Shown here one piece after another: positions 1 to 64,000 of a stretch of DNA of 64,000 nucleotides. The position numbers and the translations under genes are program-made. Source of the DNA: Guillardia theta CCMP2712 (lineage: Eukaryota; Protista; Cryptophyta); contig NW_005434609.1 in NCBI RefSeq assembly GCF_000315625.1, forward strand, positions 124,001-188,000, given 5' to 3'. A model generated the notes under the pieces. It was given only the letters and a program-made list of their open reading frames with translations. It made no database searches and was not told the DNA's origin. Numbering within the stretch: position 1 is the first letter of the stretch; the number at the start of each line of letters is the position of its first letter.

Positions 1-836
1 AAGAACGATGGGTGAAACTCGCTCCCCGTCTTGATTTCCTTCTGACGCCCCTCGGGGTCCGAGCTCAGCACTGCCACGTGCGCCGAGGCGTCCTTGCCCA
101 TCGGAGCCTTCTACAAGACAGCGTCTGTCTGCATCCCGGTACTTGCCAGCTGACAGTGCGCGAATACAGAGGTGACGGGTATGGATGAATAGCAATTGGA
201 GAGTAAGTACTTCCAGTCCGTTCAAACCTGCACAGCGGATGGCATGTGGTTGTCAGGCGGAGGGTACTGACAGTATTTCCGAGAGAGTGCGCTGACGCAT
301 GAAACCTTGACAGCTTCGACTTCTTGACGCATGTGATCGAGTGGCAGGGCTACTGTCAGCAGGGCAAGTGCATGGAGTGAGTGCTAGAGGAGACTGACAG
401 CTGATAGCGAGCTGAGGGTCTGCGGCAGGTGTCTTCATGGAGAACAAGCTTGCAGATCTTACAGTGCAGAAGGCCGGGGAGTTTTTCAGCGAATATGTGT
501 AAACGGCAAGGTGTTTAACTTGGAATCATGGCATCAGAAGGGCTGACGTGAACGATGATAGTGGAGGCCATATCCCAATGGAGCAGGTTACGAGAACAGC
601 TACAGTATGGTGAAGTACAACATCCAGCTGCAAACCCAGGTACGGTACTCCACCGCAGACCGTACAACCCAGTGACAGTTGTGCTGCGGCTGCAGATCGC
701 AATCACTCTCTTCTCAGCATTGTGCTTCCTAGTGGCTGTGGTTTGCGCTTTGCTCTTGATGCGAAGGCCTCGTGCTGTTGTACCAGGCAGTGGATCGGCT
801 CTGTCTAAGCTGCCGGGAGCTACTGAGGAGCCCTAG
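1..836 (+). CDS. 3' part of a multi-exon gene running in from before the window; ends in a single hydrophobic (transmembrane-like) segment; product unknown
   Basis: Several short gt...ctgac...ag intron-like segments lie in 1-620. The terminal ORF ends LQIAITLFSALCFLVAVVCALLLMRRP...EEP* at 836. Exon structure not resolved. Confidence 0.35.
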
Positions 837-844
837 CAAACTTG

Positions 845-1260
845 AAACCGGGTCACTCAGCGGGGCGGCCGCTACTCGGAATGATTCCTGACTTTGAACG
901 GCCGCGCCAGCACCGAGTCAGTCATTCAGTAAACGGTTCAATACGTGACAACTCCTTTGCGGCTCAAACTTGTCACCGTTTTTCTAGATAATCCTTTATT
1001 TACTCAAAGTTAAGTTAAAAATCAGTACGAGGACAATCAGGAGAGTCGAGGAGGCTTGACCCTGACACTGTCGCACAGGCCAAACGGCGAGAAGAGAAAA
1101 GACAGCGAGAACCAAACAGCCTGAGTTTGTATCATAGTATGCATGCCGGGACGCGCCGCGCCGGCGCCGCGCCGCGCCGGCCCGGGGCCCACGGTGGCAC
1201 GGCGGGCCACCCGGGCCGGTCCCGCGACCGGGCCTAGTGGCCTGAATCGGCTTTAGGGCT
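845..1260. repeat. GC-rich intergenic motif island (CCGG/GGCC/GAGTC/GTCAC words), copy 1
   Basis: Core 1141-1250 is almost pure G/C. It shares cacccgggccgg (about 1208) with the island at about 18291. Confidence 0.55.
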
Positions 1261-1518
1261 GCGAGATATGGTGTAGCCTCACTACTTGCCGAGGGAGCGA
1301 GCGAGGGATAGAGCGAGGAAGCGAGGGAGCGAGCGAGGGATAGAAGAAGGACGGAGGTAGGGAGAGAAGGACACAAGAAGGGAGGGAGGGTAGTGAGAGA
1401 AAAGGCATATGCAAACAAGTGGTTTGCCAAAAAGTTGCATGGAGCAAACTTGTGTTGCCTTCGTTGTTGGAATGATTCGAAGATTCTAATTTTTTTTAAC
1501 TGCAGGAGGAGGAGAAGG

Positions 1519-4500
1519 ATGTGGAAATTCCGAGGCAAGGAGAAGCAAGCATCGGTGAAGGAGGAGAAGAAGGTTGAGATCCCAGCAGAGAAAGAGAAGC
1601 CTGTGAAACAGACAGCAGCGAATGTCAGTCTCCTCTTGATGACGACAACCTCTCGCATGCTCACATGTCTCTCTAGGCCCCTGAAGCTGCGCCAGAAGAA
1701 ATCCCGAAGCCATTGCCGCCTGGTTGGCAGGTGGCAGTGGACCCCAAGTCAGGTCAGTCTGGCGCTGGGGGATGGAGAGGGTTGGTAAAGGATGCTGCTG
1801 CAGGCAAGCAATACTTCTACAACAAGAAGTTGAAGATCAGCCAGTGGGACCGGCCGTGCGAACAAGATGCAGAGATTCAGCCTCCTCCTCCTATCCCATC
1901 CAAGGCAGAGTTGAGGTGATGATGATGAACATAGCCGTGGGTGTTGAAGGATGATGACATTGACAGTGAGCAAGAGTTGAAGGTTCATCAAGTAGTGGAT
2001 GAAGAGATATCCTCCTTGTGCAATGTGAGTGTTGTGTGACTGGTCGATATGTTTCTGACGTCTCGAATCCTGTCAGAAACTGTCCACGCGTGTCAAACTT
2101 TCTTACGCTAACGGAGACAAGATGGAGGCCCTTGGATTTCACCAGGAGAACAAGTATTACACGAGTGTACTCGAATGGCTACGAAAGGTTTTGACATGCT
2201 CACTTGGTCTGGACTGATCTGAACGCAGCGCAAGGAAGACAACCTACCAGTTCCTCCCCACAGGATCGCGCAGAGGGTCCATCAGTCAAAGGATCAGAAT
2301 ACAAATGTCCAGGTCGACAAGCTGCAGATCAGGATATTGAAAGTGAACGAGCTACCGAAAGGATCTCTGATTGAGCTGAAAGTTGCATTTCTATGGCCGA
2401 AGGATCAGCCGCAGGTGTATAACTCCAAGGCGTTGGAGGTGGAGGAATTCGAGAAGCAGGGCGGATTGGTCGGGTTGTTTCATGCCAAAGTCACCAACTC
2501 TCTCCAGAGGTATGCAAGCCACAAGTTCTTGAAGGTCAACATCGAGCTTGTGGTGGTGGAGAAAAGTTTCTTGCGGACGAAGAAGACGGTCTTGGGAAAG
2601 ACAGAGGTGGAGCTTTCAAGGTTGATGACAGCGTCGTCCTTCAAAGAGTCCTCCTTCGACCTCTTCGATCCTGAAAAGGGGAAGAAGAAAGTTCCTTGCT
2701 CCCTTGACATCGAGTGCAACGTCCACAAGCCCTGGGACAACAAGGAAAGGCTCCGAGCGGAGAAAGACCGTCTGTTCATCTTCGAGGACAGCTCTGCCCC
2801 TCCTCGCTCCAGCGCCATCAAGTCTCTTCATGACAAGCTCATCGCTGCCATAGAGAGAGCTCCCTTGAACGCACAGCCAGGAACGCCAAAAGCTGTAGCA
2901 GCAAGCAATGCGAATAAAGGTGAAAGTCTCTTTCCTCCTCCTCTTCTCCATCCTGAAGTCCCTCCCGCAGGAGGCGCCGGCCGGGACTCTGCTAAGTTGG
3001 ACAGGTGAAGAGAGTTTGATCGTTTGTTTGCTGTCGCTGACTGCCATGTTTGTCGCTGCCTCCTTCAACCCTTCCTCCTCATCATCTACATCCTGATCTT
3101 CCTCCTCCGCTCCTTCCCTCCCACCCTCACTCTTCTCCACAACTCTCCCTCCCTCCTCCAGTCTCTACACGCAAGCCAAGAAGCTCTTCCTCTCAAGCAC
3201 AGCCCGGCCAGGAATGAGCAAGGAGCAGCTTGATGAGTGTCAGGCGAGGCTGCTGAAGGCTCAGCAGCTGCTCAAGGACTGCAAGAAGATGAGCGGAGGA
3301 CGAGACTTTCGCAACACCAACGAGATGCTCTCTCACATCTCCAAACGCCTCAGCATCCGCTCCCAGCCTGCTGCCCCTGCACCTGCCCAGCAGCACCAGG
3401 AGGAGGAGGCTGAGAATGAGAAGGAGGAGGAGGAGGAGGAGGAGGAGGATCTTGATGCTGTGGAACGGTTGAAGTGCCTGGAGGTGATGGAGTGGGAGCT
3501 GAAGGTGACATGCGAGAAGCTGCAGAGGAAGGAGGGCGATCTGGAAATGCTCAACTTCCGCAAGGGAGAGCTCGAGACGGCGATTCAGATCTTGCAGACC
3601 AACGTGGAGACTGGGATTCTGACAGAGGAGGAGTACATGAAGCAGGTCAAGGACGCGATAGCCCGGGAGCAGCGGGTGAGGAGGAGGTTGCAGGCGCAGA
3701 ATCGGGTGAAGGATGCGGACAGAGTCTTCTCTTGGATCCAGCTCATGTGCAAGGAGCTGGATATGGAGATCCCACCTGAACCTCAGCTGCCAGAGCAGCA
3801 GATCCGAGCTTGCGGCAACCACCCGATGGCGTACAGCATCGAAGGAGGAGCGGAAGGGGGAGTGGGGGGGAAGGTGGAGGATGGAGAGGAGGAAGAGGTC
3901 GGGGAGCATGGCGATGATGAGATCGAAATCTTCGATGACATCGCAGAAATTGCGAGCTTCGAGGTGCTGGAATATGAACAGAAAGTCGCGCAGGAGCAGA
4001 AGAAGAAACTTCCGAGCGGACATGAAGACAGTGATGACCTTTCGTACCGGTGTGTTTCTCTCTTCCTCCCCTCCCCATCCTCTACCTTCTCCCCTACCTC
4101 CTTCTCTACCTCTACCTCCTCCTCTACCTCTACCTCCTCCTCTACCTCTACCTCCTCCTCTACCTCTACCTCCTTCTCTACCTCTACCTCCTTCTCTACC
4201 TCTACCTCCTTCCCTACCTCTACCTCCTTCTCTACCTCTACCTCCTTCTCTACCTCTACCTCCTTCTTTACCTCTACCTCCTTCTCTGCCTCTACCTTCT
4301 CCTCCTCCTCCTCGCTCCTCACGTCTCGTGCCGGTAGGCTGGACGAGATCGCGAACCAGCTTCACCTCCTACACACCAAGATCGACTGCGGCCTCATGTC
4401 CCTACCCTCCTACGTCTCCTCCCTCCGCTCCTTCTGCTCCAAGTGCGAGGGTGAGCGCGATCGCTTCGTGTCAGCTGGGGAGCAGGCGAAGGCGGCAAGG

Positions 4501-5242
4501 CTGAGCTGTTGGATCCGCATCACGCAGCAGGAGATGGCCTCTGCTCCAGCAAGCGAAGAAAAGTTGGGGAAGGCGCAGGAAGGAGGGAGAAAGCAGGAGA
4601 GGGGGGAAAAGGAGCTGACGGCAGGAGGAGGAGGGAGAGAGGAAGGAGGAGGGAGAGGGAAAGAGGCAGGAGGAGGGAGACCAGTGGTGGCAGAGGAAGG
4701 GCTTGTGGAGGAGGTGGACGACGACGACGACTTGTCCGGGATAGTGAGCTACGAGGTGATGGACTATGAGGTGAAAAGATGCGAGGAAGCGATGAAGGCT
4801 TGCAAAAACCATGACGAAATGGACGAGCTACAGTTCCGGTGATGCTCCTACGACCTGCTCCCCTCTCCTCTTTCAGCCTCCTCTTCGTCCTCCCCTTCCT
4901 CCCCCTCCTCCTCTACATCCTCCTCCTCTACATAAACATGCCTCCTCTTTCTCCTACTCCTTTCTCCCCCGTATCGTCCTCTTCGTATCCCCTCCCGTAC
5001 TCGTCCTCATCACGCTCTGACTCACCTTCAGGGTCGAGGAACTGAGGTCGAGGATGCAACTGCTGGAGACACAGATCAGCTGCAACATGATGGACCAGGA
5101 GACCTACAGGAGGAAACTGCAGCTGGCCATCAGGCAGGAGGAGGGGCGTGCCAAGAAGCTGCTGAAGAAACAGGACAAGTCAGGGGCACAGGACGCGCTG
5201 AAGAGAATTCAACTCATGAAGGAGGAGCTCGCTGCCCAGTGA
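1519..5242 (+). CDS. CC2D1/Lgd-like protein: N-terminal WW domain, C2 domain and three copies of a helical C-terminal domain (multi-exon)
   Basis: WW domain: LPPGWQVAVDPKS|GKQYFYNKKLKISQWDRP. LPVPPHRIAQR...DKLQIRILKVNELP...VLGKTEVEL...HKPW...RLFIFE resembles the CC2D1A/B (Freud-1/Lgd) C2 region. Introns include 4050-4337 and 4839-5031; stop at 5242. The start may extend upstream, since there is an acceptor-like site at about 1505. Confidence 0.7.
4080..4312 (+). repeat. Intronic tandem repeat of about 18 nt (ctctacctctacctcctt/c)n, a polypyrimidine tract
   Basis: Directly visible, about 12 copies, inside intron 4050-4337. Confidence 0.9.
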
Positions 5243-5419
5243 AGAGACCTTGCGCTCCTTGAGATGCTTCTTCTGACCTGTCTGTCTTGCTGATGCTGGT
5301 TGACTGCTGTCGGAGCAACTTGTCTCTTTGAAGTCTCGTATTCTTTCATTGTGCTTTACGTTGATTTACATGATACACTCGCTGATACTAAAGAATAGCA
5401 AAGCAGAAAGGGAAAGGAA

Positions 5420-7365
5420 TCAGTCCGACGCCCGAAAATCAAAATTCCCTGATCGAACCTGTTGAGGCTTGTCAGAGGCAGAGGAGAGCGAGAATGGCGG
5501 AACAAGGGAGGAAATGTAAACAGGAGGAGAAGAAACGAGGAGAAGGAGGGAGAAGGCAGGAGAAGGAAAGGGAAAGAGAAGGACAGAGGAGAAGAGCACA
5601 GCAACAAGAATATGCTCTAGCACCTGGGGTCCGATGTTAGTCGTCAAGAGTTTGCGACCTCCCCAGGCCTCGAAGCCAAGGCAGGTGATCATGAAGGCGC
5701 CGTAGATGAGGATGAGGATGAAGCCGAGGGGCGCGCGGATCTCGAACTTGTGCATGACGGCGTAGACGAGCATGGCGATGAGGGAGAAGGTGAGGAAGAG
5801 GATGCTCACGTACAGCTGGAGGTTCAGCTCGAACGGGTAGGGCGACGCCACCAGCAGGTTCCCCAGGAAAGTCGCCAGGCCTCCTCCGAAGAGAAGGTTC
5901 AGCAGAGGAGCCCCGATGCACGCGGCCGCCGCCATGCTCGGCATGCCCGCACGCGCCATGGCGAGGTTGGCGACGAGATCGCCGACGCTGTTGGCGAGGG
6001 AGAGGACGGTGAGGCCCATGAGGGTGTCGGAGACGTCGAGCACAGCTCCCAGCGCCTGCAGGAGATGCACTAACTCGGCCGCGAGCGCGTAGATCCAGGC
6101 GATGGAGGTGAAGAAGCCGAGGAAGGCGAAGAGCGCGAGGTAGGGAGGAGGCTCCTCGTGCTTGGAGGAGACGTGCACAATCGCTGCCGCCAGCAGGCCG
6201 AAGACGACAGAGCATGCGAAGGCGATGTGGCAGGTGGCGGCGCTGATGGTAGGGAAGCCATGGAGGAGGACGCACCAGACAAGGATGGGAGGGCAGAGGG
6301 CGAGCTGAACGAGTACGGCAGACTTGCACCAGCCGCTGTTAGGCAGCTCAAGGTCGACGACGGGGCAGGTGAGCTTCATGACGACGATGGCGGGGACTTT
6401 GATGCCGTACAGGACCTGGTTGACCAGCGAGTGGTGGCTGACCTCCTCCTTGCCGATCGGGTTGACGTACTGGACGAGGTCGTGCAGATCGATCAAAGTG
6501 TCCGACTGGAACAGTCTTGCCTTCCCTTGTGCCTCGATCAGCCTGGGGCCCTTGCTCTGCTCGTTTTCAGTCTTGAGTGACATCAGCTTCGAGCGCTGCG
6601 CCCCTTCGTCGCCGAGGAAGCTGTGCACGTAGGTGGTGCCGAAGACGACGATGTAGAGGTAGAAGATGTACAGGAGCATGAAACCTCCGGCTTCCAGCAT
6701 GCTGATGTAGGAATCTAGAAGGATGACGAAAAGGAAGAACAGCGCTAGGAGGAAGAACAGCACGTCCCTGCGGGAGGAGGAGGAGGTCAGCGCAGGAGCA
6801 GCGCGAAGCGGGGGGAGGGAGGCAGCACTCGTACCTCACGAACTCCCGGGGAGGGAGCTGGAAGGGAACGACGATGGCGATGATGCCGAAGACGACGCCA
6901 GCAACGATCAGCGAGGATCCCATGACTTCACCTGGTGGTGGACGTCAACAGGGCCCTCCCCCTCCTCCCTCTCTCCTCCTCTACCTAGCGCCATCTCTGC
7001 TCCGTGCGGGGAGGCGATGGCGGCTGCGATTTCAGTGAAGATGTCTGGCGCGCCATTGCCGAACGCGAGGAACGTGACTCCGGCGACGTTCTCGCTGAGG
7101 TTGCAGAAGCGGCTGATGTAGGTCAAGCACGGGCACAGAAAGGCGTCGGCGGCAAGTCCCAGCCAGATGGACAGGGCGACAAGCCAGAGGAGGAGGAGGA
7201 GGATGGCGAGCCAGGAAACCTTGCCGAGGGAGCAGAAGGGAAGAGCTAGGTAGTTGAAGAGCCCGCTGCGCTGAGGGCAGTACTTGCGGACGTACGCACA
7301 AGCCTGACGAGAGTTTTGAGCGTGCTTCCAGGGGTTGTCGCAGCTCGGTCTAGCACAAGAGATAT
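5420..7365 (-). CDS. Cation/Ca2+ exchanger, CCX/NCLX (SLC8B1-like) subfamily, multi-exon
   Basis: Alpha-1 repeat NLSENVAGVTFLAFGNGAPDIF; alpha-2 repeat LMGLTVLSLANSVGDLVANLAMARAGMPSMAAAACIGAPLLNLLFG; N-terminal Cys motif ACAYVRKYC...NYLALPFC typical of NCLX/CCX; many transmembrane segments. Confidence 0.9.
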
Positions 7366-7489
7366 CAGCTCGACGAGGGAGCAAGACAAGGAGACATAGA
7401 CGGTCGCAGAGCGAGGATAAGAACGAGGGTGTGAGGGAGGAGGAAAGGAGGCAGGCAGTGACCTTAGATGGTGAGCGAGAGGTTTCTCT

Positions 7490-7899
7490 TGATTCAACCG
7501 TGCAGGATTAGCATCTGCGATCGAAGAGATGTCACGAGATCAGCGAGCAAGGCGTTGGCCCACCTTGAGCCTCGGCAAGGCTCTTCCCTCCTTGATGCAT
7601 AGTCTGCATCAATGTGAGCATGTACACACTGAGGACTTGCAAGAGAAGGAGGAGGGAAGAAGGAGGAGGGAGGAGGGAGGAAGGAGGAGGGAGGACGGGG
7701 CAAGAGAGAAGACCTTGGATATCGTCTTCATCGATGCAACATCTGCAGCGGCAGCAGCAACAGCAGCATTCGCTGCTTCCGTCACAGCGTGCATGGAAGG
7801 CAACTTGTTCTTGATCCTTGCTGCCTCCCGAAACGCCTGAAATATAAGCATACAAGTTATCAGTCATTTGCCATCATCATCATCATCAATATCATCATC

Positions 7900-7970
<71 letters not shown>

Positions 7971-8713
7971 AACATATTCTCTTCTTCACCTTCAGAGTTG
8001 CTTTGGTAGCTTCATCAGACGTGTCAATCGTCCAACAGCTGATTACAACATTCAGCAAACTTGTTGATGTCAAGATGATAATTATCATGATCATCGTCGT
8101 CGTCATCCCCATCCCCGTCCCCATCATACGAGACAACTAGATTGCTTAGCTCTCCTCACCCTGTCGAGTCACACTTGGTAGAGTCCTCGCTCAAGCTTTT
8201 AGTTCCGAACTGCCGTAACAGCAACGTAAGGCAACAAGACGTCCTGAAGCGAACATCTCTCCCTACCCCCGCATGGCGACGTCCATTCCGATCGGTCTGA
8301 CCAGGAAAAGCTGTTGAAGAAGAGACTGGAGATCGCTTCCTGTGAACAAGCTGCGACTTGTACTCTCGGGACTTTCGCTTCCATGCTTTCGCAGCTTCAA
8401 GCTCCCGCTCACCCCGATCGCTGTTCTTCAACTTGACCTTGAAAGAAGCATCCGGCGTGCTCTCTCGGTCTACAAACGCGTCCCTCCCCTCCGAAACCTG
8501 AGACTTGCGAGGTCGCACACCAGGATGTCGATCTATCACTTCTACACTCCCATGTACGAACTGACTTGCTGACCGTTCCGCTAGACTCTGCGTGACCTGC
8601 GAGCCCGAGGCGAGATGTGCGGTATCGTCACAGTGAACCCAGGAGCAGGTGATCAAGAGCAGGGGCACAAGAACCCTCCAAGAAACAAGACAAGAACGGC
8701 AGCGCTTCGACAT
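7490..8713 (-). CDS. Probable upstream exons of the CCX gene (signal peptide and low-complexity extracellular extension), or a separate short gene
   Basis: ATG at 8713 gives MSKRCRSCLVSWRVLVPLLLITCSWVHC, which looks like a signal peptide. Same strand, and the exchanger ORF has no ATG start of its own. Splicing not fully resolved. Confidence 0.4.
7903..7969. repeat. (GCA)n microsatellite, about 22 units
   Basis: Directly visible. Confidence 0.95.
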
Positions 8714-9754
8714 TCCCACAGCAATGTCTTGAGAGGGAATCACAGGGTCTTTGTTGACACCATCCTTGCTCTTCAACGATGCTGATCTTTTGCTCTGTGA
8801 CAAGCATGTGTGAGCTCAGTTACAAGTTTCGAAGAGATTTATGTCAGAAAAACAAGCTGAAGGCATAATCGCAACTCCTCTCCTCCCTCACTTCTGAAGC
8901 AACTGCCTACCGTCCCTCTCCTCGCTCTGAAAACAGTCCATACTCGCTGATCCTCCTCCCTGCCCCTCCACCACGATCAACCCCCCGCCATCATCCCATT
9001 CTCTCTCTCTCTTCCGATCCCTCTCCATCTCTCCTCGTCCATGCACCCCTCCCATCTCCTCCTCCTCGTTGCCCCAATATCCCTCGATTCCCTGCCATAT
9101 CATCGATGACTCCCGAAATGAGAATAACGGTAATAACGTCTTTGTGTAACAAGATGCAACGGGTCGTTACCACAGTTTACCCTACTGTAACGGTTCTACA
9201 CATTTCATGCTCCCGTCGCTGGCCCCCGTGCTGCGCAGGGCGAGGCTGCAGCCATGTGCTGCTCAGAAGGTATGATGGAAGAGAGATGAGAGGAGGAGGA
9301 GGAGGAGGAGGAGGAGGACGGAAGAAGGGCGGGAGAAGGGCTGAAGGGGAAGGATAGGCAAGGAAACATACGTCAAAGGTCACACATGCGAGGGAGGCGC
9401 AATGATTCTAGGAGAAAGGAATGCGAAGGTTTTGACAGGAGGGCTGATCGAAGAAACTATCAAAAACTCGATTGATTTGTGTAGATGTCTTTTTCTATCT
9501 GTGTTAATTTTTTCTCCTATCTTAGTCAATATATTGTTTGTTTGTGCTTTCTGTAGCGGATGCCCTCGAGCATCGACCTGACGATAGACAATTATTGCAA
9601 AGAGCTGTGTGTTTTGCCTTTCTTGTGTGATAATTAAATATTCTTGATGTTCAAGAGTTGAGGGATTTGATGTTGGTGTCCTTCTGTTCAATTCAGACTT
9701 GCGGGGCTGACTTGGTGTCAGGCTTTTGCAACGAAGGTGGTTTCGAGGGTGAAC

Positions 9755-10588
9755 ATGCTGATGGAGGCGTTAAGGCCAAAGGATAAGATCCCAGTGAGTG
9801 TTTTCGGTTGATTGCGGGAACTTAGACTGACTTGACCATGCAGGCAGGGAAATCTATTGAAGCGCATATCAATGAACGGATTCGTTCGAGCGAAGCCAAG
9901 TATTTCATGGAAGAAGACAATTACAAACTTAATCGAAATCCGATTCCATCAAAATCGAATGACGAACAGGATTTCCAGGAAGAGATTCGTCAAGATTCTT
10001 CTGAGTTGAGAGCAGCGAAGCTAGAATTGGATACTATCGACCGTTTCGTGGATGACCGCTCGACACATCTAGAATCGACCGTCGAGAAGATGCAGCAGGT
10101 GACAAAGACATCAGAATCAAAAATGCTGTAAGTCAACTTCTTCTCATCATCCTGATCAACGAACTGTTCTGACGATACAATGCAGGTTAGACGAACTTCG
10201 TAGAGTGGCGAATGATCGACTGGATAAACTTGAGAAATCTGCTGGAGGCAATGTTCTCCTCCGAAGACAAGTCAGTGCACAAAGACAAAGGATTCTTGAC
10301 AGAATTGCAGTGTCGGAATCCAAACTCAACGAGTTGGACAACTCTATTCGTGAACTCAACGTGGATGAACCGCAAAGGCAAAGGGCCAAACTTGTGGACA
10401 CAGAGATCATTCAGATGAGCAGTGGAATGTGGTTGCTTTACTTGCTAGGGGGCAGTACGCTCATATGCGGTTTAGTCGCTTCCAGTCTGCTGTTATCGGC
10501 ACAGAAGGATGCGGAGTTTGCAAGGAAACTCCGAAAAACCATGCCCTACACGGCTGGAGTGCTGGACATGGTGGGATTACCCAAATGA
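9755..10588 (+). CDS. Hypothetical coiled-coil protein with a near C-terminal hydrophobic segment (multi-exon; 5' end uncertain)
   Basis: ORFs 9832-10131 and 10205-10588 are separated by a gtaagt...gcag intron. Charged, heptad-like sequence; transmembrane-like MWLLYLLGGSTLICGLVASSLLLSA. Confidence 0.5.
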
Positions 10589-10809
10589 AGATGTACAAGG
10601 TGGACAAGACATATTTTGAGAGAGCATGAAACTTCTGTCGTTCGTAATGCATAGATTGTGTCATACAACAAAGTTTTGCAACCTTCGTTAGAAACATTCT
10701 ATGTGAACACATGTAGTAGCGAGAACAAACGCAGCAGATTTTCGGTTGAGCGTCAACAGTTTACTAGGAATAGTTACAGTCCGAAATGTCTCATTTCAGC
10801 ATGGTCTGT

Positions 10810-11062
10810 TTACTTCCTGCGGTAGAAGTAATCCCACTGGCGGCGAGCACGGCGCCAGTCATCATAGGAAGCCTGAGCATTGGCAAGGTAGTAGGCATCC
10901 TGGGCCTTCATGTAGTAGAAGCGCGCAGTCTTGTTGAAGTCAGCAGCCTGGGCGTAAAGAGCCGCCTGAACGATATTTGTAAGAATAACCATTGGGAGTT
11001 CAAAGATAACTTACGGCATGCTTGCCGTAGAGCTGCTCAGTCATTTGAAGATTCTCGAACAT
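10810..11062 (-). CDS. Small 67-aa Tyr/Ala/Arg-rich protein, two exons (11062-11015 and 10965-10810)
   Basis: ATG at 11062, and a canonical gtaagt...ttcag intron at 11014-10966 (phase 0). Spliced product: MFENLQMTEQLYGKHA|AALYAQAADFNKTARFYYMKAQDAYYLANAQASYDDWRRARRQWDYFYRRK*. Confidence 0.65.
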
Positions 11063-11619
11063 CTGCAGCCAAGGGTCAGATAACATCTCATCAGTCGCGC
11101 TTGGAAGATTGCTAATGTAATTTTCCTTGATTAGAGGTAAGTCAATGTCCATCTAATCTGCTTTGATTTGAAGAAAAAAATTGTTTGCACTCTCTGCAGC
11201 AATGTGATACTCTAAGCAAAGGTATGGCACATGCACCCCTGAAATTTTCCTCTTCATTGACAGTGTTTCACTACTCAGCTTCACCAGGAAGTCTGCTTAT
11301 TCTTGACGATTCTGAAATTCTTTGAGATATGATACAAGTTCGTCTTATTTACACGTCAATGCCACCATAATGAATAAACATCATTCAAACCAAATCAGGA
11401 GGTCTAGCTCAGTCACGTGTACCACGCTTCTGTACCACATGCTTGAAACATACACAGTTGAACAAGCGCAATCATATCAGCAAAACAGCATAGCAAGGTT
11501 GATACAAGAAAGCTCAGGGCAAATGCAGCATGAGGGAAATAGGCAGAACATGTCGCGTCGCGGCATGCAGTACGAGGTTACCTGTTCTATTTCCGTCGAA
11601 ACGAATGAGGGCAAAGGCA

Positions 11620-11925
11620 GGGGAGGGTAATCCATCCTGTAGGGTGGGGTACATTCTCATAGTAGGGGTGGCTATGAAAGAATTCCAGACTGTTACGGGT
11701 ACTTTTAAATATTGAATCTGGGGGTACAGCACGGGATAGGTATTCTGAAGGGCGGGGGTAGGGTATTTGTTCGTCCAGGTAAACAGGGGTGGGTATTTGA
11801 AGGACATGGGGTAGAGCGCCACTTTCTACGACCACCACACCTCAAGATGCAGGACCTAATGATCGACTTGGAGGGGGTGGGGTAATATTAAAGGGGGTCC
11901 GGGAAGGAAGTACAAGGGGTGGGTG
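11620..11925 (+). promoter_or_regulatory. Array of GGG(G)T(A) tracts upstream of the 12048 gene; G-quadruplex-prone
   Basis: About 14 G-run clusters, many followed by TA, all on the + strand. A regulatory role is inferred. Confidence 0.4.
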
Positions 11926-12047
11926 TTTCCAACAGCGTTTCCAATTTAGACAGGGACATGAGGGCGATGAACTCGATGTTGAAGGGATGGCCCGTCCGTG
12001 CCAAAGAGCTCTATAACGGGAACGCAACGGTTGTCTCTTCGTCCGCC

Positions 12048-12977
12048 ATGCTCAAACTGATCTTCGGGGCTGGGCTGGCGCTGGCATGCGTTCTGGCGCT
12101 GCTGTTGACGAGGGGGGCGGATGAGGTGGAATTGCTTCAGAAGCAGAGGAGCATCCTCAAGGTGCACAGTGTGTCCTACTACCAGAGCCTAGCAGACGCA
12201 GACAGATGGGAGATGGGGCCACACACGGGAGCCTCCCTTGAAGGAAGGACACAGCTGCTGGATCAAGTGTCTGGGGATGTGGGGATGAGGTCGAGATTCG
12301 AAGCATTGACCAAACAGTGCTCTGATGGCAGCGATCAGGCATGTTTGGAGATAGCGCAGAACAAGCAATATCTGAACCAGTTGTCCACCACTGTTCACCA
12401 CAAGAGGCCCGCCAGAGCTTCACGAGCGTCTCCATCAAGCAATCAAATGAACTTGCAGGCAGTGTCGAAACAGTTGGAGCCTTTGAAGAAGCTGAGTGCG
12501 TACTCCAAGACGTACCAGGACATGGCGGATGTGAAGGGACTGTGGGACTCGTCGAAATGGCAATCCGGGGCATTGGGAGACGTGGTTTCAAGTCAATGGT
12601 TGGAGGCGTGTTCGGAGGGGAATCAGGCAGCGTGCAACCACATTGCCAGGAGTAACGGTGCGCTAAACCAGCTCTTGCAATCTAGCATTCAACCAGGGCC
12701 CCCTATCGAGGCGTACATGCCCTCCGACGCTCCCAAGCCTGTCTTTGTGAAGCCGAAACCTCCTCAGCCTGGATTGTTCACGAGCTTCATGCAAGCTCTT
12801 GGGTTGAGTGACGAGTTTGATAACAGTGGCGTCACGGCAGAAAAAATTCCAAAGATGCTTCCAGACAACGGGTTCAGCAGGGCTCCAAAGTACAAGGCTG
12901 TATGGAACGACGGGACTATTGCGCCAAGTTTGTCCGACAATGCTGGAAACAAGGACTTGTTCCCAGCTTTCCAGTGA
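12048..12977 (+). CDS. Hypothetical secreted or signal-anchored protein with two C-S-x-G-x3-A-C motifs
   Basis: gccATG at 12048; MLKLIFGAGLALACVLALLLTRG hydrophobic N-terminus; intronless 309-aa ORF containing QCSDGSDQACLEIA and ACSEGNQAACNHIA. Confidence 0.7.
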   Translation: MLKLIFGAGLALACVLALLLTRGADEVELLQKQRSILKVHSVSYYQSLADADRWEMGPHTGASLEGRTQLLDQVSGDVGMRSRFEALTKQCSDGSDQACLEIAQNKQYLNQLSTTVHHKRPARASRASPSSNQMNLQAVSKQLEPLKKLSAYSKTYQDMADVKGLWDSSKWQSGALGDVVSSQWLEACSEGNQAACNHIARSNGALNQLLQSSIQPGPPIEAYMPSDAPKPVFVKPKPPQPGLFTSFMQALGLSDEFDNSGVTAEKIPKMLPDNGFSRAPKYKAVWNDGTIAPSLSDNAGNKDLFPAFQ

Positions 12978-13552
12978 GTTCATAATGATTTCATTCTTCT
13001 TCTCTACCCTCTACCTGCGATTTCTTGTTGGTTTGACTCCCGCTCTCGCAGTGAATCGCTGTTCTCCGACAGTGTGAAGCCAAGCGCGCCAAGCACTGAG
13101 TATCACTAGAGCGAAGGCATTCCACTAACTCTGCTGTGCTGGAGGACATACTGTGTTGTTATTGTTGTCAATTCTCTCTCTCTCTCTCTCTCTCGTCCAT
13201 CCACTTTTCCTTTTTGACTCTGTTTACTAAAGAATTCCAATCTTGCTAAGTTGCAAAGCGGTACAGGAGCGAAATAGTGTGCCCGAGCTATTTCCTCGGT
13301 TCCCTCCTCACCTATCTTACACTTGAAGCACACATCCTAGCCCACTTCAGGAAGAGTATATCTGTTCATCAGTGGAGTACCCGGCAGAAATAGTAGTGTA
13401 TACCAACTTACTTACCAACAGTCGATGTACAAGTCAACGGTATGTGGAAACATAACAAGATCACATGAACTGCAAGACGAGAGCTGATGTTGCTGTCACG
13501 GAATGCTTTGAGCGATACAGAGGTGTGGTTTACATGGTCCAACTTCTTGATC

Positions 13553-13600
13553 TTTTTTTAACCTTTTTTATCTTTTTTTCAGCTTTTTTTTAGCTTTTTT
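13553..13600. other. Five helically phased T-tracts (candidate intrinsically bent DNA)
   Basis: T6-8 tracts start at 13553, 13564, 13573, 13584 and 13595; mean spacing 10.5 bp. Confidence 0.7.
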
Positions 13601-14339
13601 CCTACTCGCAACAATGAGGGCTTTCCAGGGCCCCCCACCCTCACCCCCAATTCATGACTTATTGCACCGAGAAGTACCGGTCATAAAACAGTGTGGCACT
13701 CATACAAGGGTGGGTACGTAATACACCCACCCCCTCAAAACTACTCCCTTGCAAGAATTTCCCCGATGAAAATGAGGGAAAAGAGGTTTGAGGATTTAGA
13801 GGGGGAGCGAGGAGCAGGAGGAGAAGGGAGAAGGCGAACGAGGAGAAGGAAGAGGATGGAGATGAATGAGAAGGCTGAGTGGATGAGTATACTCAGGTAC
13901 GAGGTAGTACAAGATAGCAAACAAAGAGATTTTTCCAGATTCGATTGAAGGTAAGAGGGACACTGATTTTGAGCAAGCTGATACAAAGGATGTTCGATGG
14001 AGAAGAGCGAGCAGGAAATAGTAGCCGTATGATATGATAGCAAAGGATGAGATAAGTGCAAGAATTGAGCGCGGAATGCTGAGATGGGAGATGGTAGTGT
14101 CCCAAAACCGGGGAGTATGATATCGCATAATGACTTCTTGGAAAAAAGAGAGGATGAAGATGTAAATTTTAAGATGCCGAAGAGAAAATACGGAAATACC
14201 ATCGTCAGCCTCGTGTTGCTGACAGCTTGTTGTGTTTTCCAGATGGATCGCCGTGGGATGCCAACAGATTAAGCTTGCTTCGCAAGACACTTGATTGTTT
14301 GCTGCTGAGAATTACTTTGCTCTGATTGTTGGCATTGAG

Positions 14340-16664
14340 ATGCCATATCGTGAGAACATTGAAGATGGGGAAGACGACAACATTCCACTACATGAGAGTA
14401 AGATGAGCTGCCGGTTTGCCTGGTTGGTTCTGATGTTTGATCTTTGCGACAGATGTGAACGCCAAAGGAAAACCTCGGTCATCGATCCTCTCGAAGTTTG
14501 TTTTCCACGATGAGACGGACGGGAGTGAGGAGAAGAGCTTCAGGCTCAAGCATGTCCTCTTGTTGTGCTTCGGATGCTTCGTGCTCGGCTGTGTGGTAGC
14601 TTCGCTCTTTGCGGGAACAGGGAAACCTTGCGTAAGAAGCTCGATCGACGAGGCTCAAGTTGTGCCGCCTGCAGGAGTCGATCCTCCAGCTCCACACGAG
14701 AGCCCGAGTCCTACTCCTCTCCCTCCTGCGATCCAGGACGAGATCGAGGGGATGAAGAAGGATCTGGACAAGTTGGTGGACTATCACGTGGCAGGAGCAG
14801 GCAAAGGAGTAGCGTACAGACGCACTGCAGACTTCGTGGACAGGTATGGCCACAGGTTCACAGGGACAGAGAACCTTGAGAGGTCAATCGACCATCTTGA
14901 GTCGATTGTCAGGCAAGATGGCTTCAACGACGTTCACTTCGAGTCCGTCAGCGTTCCTCGCTGGGTCAGGGGGGAAGAAAGGTGTGTGCTGCTGTCGCCA
15001 CTGGTGGGCAATGCAACCAAGAAGCTTCCGATGCTCGGGCTTGGTTTCAGCGTGGGGACAGGGATGGAAGGGATCACTTCCGATGTCGTAGTCGTGAATT
15101 CCTTCGAGGATCTTGCCATGAAGTCAGACAAGGTGCGAGGTAAGATTGTGCTCTTCAACTTCCCTTGGACGAAGTACGGAGAGTGTACACCTTACCGCTA
15201 CCTTGGAGCCTCGTTTGCGGCCAAGTACGGAGCTGTTGCGGTTCTTATCCGCTCCCTTGCGTCCTTCTCTCTCTCTACACCCCACACTGGGTCGATGGGC
15301 TACATCAAGGGTGTCTTCGATGCAAAGTCAGCCAAGAACTATCAGGCAAGGATACCAGAGGCCCTCTTCGGAGATTATTCACAAGTGGAAAAGATCCCAT
15401 CAGCCGCTATCACAGCAGAGGATGCAGCGATGCTGCAGCGCATGCAGGAGCGAGGAGACAAGGTTGTTGTCCAGCTGCATATGAGCGCTCAGACCTTGAG
15501 TAATACGCCGAGTCGCAACACCATTGTGGAGATCAAGGGCTCCAAGTACCCCGACGAAGTTGTGATCGTGAGCGGGCATATCGATTCTTGGGATGTTGGG
15601 CAAGGGGCGATCGATGATGCGGGCCCGTCGTTTGTGGCCTACCAGGTAGTCAAGGCTGTGAAGGACCTCGGGCTGAAACCCAAGAGGACGTTACGAATGA
15701 TCTTCTGGACTGCCGAGGAGGTTGGGGTTGTGGGGGGGAGGCAGTACTACGAAGATCACAAGGGCGAAGCAGACAAGATCTCCATGGTCATCGAGCTCGA
15801 CTATAGCATCTTCACCGCGACTGGCGCGAGCTTGCGATCAGATGCGCCGACGCTTCTGGTCATGAGAGCAGTGGGAGAGTCTCTTGCCCGCATCGGTGGC
15901 TCGCATGTGTTCGCTGACGCAGGGTTCACCACATCCGACATGGGGAGGTTCGTCGAATCCCATCAGATCCCTGCCCTCACTGTTGCGCAAGTCCCCAAGT
16001 GAGTGCTTGAGTCACAGGAACATGAAGGGAGAGGAAGGGAGAGGGAGAAGGGGGGGGGGCAAGGGCAGAGTAAGTAGAGAGAAACAGACTAATACAAGTG
16101 GAGTGGGTCACAGGGTATCCGACTGAACTTTTCTCAGTGGCATTGGGCAAGTACGGCAGGATGGAAAATCTCCTTTCCCGCAAGACTTTCAGGGAGATTA
16201 CTTCTTCTACCATCACACCGACGCTGACAACATGCTGGTAAGCAACTTTTCCCCTCCCTTCCCCTCCTTCAGACTCTCCCTGAAAGCGCCGTCTTTTTCC
16301 ACATCCCTCCTCCTCCTCCTTCTCCTTCTATCCCTTGCACCTCGTCAACTCTTCCTCCCCTTGACTCTTGGCCGAACAGGCGCTGCAACCCTCTCAGATG
16401 GACAGAGCGGCTGCTGTGATCTCCGTGCATGCGTTCGCTGCGGCTTCCTTGGAAGCCATCTTCTCAAGTAAGCAGCAGCCTGCAATGCGGGAGGGAAGTG
16501 ACTTTTGCCAACAGGAGGTCCTCCTGTCAAGGAGGACAGCACTGCAATGTGCATTGCCGCATCTGGGGTTTGCAAATAAATTACGTAATGGAAACGTTTC
16601 CTGTGAGGGCAGCGTTGGAGTTTTCCTCGCTCTGTTACTTGCGAGAAGAAGAGAAGGAATGTAA
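14340..16664 (+). CDS. CPQ: Carboxypeptidase Q / plasma glutamate carboxypeptidase (peptidase M28 with PA domain), type II membrane anchor; multi-exon; 3' end approximate
   Basis: Motifs YGHRFTGTENLE, PRWVRGEE, LIRSLASFSLSTPHTG, GHIDSWDVGQGAIDDAG and WTAEEVG; later exon YFFYHHTDAD; N-terminal transmembrane segment VLLLCFGCFVLGCVVASLF. Confidence 0.9.
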
Positions 16665-16905
16665 ATCAAGAGGAGTGAATGAAGAGTGATTCAAGATAAT
16701 TTCTTTGAAATGTAAAGGTTTACATAAATTGAGGAAAAAAATTGGAGGAAAGGAAAGAAAACACCATCGGAAACGGATGACATCCTTACATACTGAGCTT
16801 GCTCAACCGAGGTAGACTGGACTGCATTGATAAGAGGCGGGCAGCAATGCTGTATGCTTACACCTGCTGGGCCATCCACAAGCTTGCCATGATTCACCAA
16901 GCACG

Positions 16906-17583
16906 TCAGTTCGAACCCATCATGTCATTGCCGGACTGCTCCCAGGACAAGTAAGATTGCAATGGCAGCCTATGATTGGGTGTGATGGCTGTAGGAGGAG
17001 GGACGAAGGAGTCGTCATTGGAAAACTCGCGCTCTTGGCTGTTTTCCTGCACTACCTGGTTGGCAAGATCCTCGAAAGGCCCGTCCTGTGACTGTACATC
17101 GACAAACGAGTCCAGATCGTCCTGGTGCGAGTCCTGACGAGCCTTCTCAGCTTTCTCCCATTCTTGCGATCGTTTGATCAGCTTGTCGTAGATGTCATCC
17201 ACAGGCTTCCATGTATCGTCATGATGCTCCTTGTCCCAATACCCGGCTCCCACCGCACGTTGCCCATTCTGCATGTCCGAGGCTCCATTGAGCATCTGCT
17301 GCTTTCCGCCGACCTTGAGAGCCGATAGTTCCTTCTTCAGGATCTTGATCTGTTTGTCCTCCAACCTTGCCAGCGCTGCCTCCTTGTGCGCTTGCTCCTT
17401 CAACAAGTTCACCCTAGGGTCGCTCCCTCGGAGCAACCCTTGCTTCATCGCAAGTACATCTCTTGCTCGCTGCCCATCCCCCATCGATGCTCCTCCTTGT
17501 TTGTCCCTCACCCCATCTTCCTGCATCATCGCAACCGCCACCATGGCGCCGATCGCCAGCACCGCCCCCACCCACTTCATCAT
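16906..17583 (-). CDS. Hypothetical secreted or signal-anchored protein with a coiled coil and an acidic C-terminal half
   Basis: MMKWVGAVLAIGAMVAVAMM hydrophobic N-terminus; intronless ORF; contains KQQML. Confidence 0.65.
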   Translation of the reverse strand: MMKWVGAVLAIGAMVAVAMMQEDGVRDKQGGASMGDGQRARDVLAMKQGLLRGSDPRVNLLKEQAHKEAALARLEDKQIKILKKELSALKVGGKQQMLNGASDMQNGQRAVGAGYWDKEHHDDTWKPVDDIYDKLIKRSQEWEKAEKARQDSHQDDLDSFVDVQSQDGPFEDLANQVVQENSQEREFSNDDSFVPPPTAITPNHRLPLQSYLSWEQSGNDMMGSN

Positions 17584-17719
17584 GCTGCCATACCCTATTT
17601 TCGTCACCCACTACCCTACCCCTACCCTACTCTTGACCTGAAAACACCCCTACCAACCCTTGCCACCACCACCCGTTCTAATCAGGACAATTGTACCCCA
17701 CCATACTACTACAGAGTCC

Positions 17720-18420
17720 TTGCCGCATTGGGCCCGCGGCCGGGCCGCGCCGCCGGCCCCGGGCGCCGGCCGCACCGGGTGTCCTGGCGCATTCGGATCG
17801 TCGGACAGTGGCGCCGCCCGGCCGGGTGCCGGGCCGGGGGGGTGGGGGGGGGGCGGTGTGGGGCTGCCCGACGAAATTCCGGCGCGCCACTACCAGCCAG
17901 GCCCGGAAAGTGACGCCGGCCGGCGCCGTTCCGGTGGCAGCCTCGGAACTCAGTCCGATCACTGCCCGGCGGTGACCGTCTGAGGCTGTGATGCCAGTCA
18001 CAGTGCCGCGAGTCCGCGGCACCGCGACGGACGGTCCCGGATGGGGACCGTCATGCGGAGACCGTCGGGCGGCCTGCCCAAGCTGTGCCGCGTCACGGTC
18101 CGATCTGGCCCGTCCGGCCCGGGGAATCCGGGCCCACTCAGCGCCGGACTCCGGGGGCGGTAATCAGCACAAGTCCGACTCGGAGCCAGTGCCACGGTGG
18201 GCCCTGCCTGCTCCTGGCCACCGTCACACGGCCATCATGGCATGGCGGCACGGTGAGCGGCACGGTGCCCGCGGCGGCGGGCCGGGCCGCCACCCGGGCC
18301 GGGACTCAGTGAGACCCGGCATTTCCTCTCCACCAGTAGAAACCCGGAGGAAAAGAGGCCCGGGGTCCTCATGTGATAACTGATGTGATGAAGGGTAGGT
18401 CCGGTATAGTGTACGGTAGT
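17720..18420. repeat. GC-rich intergenic motif island, copy 2 (the largest), between divergent genes
   Basis: About 700 bp of CCGG/GGCC/GTCAC/GACTC/CACGGT words, with G-runs at about 17836-17853. ORFs in all frames are Pro/Arg/Gly/Ala junk. Confidence 0.65.
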
Positions 18421-18559
18421 GTTTCCTGCCAGTTCCTGGGGTGGGGAGTCGGAGGGCTCATGGAGACGAGGAGGCGCGATGAGAATGAGGGGAAGAGAAG
18501 AGAGGAAGAAGACGATGCTGGGGCATGACGAAGACCTGTGAACGAGAGAGTCTGCAAGG

Positions 18560-19432
18560 ATGAACATAGCTCGGTTGTTCATCCTAGCATGCTACCTTGA
18601 CCTCACGTGTTCTCTTCAGTCCTTGATCGGTGGCAGCATATCATGGATTGTAAACACAAACTTCACTCGTGATATCGCCTCTAGAAATGTCATATTCAGG
18701 ATCGATGCGACTTTTGTTCTCCCTCAAAACTCGCAATGTAAATTTGCGGAAAACAGTCAGGTCGATTGCTCTGCATACGACATGGCAATACCCGATTGTC
18801 CTGCAAATGGGAACTGTGGGATTGCAGAAAATTTCGGAGTCCTGTGTATTGCACAGCTGGTGCCGCAAGGGGCTGGTGGGATGAAGTCAAAGTACACGAG
18901 CAACAGCTCTCAGTGCGCGTCAGACGCCACCAGTGATATCATCGGATGTTCACCAGGCACTTCATGCAGTAGCAAGATAGGCAAATCCAACACTTTAATC
19001 TTGACCGACATCTGGAACGAGCCAAACCTGCCTCTGTCCTCAGCCTATGCTCCGAATGGGGTAAGCATGTTGAAAGGCTACATGGAGCATACTGTTCAAG
19101 TTGATGAGGACGTCGTCGCTCTCGTCGCTTGGCTTGCTCCCAGGAAAGGGTTCGACAATCTAGATCAGTCGACGGGGCTGTTGCTCAACGGTTGTTCTAC
19201 CAACTCCCCGCCATGTCTTGCGAATGAGTGCAGCCTTTGGCGGGTACCGTTACCGAATGCGTATGGATATGGAGGAGCAGCTTTTTACGAGGACTCATCG
19301 TCCATCAATGATCTTTACTGGCGAAACTTTTTCTTTGAGTGCTCCCCTGCTCTGCCAGGCGTGAACTGCCTTCGAGGAGCTTCCCCAGCACTTGAAACAT
19401 TTGTTCCTCTCTGCTCCAAACTGTATAGCTCG

Positions 19433-19465
<33 letters not shown>

Positions 19466-22108
19466 CCATACAACTCCTCAACATCTAACACATCACAGAC
19501 ATCAGACACAACCAGCACATCTTACACATCAAACATGCCGACATCACAAGCATCAAACGCATTACACAGTGACATGTGGCTTTGCGATGTTTCTGGAATA
19601 GTCAATTGGCATTCTCCTATTGCTCTGTTCCCGGATGTCATCGCTGTTGCAACAGGAGCAGCCATTGAGGAGAACCCATTCAAGTACAAGTCTATTGATG
19701 GAGGTTCGATCAGTGCGCCATATGCTACAATGGAGTTTCACTCGTATGACTTAGATGGGCATCTCATGACGCAGTATTCCCCAAATCTGGTCGAAGAAAT
19801 CCTCGCAAAGGATCGAAAGTACGGCCGCGGTGTTCCTTACTCAATCATGGACACGGCAACGTGTAGATTTAATGACACTCAGAGCTTCCGAGTGGATTGC
19901 ATTGCTACCACAAGCTATCTTGACTCTAGCGACTGGAAACTTGCGAATACTTCCACCGGATGCTACATCTTCAATGGCTCCAGCAATACGAGCAATCACA
20001 TCAAACCTGATTTCTCCTTCCAAGATTTCAAAGGATTGAAAGTTTTCCCCTTCTTCACCCAGCATGTGATGGATACCATTGACTTCCCCAATGCATCTGA
20101 CTACACTCTTAATTGGAACTCTTCCACGGGTCAAGCCGCCGTTCAGAACGTCTTCTCACTTTACCCTTGCAATGCAGGGAGCAGCAATCAACCTCCAATG
20201 TTTGTTTCTGGATTCCCTTCACTCACAGAGCAAGTAACCAAAGTCTATAACCTCAGCATCGTGGACACGCATGCCATCAAGCTGTATGCAGCAGACTTTG
20301 TTCCAGGCTCTCGCACCCTTACAAGCAGCCAAGTCGTTGTAGATTATTATCCTGGGTTTCGGGCTAAACCTAGTGATCTCGTTCTTGTGCATTCTAGCCC
20401 GGGACTGGCAGAGTACGAGTACACGTTCCGCCCTTTGGATCACCTGGATTTGGTTGGAAATGGCCAACCCTCAAAGTTCAGGCAGAACGTGACAGTGATT
20501 TGTTTTGCGGCATATGATCTGGATGTGAACGGCAAGTACATGACCAACGCAACCTCCAAGACTTGTCCTTCGATGCCTCTCTGCATCAAAATTCACCTTT
20601 ATGTTCCTGAGTATCATGTGATCCTCTCTTTTCATTGATCGAGACTCTGTGTCTGATGTTTCATCCAGGATTGTTTCTTGTTCTATCCCAACATTCAGTG
20701 TTGGAACACCGTCGCCGAAACCGTGCCGGCAATGGTCGACCACGAGAAACTCCCTCCGAGGATGTTTAAACCCTCTGACTGGAGCTCCGTCCTGCTGCCA
20801 GAGCAGCCGAAGATAGTCTATGCTCGAGTCAACATCAACTTTCGTTACACGTTTGTCGCGCTGGTACGCAGCAGTTCTTCTCTGTGACATCAAACAGCGC
20901 TGACTGCCTGCAGATGCCAAATCCGAACCAGAACCAGATAGAGCTCTTCATCTCCAGCCCAACCTCAGCCAACCCTCCTGGGATGAAGTTCTTGCAGAGG
21001 TCCTGCGTCAACTTCGAGCAGAACTGGACATCGTGTCGAGGACAGACAGACCTTGTCTTTCGTAGCGGCATCAATGTTGATTATCCCTCATCGTCCTGCG
21101 GCAGGTTTGACGGCACCATTGAATGGTTCCCCCAGCCCTTCAATGCTGGCAAGTCTTACCAGGTCTGTGCGACCCCCATGGTCTCATCGCATTCGTGCTT
21201 GAACACTTGGCTGAACCAGCAGCGTTGCATCGTCATCCAAGTGATGGACGTGCGGGTGAGGTGGGGAGGATTCTTTCAGGACCATTACCTGTCAGACTTC
21301 ACAACATCCGCGTTCATCGGCTGCACCAAGAAGTGGAACATCACTGTGCAGAACCTCAACATGGACAGCACGGGCCCAAATTATCCCTTGTTGGTTTACC
21401 TCCAAAACATCTCGATCGACGCCAAGGATGCCGTGAAGGAAGGCCCTGCCTACACGTTCTCATGGACTCCGACGTTTGACATGGCGGGAAAGTCGCTGGA
21501 CATGTGTTTTGCGGCGATCGACACACTTGGGATCCTGGGGAACGCAAGGCCGCTGCTGTGCAAGGGAGGGGGGAACAACTTGTATGGGTGTACAACAGAC
21601 TTTGACTGTCCGGATGGTGTTTGCCAGAGTGCCTGCATCCACCTACGAGTTCAGAAGTGTCAATATTGCATTCAAACCATGACGAGCTTGGAGCTGCTGG
21701 CTGACACGATCCAGCCCAGGACTGACTGGATGAGATTATGGGCGTTGAATTCTTACCAAGGGAAGACTTATGCAGCGGGGAACATCGTCGGGATTCAATT
21801 CCTTCCGCAACTTTATCCCCAGATAAGTATCGACGATCCTGGTTTCATCACGCCTACTGCCTACGATCAAGGTCGAGTCCTCTCATTCGGCGTGTTGTAC
21901 CGCCCTGGTCTTGATCAGTCCATCGCTGACTTGGCCGTGAGGTAAGTCATTGCTATGTTGTAAGTCATATGTGACTGACGTTGTTGTGAACAGATTCAGG
22001 ACAACCGTGAAAGCGATTCTTACTTTGAATCCTGACATAGAAGCAAGCATGCTCGTCATTCCAGCCAACCAACTCCTCTGTCTGCAGCCGTGTTCTACGT
22101 GGTACTGA
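18560..22108 (+). CDS. Large secreted Cys-rich modular protein with Ig-like repeats and C-terminal LysM-like domain(s); about 4 exons
   Basis: Signal peptide MNIARLFILACYLDLTCS; introns at about 20612-20668, 20863-20913 and 21942-21993. The C-terminus DQSIADLAVR|FRTTVKAILTLNPDI...IPANQLLCLQPC matches the LysM pattern. Poly-Ser encoded by (TCA)n at about 19432-19464. Confidence 0.75.
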
Positions 22109-22324
22109 CGCCACCCTCCCACTCTCTTCCTCCCCGTACATTACCTGTCTATTGTGAAATACTCAAGAATGAACAACTCTGAACAAGATCCTGCTGTCTC
22201 CTTCCTTCCTCCTGCTGTTGGCTTCAAGTTCCACCATGAGAGCGTGAAGCTCCAGTGTGGAGAAAGTTGCTCCGACACAGTCTATTTACATGATGCGAGT
22301 GCGCCTCAGGTTACCTGAGCAGTC

Positions 22325-24644
22325 ATGGTGGAGGGGAGCCTGAGGGCGAGGGCGGCGGGAAGCATGGCAGAGCTGATGAGGAGGGTGGTGAGGGCAGCAG
22401 AGGAGGGAGGGAGAGGAGACGATGGTGAGAGGAGGGGAGAGAAGGATGGCAACGAGGACAGGGAAAGCTCCTCCTCCCTGCCAGCGGAGGATGAGGGCGC
22501 CGTTGAGACATGGCTCTCCCTTGCCCACTCGGTCGCACCATTGTGCCAGCTCGCGGCTGTGGCGAAGAACGAGGTGGTGGTGATGGGATCTCTGAAGACG
22601 AGCAGCGACATGGTGCGGTCACCTGTGCCCTCCCGCTCATCACCCTCTGTAACGACTTCCTTACTTGCTCTTGCTCGGGTTCAGCAGGTAGTTGTACATG
22701 GGTCGGATGAGATCAAAGTCATACAGTGGGTTGAGATTGTGCAGATTGCAAACAACACCAGAAGCACTCAGGTGGCTGCGTGAGATGCTGGTGAACGTCC
22801 TCACTCCCGGTGACAGGCTTTCCTCTTCGTTGGTTGTCAAACGGGACTTGTCATTGTGTACGACAGGGCAGGAAAAGTTTGTTTCCAGCAGGTAGCTTCT
22901 CAAGTCAGAGGACGATGAAGGTGATGAGCTTGCAGCAATTCCACGATAGCTGCGTTCAAGCTTTCAAGGCAAGAGGAGGTAACCCGCAGTCTGGACCCGC
23001 AAAACGCGCTGACTGAGCTGCAAGGGGAAACAACCATGGACTGCACGCAAGACTTTCTCATCATCTACAGCGACAACATCATCGTCCGTCTTGACGCCTC
23101 CTCCCTCATCTCCACCTTCATCAATCAGTCGGTGGGCCTCTTCCTTCTCCCCTCCGCCACCTCCTTGTTGCCCAGGTCCCTTCCCCTCCCCCCCCCCTCC
23201 ACTCGCTCCCTCCAAGTTGAGATCCGGTCCTCCAGGGACGGCTCGATGCCTGCAAGTGGAAATTTACAGATCGATCCTCGGTAAACGATGCCGTCTGCTG
23301 CGGCCTCGACGCACAGGTGAACATCAAGGGATGTTGAGGGGGTTGACAGTTGTTCAGGCACAGACTTCCGACTTCTGGGGAGCTCTCTACTACAAGGTCC
23401 TGGTTGCTGGCCACTCGCCGTGTCTGTCTGTGTATGCGGCATGCGATGAAAGTGAAGTCTGAATGGCATACTTGTCGGCGGCTCACGTGGCTGCAGAGAA
23501 CTCGTACAGTGCGAAGGAGGTGCTGTCCAAGTTGACGTCAGCTGCCTTCTCGGTAGCGAAGAACTTGCTGTGGGGGAGTTCCAGCAACGAGGAGAAGAAA
23601 GAAGTGAGCAAGGACGAGAGCAACTTTGCAAAGAGTGCTCGAGCGTTCGATGCCTTCGAGGATCCTAAGGTGCTGCTTCCCAAGTCTTGACGAAGATCGC
23701 AATGACGGTTTGAAATGTGCAGAGAACCGTCAGAAGCTTGTTTCTTGATCCGTCGGGTCGATTGTGCGCGGCTAGTGACAACCTCGGACGGGTTGGTGGT
23801 GCCGTTCTGTTGACTTGAGGCTCATGGTGGAGGATCAGGTGCTCTTGGTGGATGTTGAGGAGATGACGATCTTGAGGGTGTGGAAGGTCAGCCCCTCAAG
23901 CCTGCTGGCAACTCGTCTGATCTCTCTGTCAGGGGTATCGTGAGGCTCAGACGGCCTGGACGTGTTTGGTGGACGGGGGCGAGAGAGACGACGTCAGGCA
24001 TGCGGAGTCTTCTACCTCCTCCTTGACATCGGAAAGGGAAACGTCAAAGACTCGTGAGCATTGAAGGGCATGATGGTGGGAGGGATTAATGTCGTCATCG
24101 CCAGCAGCTGCCACAGAGGAGTCGGCAGATCAAGGGCTCAGCGTGAAGGCTGGCGACCTGTGCTTGTTCTTGTACGCGCCGAGGTGAGAGAACTTGGAGA
24201 TGGCAACATGGAACGAGTTGACGAGTGCGTTATGAAGGAGACGAATACTTGAAGTCTGGCATAACAGGAGCGGACATCGGATCGCGGTGGAGAGGCTTCA
24301 CGTCTGTGTGGTTTCCTCTGGTGCGGTTCCTGACATGACTGCTGCAGCATACGACCCGTATCCTCCCTATCGCGATCTTCTACGATCAGGACGGCAGCAG
24401 CGTCATCGACTCGGAGGCAACAGAGAATGTCAGTCTGTCTGTCGATGTGTGTTGGTCGTTGCCATGACCCATCTCTTGACTTCGTGCTGTCAATCGCTCG
24501 GTTGAAACCTTCCTCTGACGTTTCTCCTCCTCGCAGCCTTCGGTACCGGCGACGCCTGGAAGGGAGGGGAGGAGGATGGAGCTGGTGACGTTGGACTCGA
24601 GGGGGGATGTGGTCTGCTGGTGGGTAGAAAGAAAGGTGAACTAA
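22325..24644 (+). CDS. RAB3GAP2: Rab3 GTPase-activating protein non-catalytic subunit, N-terminal domain homologue (multi-exon)
   Basis: LSKLTSAAFSVAKNLLWG, LDPSGRLCAASDNLGR|VLLVDVEEMTILRVWK|GYREAQTAW and LVLYAPR match hallmark RAB3GAP2_N segments. Exon boundaries approximate. Confidence 0.75.
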
Positions 24645-24785
24645 CACAAGAGTGAGAACAAACACGAGCTGGTCAATCATCGATTTGACATCAGATTCAA
24701 CGGCAGCAGTCTCTGATTTCACCGCCTCCCCTCTGCCTGTACCTCTCAGCTCGCCTCCCTCCTTGACCCCACGTCGTTCTCAGCT

Positions 24786-27700
24786 CTACGTTGACACCCA
24801 GGTGTAGTCCGGCGGGTTGGTCATGCCGTACACGCTCCTGCCCCAGCAGTGCGCCCGATAGTCCAGCCCGATGCCGCAGGAGTGGAACAGCCCTGACACG
24901 ACGCCTCGCCAGGAGGGTACATCCTGTCAACAGCTTGTCAAACTCGGCAAGCGTCAGCCGCCTCCCACTCACCTGGGGGTAGCCGAGAGCCCCGTCCTGG
25001 TTCGATCCCCAGCAGCGGAGAGCTCCCGACGAGGAGACGCCGCAAGTGTGGAAGCGACCGACCGCCAGGTTGCTCCATGAGGACACGTCTTTGGGGACGG
25101 CGGTGGCGCCGTACATGGTCGACCCCCAGCAGAGCGCTTGACCGCTCGCGAGGATGCCGCAGGAGTGGTAGTGCCCAGCTGACGTCATCCTCCAGCTGAC
25201 GGAGCCTGTCTGAGGCGGGACCGCGGACTGGCCGTAGAGGTTGTCACCCCAGCACAGGGCCTCCCCGTCGGTCGTCACGCCGCACGAGTGGAACTGCCCA
25301 GCTGAGATCTGCTTCCACGTCCTGCCTGGGGGAGGAGAGCTCTGCTTGTACGAGTCGTCGCCCCAGCAGAGTGCCAGCTCGTTCATGATCCCGCACGAGT
25401 GGTGGTAGCCAGCTGAGCTGGAGATGGCGGTCCACCTCATGGTCGTGTTGAACACGATCGGGACCTTGGTTTGCTGCGCGTAGTCCTGGCCCCAGCAGTA
25501 AGCTGAGAAGTTGCTGGCGATGCCGCAGGTGAAGAAGCTCCCAGCTGAGATATGGTTCCACGTTATGTTCTTGCGAACCTGCAGGGCTACTCCGAACTCC
25601 TCGATCGTCTGCTCATCGTGTATGACGGACGTTTGCCTGCGGAAAGTGATCAGTCAGCAACAAGTCGAGGCAGCGGGAGAGGAGGAGGGCTTACCCGAAG
25701 TCGTCGAACCCCCAGCACTCCGCCCATCCCCCCGTCGTGATGCCGCATGTGTGAAAGCCGCCTGTGCTCAACCCGAAGGAGCTCCAGCAGTCGCTGATTG
25801 ACGAAGAGCCTCTTGTGCTGGTATTGGTTCCCAACGGGCAGCTCACGCAGCCCGTTGACCTCGTCTGATCCTGGTACTTCCCGTAGTCACACTGCAGGCA
25901 CAGGTCTTGGGAGCCGAGACTCAGGCCTGTCTTGCTGTAAGTCCCCGTGGGGCAGAAATCGAAGCACATGTCTTGAACGCTGGCTCCTATCCCAGCAGTT
26001 CCCCTCCCCACCGGGCAGTTCAAGCAGCTGCAGTCTGACCTGCAGTCCCCGGACGACTGGGCGCAGTACTGGAACGTGTCCTGAGGACAGGGGGTGCAAG
26101 GACTGTACTGGTCAGGGCTGATGTAGCCGAGGGGGCAGAGCGAGCGGATGTAGAGAGGATATGAAGCGATGAAGCTGTTGCTTACACCGACATTGGCGGT
26201 GAACATCTCGACTGTTGAGTTCTCAGAGAGGGTCAACTGCTGATCGGTGTAAAGGATCCAGCTAGTGCTGTTGTAGACGGGCGTCGAGGTGCTCCCGGTG
26301 CTGTAGGAGACTGCGGGCCAGCCAGCGGCGCCAGTCGTTACCCTGTAGTAGGTCAAAGAGGACGGGGAGGAAGGTATGATTCGAAAGGTAGGGTTGGACG
26401 GACAGACTCCAACGTTGAAGACAGTCGGGTACTGAAACCCATCGGTGACGTCAAACGGGAGTAGATTGGTCTTGCAGTCCATGGCCTCCGTGTTGCAGAT
26501 GACTTGTAGCGTGGGAGATACCTCCTGAATGACGATGAGGCTATGGCTGATCGTAGAGTTCTCGAGGTTTGGAGCGACAGCACACCAGGAAACGTTTACG
26601 GTCTTCGTAACTGTCACTGTCTGCCCTTGACGCAACCAAGTTCCCTTGAGGAAGGGATTAGACCCGTCAAGAGTGTAGAAGACTTTGACGGTGTCGAAGG
26701 AGACGGAGAAGTTGAACTGGACTGGGGAGATGAAAGCTCCGTTGAGGAAGGTCGAGTTGGCAGGGTCGGTGACTAGCACGGGACTTTCCGTCTGCAACCT
26801 GTAGTAGGCAACGGTGACGTTGCTGTCAGCCAGTGTGCCGGACTGAGAGTATGCCGTTAGGAAAGTCCTGGATCCCCAGCCGATGGAAGAGTTGAGGATG
26901 ACGTTGCTAGTGAAGAGAGTTGCCCTTGCGGGCCACTCGTTTGCGTAACACTCTCGCACATCCCTGTAAGTCACCACACAGGTTGAGTTCTCCCCGCATG
27001 TCACGTTGTCAAATTCTCCTTCGCACGCCACTCCGCTCACGAGGCCCCCGACGCACTTTCCGAGGCAAGAAGGGTAGCAGGCGTCAGCTGGGATTTGCAG
27101 CTCCTCGCCTATCGAGATCGTTCGCAGGGAAGGAAACTCGTCAAACTTGCATAGGGTGAAGTACGTCTGAGCGTCTGGGGTCAAACTCTGCAGGGAGAGG
27201 CTGACAGCGTCTATGTAGAGCCCTTGAGCTGGGGTGACCTCTGGGGGGCTGACCTGGAGGTTGTAAGTGGCCTGCACGACCTGACTCGGGTTGGAACCGG
27301 GGATGGTGACGTAAGCAGTGACGTTGCCAGACTGCACGAGGCGGATGGGAGCTTGATAGACGAGGAAGGGCTGAGAGGTCGACGTGGCAAATTGACCGTC
27401 GAGCTCGACGCGATACCTGATCTCAGCATCGGGAGAAAAGGACTCGATGGTGACGAGGAGCGGGGAGATGAAGTACTTCCGAGACGTGTAGAGAGGAGAG
27501 ATGACTGGAGGGACGGACTGAACGTACAGTAGCTGCTGCGTCTCGTTGAGACGGTAACCCCACTTGTACGACGTGGCGACCACTTGAGCGTTCTGTGTGA
27601 CGTTGAAAGGGCCAGTGTAAGTCAGTCCAGAAACCTCGAGGCTGGAGAAGGTCTCGAACGCCGGAGTGGTTCCGTCCAAGGAGAAGAAGACGACGATGTC

Positions 27701-30700
27701 AGGGTCGACTGTCTCAAAGGTGACCTCGACGAACGTCAAGTACTCCAGCAAGGTCTTGCTCGATGACCGCGTACCCCGCAGCACGATCCTTGGTGAAGGA
27801 GCTACAGGCGTCGAGGGGTCGAGGCAGTGGAAGTCTCCCACCCTGTCTCGGAACTTCCCGCATCCTCCGTTGTCACCCTGGTAGCAGACGGTAGACACGC
27901 CGCAAGAGCACGTTGAAACGCAGCAGTCGCCGCTGTCAAACCCGCACTCGGGGTTGTTGTTGACAGCGTCGCAGTAGCCGTCGGCGTACCAGTCAGCACG
28001 GCAGGGGACGGCGATGAAGGAGGAGGAGAGCTGCTTGTCTTGCTCCCACGTCCCATCCTGCTTGAACCTCCAGTCCGCACAGGTCTGCGTGAGCCCGACA
28101 GGGTTGCAAGGAGGGTCCGAGCACTGAGCGCCTGTGAAGCGGATCGGAGGGCAGACCTCGCAGTAGGAGCCCTTCCCTTGCGGCTGAACCCTACAGGAGC
28201 CTCCCGAGGGTGTCATGTAGCAATCAGCCGCAATGCACTGGAAGCCAGCTTCTATCAGACACTGAGCGTTACAGCCATCGCCGTTGATGTTATTCATGTC
28301 ATCACAAGCCTCCTTCCCTGCTATGATCCCGTCCCCACAGTTGGTGCTGCACAGTCCGTTGTCAGCACACACATACCCGCTCTCCAGCCTGCAGAACTGG
28401 TCGCATCCGTCGCCTGACTTGGTGTTCCCGTCATCACACTGCTCAGCTGCAACTCGAACGCCATCAGCGCAGATCCCGTAGCAGAGGCTGGTCGTGTGGT
28501 TGGTGACGTGCAGGTTGTCCGCGCAGATCCAGCCGCTCTCCACCAGACAGGAGGAGCTACATCCGTCTCCATCGCGAGTGTTGCCATCATCACAGTCCTC
28601 CTGCTGGACTCGCACGCCATCACCGCAGACAGCCTCGCACCTTCCTCCGAGCAACCGATCGTGATCGTCGTACAAGCACACGAAGCCCTGCTCGAGCTTG
28701 CATTCTGACGTGCATCCGTCGCCCGCCGGGTCACTCCACATCCCGTCATCGCACTCCTCGTAGCCTGACACTCTCACCCCGTCCCCGCACAAGGGTGAAC
28801 ACTCGTCCTTGTATCCTCCGTCAGCTTGTATGCAGATCCATCCCACCTCGACCGCGCACATGTCTGAGCAGCCGTCACCGGAGATTGTGTTGTTGTCATC
28901 GCACTGTTCCGATGAGGACCGCACTCCGTCCCCGCATACGCTCTTGCACTTGTCATCGTCAGGAAGGTCGACAAGGGAGATGTTGGCTGACTGAAAGAAC
29001 GCTTCTGAAGGAGACAGCACGTCTGTGTAGATCAGGCCGCAAATCTTCTCGGAGTTTCCATAGGTGGGGTTGCAAACTCCAGACAGGCAGATCGCCGTTG
29101 TATTCAGGCACACATCACCGCCCTCAACGCACGTCCACACACTTGCAGAATTTGACAAGCAGCAAGTCCCCGTCGCGATCACGTTCAGACAGCTTCCAGG
29201 TGTGATGGTCATGTTCGCAAACGCCCCTCTCCCTCCTTGCGCACAGTAGAAGCCGACCTCCTCCTGACAGCTCGAGCTGCATCCGTCCATGCTGCGAGTG
29301 TTGCTGTCGTCGCATCTCTCCTTCAACGTCCGGATCCCGTCACCGCACTTGGCCGAGCAGACCGAGCGAGGGCTCTGCTGATCCCCAGCAGCAAGGGGGT
29401 CAGAGTCGCACTCCCACCCGAGAGATCTCTCAACCCGACAGGTCGAGCTGCAGCCATCGTGGTCGACCGCATTCCCGTCGTCGCACTCGTTGAGGTTATT
29501 CATCGGGGAGATGTAGCCCTGGTAGGAGAGCAACAGCCCGTCGCCACATGTCTCATTACAGACGCTCCTTTGGCCGCTGACGATGCAAGTGAAGTGCTCC
29601 TCGATCGTGCACTTGTCCGAGCATCCGTCGCCGTTGAGCAGGTTCCCGTCGTCGCACTCGTCCATCATGGTCTTGATCCCATCCCCGCAGATCGAGGTGC
29701 AGTTTGTCAGGTCGGCCGAGCACACGAAGTTTGCTTCTAGGGTGCAGTTGGAGCTGCAGCCGTCCCCGCTGATCCTGTTCCCGTCATCGCACTCCTCCCT
29801 CCCTCGAACAAGATGGTCGCCGCACACCGTGATCAGCTCACACCCTGCCCTGCAGTACGACTTCTCTGTCTCAGGGTTCGTCTCGTTGCAGCTCTCCGGG
29901 CAGTACCATCCGCTCTCGATGGTACACACGTCTGAGCAGCCGTCCTTAGTCTCGCATGTCTCGTTTCCGATGATCTCCCGGTCCCCACAGATGGTCGAGC
30001 ACACCGAGTAGAAGGTGTTCACGCACCTGTACCCGAACTCCTCCTGACACGTCGAGTTACAACCATCTCCTCCTACCGTGTTCCCATCGTCGCACGTTTC
30101 ACCGTACACTCTCATCCCATCCCCACACTTGTACCGAGGGTGCCCGTCGCTGTTCGCAACAAACCCGGCCTCCACAGTGCACAACGAGCTACAGCCGTCC
30201 CCTCCCACATAGTTCCCGTCGTCGCACGTCTCCCCACCTGTCATCTTCGAGTCCCCGCAAACTCGAAACGGGACCCTCTCGTCCAGCTGGTCCGTCAGCA
30301 CGAAGGAAGTGCAGACGCTGTACACCGACGTCCTGTCCGTCACGCATCGCAAGCAGATGGAGTTCTCCGACCACAGCCCCACCCCCCCCTCGTCGCACGT
30401 GCTCTGGTTGTCCCGAGCTCGGAAGCAAAAGTCTCGCTCGACCCCGTCGGCCGGCACTCTCCATCGGAACCGCCGCCGGGCCACGTAGCGGTTGACAACT
30501 TCTCTGCCCGACACCACCTGCTGGAGCTCGTGCAGCAGCGGCCCGACGTCTGCCATGTAGTCCGAGTTGGCGCTGGTGAGGAAGATGTCGACGTTGTCCT
30601 CATGGTTCCTGTCCATGGCCGCCAGGGTGAAGTCGAAGAGCGAGTCAGCGAGGACGAGGAACCTTTCGTTGGGGTCCAAGGGGGAGGGGTCGACGAACTG

Positions 30701-33700
30701 AGGCCTGTCGCAGACGTTGATCTCCACAGTCCTAATGCAAGTGTGATGTAGAACTTCGTGAGACCGGAGAGAAGCGTTGGTAGCGACCTCCGAACCTTGA
30801 TAAGAGACGAGGAACTTGGGGAACCAGGAGACGGACGACCAAACTAACGACCTGCTGACCACATTCTTTTGGTTGAGGGTTGGCACAGAGGAGATGGTGA
30901 CTGAGCTGCCGCAAACTTGAAGCTCGTTGAAAATCAAGGGGTCGTCAAGCTGGAGCGAGAACATGTTCTCGGTGATGTAGACATCTGGTGGGCGAGAGCT
31001 CGAGGTGAAGTTGATGTCAAGGTGGAGCTTGTTGAGGGGGAAAGTATTCTTGTCTTCCATGCTCACAGTCAAGATGAAGGTAGAGCCAACCTTGAGGTAG
31101 TACGCGGGGACGGTATCAGCGTCGGAGCAGAGGACTGGAGTAGGGTTGATAAAGTTCGGAGGGAAATTTTCCTGCTGGTAGACCGTGATGGGCTGAGATA
31201 CCACTGAGATGTTCGTTCCCTCGACGGAGAAGGAGAAGAAGACCTTGCCGATGGTACAGAGACTGATCCTGACCATGACCTGATTGAAGGTTGCGACTCC
31301 ATCACTTGCTGTTGTGGCTGAGATCTGATTGACCTGATCGTCCATCGTGATGGACGTACCGTCCTCTTGGAAAGCTTTCGCGGTCACGTGCATGCCCGAG
31401 ACGTTCAGGCAGAAGTCGAGGAAGCAGTTGCGGACAGAGACGCGAAAGTTTGACGTGAAAGGGATCAGGTTGTATCCTTGCAGAGGCTGGTCGATGATGT
31501 CGATGCGATACTTAGGATCTGACAACATCTCTTCCTGCAGGCTCCAAGAAGTGATAGAAAGACACTTCTGACACATGCACGGATAGAAGCAGGCGTTGGA
31601 GGTTGATGGCGAAGGAGGAGAGGAGGAAACGTTGCTGGAGTTGTTCGCACATGTTCCAAGGAGACATTGCAATGCATTGTTCTCACTTGAGATGTAAGAT
31701 CCACAATCTCCACTGGTGCTCAACGTCCGTATCACGTCAACAAACGGGTACTGCGCAACCTGCTCGTACGAGATGTAGAAGTTTGCAACTCCCAGCACGG
31801 TGACGTTTTCGGTGACATGAGTTGATAGTCGACCGTAACTTGAGCAGCACAGGTCGTCATAGAGGTAACTGTGACACGTCATCGCCCCTCGCACCATCGC
31901 TGAAACCTGGACGTCGGACGCCGTGACGACGTTAGAGAACCTGTCCTTGAGAGTCACTTGGAACAAGAATGCAGACAGTTTGTCCATCCTCGTCCAGCTC
32001 AAGTGAATCTGCGACGCTGAGGAAGGAGCAACGGTCACTGTCACGTTGTGGTTCACGGAGCTTGCGTGCGCTAGCGAGAATTGCAGAGTCCAGCTGGAGT
32101 TCGCCTGCTGCATGCTGACACCTGAGAAGGTCACAGAGCCGTTGATCGCTCGAGCTCTACTCAAGACTGTCTGGAACTGACAAGCATGATCGTGTTGACA
32201 GTTGCCGGAGTATAGCGAGAGAACGACAAGGGAGGAGCTGGCCAGCTGCCGGGGGAGGCCAGACGCATTGTTCATCAACAGGACATTGAAGCTCATGGAA
32301 TCGCCTGCCTGAATGTGGCGCGCGGGAGATGAAACGACAAGTCTGTCTACTCCAGGGAGGATTTCAACAGCGAGGCTCCTTCCCCTTATGCAGAACTCCT
32401 GATTGTCCGTGGTGTAACAGCTGATAGCTTCAAGAAAGTAGACGCCGGGTGATCCGACGGTGATGTTGAAAATGCTTGCTCTCCCTCTCAAGAAATCAGC
32501 CGTCACTTGTGTTTGTGCTTCTGTTATGACTGCTGTTGGCTGAGGGTGGAAACTGATATCGTTGGTCCATACGACTGTAACTTTCTCTTCGTATGAAGTC
32601 ACGACATTTCCGAACTGGTCGAGTGCTGAGATAGAGGGTTGCCACGGGAAAGGTTCAGCAGCCAACGCGGACGGTTGAAGTTTGTCAAACACAATCTGAA
32701 GAACGAGTCAGAAGAAAAGCAAACTCACAAGGTTTGAGGCAGCAACTTCGTTCAAAACTAGACAGACAGAGAGACAGAGAGACAGCCAGGCAGGCAGACA
32801 TGGAGTACATCGAAACAATTGAGAAGACCCATCGCTCATGTCAACAACAGACAATCTTGCCATCCACAACCGACGACCCTCTCTCAACTCACTTGAGTCG
32901 GCCATGCGTGTACGTTGACGTCATTCGACTCCGTGCTGACGGATCCGTCGGCAGACGCGAAAATCAGGCGGAAGCCTGCTCCTGGTTTGTTGAGAAAGAT
33001 GTTCCTGAAAGCAACCGTCCGACCGAGCACGGGGAGCTGAAGGTCCCCAGAGAGAAAATTCTGAGAGGAACTCGCGGTTTGCATCCTGTAACTCCCGTAG
33101 AGTGATGACCTGAACTTCAACGGGATGTCACAACGACTGGGACTTGTAATGGTAACGTGCAGGTCGACGTAGAGATAGTTCTCTCTCGCAAGCTCCGTCA
33201 CGTTGAGCCGATGAACACAGCTGAAGTAGGAGAAGCAATCGACGTTTCTCCTCGGCACACAAACTTTGCGACCGCCCATCGACTTCAGCTGGTCGACAAA
33301 GGAAATTCCGTTGATGTCAAACCTGTCAATGTCTCCATCGTACGTAAAGTCAGCCCCAAGGATGCTGATGTCCATGAAAGCAAATTCAAGCTCGTCTAGC
33401 GGCGCGACGAAGTTCCTGTACCTCAACGTCAAAGCGCAACCTGCCATTGTACAGTCTTCCTCAAGATCTTGTTCGAAGATATTCACACCAACTCTCACAG
33501 ACACCGAGCCTCGGTAGTCGTCGAGAGGCCAGCCGTCCGGGCCGTACAGTCCGATCACAGGGTGAGGCAGCAACAGCCCGAGGTCTGCCTCTGCTGCAGG
33601 TTGTTGCAGCACCTTCATCGCACTGAGTCTTCCCTCCACCTTGAGAGCATCCGAGGTCACTTCCATCCCCTCCGTCGACGTGAACTTGAGGGACAGGACG

Positions 33701-36700
33701 GCTCTCCTTGCGATGAGAAGGTCAGAAAACGTTGCGACCCCGCCGATAGCTGCCTCCACCGTGCGCCCCAGCAAGGATATCGTCTCGTTGCCAGCGTTGA
33801 CTACTGACACGGCGATTTGTCCCTTGTAAGTCCTTGCGAGGTTTCCGAACTTGTCCAACACCAAGACCAGCGGCTGCACCACGAACGCCTGGTTCTCGAT
33901 CGCGTTGGAGGGAGGTCTCGTCAACTCCAGCTGGCCGTCAGATGGACCATGGATGTTTGCGGGCACCACCTCGAAGGGGGCAGTTGTCAAAGTCACGCCC
34001 TCGCACATGAACTGCAGCAGGTTGTAGGGAGCCGCCTTGGTCGTGTAGAGCCCGGGGAACTCCACTCGTCCAGCTGAAGATCTCCTGGGGTACTCGATCG
34101 ATGGGGAGTCAGCTGAGTCGGTTCCGTTGGAGGAGAGGAAGAGAGACTGTGGGTACAGGACGAGGCTGGCGGAGACGGTCAAGGGGTCAGAGATCAGGTT
34201 CTCATACCCATCAAACATCGCAACCTTGGGACTCGGTATGATCTCCCTGCCGGCATACTGAAGGTCAAGAATCTGCTGCTCTAGTCTCATATAGCTCAGC
34301 GTGCTGGGCACGACTTGAAACGTCTGAGAGAAAGCTTCCAACATGCTGCTCGCCACCGCAACCTCGTACCGCAGTCTTGACTCGCTCGCCGCCCTGCACA
34401 TCCGCAAGAAGGGGAAGGAGACGCCCTGTCGGACTTCAAAGTCTCCTCCTTCGCAGAGGGAGCTCCCTAGCTCGGCCCTGATGCTGAGTTTGCCCTCCTG
34501 GTCTACACAAGTGTTGTTGTACTTGTCCAAGATGTAGGCAGATACTGAGAAGTAAAATCCGGCCACCACAGTCGAGTTGCAGTCGGACGAGTTCGAGCAT
34601 GTCGGGGAGCCAAGCGTCGACACTGATGGGACAGGGCTGACGGCCAACGTCTTTGGAACCGAACTCAGGACCTTGAAGACTGGTGACTCGAGGTACGTCA
34701 GCTGCCGCCCGACTTTCACGATGAAGTCTAACGAGTAGAAGGGACAAGAGCGGCGAATGGTCAAGTTGTCAAAGTTGGCAACCCCAGCTGAAGAGACCGC
34801 CACGCCCAGCATTCCTTCCACCATCTCACTCTCATTCCAACCTTGAGTGAAGATGAGGCTCGTCGAGCTGGGAAACATGGGCACGTTCGCATCTAGCGAG
34901 GACCCGATGTCGACGGCCCCGAAAGTCCTGAAGGTCATCGAGAACTCTGGCGTCCACTCGACTGTGGGGTCGATAGAGCTCACGTTGACAACCTCTGCGA
35001 TGCAGGGGAAGCCGTTGATGGCGAGTTGACGGCAGACAGGCTGGACGTCGATTGATGACTTGGCTTGAGTGCAGATGCTGTCGATTCGGTTTCTTGTCGT
35101 GATCTCAACCTCGAATCTGAACTGAAGAAAGTCCGACCTGACCACATGAAAACTACGAAGAGAATAGTTGAACGACGAGTAGAACGCTTTTTCTATCTTG
35201 CCCAATACGGTGCGTTGATACGACAGTCGATCGCTGCAAGCATCCTGTAGAGGAAACATCGGTCTGGACGGGTCTGCTTTGATACTCACAACAAGTCCAC
35301 ACATGTTGGGAGGGCTCGTGGCCACGTCAGTCATGGGACCCTCAGAGAGGAGTCGTCTGTTCGTGTTGTTGGACGAATTGCTCATGTCAGACGTCATGTT
35401 GGAGCTATTGACTAGAGATGTCAGCTCACCAGACAAGTTCCTGAAAGTGGACCCAACAATCCCTAGACGCATGCTCTCGATTATTGTAGTTCCATGTCTC
35501 TCCAATCTGAACAGGACGGCAGCCATGTCGGAGAAATGACGAGGCAAGACCAGGGTCAGCCTCATCCACCACCTCAATCCTCCTCCGCACACGCAGCAGA
35601 CGTCTGAAGGCAGGGAGATGTTCGAGGAATAGTTCCGATCGATGAAGGAAAGGAAACTTGTCCCATCGCACCACCCGAACGTCTTGTAGTCGTTGCAAGA
35701 CAGTGGCAGGTGCTCTGACCAGGGGAGTATGTCCTGTTGGATGTCAACACATTCATCATGGAAATTCTCCGCACGAAGGTTCACAGAGACTGAGTTCTGA
35801 TGAAGGGGAATAACGAAGTGATACTGGACGTTGACATCGATCAAGATCCGGAACCTGGACGACATGTCCGGACACGAGTACAGATCGACTTCATCGGAAA
35901 CAGAGGCGAAGAAGGAGAACGTCGCTCCATCGAAGGCGCTTACATCGTGCTGCACCAAGAGATCTCTCGACTGAATACAAGAGGATGCGCAGCCCTCCCA
36001 TGGACCAGTCACAAACGACCGGACGGGAAGTCCGCCGATCATGATGTACTTGACTCTCTCGCCGGGATCGTTGAAGTCAGAGCATACGACGCGAGCGTTC
36101 AAGCTTGCGTGATCCAGCTTTGCTCCGGGAGGCAGGTAACCGCCGATGTCAATGTTGCAGTCCCTATCTCCTTCGCAGACAAACTGCCTGATAGCCGAGA
36201 TCGGGAATTGAGACGATCCCCATGGAAGCTCGGAGACGTTGCTGGCTGGCGGGTCTAACAAGACGACCGTCAAATTGCATCCGTCTTCACAGTACGACTG
36301 GACTTCCCAGTCTGTCTGCACTGAGAGCGCAAGAACAGCCGACGAGGTCAGGTTGGTGTACTCCGCGCTCGCTCCCACCACGTTGAGTGTCAAGTTTGCG
36401 CCCAACACGCTCCCTTGCACATCGGCCGAGACCTCCTGCAGGCTCGTCCCGAAGGCGTCCGAGAAGATACCTGAGATCTTCGCCGTCGAGGTAAGGGGCA
36501 GCTGGGGGGCAGGCGGGTTGGTCACTCTCAGGGAGAAGTCCGTCTGGACCACCACGTTGGTGAGCTCGAGGACGTTCCTGATGGACGCTGAAGTTTGCGG
36601 GGGGTACGCGCCCCCGAAGTAGACGGTGTCGCAGTTGCCGCTGGACGAGTCTGTCTCGCCGAAGACTCCCTGACCCCAGAACGCCGACCGGTTGAAGACT

Positions 36701-39700
36701 TCAGTGATAGGGTGGAAGCCATTGCCTGCCCCCCATGCCCCGTCGTTCTGACTGAGGCAGCACTCCACGTCCACGGAGGAGAAGGGGAAGCGGGAGAAGA
36801 AGTAGTCCCCGGACCTCGTCTCAGTCTTCTTGCGGGCAGGATCATCCGGGTACATCTCTATCACCCACTCCACCTTCCTGCAGTTCTTGTAACCATCGAT
36901 CGTCCCCCTGATCCTGTCCCACAGCGTGCACCTCTGATGGAAGACATAGTGGATCACCAGCACTCTGGCCCTCCCCACAGTCACCGTCTGCTTCCATCCC
37001 CCATGAAGCGTCTGCAGGAAGTTGAGGTTGAAATGAGGCCTGTTTAGATCAGCCACCGTCACGTTGTTGGTGGAGATGAACGGAACTCGTTCTGCGCACT
37101 GTCTTGAGTTGGACACGGCGAAGATGTAGGAAGGGAGAGGAAGGGCCTGCGCAAGGCCTACGACAACGTCCCATGCTGTCGTCGTCAGTGAGGACCGCAG
37201 CAAGACAAAGTCACTCGAGATCACTTGCAGACTATCCGTCTCGATGAGCTGCGTTGATCGCAAGCTTGTCAAAGTGACATTGGTGCCGGCAGTTAGCGGC
37301 ATCGTCGTCACAATCCTGACGTGCAGGACGTTGTCAAACTTTGGCTTCCTAGTCTCCTCACTGATGCTGGCCTGAAGCAGCTGCAGCTTGTGTACATGGA
37401 AGGTGTTGTAACGGCTCTCGCTGGCGTCGTAGACCTTGTCATCAGAAGCGCAGAAGGTTGTCAACATGACGTCCTGATGAAACTCCAGCGCCGAGCTGTA
37501 TGTCTGCACAACCCCAGCTGCTCCTACGATGTACCTCGGCACAGCTCCGAAAGAGCAGGAGAGCTGAACAAAGAGGGGGCCCAGGAAGTTTGTACGATCG
37601 AAGGGTCGGGGGAAGATCGCTACAGTCGGCGGTGGGAAGCGAATGGTGAAGGTCTTGTTGACTGCAACGGATCTGTGAAGGTTTGCCGACTCCACCCAGG
37701 TCTCTACTGTCAGGTTGGTGTGGTTCAGGTGGAAGGGGGAGGAGTACAGCGCAAACTCGCCGCAGGTCGTCGAGCAGACCCTGTAGTAGATGCGAGCGAA
37801 GGGAGTTTGACTCGATAGCGTCACCAGCACGCCCAGCTCGTCGACGGCAGTCAGGAGCTGCCCGTCAGGATCCGGGCTGAACTGAGCTGGGGAGCAGGCT
37901 AGCACGTAGAGGAACTCCTTCCTCGGGCTGGGAGAGGCTCCGGACCTGGTAGAGATGGCTGACAGCAAGACTTGCCCACTCGGCTGCGCCATGGAGGAGT
38001 TGAGAAGGATGGGACCGAGGTACCTCGAGCCCAGCAGGGGATCGCTCCCGTCCAGAGAGAAGAAAGTTTGCGCCCCGTCGAGCTCTTCCACGACCAGGGC
38101 GACGCCCACACTCAGCTCGTACTGAGCTGGGGCAGGCAACGCCGTGGGATCAGCTACAGACACCCTGAGCTGGCTGGACGTGAACCCGAAGGCGGAGGAG
38201 CTCCCAGCCAGCTCATCGTCCTCACTGAGCACCCAGGCCTTGAGGAAGAGGTTGGTGTAGACGATGAAGGGGCTGCTGTAGAGTTGGGGCTGCGATCCGT
38301 TGAGCGAGTAGAAGATGACACATCGCGGGGTGGAGGAGGAGATGGAGATGTTGATGAAGCTGGTGTTCGCTCTCTCGCAATCTCCCGTCGCTCCCTCCAG
38401 CGGGCACGAGGGCAGGATAGCAACTTTCTCGGCTGCGGAGACCGCGAGCTTGCTGTCCCTCGGGGCTCCCCAGCACGAGATGGCACCGGAGACAAGAAGG
38501 CCGCACGAGTGCTCGGAGGAGGCGGAGACGCGGGACCACCTGAGATCTGCACGAGGAGAGACGAGCAGGCGGTTGTCCGTCGTGCTCCCCCAGCAGGAGA
38601 TGGAGCCGTCAAGGGCGACGCCGCATGTGTGGGCAGTGCCACAAGATACTTGCTGCCATCCGTCACGGCGAGGAGGGCTGCTCTGACCCCACTCGTTCCC
38701 TCCCCAGCAGAGGAGAGTCCCGTTGAGCAGCACGCCGCACGAGTGAGATCTACCGGCACAGACGTCTGACCATTTCAAGGAGCTCCCTCCTGGTACGTCC
38801 ACCTGGTTCTCGTCGTATCCCTTCCCTCCCCAGCACAGTGCCGCCCCTCCTACCTCTATCCCACAGGAATGGAAGAATCCGCTCGACATCTTGATCCACA
38901 TCTTCCCAGCTGGAGGAGACGCTTGTAGGTAGGCATTGTCTCCCCAGCAGAGGGCCGTCCTGTCCTCGAGGATGCTGCAAGTGTGCGCTGCTCCTGCTGA
39001 GACCCTCCTCCAGCTCAAGGCTGTGCTCGGGACCGTTGCTTGCCCCATGGCGTTCTCTCCCCAGCAGAAGAGCTTGCCGTCCTCCATCACAGCGCACGTG
39101 TGCTGCTGGCCGAGATCAAAGTCGACAACTGAGCCGTGTTCAAGCACAGCAGGGAGGATCGACGTCTGTCCTGCACTGTTCCTGCCCCAGCAGATCAGCT
39201 TCCCCGAGCTGTCAAGGGCGCAGGTATGATGCCCTCCCGCCTTTACGTCTAGGAGCCTCGTCCCACACCAGACAGTCTGACAGGCCGGCAACCCTCCTCC
39301 CTGGCAGGTCGACGAGTCGGGAGGATAGCCTCCCGTTGGCCAGAACGCTCCAGCTCGGATGCAGAACGGTCTGTCTGCTGGAGTGGGTGCTGGAGGAGAG
39401 GTGACGTTCTGTTCTGGCGCGGGAACGAAGTTGTAGTCTCCGGACAGACTTCGTTCATAACGTGCAGCCTCGTCGGCCGAGTTCGCTTGTCTCCTCAGCT
39501 TGAGACTGTAGACCTGCTGAGAAAAAAAGACGTCATCGCTCAACAGGACGAAGTCCAGCGAGATCGAACTGTTGAGAGGCCAGTCATCGCACTGAGGCCC
39601 GGCAGTGACGTTGTGGTGCACTGGTTGGCTCCAATCGAAGACTCTCGCGTCCATGAGCTGCCAATCCTTCCTGTTGCCGAAGGTGTAGGCGAACGAGTAC

Positions 39701-42700
39701 ATCCCCTTGTTGACTTCGCTGACCGACGAAGGGGAGGAAGTAGCCGCCCAGGTCACGTACTCGTCTTGCTGGGAAGGCAGGGGGACCAGCCGGACCCAGG
39801 AGGTGGGCTGAGCAACGAGAGAAACTTTGATGACCATCTTTTGGCAGCCGAAGGTAATTTCGCTCCCCTCAGTGTCAAGGTCCAATACGAACTCGACATC
39901 TGGCGCATGTACGTCGTTCCCGACCTTGTCCATGGGCTTCAAGACGGAGAGAGCGAGCCGTTGAGACTTTATCGGCAGTGCTGGAGCAGTCGGAACGGGA
40001 GAGGAGGGAGAGGACTGGGGCAACATTGCGATGCAGACAAGACCAGCAATGTCTTGATGTAGAAGAGGGAGGGACTTGAGACTGAGCTGGTTGTAGTCAA
40101 TCACTTTGGAGTTCCTGAAGGAGTCAGAGAAAAGGAAGAGGCTCCTCTCCTGGAGCAGATCGTCAGTCTGCTTCCCACACTGATCGCACGTGAAAGCAGC
40201 GGAATGGTTCCCTCCGAACGAGAACGTCTTCAGCAGCTCCAAGTCTTCAAGACTAGCCCACTTGTAAGGAGCTCCCGTGACGGGATCGTCGGGACAGGAG
40301 TATGAACCGTTGCCCGTCCATCGCCAAGGCAAGCTCAAGACGAAGGCAACTCGGGGATCGAGTTTGTACCTGCAGAACCCTCTACAAGCATCGAAACTTC
40401 GTCCCGCATACCACAAGATCTGCTCGCTCCCTGCCGCAGGTCGAAGGGGAGAGGAGCTTCTGTTGTGTTCCTCCTTGACCACGACCTGAGGGCTGAGCTT
40501 CCACAGGCCGTTCTCGTGCAAGACAACAGGGACCGAGTAGTTCACTCCGTCATGACTGGCGCAGACAGTGACAAGACTGCTCGAGGGCTGCCTCGTCAGG
40601 GTGAACTGTAAGAACAAGTCCCTTCCTACTGCGTCTCCAGCCCTGCAGTAAGGTTCACACGAGCAGAAGAGCTTCGTCCCGCTTGCTGTGTAGAACAGCC
40701 CCTCCTCCCCGTGAGAGCTGCAAGTCGCGTTCCCTTCCACGAGCTTAATCTCGACCTCCGTCGCCTTGAGCAAGAAGGAGGATGGTCTGAAGAGCGTGAG
40801 GATGAAGGGCTGATGGAGGACGACGACTCCGCGCAGCTCTGCTTGCCAGACCCTCCAGGGAACGGGAGGAAGAGGGAGAGGATCTTGACAAGCGTCGCCG
40901 ATCTTGACGCTTCCTGTGAGATCCCTGAAGAACGTGACCTCCTGCTGGGAAGAGAGCTGGACGCTGGTTCTGATGTCTGCAGGATTGCTGTATGACGAGC
41001 TCAACGGCTGCAAGATCGAGAGCTCAAAACCGCCACGAGCGACGTTCAAGGTGACGTTGGAGGAGATCATAGGATCTTTAGAGAAGGTGAAGATAAGCCT
41101 GACTTGAAACGGATCTTGGACGTCGAGGGTTGTCTCCAAGAACAAATGAGAGAAGAACACTTGGCCTTGCTCAACTTTCCGAACCGTGTCCCCCATCACT
41201 GCCACCTGTGTGTTCCAAGACTCGACTTGTACTGAGATTTCACCATCTTCTTCTCTCCTGACGATATTGCCGTAGTCATCGACCAGGGAAACGACGGGCT
41301 GGATGCCGAAAGGAAGCCCGATGAAGACAGTCTGGATGCCGTCGACCTGCTGATCTGTGATGGACGCGGGCAATCGAGAGACGACGAGGCGTGTTGGATC
41401 TCCCGGAGCGACCGTGATGTTCATGGCGAGAGAACGCTGGGAACCTAGCAGGACATCCTCGAACACAACGAGATAACCAATTCCCGCTCGTCTGAAAGAG
41501 AGGTCCAAGAAACTAGCGACTCCCCCGATAGACAGGATGTGGGTTGTCCCGAACATCGACGGAGCCGACTCGCAGGTCAGGTTGTAGGGATCACAAGATT
41601 GCGGCATGCGGCATGTCGACGAGCAGTCGTAACGCACTAGGGAGTAGTTGACATGGACTGACACGTACCTCCTGGATGCGGTCTGAAACCCGTGAAGGTC
41701 GACCAACCTGACAACCAAAGGAGGATTGAACATCGGCCCAGCAGTGAAAGTATTGGAATTCCCCTTGTCTGAGACCAAACTATTCACAGGGAATTCAACT
41801 TCAAACACAAGGGATGAATTCTCCAACGAAATCCCTTCGTACAAGACGGAATACTTGACCGCAAAGTAGCCTGGCTCGCTGACGGTCAGGTCGTTGAAGA
41901 GAAATCGGACGGGACTGCGGGAGTATGGTAGGACACCCTTGCTTCCAGTCAGCAGACGGTCTTGATTGGGCTTCTTAGGAAATCCCTCAAGCGTCAGGTT
42001 GGCAAACCCGCTGTAGCTGAGGTCGACGACGAAGTTTTCGTAGGCATCGAGCAGAGCAATTTCCGTCAAGAACGAGTCCAGCGCTACCTGGTTTACACCC
42101 TGCCCAGCTGTACAAGGAAGAGCGCAGGGTTGCTGCAGAACAGAGATCGAGCGGGGCGAGGAAGAGGTGACTTTGAATACGATTGAATTCAACTCGCCAA
42201 TCAATGGCATACTGAAATGTAAGGAATATTTCCCAACTCGCAAGAGCTTCAGATCGGTGAACTTGACGACTCCAGCTCTGGCCTCAGCTGTGGTTTTCCC
42301 CAGCAAGCTGCAGGAGTCAGTTGACCATGGCGCGACAGTCTGTGTGCTGTTTTCCTTGTAACATGTCAGATTGACACCAGCTTCCCGATGAGACAAGAGA
42401 GCATATTCACTGTTGAGGTCCAACACCTTGACCACTACCTCACTCAAGGCTACTCCCGCCTGTACCTCCACAGTCGGTTGGCTGACAAACTGGACAGAGG
42501 CGACAGGAGGCATGATGTTGAAGCGTGTTGACTCGAGAGCTCCGTCCAGGAACTTATAAGCAAACTTGAGGGTGAAGCCTCTTCCGGGCTTAGAGACGAA
42601 CAGATCCGTGAACGAGGCTACACCGTGCCTAAAAGGGACAGCCAGGGTCCCTTCCAGCGAAGCTCCTGACGGGTTCAGCCCCAAAGATACAGAGACGAGG

Positions 42701-44455
42701 TCGGAGCTGATATCGTCATTGACTAGTCCTTTGTGGTACAGGGCTAGTTGAGGGTTGAAGGGAAAGACCTCGTTGGCGATACAGTCGACGGGTTGTGCGA
42801 CGATGAAAACCTTGTCGACCGAAGGAACTGGATTGGCGACATTGAATCGGCCATCCTTCAGAGAGGACACTCCAAGGACAAGGTCGGCTTGCTGCGGTAG
42901 ATTGATATTATAAGTGTTGCGAATAAACACACAGGAAGGCCTTGAATATCGGTAGTCTCCCACTGAAGCCATAAAACACAACGAGTAAACAACGCTCGCA
43001 TTAGGGAAGAATTCACACCCCACATTCCATTGAACATCGAGATATCTCTGCGAGGTTGGTCCAACAATTGTCTCTCCCTTGCAATCTCCTGATAACAAGT
43101 TCTCCTTTGCGCATCCGTGATAGACCAAGTTTTTGCTGAGAGAAAAGTCGCCCAAGGGCAGGATGGACATGGCAGAGTTGGAGAAGTTGTTGGCAAACAT
43201 GAATCTGACGAAGGGAAGACTGCTCTCTATTTTGCTGCTCCTGCAAAAGAATCTGCTCGTTCCCAAGGGGCAGGCATCCGAGCTAACGCACCTGTACAAC
43301 AACTCACTTCCAGCTGAGGGGGAAATAAGTCATTCACCTGCTATAGAGATGGGAGTCGAGATTGATGTACAGGATTTCATCTGCAGTAGGACAGATTCCT
43401 ACGAAACCCTCACATTCAAAAAGATGTGCATCTGACGGGCTTATGCATTTAGAGACTTGGAAACTGGAGTTGACGCCATCCCAAAACAGCGATTTGGAGC
43501 AATCAAAGAGGATTGTATCTGATATAGTGGTAGGACGAGTTACCAAGAATCCTGAGTATCCGACATTGAGAGGGGAGTCTTGTGAAACACGGATGATGAA
43601 ATCAATGGCACGAGTTCCTGAAAGGGAGTTCACCTCTAGGGATATTTGCAAGAAACAAGGAAACTTGTTGCAAGCATTCTGAGTGAGAACTCTGATTCTA
43701 CCGTCATCACTCAGCATGATGCCTCCAGACGAGTAGTATTGTAATATGGTTGACTGCGAATAGGAGTCTGAAGCAGAGCTGCCTATGGCGTCAGGGAGTA
43801 GAAATGGGTAACGAGTGAGCGTGACTGAAGAATTCTCATCAATGATCAGCTGGTAATCAGATTCGGGATTGAGAGAGAGAAGAGGAGGAATGACTGCAAA
43901 AGGTGATTGAGGGTAAGAATTTTCTGATATGACAACTGTTGTCCTGACATGCCAGTCTGTGCCTTGACTATACACCAGGGAACTGCGGCAACAACCTTGA
44001 AAGAATGCTTGATACTCCCCGGAAGATTGATAGCTGTGGGAAAATGCTAACTTTGAATAAACTAGTCTATCGTCCAACCTGATTATGATGAAGCTGAAAC
44101 GAGACGCATTAGTCTGCAACTTGCAATTTTCTGACATACACGTGTAGATTGATCGACGCACGTCCGACGTGGACCCTTCTGTCACATTCAAAATTGAACC
44201 AGGCCCGCCGTTGATGCAAGAAAGCCATTCATCTCTCAGAGCCTGTACATTTGGTTCTTGCGCAGTTTGTTTGCTCAGCGTGCTTCGCCAAGTGTCCCGT
44301 TCCCATGCTACTTCAAGCGAAAAATGAACGAGAGAGGGATCCATGGGATCTACTCTCCAAGAAAGATCTCCAGAAACGAACCAACAATAACATTGCTTAA
44401 AGAATAAAGACATGATCAAGACATTCAAAGTTACAACAGCATTCAATCGCCGCAT
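24786..44455 (-). CDS. Giant secreted mosaic protein, about 6,439 aa, 5 exons (44455-43338, 43291-32893, 32695-25695, 25636-24973, 24923-24786)
   Basis: All four introns are GT-AG and join the ORFs in frame; total CDS 19,320 nt. Signal peptide; invasin-type Ig-like repeats; two 7-bladed RCC1/BLIP-II-like propellers; chitobiase/Fn3-associated-like repeats (YTLDGSNP); 12 Myxococcus-type Cys-rich repeats; one LNR repeat; ephrin-receptor-like Cys repeats. Confidence 0.85.
28230..30260 (-). repeat. 12 Myxococcus cysteine-rich-type protein repeats (CGDG-x5-7-E-x-CDDGN-x4-DGC) inside the giant gene
   Basis: Counted in the translation of ORF 25691-32692; some copies are degenerate. Confidence 0.85.
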
Positions 44456-44844
44456 GGTTCCAACAGGGCACGTGAAAGCCACGGACAACAAGCCTTTGCT
44501 CTGGCTGGCCCACAGTTACAGGACCGTTCAGCTCCTACCCTGCTGTCGACCAACGGATGTAGCAGAGGCTTGGCTACTCTCAGGCGTCTTCCTCCTCCTC
44601 CTCCCTACCGCCTGATCCTCTGCAGCAGAGCCTCCCTCGTTGACAGCGCCATCTTCGCTTCAAGAGGCATAACCGTTACGGGTACTCGTAACCGCTAGTC
44701 AAAAGTACCAATTCCACCCACCCCCTGATTTTTCTGTCTGATCGAAGGAAAAATGGGGGTGAAGACCTGGCACAGGGCAAAGGGGGTGGTGGAAGGAATG
44801 CCGTTGTGCAAAGAAAGGGATTCAGACGAAAGATAATGACAGAC

Positions 44845-45018
44845 TGGAGGGGAGGAGGGCAGGAGAGGAGGAGGGGAGAAAGGAGGGCAGGAGGGCAGGA
44901 GGGCAGGAGGGCAGGAGGGCAGGAGAGGAGGAGGGGAGAAAGGAGGGGAGGAGGGGAGGAGGGGAGGAGGGGAGGAGGGCAGAAAGGAGGGCAGGAGGGC
45001 AGGAGGGCAGGAGGGTAG
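44845..45018. repeat. Polypurine tandem repeat (ggagggcagg/ggaggag) between the divergent giant gene and the PDZ gene
   Basis: Directly visible. Confidence 0.85.
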
Positions 45019-45299
45019 GAGCTAGAACAATAAGGTGCGGAAGGCAATGCAGCACGCTGAGGGAGGAGTCGAAGTAGGCCGAGCCGAGCCCCAGGAAGTC
45101 GGTCGCGAGCGACGTCATCGAGAAGGAGCGGAGCGCCTTCTCCGTTAGACAAAAGGAGACAGCGTAGGACAATAGAAGAAGATGTAATTGAAATTTTCAC
45201 TGGGGATAGAGCTGTGACATTTTTTTGTCGAATGAATGACAAGAATAGATTAGATTCCTTGTAAACCTGATCTCAACGATTGACGTTTGTGCAGGAAAC

Positions 45300-46650
45300 A
45301 AGATGATAAATGAGTGGTTTCAAAGTATTTACACTGACTTTGAAAGCTGCGTACCAATAAGGCATGGATCAAAAGAATGCGGAGTAGGAATCAATTGTAA
45401 GCTTTGCTTGTTATTTGCGTGTCAACTTTGACTTTCGCATCAGTCACGTACGACACAAACGGAGGTTTGGTAGTTCACTCGCTAGTGCAGAATGGTCCAG
45501 CAGCAATGGCGGGGGTAAGGAGATCAGTATCAGCTTGTTGAAATCCCTGATAGAGGCGAGCACAGGTCCTTCCAGGAGATATCTTATATGAAATCGAAGG
45601 GAGGCCTTGTTTTGCGGCGCCTCTTGAAAGAGTAACTGCGATGCTGACAGGACCGTGAGTTATTGAGACAACTTGTGACATGTGGCCTATGCTGACTCTT
45701 GATCAGTGAGAACAGTTTTGTATGGACAACATTCAGGAGGAAAGAGAAATTCATGAAGTTGGAAATCCGCAGAGTATTTCCCTTGCGTGCCAAACTTCCT
45801 GAATTCCGTGAAGATGAAGAGTCGGTGGCTGCGTCAAAACCGAAGCATAAGTTTTTCGAAAATCCTGCCAATTCTTCTCAATCTGATCCAGAAGACTCTC
45901 CCAAATCCTTGATCGAAGTCAAAGGGAACAAAAGAAAATCGAATGAATTCCAAATCCTTAGGGACACCAATTCGGAGATGGACAAATCTGAACACTCTTC
46001 CTTCAGCAAGGTGAACTTGTAACCTGCAAATGTCTTCTCCTTTGAAGAAAATTTCGAGAACAGCGTTCTCGTGGATCATTATCTTTCAAAATCTCGAAGG
46101 GAAATGCAAGGCAGCCTCTCTCACATTTGGTACACTGCATGTGAAGTCTGGTTGTGGGGATGGTGACTTTGACGTAGGAGAATTCGAGCAACAAGTTTGT
46201 CGATGTGCGCCCTACATCAAATTACCCTGCTCGCAAGAGTCCACGGGTAAGGATTGATTGCACCCTGCAAACGAGTCTGATCAATATTCGGATCAGACCA
46301 AAAACACTCTTGTGAGTGATTACAAGCAGAGAACCAATAGCCTTGTGAAAAACAGGTGGATGTCGGGAGCGTTGATTTATGGCATAATTGACGCAGAATA
46401 TGAAGCAATGTATTCGGAAGGCCAGAGGCACCCACTGGTTTCACTCCCCGCGAGGTGAAATGTTGTTCGGCGAGAAAAGAATTGCTGTATACTGATCCAT
46501 TTACCAACATGTAGGTCATCGATTTGGAGAGGAAAAGGTTTAATGTTTTTTGTTTCTCAACAAGGATTTTACTCATCCTGTCAGGTCTGAGCCTGCATAT
46601 TACCCTCACAGGAGATAGAAATCGTTGTCAAACTGGCAGATCGGATTGAA
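45300..46650 (+). CDS. PDZ domain-containing hypothetical protein, many short exons; both ends uncertain
   Basis: The spliced reading KECGVGIN|...FVVHSLVQNGPAAMAG|...VLPGDILYEIEGRPCFAAPLERVTAMLTGP|ENSFVWTTFRR follows the PDZ pattern. Confidence 0.6.
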
Positions 46651-46699
46651 TAAACGTGATTTTGCCCCCCCTCAGTTCATCACCCCAACGAAGGCTCGG

Positions 46700-46890
46700 T
46701 CGCTATGCCGGGCCTGGCCGAGTCTTTAAGTGCAGTGAGTCACCGGCCGGGCGGCCGGGCCCCGCCCGCCGGGACTCGTGACCAGTGACACGGTGACACT
46801 CTGGAGTCACTGGCCGGGCGGCCCCGGACGGCGGGGCACTGCAAAGGCTCACTCAGTGAGCTATCAGTGTTTAGTCAGGCCCGCACCAGA
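46700..46890. repeat. GC-rich intergenic motif island, copy 3
   Basis: Contains gagtcaccggccgggcggccgggc, gggactcgtgacc, cacggtgacac and gctcactcagtgagc, the same vocabulary as the other islands. Confidence 0.6.
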
Positions 46891-46907
46891 GAAGTTTGGT
46901 TTGTGGG

Positions 46908-49900
46908 ATGCGATGCAGAGGATGCGGTGGGGTCGTACTGTTCGCCGCCTTCATGCTTTCACTAGGACCTGCTCCCATATACTCTCCTCCTCCTCCTCCT
47001 CCTCCTCCTCCTCCTCCTCCTCCTCCTCCTCCTCATGCCTCTTCCATACCATCTCGTCAGGTCGGCGATCGTCATTCCTCGATGCATCAGTCTCGAGCTC
47101 TTGGGAACGATCCGGTGTGGAGAAAGCGCAGGTCAGAGATCGACCAGAGGAGGAAGCGGAATCGGATCGAACCTTGCTCGTTTCCTGCATCAAGAACCGA
47201 GTTGACGATGACAGAAAGAGTTGATGTCGAAGCATCAGAAGGGATGACAGCAAACAAAGTCATCAGAAGCTTTCTGGAGGGGAATTTCTGGTTTCCCGTG
47301 CAAATCCAGGGAGAGAAAGACAACAGGATCTCTTTCACCGTCGACAACAAGGCAAGATGCAAGATGAAGTGGTTCGAAGGAGATATGGAAGCTCCCATCG
47401 AGGGAGCAGGAGATCTAAGATTCCTCTTGGCCTCGATCTTTCAAGTGCCCTGCGAGGAGGTAGACGTGGCGATTCGATGCCTTGACAACGGCAAGTCTCT
47501 GAGAATGACGTCCAGCAATCCGAGAGAGCTTCTGGAAGAGCTCAAGACTTTGACAGAGCGAAGCTTCTTCTCAGTCACGCGCAAGGGAGTCGACAGTGGA
47601 GCAGAGTTTGAGGCCGCTGACATGATGGGGGATTCGGACGACATGAGGGTGGAGTCCACTTCTGACCCTGGAGCCAAGGAGATGTCTGATCCTGCTCGCG
47701 TTTCATCGTTGGATCACTCGGATCCTCTAGAAGGGGAGGAGAAGAGTCCCGGACAAAGATGTTTGGATAAGCTGCTGGTTGAAATCCATTACATGCAAGC
47801 GGGAAGGAATGAAACGTTCCTGCTTCGAAAACTGATAGACTCTGAGGCAACAGGCGGCAAGGAAGAAGAGGATATCCTCATAGAGATGACTTGGATCCAA
47901 GGCAAGGCAAGGTTCTTCCTGAATGCAGTTCGAGACCTTGTTCTCTTCTTGTCAAGATTGTTTGGGACCAGTTTTGATCATTCACATCTTTCTCTTGTGA
48001 GCAGCCAAGATGTGAGCAGTGTTCCGCAGAGAATATCGAGGTACACATCCAGACTAGATTTCTGGGCTGAGATGAAGAAGCATGGAGTCTTGGGCACCAC
48101 CAAACTTTACTTCCAGCACGTCGACGTATCAGTGCAGCTGGATCAGATGAGGGAGATTTCGCTCAAGTCGATTCTCGGTGATTTGAATCCCATTCCGCTG
48201 CCTCAGTTCCAGCCTCGAACGTTCGACTTTCGTGTGACTGACGGCGATAAAGAAGAAGTGATGCGGATAGAGATGGAGGCAAAGGGAGCAACAGGTATGT
48301 CGAGGACTCGATGCCTGGATGTACGTTCGAAGCTCGAACACTCTGTTTTGCTGACTTGGAAAAGAGGGAATATGCAGCTTCTCCTGGTAACGTCGTAACA
48401 TGGATCTGTTGAGTGATGACGTCTTTTGTGACAGAAGCACGGTTCTCAAGATGCGATCAAGGTTTTTGCTCCAATCTTCAGGAGAAAAGCGAAAGACAGC
48501 ATTCTTGAATTGAAAGTACCTGCAACTGAACTCCCCGAGAAAATGGCGACTGTCACAGTCGATGACATAAGTCCCTCTCAATTCATCAGCTTGATTGCAC
48601 ATTGCTCCCTACGGGACATTGCTGTTCGAGTGGCGCAGAAAAAAAATGTTGATTCGAACATGATGCCTTTGTTGAATGATCCCATTTGTCGCAACAATTT
48701 TCCCAGACGTTTTGGTAGTACCAAGGGTGTCAAAGCAAGTTCTGAGGCTGTGAATCCTTTGCTTGTAAGAGGAGAAGAAGATCCCATAGAGGATGATTCA
48801 GATGACGGTGGAGTGAGCATTGATCCGGTCCGAGTAAGTGCGATGAATTGCGCAGAGGCATGTAAATTGCTTGAACGCTCTCTGGAAAAAGTGCGGCGAG
48901 GGGGTATGGATGAGGAAGATAGGGCATGGGAGATCTTTAGGTTGAAGCAGATCATCGATGGGATGCAAATGAAAGATCAGGAAATCTACTGCTGCTTTGC
49001 AATGGGTCGCTGAGACGTTTGTTCGCAGATTCTTCTTCTTTCTGACAAGGATTGGACCAATTATTGTCTTGCGAGCGCAAAATACCTTTCGTTCATAGGA
49101 AGTTTCGCTGAAGTATTTGAAATCTACCGGTCTGCGATATATTATTCACCGAAATCTTCTCGCGCATTGTGTGAATATGCAAAATTCCTCTCCATGGCAA
49201 GAATTTAAACGCTTTCCCAACAACTAGGTCTGACTTTCTTGATAGGACTCCGAGTTTTGGGATACCTCTGAAGCTCTGTTTGAGCTTGCGATTGTCACTG
49301 ACAATGAGCAAATTGCTGCTCAGAATGGAACTATCGATCATCTTACGAGCGCCAGAATCAGATTTGATTTCGCTCATTTCTGCCAGACCAAAAAGATAGA
49401 TCTTGATCTGGCAGAGAAGCTGCTCAGAGAATCGATTGCCTTCAATCCCGCTCGCTCCAGTGTTTGGCATAATCTTGGCATCCTGCTCATGGGCAAGGTG
49501 TCTTCTTCTTCATGTAGATATTGACATCTTACGTTGCGTTACCAGAACGGCGAACAAGAGGCACAAACAGCATTCGATAGGGCGCTCATGCTGAACCCAT
49601 CATCCATAGACACACTGTGCAGCAAAGCCAGCTTGTCTCTGCACATGGCCAAGAACATTTCTGAGATATGTCAGCTGGTGGAGAGGGCAGAAAGCATCAA
49701 ACCTGGAAGCTTTGAAGTATTGCTGCTCAAAGGATCGTTATTTCACCACAAGGATTACAACGATCAACTGGGAGCTTTTCGGAACCTCTTAAGAGCCTTC
49801 AGACTTCAGCCGTACAACGTTGAATTGCTGCACACAATGGGGAGCTTTCACAAGCTGGTAAACGTTTTCATCCTTCATGACGAGCGGCATAACGTGCCAC

Positions 49901-50960
49901 CTTCAGGTGATGAACGATGTTGCAACTGCTATCGAGTACTTCAAGCAAGGTAGGTCTTGAGCCTCTCTTTCTCAGTTTTTTCTTACCTTCTGTTCGTAGC
50001 TTTCTCCTTTGATCCCCTGGATCCGCAAGTCTTGACAAGCCTGGCCTTGGCTCTCATGGAGGTCACGAGTCTGGCGTTCTTACGCTCTGCTGATGAGATA
50101 GAGCAGGGCCGAAGGTTCAAGGATGAGCATGATAGGGTGGAGCTGGAGGTCGATGGACTAGACTACGACTTCCACGAGGCCTTTCGCCTGTCTCAAGACG
50201 CGATCGCACTTTGTCCTCAGTCTGCGCACGTGCACTATGTGCATGGCCAATGCTTGGAGGAGTTCGATCAAAACATGCTGGCAGCGAAAGAAGAGTATGA
50301 AGTAGCCCTGAAGCTAGACCCTCAGCATGTATGTCTCCTCTTTCTTCCCAGTCTAGGCAGAAGTTTAACATGTGACCACTTGATCAGGTTGAGGCTCTTT
50401 GTGACTTGGGCTCCATCTACCTCAATAACTTGTCGGACTTCCAGTCTGCAGAGAAGATTCTCCATCGTGCTCTCCGTATTGAGCCCAACAACCCACAAGC
50501 TCACTACCACCTCTCCGACATCGACGTCATCGTGTACAACGATGTGGCCAGGGCCGAACGAAGGCTCCTGGACACTCTCAACTGTACTTGCAATCCTCGG
50601 CAGCAAAATGTGCATCAGAACTGGTGCAATTTGCTTCAGACTATCACATACATTCAAATCTTCCACTTCAGGAACCAGTCGCTGCCGAGGCACCCCTTGT
50701 GCCTGGACTTCTTCACGACATGTTTGAAAAGGCTCGGGATATTGAGGTCCAAGATGAACTTGGAGGGCCTGCCGGAGCTGTACGATTGTATTCGTGATCA
50801 ACTTGACTACAACAGCACTGAAGAAGGGGAGGAGGACTATATGAGCGAAGATGGCGAGGATCAAAATCAAGAGACGCAGCAGACAGACAAAAATGTGTGC
50901 GAGAAAGCATTGTCTCGGTTGCAGACATTGTTGAATGCTCGAAAGAGTAACTCGGGGTGA
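46908..50960 (+). CDS. TPR-repeat protein with an N-terminal signal-like and poly-Pro segment and a triplicated unknown domain (multi-exon)
   Basis: TPR-type segments AQTAFDRALMLNPSSIDTL, AKEEYEVALKLDPQH and AEKILHRALRIEPNNPQAHYHL. Intron 48388-48434 joins ORF 46896-48398 in frame with ORF 48510-49013. Confidence 0.7.
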
Positions 50961-51835
50961 ATGTCAAGTAAACGAGATGTCAGGGGCTAGCTACAAGGTA
51001 TCATGGAACAAGTGATCAACGGAGAATACACTCAGTCGAACAAGCCTGGCGACTAGTTTCTTGAAATCTAATTTACTGATGTATCATGATATGCTACAGC
51101 GTATAGCGTACATGTGAACCTAGAGACATTGTTCATTTGTTCGTGAAGATTGTTGTCCGACGGGTAGCATACACCTCGAATGAACTGCACAGCAGGAGCC
51201 GATACTTCTCCTTCGAGGTCAAAAGTGCATACCTTCGCGTGCAACAGACTTGAGGAACGAGAGATAGCGAAATCCTAGTAGCGACAAGAATAATCTGCGC
51301 TCGCTCATTTGCTTCCCTCGCCCTCGCCCTATCATTTCCCATCCATACTCTCCGCTTCCTCCCCTGTTTGACCTGAACTTGGGTCATGTCTGCAGCTGGA
51401 GGCAGTACCTGGCCCTGTCGTCGCTGTTTCCTGCATGACATTGACAACTTTGCCGTTCCTCGACCCTTATCATGGGTTGTCCGACGGTAGTGGTCGATAG
51501 TCAAACCATGTAGGGACCCCTTAGAAGAAACTACTTGTCCCCAGTGTCGATCCCTTGATGGTTCACAACAACTGTTGTTTCTGAGCTGGGATCTGACTCA
51601 GACAAGTTCCCCGTACCGCCATGGCTGTATGGATCGCCATGGTAGCGATGGCGAGACAGCCATAGCATTACGGCCGTCTCGCCATCGGTGCCACCACTAG
51701 CGCTGATCTTCCCGCCGACATTCTCCCTGCCTCCATGGCTCGGACCATTTTATCTGAGGCAGACTTGCACCAAAAATCAAAACGCTGCGTTTTTAAATTC
51801 TTAACACGCCTATTCGAACGACAACGGACGCTGCC

Positions 51836-54800
51836 ATGGAGTTTGAGCAGGTATGGTGGGAGGGCGGGAAGCAGGAGAGAGAGAATGGGACAGAAAGGAT
51901 AGTGTGTATGAGAGAGATTAGGAGGGAAGAAATTACAGAGGAGGAGACAGAGAGGAACGCAGGAGTGGGAGGAGAGAAGCGGAGGAAATTCAAGTTTTGT
52001 TTGCACGAAAGAAATCTCTGGACATGAGCATCTAGAAAAGTTGTTCTTGGAGGACCAACACATGATTGTGAGGTTGATTGAGTGCAAGCCACAAGCATGT
52101 GGCTAGATTCACAACCGACGTTACAATCATGCCGTGAATTTCATGAGAGGAAGTGAAATGAGATTGGTTGTTTGAATTCATAAGTTTTGTGAAGAGCTGA
52201 TTGGGATCAATCTAACGACTCTCCTCAGATCGAAGGTAGCAAGGAGAACGTCCAGCCACTAGTTGGAGGCAGAGACGTCAAGAAACTAACCAAACAGCTC
52301 AAGTCGCTACAGTGCAATCCCACATCCAACACTGTCTCGATATTCGAAGAAGGGTGCCGTGAATGGGAAGCAAAGCTCGACACCGAATGCCCTGAGGATC
52401 CCATTGCGACATGGGACGAGTACATCAAGTGGGCCCAGCAGCAAGCCACGTCGGACAAAGTTTCCAATCTTGTCGTGCCGATTCTGCAAAGGTGCTGCAG
52501 AAAGTTTCAGAAAGACGAACGGTACAAGAACGACCCAAGATACCTGCGAATCTGGATCAAATATGTCGACACCGTCGCAGACCCGACTGACATCTTTAAC
52601 TTTCTTGAAGCGAATGGGATCGGACAGGGACTTGCTCTCTTTTACACGTCATGGGCGTTGGTGCTCGAGTTGAAGAAGAACGACTTCACGGAAGCCTACA
52701 CCAAGCTCGAGGAGGGAATCAACAAGCGCGCTCAACCTCTCGACAAGCTCCAGGCAGCCCTCAAACAATTTCAGCACAGAATGAATCAGGTTTTTGCTCG
52801 TCCCTCCTTGCCTGCCTCCTTTGATCATTCTGCAGAGAACCATGGAAGCAATGAAGAACTCTGTCATCCCTCCCCCCCAGCAAGCTGACAAGGCCAACGC
52901 TCGTGAGTTCGGCGATGAGCTCAGCAAGAGCCGCCGGGTCACCAAGGTTGCCACGTCCCAGCAGGCAACAGGAAGCACCCTGGGAGTGTCGGGGAGACCG
53001 GCAGCCTCGCGGGGAGCGCAGGTGAAGGGAACTGGGAACAAGGGCGGGTTTTCTATCTTCGTGGACTCTGAGAACAGCGCTCCCACGAGCCAGCAAAGCG
53101 GAGGAGGGTGGGAGTACCTGCCAGCAGAGAAGGAGAAGACCAAGGAAAACACTCGGGCTGCGACTCAGTGGACCAAGGAGGCAGCTGGAGTGATCCCGAT
53201 GAACAGGGCCCGGCCGAGCGTGCCTGCCGCCGGCTCTGCAGCGCCGGAGAAGGCTGGGGTAGACTTCGAGTTCTTCGTCGACGAGGGCCTGGAGGCGGCA
53301 GACAAGAAGAAGGAACGGGAGCCGATCAGGCAGCAGCTGGAGGGGAAGGTGGGGAAGCTCAAGGTTATGGAAGACTCCCAGCAGGCACGACCCCTGGACT
53401 TCCTGTCCGGCCCCGAAGTTCCAACTGAGCCCCAGCAGCATTTCGACGGCCCCTCCACGAGAAATAGATCAGCATCCGCACGTGGAGGGGCCAGGGAGGA
53501 TGCTGGAGGTCAGCAGGGGAAGAAGCCGAGGCAGAAGAGCGCTGATGGGACGGGGGTGTCGGGCTATGACCGGCAGATGCTTGTCCTCTCTGACGGGGAA
53601 GAGATCTCCATCGAAGAAGCTCGTGTGATCGGCAGGTCGGAAGAGGAGGAGGAGGAGTTGGGAGGAAGGAGTAATTCTGTTCTGCAGGTATGGGAAGAAA
53701 GTCTGGAGTGGCGACTTGACCCGACAGGTGCCAGAGGTCAAGAAACTAGTGCAAGAGCAGGACCCAGCACAGGAGCAGGAGCAGGAGAAGCTTGAGTTTG
53801 GCTACAACCGAGGACTCTCCCCACCATCCTCTGCCTTCCACGTGAGCATCCCAGACCAGACGCAAGTGTCTCCGACCTTCTCGAGCTTTGCGCCCAAGGG
53901 AGGGAAGAGGTTCCAGCCGACACCCAGCAGCAGGGAGGAGGAGGAAGACAAGGTGACTTCGAGCCTGCAGACTCCTGTCCCCTCCTGCAAAGGACGGCCG
54001 GACGAGTCGATCGAGCACGCTCCTCCCACCCTGACCAAGTTCGGAGGGAACGATATCTCAATGATCTCCAAGGCCGCAAACTCCTCGACGTTCCTGGCCA
54101 ACAGCTCCCGGCACACCCTCTGCCCTCCTGGGGACGTCAACTTCACCCTCCACGAGCACCCCCAGGGCAACGACGAGAACTGTGCTCCCGAGCAGCTGAG
54201 CTTCGGGGAGAGGAAGGAGAAAGTCCCTGGCAACTTCTTCGTTGCCTGCGAGTCCTCCCCGACGGTCAACACGAAGAAGGCAAGGCATCAGGTCTTCGAC
54301 CTCATGCCCAGCCCCACAGTCACCAGGGTGGAGAAGGACGAGGCTGGGGCAAGAGCTGGAGGGTTGCTGGACGAGTCGGACTTCTTCAAGAGGGCCGCAA
54401 CGTCCTCGTCGCCCACCATTAACACCAAGAACGCGCAGATGATGGCCTTCGACCTGATGCCGAGCCCCACGCAAACGGGAGGAGCGATCAGTTTCAAGGC
54501 GCAGGCACAGGCGGAGGAGGAGAACTTCATGCAGGAGGAGTTCTTCGCCAAGGCTTCTTCCAACGCATCCCCAACTATCAACACCAAGAAAGCTCAAGAT
54601 CAGGTGCCTCCTCCTCCACCACCATCACCTCCGCCTCATCCTCCCCCTCCCCCTTGGGCTACTTCCTTTCTCCCCTCCCTCCTCACGTTCCACTCCAGGT
54701 GTTCGACCTCATGCCGAGTCCCACCGCCACCTCCTGCCCGGTCATGTTGGCTCACTCGACGCCGACGAGGAGCACGAGGGAAGCCTTCAACCTCCTTCCC

Positions 54801-57248
54801 AGCCCCACCGAGACGTTCACAGCAGGAGGACTCGAGTTCCAGCACGCCTCTGCAGCTGCTCCCTCCTCCCTCGCCTTCGAGATCCGGGAGGACACGGCAA
54901 TGAAGGGGATAGCGCCGTCAAGCTCAGGCTTTGAGATCCGGGAGGACACGGCAATGAAGGGGATAGCGCCGTCAAGCTCAGGCTTCGAGATCCGGGAGGA
55001 CACGGCGATGAAGGGGATAGCGCCGTCAAGCTCAGGCTTCGAGATCCGGGAGGACACGGCAATGAAGGGGATAGCGCCGTCAAGCTCAGGCTTCGAGATC
55101 CGGGAGGACACGGCGATGAAGGGGTTGGAAGTGCTCAAGGACGAGGAAGAGATCAAGGTAGAGGAGAAGCAGGTTGCTCCCAAGAGGAAAGGCCTCCGCG
55201 TTCTCTGCGAGCAGGCGTCTGGAGCGGAGGAGGTGGTGAAGGAGGCTGGCAAGGTCAAGCGGGGGATGCAGGAGGAGGGCAAGGAGAATGAGGAGATGAA
55301 GGAGGAGGAGGTGAAGGAGGAGGAAGGACTGAGTGCTGGTCTGCCGAGCCCGCAGCTCCATCAGCATCTCAACACCATCGAAGAAGTTTCAGTTGAAGTC
55401 TCACAGGCCAGCGACTGCAACATGACGAGGCTCAAGGAATCTCGTGGCTCCTCCCTCCAATTTTCCTCCTCCTCCTCCTCCTGCTCCTCCTCCCTCCACT
55501 TTTCCTCCTCGTCTCCCGCTCCCCTTCTCTCAAGTGCTCTTTCTCCTGCAAAGGAAGAAGAGCAGGAGGAGGAGCTGGAGCTGCTGGCAGGGGAGGGTGG
55601 GAGAGTGGAGGTGTACAGCGAGAAGGAGCAGGCAAGGAGGACGAGGCTCGTGGAAGGGCTGATGAGGAGGGAGAAAGGTTACCAGCAGCAGGAGGAGGAG
55701 AGCGTACCTGCGGTCAAAGTTGGGTCGAAGCTCGAGCTTGCAAACTTCACGTTCCATGTGGAGAAGATGATTGGGAAGGTAAACCTCCTCCTCCCTCCTC
55801 CCTTCCGCTCTTTGCTGATCCTGTACCGTTCTCCGCTACTTTCCCTTCATCTCCATCAACACCACCTCCTCCTCTACCTCCTCTCCCTCCTCACTTCTTC
55901 GCAGGGTTCATCGTCCAAGGTCTACACCCTCCGGAGGATTCATCTCGACAAGAGCATCACCGAGGACCTCCAGGACGAGTCGCTCCTGGTCCTCAAGCTC
56001 CTTCAACATGCTCCTCCCTGGGAGTTCTACGTCTCCCGCTCGCTCCAGCAGAGGCTGCCGGAGGACGCAAGGAGCTCGTTCCTCGACTTCCGACATGCCC
56101 TGCTCTACCCCAGCTGCTCCCTCCTCCTCTCTGACCTCCGTTCGGAGGTCTCCCTGCAGGATGTAATCAACGCCTACCGCAAGGTCAGAAACGCCCCTTC
56201 TCCCTCCTTCCCTCCCTTCTCCCTCCTTCCCTCCCTTCTCCCCTCCTCTCCCGCTCCCCTCCCTCCCTCCCCTACTTCTCCCCTACTTCTCCTCTCCCTC
56301 CCTCCTACCCCACCTCCTGGACCAGCTGACGGGGTTCGAGCAGGCAGGCAAGAAGATGGAGGAGCATCTCGTCATCTTCTACGCCATCGAGATCCTCCGA
56401 GCTCTAGAGCACATGCACGACGCTGGGTGAGCTGAGAACTGTCTCCCTCCTGCCCCCAGCTGACCCCCAGCAGGTTCGTGCATGGCGACCTGAAGCCAGA
56501 CAACATCCTCGTACGAGACGATGCGCTAGACAAGCAAGAGAACTGGAATTACAACCCAAGTGCTGGGTCAGTTACTCCTCCTCCTCCTCCTCCTCCTCCT
56601 CCTCCTCCTCCTCCTTCCGTCACCTTTGTACCTGCCGTTGATCAGTTCTCCTCCTCCTCCTCCTCCTCCTCCTCCTCCTCCTCCTCCTCCTCCTCCTCCT
56701 CCTCCTCCTCCTCCTGTGCTCTTGTTGCGGTCCTCTGCTTCTAAACTCTCCCCTCCTCCTCTCTCCTCCGTCCTGACGATCCCTCCAGCTTCTCAGCACG
56801 GGGAGTGCGACTGATCGACTTTGGTCTCTCCATCGACCGGCGGCTGTACGAGGAGGGCACGACCTTCGTGGGGAGGAGCGGGACAAGCAGCTTCGAGTGC
56901 GCGGAGATGAAGGAAGGACGAGCATGGACGGAGCAGGGAGACTTACACGCGCTGTGCGGGGTGATCCATGCTCTGCTACACAACGAGTACATGGAGGTGG
57001 AGGCAAAGGCAGAGGAGGGGCAGCGTCTGGTCCGGATGCCGAGGATGGGCTTCAAGAGGTACTGGCAGGTGAGCATGTGGACGGAGTTCTTCTCGTCGTT
57101 GCTCAACGTGGGAAGCTGCGAGCAAGTGCCGGACAAGAGGACGAGGAGGGAGGAGCTCGAGGGATATTTCGAGAGGAACGAGAGCAAGAGGAGCGCTGTT
57201 AGGATGGCTCTTATCAAGCAGGAGCTCCTCCTCCACCAGCCTCAATGA
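51836..57248 (+). CDS. BUB1: MadBub: undivided BUB1/BUBR1(Mad3) spindle checkpoint kinase, multi-exon
   Basis: MEFEQ|IEGSKENVQPL (KEN1; intron 51851-52228); TPR domain YKNDPRYLRIWIKY...ANGIG; ABBA-KEN-ABBA cassette; GLEBS EEISIEEAR; CD1 repeats; LNTIEE; kinase motifs PWEFYV, HGDLKPDN, LIDFGLSID and FECAEMKEGRAW. Confidence 0.93.
54876..55124 (+). repeat. Coding 54-bp tandem repeat, 5 copies, encoding FEIREDTAMKGIAPSSSG
   Basis: Phe codons at 54876, 54930, 54984, 55038 and 55092; copies differ only by a few synonymous changes; the last copy is truncated. Confidence 0.95.
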
Positions 57249-57338
57249 AATATTTACAGATTCTCCTCCTCCTCCTCCTCCTCCTCCTCCACCACCACCA
57301 CCACCACCACCACCACCACTTTCATACTTGCGCTCCGT

Positions 57339-60300
57339 CTAGTGTACATTCCCTGCTGCTGTCAACCGGTCCAGCACCTGTAGAGATTTAGGTATGACTC
57401 CTCCTCCTCCTCCTCCTCCTCCTCCTCCTCCTCCTCCTACCCGATTGGCGTACTTGGCCGTCGTCTTGTCCTTGCTCTGCATTTCGTTGGTGAGGAGGAG
57501 GAGGAGGAGGAGGACAGAAGAGGATGAAGTGACCTGAGAGAGGGAGTGAAGCTTGGACGAGAAACTGCTTTCCAGCAAGATGTTCCGGCACTGCGAGCAG
57601 AAGGTGAGAGGAGAAGGAGAGAAGAGGGAGAGACGAGAAATGAGGGGAGGAGAGGATCGGGAGGGGAAGGAGGGAGGAGAGGATAGGGTGAGGAAGAGAC
57701 CTCCTGGTAGGAAGCAACAGTCCCCAGCGAGTAGAGAGCGACTTTGCTGGAGGAGGAGCTGCTGTCTGAAGACTCCACGTTTCCTTCTGCAGCCTGGCGA
57801 GAGAAGTGAGCGATGGGCAGACGAGGAGCAGAGGGAGAGGAGAGGGAGAGGGAGAGGGGAGGGAGGGAGGAGGGAGGAGGGAGGAGGGAGGAGGGAGGAG
57901 GGGAGGAGGGGAGGGAGGGGAGGGAGGAGGGACGAGGAGGAGGACGAGGAGGAGGACGAGGAGGAGGACGAGGNNNNNNNNNNNNNNNNNNNNNNNNNNN
58001 NNNNNNNNNNNNNNNNNNNNNNNNNNNNNNNNNNNNNNNNNNNNNNNNNNNNNNNNNNNNNNNNNNNNNNNNNGAGAAAGTTTTCCTGAAGTCAATGAGT
58101 TTAGTCCTTCTGGGGGGAATGGAAGATGGAGGAGAGGAGGGGAGAAGGGGAGGTGAGGAGATGGGAGAGGAGGGGAGAGGATGGGGAAAGAAGGGAGGAG
58201 AGGAGAGGGGATGGCGGAGGAGGGGAAAGGGAGGAAGGGAGAAGAGAAGGACAGAGAAGAGGAGTCAACAGTAGATAATAGAAGAGAGAATAGCGGCGGA
58301 GGAAATGCTACGAGAGGAGGTTTGGCTACATCAATATTGATTTCATTTCTGACCTTCAACATGCTGGCAAACGACAAGGTGAGGTCGGACGAGCAGATGA
58401 TCGACGCCCTTGAGTTCGCATCCTTCGCTCCTCCATCTCCAACTCCATGCGTTGTGATGACCTGAGCCAATGTCGTCAGAACTTGAAACATCCTTCATCC
58501 TGCCCTCTCCTCGACTTCCCTTCTCACTGTCTCCTCCTCCCAACTCCCTCTCCTCTCCTTTCCCTTACTTCCCACTCTCCTCTCCTCTCTCCCATTCCGC
58601 TCTTGTCCTTGTCCTCACATTCAAGATCATGCTCAACGCATCTATCAGCCCTGGCGGCGACAGCTCCACGTTGGCTGGGATGGTCTGCAGCCTTCTGCAG
58701 ATGAGATGCCACAGCCCAGAGTTCTGCAAGGGATCGCAAAGTGAGTGGGGGGCAAGAGAGGATAGGCAGGACCAGATGAGGTAGGAGGAGAGGATCAGAT
58801 GAGGGAGGAAGGGAAGGGGAAGGTGGTAGGAGCAAGACAAGGGGATCAGAGGGATGGGAGTGACTTGGGTGGAAGGGTGACAACGGGGGTGGCGGAGGTA
58901 GGAGAGGAATCACCAGGAGGATTCGGTTTGAGAATCGAGCTCCGAGGATCCTGGTGAGCTGGAAGAGGAGGGCAAGCATGCTGTCTAGCCCTCCTGACCG
59001 CGCGTACCCAAAGCAGCATCCTTCTGCTCTCTGCAGGTTGTAGGAGGAAGACTTTGAGAACACCTCCTCGATTGCCGCGATGCCAGTCTCTTCGATGACC
59101 TCGGCCAGGCATGCGGCTACCTGACTCTGCACCTGGGAAGAGGGCTCGGACGAGGAGAGGATGCTGGCAATGGCAGCAGCAGCTGCGAACTTCACAGCTC
59201 TGTCCGGAGCAGAGCAGAGGCGAGCAGCGAGGGAGGTGACGAGCTTGGCATCGTGCAGGAGGATCGACTGCCCCGTCTTGTGGTCCATGGAGAGGAATTT
59301 GGAAGCAGAGAGGAGAGCGCGAACTTCGAGCAGACTCTCCTGACCGTCCGCTGCCATGCTCGGCTTGCCGACGTTTCTTGACAGTCCTAGGATGATCAGC
59401 TTCTTGCCCACGTCCCCGCATACGTTGGGGTCAACGTGCCTGCTCGGCTTGCAGGAGGCGCTCGTAGCGTGAGCGAGGAGCAACTTCATCGCGTTGCTCT
59501 CACACTCCTTGTTGACCTGCGGGGCTGCAGACGTCTGGCAACAGCCTACCTCTGCGCAGTGAACCAGGTTGAGCAGCGATGATGTGTTCTCGGACAAGAG
59601 CTCGTACACAACTCCTCCCGCCTCCATCGCGGCGCTCGACCCCGCCGGCTCCTCCTCTCCCACTCCATCCCCAGCTGTAACCGAGCTGCTCCCTTGCTCG
59701 ACTCCGGGGAAGGTCGAGACGTACTCGCAGTTGGCGCAGACGATGTCGGCAAGGCACTGGACGGCCGCATGTGCCTCCTGTGCATGCGACTTCTCCGACA
59801 ATTGCGCAGACGCGAGAAGGGAGACGACAGGGGAGAGGAGTTTCCTCTTCACCAGCATCTTGTAGAAGTTCGAATTCTTCCCCGGATTGCCGCCTGAGTG
59901 TTGACCCAGGAATCCGAGGATGTCCATGAAGCTTGCCCGGATGATTGCTCCCGTCTCCATGCTAGTAGAGAAGGCCAGAGGGAGGAGGTCGGACACGTGC
60001 TGGTACACTTCCTCGTGCACGCTGTCTGTCTCTAGGATGCTCTTCCTCATCGCTAGGTTCATGACACGCGAGAGCTCGGCAGCCAACTTCGAGGGAGGTT
60101 TCGTGCTCAGTGTGCCCATCCGCTGCAAGATTTCCGTGCCAAGGAAGAGATGCAGGAGAGCGAAGAGCTTCTTGACGACCTCGAGGATGGGAAACAGCTT
60201 CGCAGAGTTCGAAGGCGTCCTTGGCGACCCACTGCTCTGCATGGTGTAGGTGAAGATGTTGTTCATGGTCTTGAGAGCTGCGCCCAGCCGCTTCAGCATA

Positions 60301-61998
60301 CTGTGATCGAAGGAGGCAGCTTGATCGATGGTGTCCAAGATCATCAGAAGCTTCTCATGAAAGAGCTTGTCCCGCAGCAGCTTCGCCGTACCCTGAGTTG
60401 TCTTCGAGATCGTTTCCACCTCCTGCCACCACTCGTCTCCTCCTGGGGTCGGCGCCGGGCCCGCTCGGCGCACGAGTGGTTGGGCCTTCGGACGGGCCGC
60501 ACCCGTCGCGTTGTCCACCCTGCTCATGGTGGCCGCCTGCGAAGAAGCTGTCTGCTGAGGGGTGGAAGTCACATCCTCATAGCCGAGCTTAGCGCCTCCT
60601 GCCGGCCTCTGCCTTTGCTTCCCAGGTTGAGTCTTGGCACGAACGTCCCCTCTATGCACAGGAATGCCTCCCGGCCCGCGGCTACCGACACCAGGGGAGA
60701 TCTTAGGGGACTGATTGTGGTCTTGCATGTTGCGCCTGGAAGGTGACGCGTCTCGATCGCTCTTCTCACAGTTGGGAGTTGTGATGTATTTGCTCACAGG
60801 AGAAGCATCTCGCTTGCTCGCGGGGGTTCGTACTTTGGGAGACTTTCCAGTCTTGTCGTCCTCCATCGTGGTGTTTGGAGTTCCTTTCCCAGGCGTCCGA
60901 CTGGAGATGTTCATCTTCTGCCCTTGAGGAGCAAAATTGAATTCGTCCTGTGCGTTCTCCGCGCGACTGTCCCCCTGTCCAAACCTCGGGTGCTTCTTGT
61001 CAAATATTGGAGGACGTTTGCTCTGTGTCATGCCGGTTTCTGTCTTGAACTCCTCACCCCCGCGGAAGGATTCAGTCGATTGACTTGCCACCTTGGTGAA
61101 TTGTTGTGCAATGCTCTGCCTTGGAGCAGGGAGCTGGTTATTCAAATCGATGCAGTTTGCTTCTCCTTTTGATAGGATGAAGGCATGTTCAGCCAGCCTT
61201 GGCCAGGTGAGTCTGCGTTGCGGATCCTTCACCAGCAATCCCTGCGCAGCGACAACGATGAGTTCTAGGGTCTACAGACATCACAAGCCATCAAAATGTC
61301 ACCTTGAGGAATGACTTGAAGTCAGGGCTCATTCCAGAAGGCCATTTGACAGGGTCCTTGACAATCTGCCCGACCAGCGCGATGATATTGTTAGTGTAGA
61401 AAGGAGGCTCTCCCCGGAAAAGCTCATAGAGGATCACTCCAAGGGACCATAGGTCGACCGTATGGTTGTATGGCTGCTCCTGAACCAGTTCTGGTGCCAT
61501 GTACAACGGTGTTCCTTTGACGGAGGTAAGGGTCAAAGTCTGCTGTGTCATCGCTCGTGCGAACCCAAAGTCACAGAGCTTCAGCTGTCGATCAGGTCCG
61601 ATGAGAATGTTCTGCGGCTTCATATCGCGGTGTATGATCTTGTTCGAATGAAGGTAATGCAGCGCTCTTATCATCTGCTTCGCAACGTTCTGAACCTCGA
61701 TCTCTGGGAGCGAACCATCTGCTTCCAAGATTTCGAAAAGCTCCCCCTGTGCCAGCTCAGTCACAAGACAGAACTCGTTGTGCGTCTCGAATGCGTCCAG
61801 CAGCACTATGATGTTCGGGTGATCGAGCTTGCGTTGAATCTCGATTTCCTGTCTCAAGTTTCTGAGGTCTTTCTCACTCTTCCCATGTTTGGGAATGTAT
61901 TTCAACGCGACAACCTGCGAAGAGAATTTCCTTCTGCCTTGAAACACTTTCCCGAAACTCCCCTCCCCGACCAGCATCCCAACCTCATAGTCCTCCAT
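57339..61998 (-). CDS. STK36: Fused/STK36/TIO family Ser/Thr kinase with a long helical (ARM/HEAT-like) C-terminus; 3' exons uncertain because they span the gap
   Basis: [73 protein letters not shown] and [27 protein letters not shown]; continues after a short intron as [19 protein letters not shown]. Confidence 0.92.
57974..58073. other. Assembly gap (100 N) within a polypurine intronic tract
   Basis: Run of N. Confidence 1.
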
Positions 61999-62379
61999 CT
62001 CTCAGAGCAGACAAAAATTTCCCTGGCCGATCAAGCTGGATCAATTCGTACGGTTTGGAGGTTCATCATAAGCAACATCCCCACACGAAATCTTTCTCGT
62101 TCATATACCACAGAATCTGCAGCCTCTGCCGCAGAGAAAACGTCCCATCATCACAATGGATAGCAAATCTTTTGGTGCCCTTGCCAATTCTATATTTTGC
62201 TTCAACGTCCGCAACCCGCCTAAACCTCCCCGTCTTTCACTCCTCTCGACCCCGTCGCACCTTCAGCATGGCGTATCCTACAAAGGAGTGAGTACAAACT
62301 CTCTCTCTTCCCCTCTCCTTCACTCCCTCCTCCTCCTCGCCGAACCTGCTCCTCCACCTCCGCGCTCTTCATTCCCGAC

Positions 62380-62860
62380 TGGAGCCCTTCCACCCCTAAA
62401 GCACCCCCACCCCCAGTTCTGTTTGAACCCCCTTTCTATCACCCCCTCTATTCCCCATGACTACCCTCGAATTTCCCCCTAAACTGAACTGCCTTGCATC
62501 ACCCTACCCTACCCTTACTTAGTATGGCAACACGACCCAAATCAAACTGACCACCCCCGACATTCCCCTGAGTCAACATAACCCACCCCTACATCATCCT
62601 CGACTACCCCTACCCGTCTATAGAAGCCTCCTGAACAGTTTCAAAAACCCCAGTGCTATCACTGACTAACAGGGGTACTTTAGTTATTGGAGTGGGGGTG
62701 GGGGGTGGGGTGGGGGTCAGTGCTACCGAACTTGTTCCTCACTACTCGGACTGTACTGAGAGCCTTCGGCCGGCCGGAGTTTCGCCGGGCCCGACAACTT
62801 GACACGCGTCACCCGGCCGCGGCGGCTACCGTAGCACTGCGGTTCAGCCGGGGCTCAAGT
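62380..62860. promoter_or_regulatory. C-run array, then a G5-T-G6-T-G4-T-G5 quadruplex motif (62694-62716), then GC-rich island copy 4, upstream of the Fused kinase
   Basis: Patterns are directly visible; function is inferred. Confidence 0.45.
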
Positions 62861-63043
62861 TGCCAACAACACATGTCTTGAGCATTCGAGGTTACAGGAT
62901 TACAGGACAATGGCGAAGCAGATATGAAAATGGTAAAATAGAGTGTTTCACTAATGAACAATAGTAAAGAATAACGAAAAATAGAAGAGAAAAGAATATT
63001 TCAGATGTACAACGCTTGAATGCAAATGCATATCGCGGTCCAA

Positions 63044-63904
63044 TCAAAGCGGCATGCCAAAATCCTCCAAGAGCGAAGATATTCCAACAGGAAAATTATT
63101 AGGGTACTGCTCGCGGAAGATTTGAAGAAGTCTATAGAAGCACTCAAAGATTTCCGACATGTTATAGTGAGTCATTCTCGCCAATCTTTCATTCCAAAGA
63201 GGCGTAACATTCAAGCAAGCTCGGGAAGCCGCAATTGCTGCCGCCGTCTTGAGTGAATTCTTGCAGGACATGAATTCTTGCTTCTGGATTGCTAGATCAC
63301 AGAAAAAGCTAACGTACTCCCACACGCAAATTCTGTCCTGATTGTCAAGGTGCGTTGGGACACCTTTGGTCATTTTGAGGTCGTCGGAAAAGTAAATTCC
63401 TCCAACCTTATACACGTCCATGAAATGCAACATCGTTGGTGAGGTAAGGCTCCATTCCAACACTTTCAAAATTTGTAACTCGGCGATCTTGACATGCTCG
63501 ATGGTCAATTCATACTCGTCGACCATGAATTCAACGAGATCGGTAGGGGTACCAGCGGTCGCAGGACCTTCCATTTTCATTGCAAGGAGAAGGCAAGCTG
63601 AAGCGTAGATGCGCCAACTTGTCTCAGAAACCGGCATCTTGCTGAAGAATCTATCCATGTACAAGGTAGAGATATGTACGAAGAGACCACTCAGATTGAG
63701 ATAATTGGTCAAGTTTGAGACATGGTTGACCATCCTTTGTCGATTTTGCAGGTACTATGGTCAAAGAGTTAGCATAGGTTCCCAGCAGAAAGGAAAAACA
63801 ATGTTTACCTGAGCCTTGTCGGGCCCTTCCCAGTCGAGTATGAGATTCCTCTCCTCAACCTTTCGATACCAGGTCAACGTTTCGTCCATCTCTTCGTTAC
63901 TCAT
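63044..63904 (-). CDS. Cyclin, most like cyclin J; exons 63904-63809 and 63754-63044 (a further upstream exon is possible)
   Basis: Cyclin box RQRMVNHV...STLYMDRFF...ASACLLLAMKME...ELQILKVLEWSL. The C-terminal half PTMLHF...FSDD...AAAIAASRACLNVTPLWNERLARMTHY resembles cyclin J. Confidence 0.8.
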
Positions 63905-64000
63905 TCTGCAAGGCAGGAATCCTCCGTCGAATCCCAAAATTCGCAATCAAGGAAGGCTCTTCGGGATCCGGGGGTGATTTTACTTGATTGGCAACGCTGG

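Follow-up and report, generated by a model that had tools for sequence, protein, structure and literature searches.

A five-exon gene of the cryptophyte Guillardia theta predicted to encode a giant secreted modular protein

INTRODUCTION

CHB_HEX_C/Fn3_assoc modules are known from the C-terminal ends of chitobiases and hexosaminidases in bacteria, and RCC1_2 propellers are present in secreted bacterial binding proteins. Guillardia theta is an alga of the family Geminigeraceae and a close relative of Hanusia phi. Cryptophyte surfaces (periplast, surface coat) are molecularly ill-known. The diatom adhesive-trail protein Ca5255, found by proteomics, contains twelve DUF4215 repeats (bioRxiv 10.1101/2023.03.06.531300). 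In Chlamydomonas, FUS1 and MST1 are described (PMC10602792) as surface glycoproteins with 7-9 tandem invasin-like Ig domains and Cys-rich modules.

The window analyzed here is a 64,000-nucleotide stretch of G. theta CCMP2712 (contig NW_005434609.1). A sequence-only reading had claimed that its minus strand encodes a single giant secreted mosaic protein, which it labeled, by inference, an adhesin, matrix or prey-recognition protein. We find that the gene most likely encodes a lineage-specific giant secreted protein of the surface-coat/adhesion or matrix type. It is an uncharacterized protein of a familiar kind and opens no new class of system.

RESULTS

Gene structure and support from orthologous mRNA

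Large minus-strand ORFs were found at 43334-44491, 32884-43302, 25691-32692 and 24697-25455. When five exons were joined through four GT..AG introns, a single CDS ending in its only stop codon was obtained (Table 1). Three of the four splices (junctions 2, 3 and 4) as well as the stop codon were backed by mRNA of the Hanusia phi orthologue: a 13.9-kb cDNA contig (L002/P0148) contains one ORF that is collinear with aa 1813-6439 at 72.6% identity, is gapless at the three junctions and has the same C-terminus as the G. theta protein. These findings confirm the five-exon structure of the gene, splice 1 excepted. Hanusia is a sister genus, and the gene is conserved there.

Table 1. Features of the gene, in positions of the 64,000-nucleotide window
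Feature	Positions	Strand	Remarks
Whole gene	24786..44455	-	5 exons, CDS 19,320 nt, 6,439 aa
Exon 1	44455-43338	-	
Intron 1	43292-43337	-	46 nt, GTGAAT..ACAG, phase 2; splice inferred
Exon 2	43291-32893	-	
Intron 2	32696-32892	-	197 nt, GTGAGT..TTCAG, phase 0, CT-rich tract
Exon 3	32695-25695	-	
Intron 3	25637-25694	-	58 nt, GT..AG
Exon 4	25636-24973	-	
Intron 4	24924-24972	-	49 nt, GT..AG
Exon 5	24923-24786	-	
Predicted signal peptide, aa 1 to about 25	44381..44455	-	MRR n-region and hydrophobic core
Head region, aa 26-527	42829..44380	-	Cys-containing, predicted beta-rich, GDLSW and GCCR; split by intron 1
Ig-like block 1, aa 528-1125	41035..42828	-	about 5-6 tandem beta-sandwich repeats (repeat HMM)
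Orphan region A, aa 1126-1715	39265..41034	-	no Pfam, PDB or Atlas match
RCC1_2 propeller 1, aa 1716-1995	38425..39264	-	7 H(T/S)C..CWG blades
CHB_HEX_C_1/Fn3_assoc block A, aa 2005-2330	37420..38397	-	Pfam
Orphan centre, aa 2335-3149	34963..37407	-	no Pfam, PDB or Atlas match
Ig-like block 2, aa 3150-4165	31718..34962	-	about 9 repeats, intron 2 inside
Orphan region C, aa 4166-4645	30278..31717	-	final ~200 aa with distant metagenomic relatives
12 DUF4215 (Myxococcus cysteine-rich) repeats, aa 4650-5335	28208..30265	-	
LNR-like module, aa 5404-5431	27920..28003	-	weak Pfam Notch/LNR score
CHB_HEX_C_1/Fn3_assoc block B, aa 5480-6010	26183..27775	-	Pfam
Ephrin_rec_like cysteine repeats, aa 6015-6145	25778..26170	-	Pfam
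RCC1_2 propeller 2, aa 6148-6439	24789..25771	-	7 blades over exons 3, 4, 5
Stop codon	24786-24788	-	directly after propeller 2

Without splicing, exon 1 reaches a stop one codon inside intron 1. The predicted joining of this signal peptide exon to exon 2 through intron 1 is based on the canonical splice sites, on an exon-1 ORF ending at the same codon in Hanusia (P0147, with conserved Met and signal peptide) and on the consecutive numbering of the Hanusia ORFs. EukProt lists exons 1 and 2 of Hanusia as two distinct ORFs, AAC.2 (372 aa) and AAC.3 (3,436 aa, beginning with the Met that corresponds to aa 404), and the exon-2 ORF runs into intron 2. The single giant CDS claimed from sequence was seen in orthologue mRNA for exons 2-3-4-5, joined as predicted, while no read or contig showed the exon 1-exon 2 join and metagenome scans gave no bridging contig. 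Both the distinct Hanusia ORFs and this lack of a bridging sequence would be accounted for if exon 1 encoded a secreted protein of ~373 aa and the giant ORFs started at Met aa 404, lacking a signal peptide, to give an intracellular product. However, AAC.3 likewise extends into intron 2, a sequence retained in Hanusia P0001 but spliced out in P0148/L002, indicating that the AAC.3 record retains introns. Intron 1 is moreover a canonical GT..AG intron close in size to the two short introns that were confirmed (49 and 58 nt), and the 6,000 aa downstream are made up of Cys-rich, sequon-rich module types of extracellular proteins, which would fail to fold in the cytosol. Two or more separate products are thus regarded as quite improbable.

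Predicted secretion

The mature polypeptide was calculated to be ~698 kDa with a pI of 4.8, 273 Cys and 96 NxS/T sequons compared to ~50 expected. The N-terminus opens with MRR, then a hydrophobic core of 14 residues; the start Met and the core are kept in Hanusia P0147. This predicted signal peptide was read from the sequence, and its attachment to the rest of the protein depends on splice 1. A Kyte-Doolittle scan of the whole protein gave no convincing transmembrane segment; the three best 19-mers were marginal (1.61-1.63) and all lay within beta-rich regions. A hydrophobic C-terminal tail is absent from the predicted protein. Taken together, the Cys and sequon content, the acidic pI and the lack of a transmembrane segment point to an extracellular protein. 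The 19,320-nt CDS proposed in the sequence-only reading was recovered when the model was re-derived, and the conserved N-terminus and the hydropathy scan agree with the signal peptide predicted there and with its lack of an obvious transmembrane segment or anchor.

Modular composition

The order of domains was reproduced by Pfam and motif counts as it had been claimed. Of the RCC1_2/RCC1-like propeller families (PF13540, PF25390), RCC1_2 scored 138.1 bits in exon 2 and 108.4 bits in exon 4 compared to a cut-off of 22, in agreement with two propellers of seven blades each; WD40_RLD was under its whole-domain cut-off of 150. The junctions within propeller 2 and the C-terminus were supported by the Hanusia mRNA and by an intron-less metagenomic homologue (L001). 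The repeats described earlier as Fn3-associated-like were found to be CHB_HEX_C_1 (PF13290, 40.4-67.9 bits vs. 22) and Fn3_assoc (PF13287, 31.3-63.2 bits vs. 23), above cut-off in two blocks. The cysteine modules proposed previously were found in part above cut-off. DUF4215 (PF13948) gave 197.7 bits vs. 27 in 11 stretches, with 12 CGDG..C(D/E)D motifs by motif count and a Cys-rich insert of ~100 aa after repeat 7, and Ephrin_rec_like (PF07699) gave 51.8 bits vs. 23.1 in two stretches. In contrast, LNR/Notch (PF00066) was a weak match below its cut-off (19.6 bits vs. 21.2, E 0.0013). The Hanusia orthologue carries the UniRef name 'LNR domain-containing protein'. Pfam recognized no lectin, LysM or other glycan-binding domain and no RTX or type I secretion family.

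The spacer repeats were shown by structure prediction to have an Ig-like fold. An AF2 model of aa 528-748 (pLDDT 87.8) consisted of tandem Ig domains, and its top Foldseek matches were titin Z1Z2, intimin D0-D1 and Robo Ig1-2, with a probability of 1.00. One repeat of block 2 begins exactly at the exon 2/3 junction. On the repeats, Pfam gave no family at E<=1, Big_1 and Invasin_D3 included. The repeats are ~25-35% identical to bacterial proteins of the adhesin/invasin type bearing Big_1 or Invasin_D3, whose matched parts scored 25-32 bits vs. 34.9 for Big_1 and 39.2 vs. 33 for Invasin_D3. The earlier assignment to Ig-like/invasin repeats is therefore backed by the predicted structure and by these bacterial relatives, although Pfam is silent on the repeats themselves.

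Orphan regions and selection

Approximately 2,400 aa (37%) had no match to anything known, namely the head, orphan regions A and C and the orphan centre. In the head, the only match was SIBA-E_N (PF24907) at aa 143-176, below threshold (20 bits vs. 28.1) and confined to profile positions 84-118 of 119; the Hanusia head likewise gave a sub-threshold SIBA-E_N match. Over orphan region A, identity to Hanusia ranges from 52 to 82% in windows of 50 aa. The orphan centre (dN/dS 0.17) holds DVCCVCGGG and a poorly conserved, sequon-rich linker bearing RRLL. All the motifs pointed out in the sequence-only reading (GDLSW, GCCR, DVCCVCGGG and RRLL) were found, and all were invariant in Hanusia.

Every region of the protein was under purifying selection (dN/dS 0.07-0.23, overall about 0.13), and the orphan sequence was no exception at about 0.13. 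The lack of a recognizable fold over ~37% of the protein suggests that working parts may lie in those regions. It is conceivable, though rather unlikely, that the protein founds a lineage-restricted cryptophyte family of unanchored giant extracellular proteins in which the ~2,400 orphan residues form new folds holding the real activity, being expressed only at a certain life-cycle or environmental transition and perhaps cleaved at the conserved RRLL linker into halves. Sexual or cell-cell recognition, or entry into a resting or palmelloid stage, would be examples of such a transition.

Expression

The RNA data available for this species show next to no expression of the gene. Six reads over 6 kb were found in G. 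theta run X5 (about 6% of the run read), and in contigs from 13 runs presumed to be RNA, <=1% of the sampled gene words were present. In contrast, the orthologue was expressed in Hanusia culture, enough to assemble 13.9 kb. The lack of expression named earlier as a ground for refuting the gene was thus nearly found in G. theta but not in Hanusia, and expression appears to be conditional.

The scarcity of RNA in this species and the lack of an annotated match in the protein collections searched could also be those of a decaying or non-functional gene, its ORF open by chance or of recent origin. This is effectively refuted by the 19.3-kb CDS without internal stop, the ~72% identity to Hanusia with very few indels, the dN/dS of about 0.13 and the spliced mRNA of the orthologue, and it is given almost no weight.

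Near-silence in vegetative-culture RNA combined with strong purifying selection might instead reflect a stage-specific role in cell-cell recognition, such as FUS1-like adhesion of gametes or at another point of the life cycle, rather than a constitutive coat. FUS1 serves gamete adhesion in an alga and contains tandem Ig domains of the invasin-like type (PMC10602792), and the Ig-repeat profile matched the solved FUS1p chain 9qs0_A weakly (E 0.0086). That match, however, is below significance and reflects the common Ig fold only; FUS1 is membrane-anchored whereas the G. theta protein lacks an anchor; expression of the orthologue was seen in Hanusia culture; and sexual stages are undocumented here. 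We consider a stage-specific role unlikely.

Orthologue and metagenomic homologues

The H. phi orthologue (UniRef A0A7S0F111; EukProt EP00960 P067810/P067811; JGI contig Ga0186122_100023) is collinear over aa 1-372 and 404-6439 with 69-77% identity, and has the same exon boundaries, signal peptide and C-terminus as the G. theta gene. It differs in being available only as uncharacterized fragments with automatic names. The previous suggestion that the protein is probably uncharacterized agrees with the finding that its close relatives are only Hanusia entries with automatic names or none; a literature search turned up no account of the domain architecture. Metagenomic sequences P0014/L001, P0015 and P0016 share the C-terminal half (DUF4215 array, Fn3_assoc/CHB_HEX_C, ephrin-like repeats and RCC1_2 propeller) at 35-40% identity and are collinear through the last residue. 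In contrast to the G. theta gene, they have no introns in that half, and their contigs end before the N-terminal half. The source of L001 may be a eukaryote, as few long ORFs are found in its flank.

DISCUSSION

These findings make it reasonably probable that the five-exon nuclear gene encodes a secreted, unanchored protein of ~700 kDa that cross-links or adheres at the cell surface coat or the extracellular matrix. The precursor of 6,439 aa would enter the secretory pathway through its N-terminal signal peptide and be released as an acidic, disulfide-rich and probably heavily N-glycosylated mature protein without a membrane anchor. About 15 Ig-like and about nine Fn3_assoc-type beta-sandwiches would form a long extender spacing the interaction modules, that is, the orphan head at the N-terminus, the two propellers placed mid-protein and at the C-terminus, the 12 DUF4215 repeats and the LNR-like and ephrin-receptor-like modules, through which the protein may bind partners in the algal surface coat or matrix. 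The absence of an anchor implies either retention at the surface via its own binding modules or shedding as mucilage or adhesive.

A secreted or surface lectin-like protein capturing, or defending against, bacteria or prey would fit the CHB_HEX_C/Fn3_assoc, RCC1_2 and several other modules of bacterial surface-protein type. Yet Pfam found no recognized glycan-binding domain such as lectin or LysM, nothing in the data points to a link with bacteria, the ligand cannot be predicted from the ancestry of the modules, and the prey-recognition part of the earlier label is without specific support. We hold such a function to be improbable and favor the coat or matrix protein.

A conserved secreted protein of 700 kDa is a candidate component of cryptophyte surfaces. 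It also offers a test case of how extracellular proteins are put together in protists from modules common to bacterial surface proteins, and annotation of the gene, absent from the searched protein collections, is now possible with a domain map and orthologue mRNA support for three of its four splices.

Bacterial giant adhesins (invasin/intimin Big_1 and the Marinomonas MpIBP type) likewise project binding modules on an Ig-like tandem, and the fold of intimin D0-D1 is matched by the model of the G. theta repeats. Unlike them, the G. theta gene is eukaryotic and spliced, with a predicted ER signal peptide, and its product has no outer-membrane beta-barrel, LysM, RTX/type I secretion signal or C-type lectin tip. 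A bacterial RTX/type I-secreted adhesin was ruled out by the absent Pfam families, the spliceosomal introns and the eukaryotic genome. Dictyostelium SibA-E (integrin-beta-like) are also protist adhesion proteins pairing an N-terminal domain with bacterial-type repeats, but the G. theta protein has no VWA domain, transmembrane segment or cytosolic tail, and its SIBA-E_N match is sub-threshold. FUS1 and MST1 are much smaller; FUS1 is membrane-bound, the mastigoneme protein MST1 polymerizes through a PPII helix, and propellers or DUF4215 are not described for either in the part of PMC10602792 available. The diatom adhesive-trail proteins (Ca5255, Trailins) show no sequence orthology with the G. 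theta protein, and they have no reported propellers or Ig tandems, the Trailins carrying CAA domains and PTS-rich repeats instead. Nevertheless, they too are secreted algal proteins, some of them very large, and Ca5255 has the same number of DUF4215 repeats.

Gene model and domain architecture

Removal of the four predicted introns of the minus-strand giant gene gave the single in-frame CDS of 19,320 nt put forward in the sequence-only reading; it encodes 6,439 aa and its lone stop is terminal. A 10.4-kb open frame at approximately 54% GC cannot have arisen by chance. Within intron 2, a low-complexity CT-rich tract (ctgtctctct..) lies at 32756-32804. Retention of intron 4 would leave the exon-4 frame open to 24697 (region 24697-24972) and give another C-terminus. 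The orthologue mRNA has the spliced form, and splicing of intron 4 completes blade 7 of the second propeller.

Features of the giant gene (nucleotide positions in the window) and of its predicted product (aa)
Feature	Position	Strand	Length	Remarks
Long ORF	43334-44491	minus		
Long ORF	32884-43302	minus		
Long ORF	25691-32692	minus		
Shorter ORF	24697-25455	minus		
Intron 1	43292-43337	minus	46 nt	GT..AG
Intron 2	32696-32892	minus	197 nt	GT..AG; CT-rich tract and pyrimidine-rich 3' end
Intron 3	25637-25694	minus	58 nt	GT..AG
Intron 4	24924-24972	minus	49 nt	GT..AG
Signal peptide	aa 1 to ~25			predicted; also in Hanusia
Orphan head	aa 26-527			invariant GDLSW and GCCR motifs
Ig-like block 1	aa 528-1125			
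Orphan region A	aa 1126-1715			
RCC1_2 propeller	aa 1716-1995			7 blades
CHB_HEX_C_1 / Fn3_assoc repeats	aa 2005-2330			
Orphan centre	aa 2335-3149			invariant DVCCVCGGG; invariant RRLL in sequon-rich linker
Ig-like block 2	aa 3150-4165			
Orphan region C	aa 4166-4645			
DUF4215 repeats	aa 4650-5335			twelve
LNR-like module	aa 5404-5431			slightly below Pfam cut-off
Second Fn3_assoc block	aa 5480-6010			
Ephrin_rec_like repeats	aa 6015-6145			
Second RCC1_2 propeller	aa 6148-6439			7 blades

The two propellers, the 12 CGDG-type repeats and the Fn3-associated and ephrin-receptor-like repeats described from sequence were all located, as RCC1_2, DUF4215, CHB_HEX_C_1/Fn3_assoc and Ephrin_rec_like, respectively; the LNR was recovered as an LNR-like module scoring just under the cut-off. 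The mature chain was calculated at approximately 698 kDa and pI 4.8, with 273 Cys and 96 NxS/T sequons compared to approximately 50 expected. Neither a convincing transmembrane segment nor a hydrophobic C-terminus was found, in agreement with the earlier remark that no obvious anchor was present. The least conserved stretch (aa ~2990-3030, window 35350-35440; 38-54% identity) has indels and many NxS/T. The RRLL found there is invariant in both genera, and one may speculate that it is a dibasic processing site halving the precursor.

The Ig-like repeats had no Pfam match. By sequence they are related to large bacterial proteins, one with an adhesin/invasin label, and the matched parts of these score for Big_1, Invasin_D3 and CarboxypepD_reg. 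An AlphaFold2 model of aa 528-748 with a 35-sequence alignment (pLDDT 87.8) had two beta-sandwiches, and its top Foldseek matches were tandem Ig structures (titin Z1Z2, intimin D0-D1, Robo Ig1-2 and SbsC), so that the modelling supports an Ig fold for the spacer repeats. The invasin-type Ig call was thus upheld for the fold but not for membership of Pfam Big_1, as Pfam is blank on the repeats.

Approximately 37% of the protein is without fold assignment. The sole family match of the head was SIBA-E_N, sub-threshold in both species (20 bits vs a cut-off of 28.1), and AlphaFold2 on a 2-sequence alignment of aa 1-372 gave a pLDDT of 35, too low for use. Pfam at E<=1 gave nothing above noise for the orphan regions, and neither PDB sequence/profile nor ESM Atlas feature searches gave a usable match to the head, region A, centre or region C.

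Splice junctions in the Hanusia orthologue

The closest relatives of the giant protein were those of the cryptophyte Hanusia phi (Geminigeraceae). UniRef A0A7S0F111 (P0013, 2,264 aa) is 77% identical to aa 4164-6439, spans junctions 3 and 4 and has the same C-terminus. An exhaustive search of representatives with aa 3840-4640 yielded 15 weak matches and no homologue bridging junction 2. The bridging evidence came from a cluster member, P0148 (4,573 aa), placed in the same 90% cluster as P0013; it matches the other Hanusia fragments at 99.6-99.9% identity. On a 13,869-nt JGI contig (L002) it forms one 5'-partial ORF, which aligns collinearly with aa 1813-6439 (72.6% identity). At junction 2 it reads ..HAWPTQ/IIFEDLQ.. 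compared to the predicted ..HAWPTQ/IVFDKLQ.., and the alignment is gapless at junctions 2, 3 and 4, all as originally proposed. The metagenomic contig L001 also speaks for junctions 3 and 4: its intron-less homologue is 40% identical and collinear to aa 4485-6438, with its C-terminal end at the corresponding residue.

The EukProt fragment P0001 (EP00960 P067811) corresponds to exon 2 and starts with the Met that is aa 404. Its match ceases exactly after HAWPTQ and is followed by 16 unrelated residues starting V-S, which fits a retained GTnAGy intron. As P0148 is spliced and P0001 retains the intron, intron 2 occupies the identical position in Hanusia and is removed by splicing there. The EukProt record seemingly keeps introns 1 and 2, with exons called as separate ORFs, one of them running into the intron, unlike the spliced L002; this is a caution for proteome-based analyses of giant genes of this kind. 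Contig collections had no record of P0001 or P0013 on exact look-up.

Junction 1, from the signal-peptide exon to exon 2, is inferred, on four grounds. The splice sites are canonical and the intron is of typical size; P0147 (EP00960 P067810; 372 aa), the Hanusia counterpart of exon 1 (71% identity), shares the start Met and signal peptide, and its ORF ends at the same codon; P0147 and P0001 are numbered AAC.2 and AAC.3 in one EukProt set, probably as adjacent ORFs on one record; and the next 6,000 aa are extracellular module types without a further signal peptide. No Hanusia contig bridging the junction was found in two metagenome scans. The conserved N-terminus of P0147 is consistent with the proposed signal peptide. 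Plastid or periplastid targeting, considered for the aromatic residues directly past the predicted cleavage site, was rejected, the following sequence being acidic; the disulfide-rich, sequon-rich module types of the remaining protein would also disfavour it.

Constraint and expression

Overall identity to the Hanusia protein was 72%, uniform over the length and with few indels. Nei-Gojobori comparison with L002 gave a dN of 0.17 and a dS of approximately 1.3, which is near saturation (ratio approximately 0.13), and dN/dS was 0.07-0.23 in every region, the orphan regions included. Judged by sequence comparison, the giant gene is functional coding sequence along its whole length.

All assembled contigs over the intron 2 region (29800-35790) were DNA and included the intron; those of X1 and X2, two sequencing runs of 2011, are collinear with the genome including intron 2 and are therefore DNA. 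The region also had 6 RNA reads with no joints (6 reads per 6 kb in the approximately 6% read of a raw RNA run of this species). In contigs of 13 presumed RNA runs under the same species label, <=1% of the words sampled mid-gene and at the 3' end were present, and two run searches found no RNA assembly holding the gene. The giant gene is near-silent in the sampled Guillardia theta cultures. A lack of expression, which the sequence-only reading held would count against its proposal, is thus approached in this species but not in Hanusia, where the orthologue was expressed in a culture. Since no protein search returned a near-identical protein, the locus seems to be missing from the annotated sets searched.

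Relatives, origin and proposed role

The family has no characterised member. Besides Guillardia theta, the exact architecture was found only in Hanusia; that of the C-terminal half is also present on three metagenomic contigs at 35-40% identity. L001:1-9035 (JGI sample 3300034095, GC 57%) begins inside its homologue and has few long ORFs in the downstream flank; the organism may be another eukaryote. The L001 homologue extends the family past the two Geminigeraceae genera. A recent transfer of the whole gene from bacteria appears unsupported, as introns are present, the collinear homologues include those of Hanusia and of metagenomic contigs, and bacterial relatives exist for individual repeat types only. 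For modules shared with the neighbouring secreted gene (18.5-22 kb; 18560-22108), a tblastn search with the giant protein over the remainder of the window found 0 matches at E<=1e-3. The neighbouring ORFs (18560-20638 and 20884-21945) matched no Pfam family.

We propose that the giant protein would form an extended extracellular rod, glycosylated and disulfide-stabilised, in which approximately 24 beta-sandwich spacers would set apart the candidate binding modules (head, two propellers, DUF4215 array, LNR-like and ephrin-like modules). As it has no anchor, it would be held at the surface through its modules or else be shed. Near-silence in culture together with strong constraint suggests conditional use of the gene. 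A competing reading, still in play, is a role in stage-specific recognition; a weak profile match to FUS1p (E 0.0086) indicates a shared fold at most. As precedents for the proposed architecture, invasin-like Ig tandems make up the framework of the algal surface proteins FUS1 and MST1 (PMC10602792), and a DUF4215-rich protein has been found by proteomics in diatom adhesive trails (10.1101/2023.03.06.531300). Very large adhesion or matrix proteins of modular, extracellular type are familiar from bacteria and protists.
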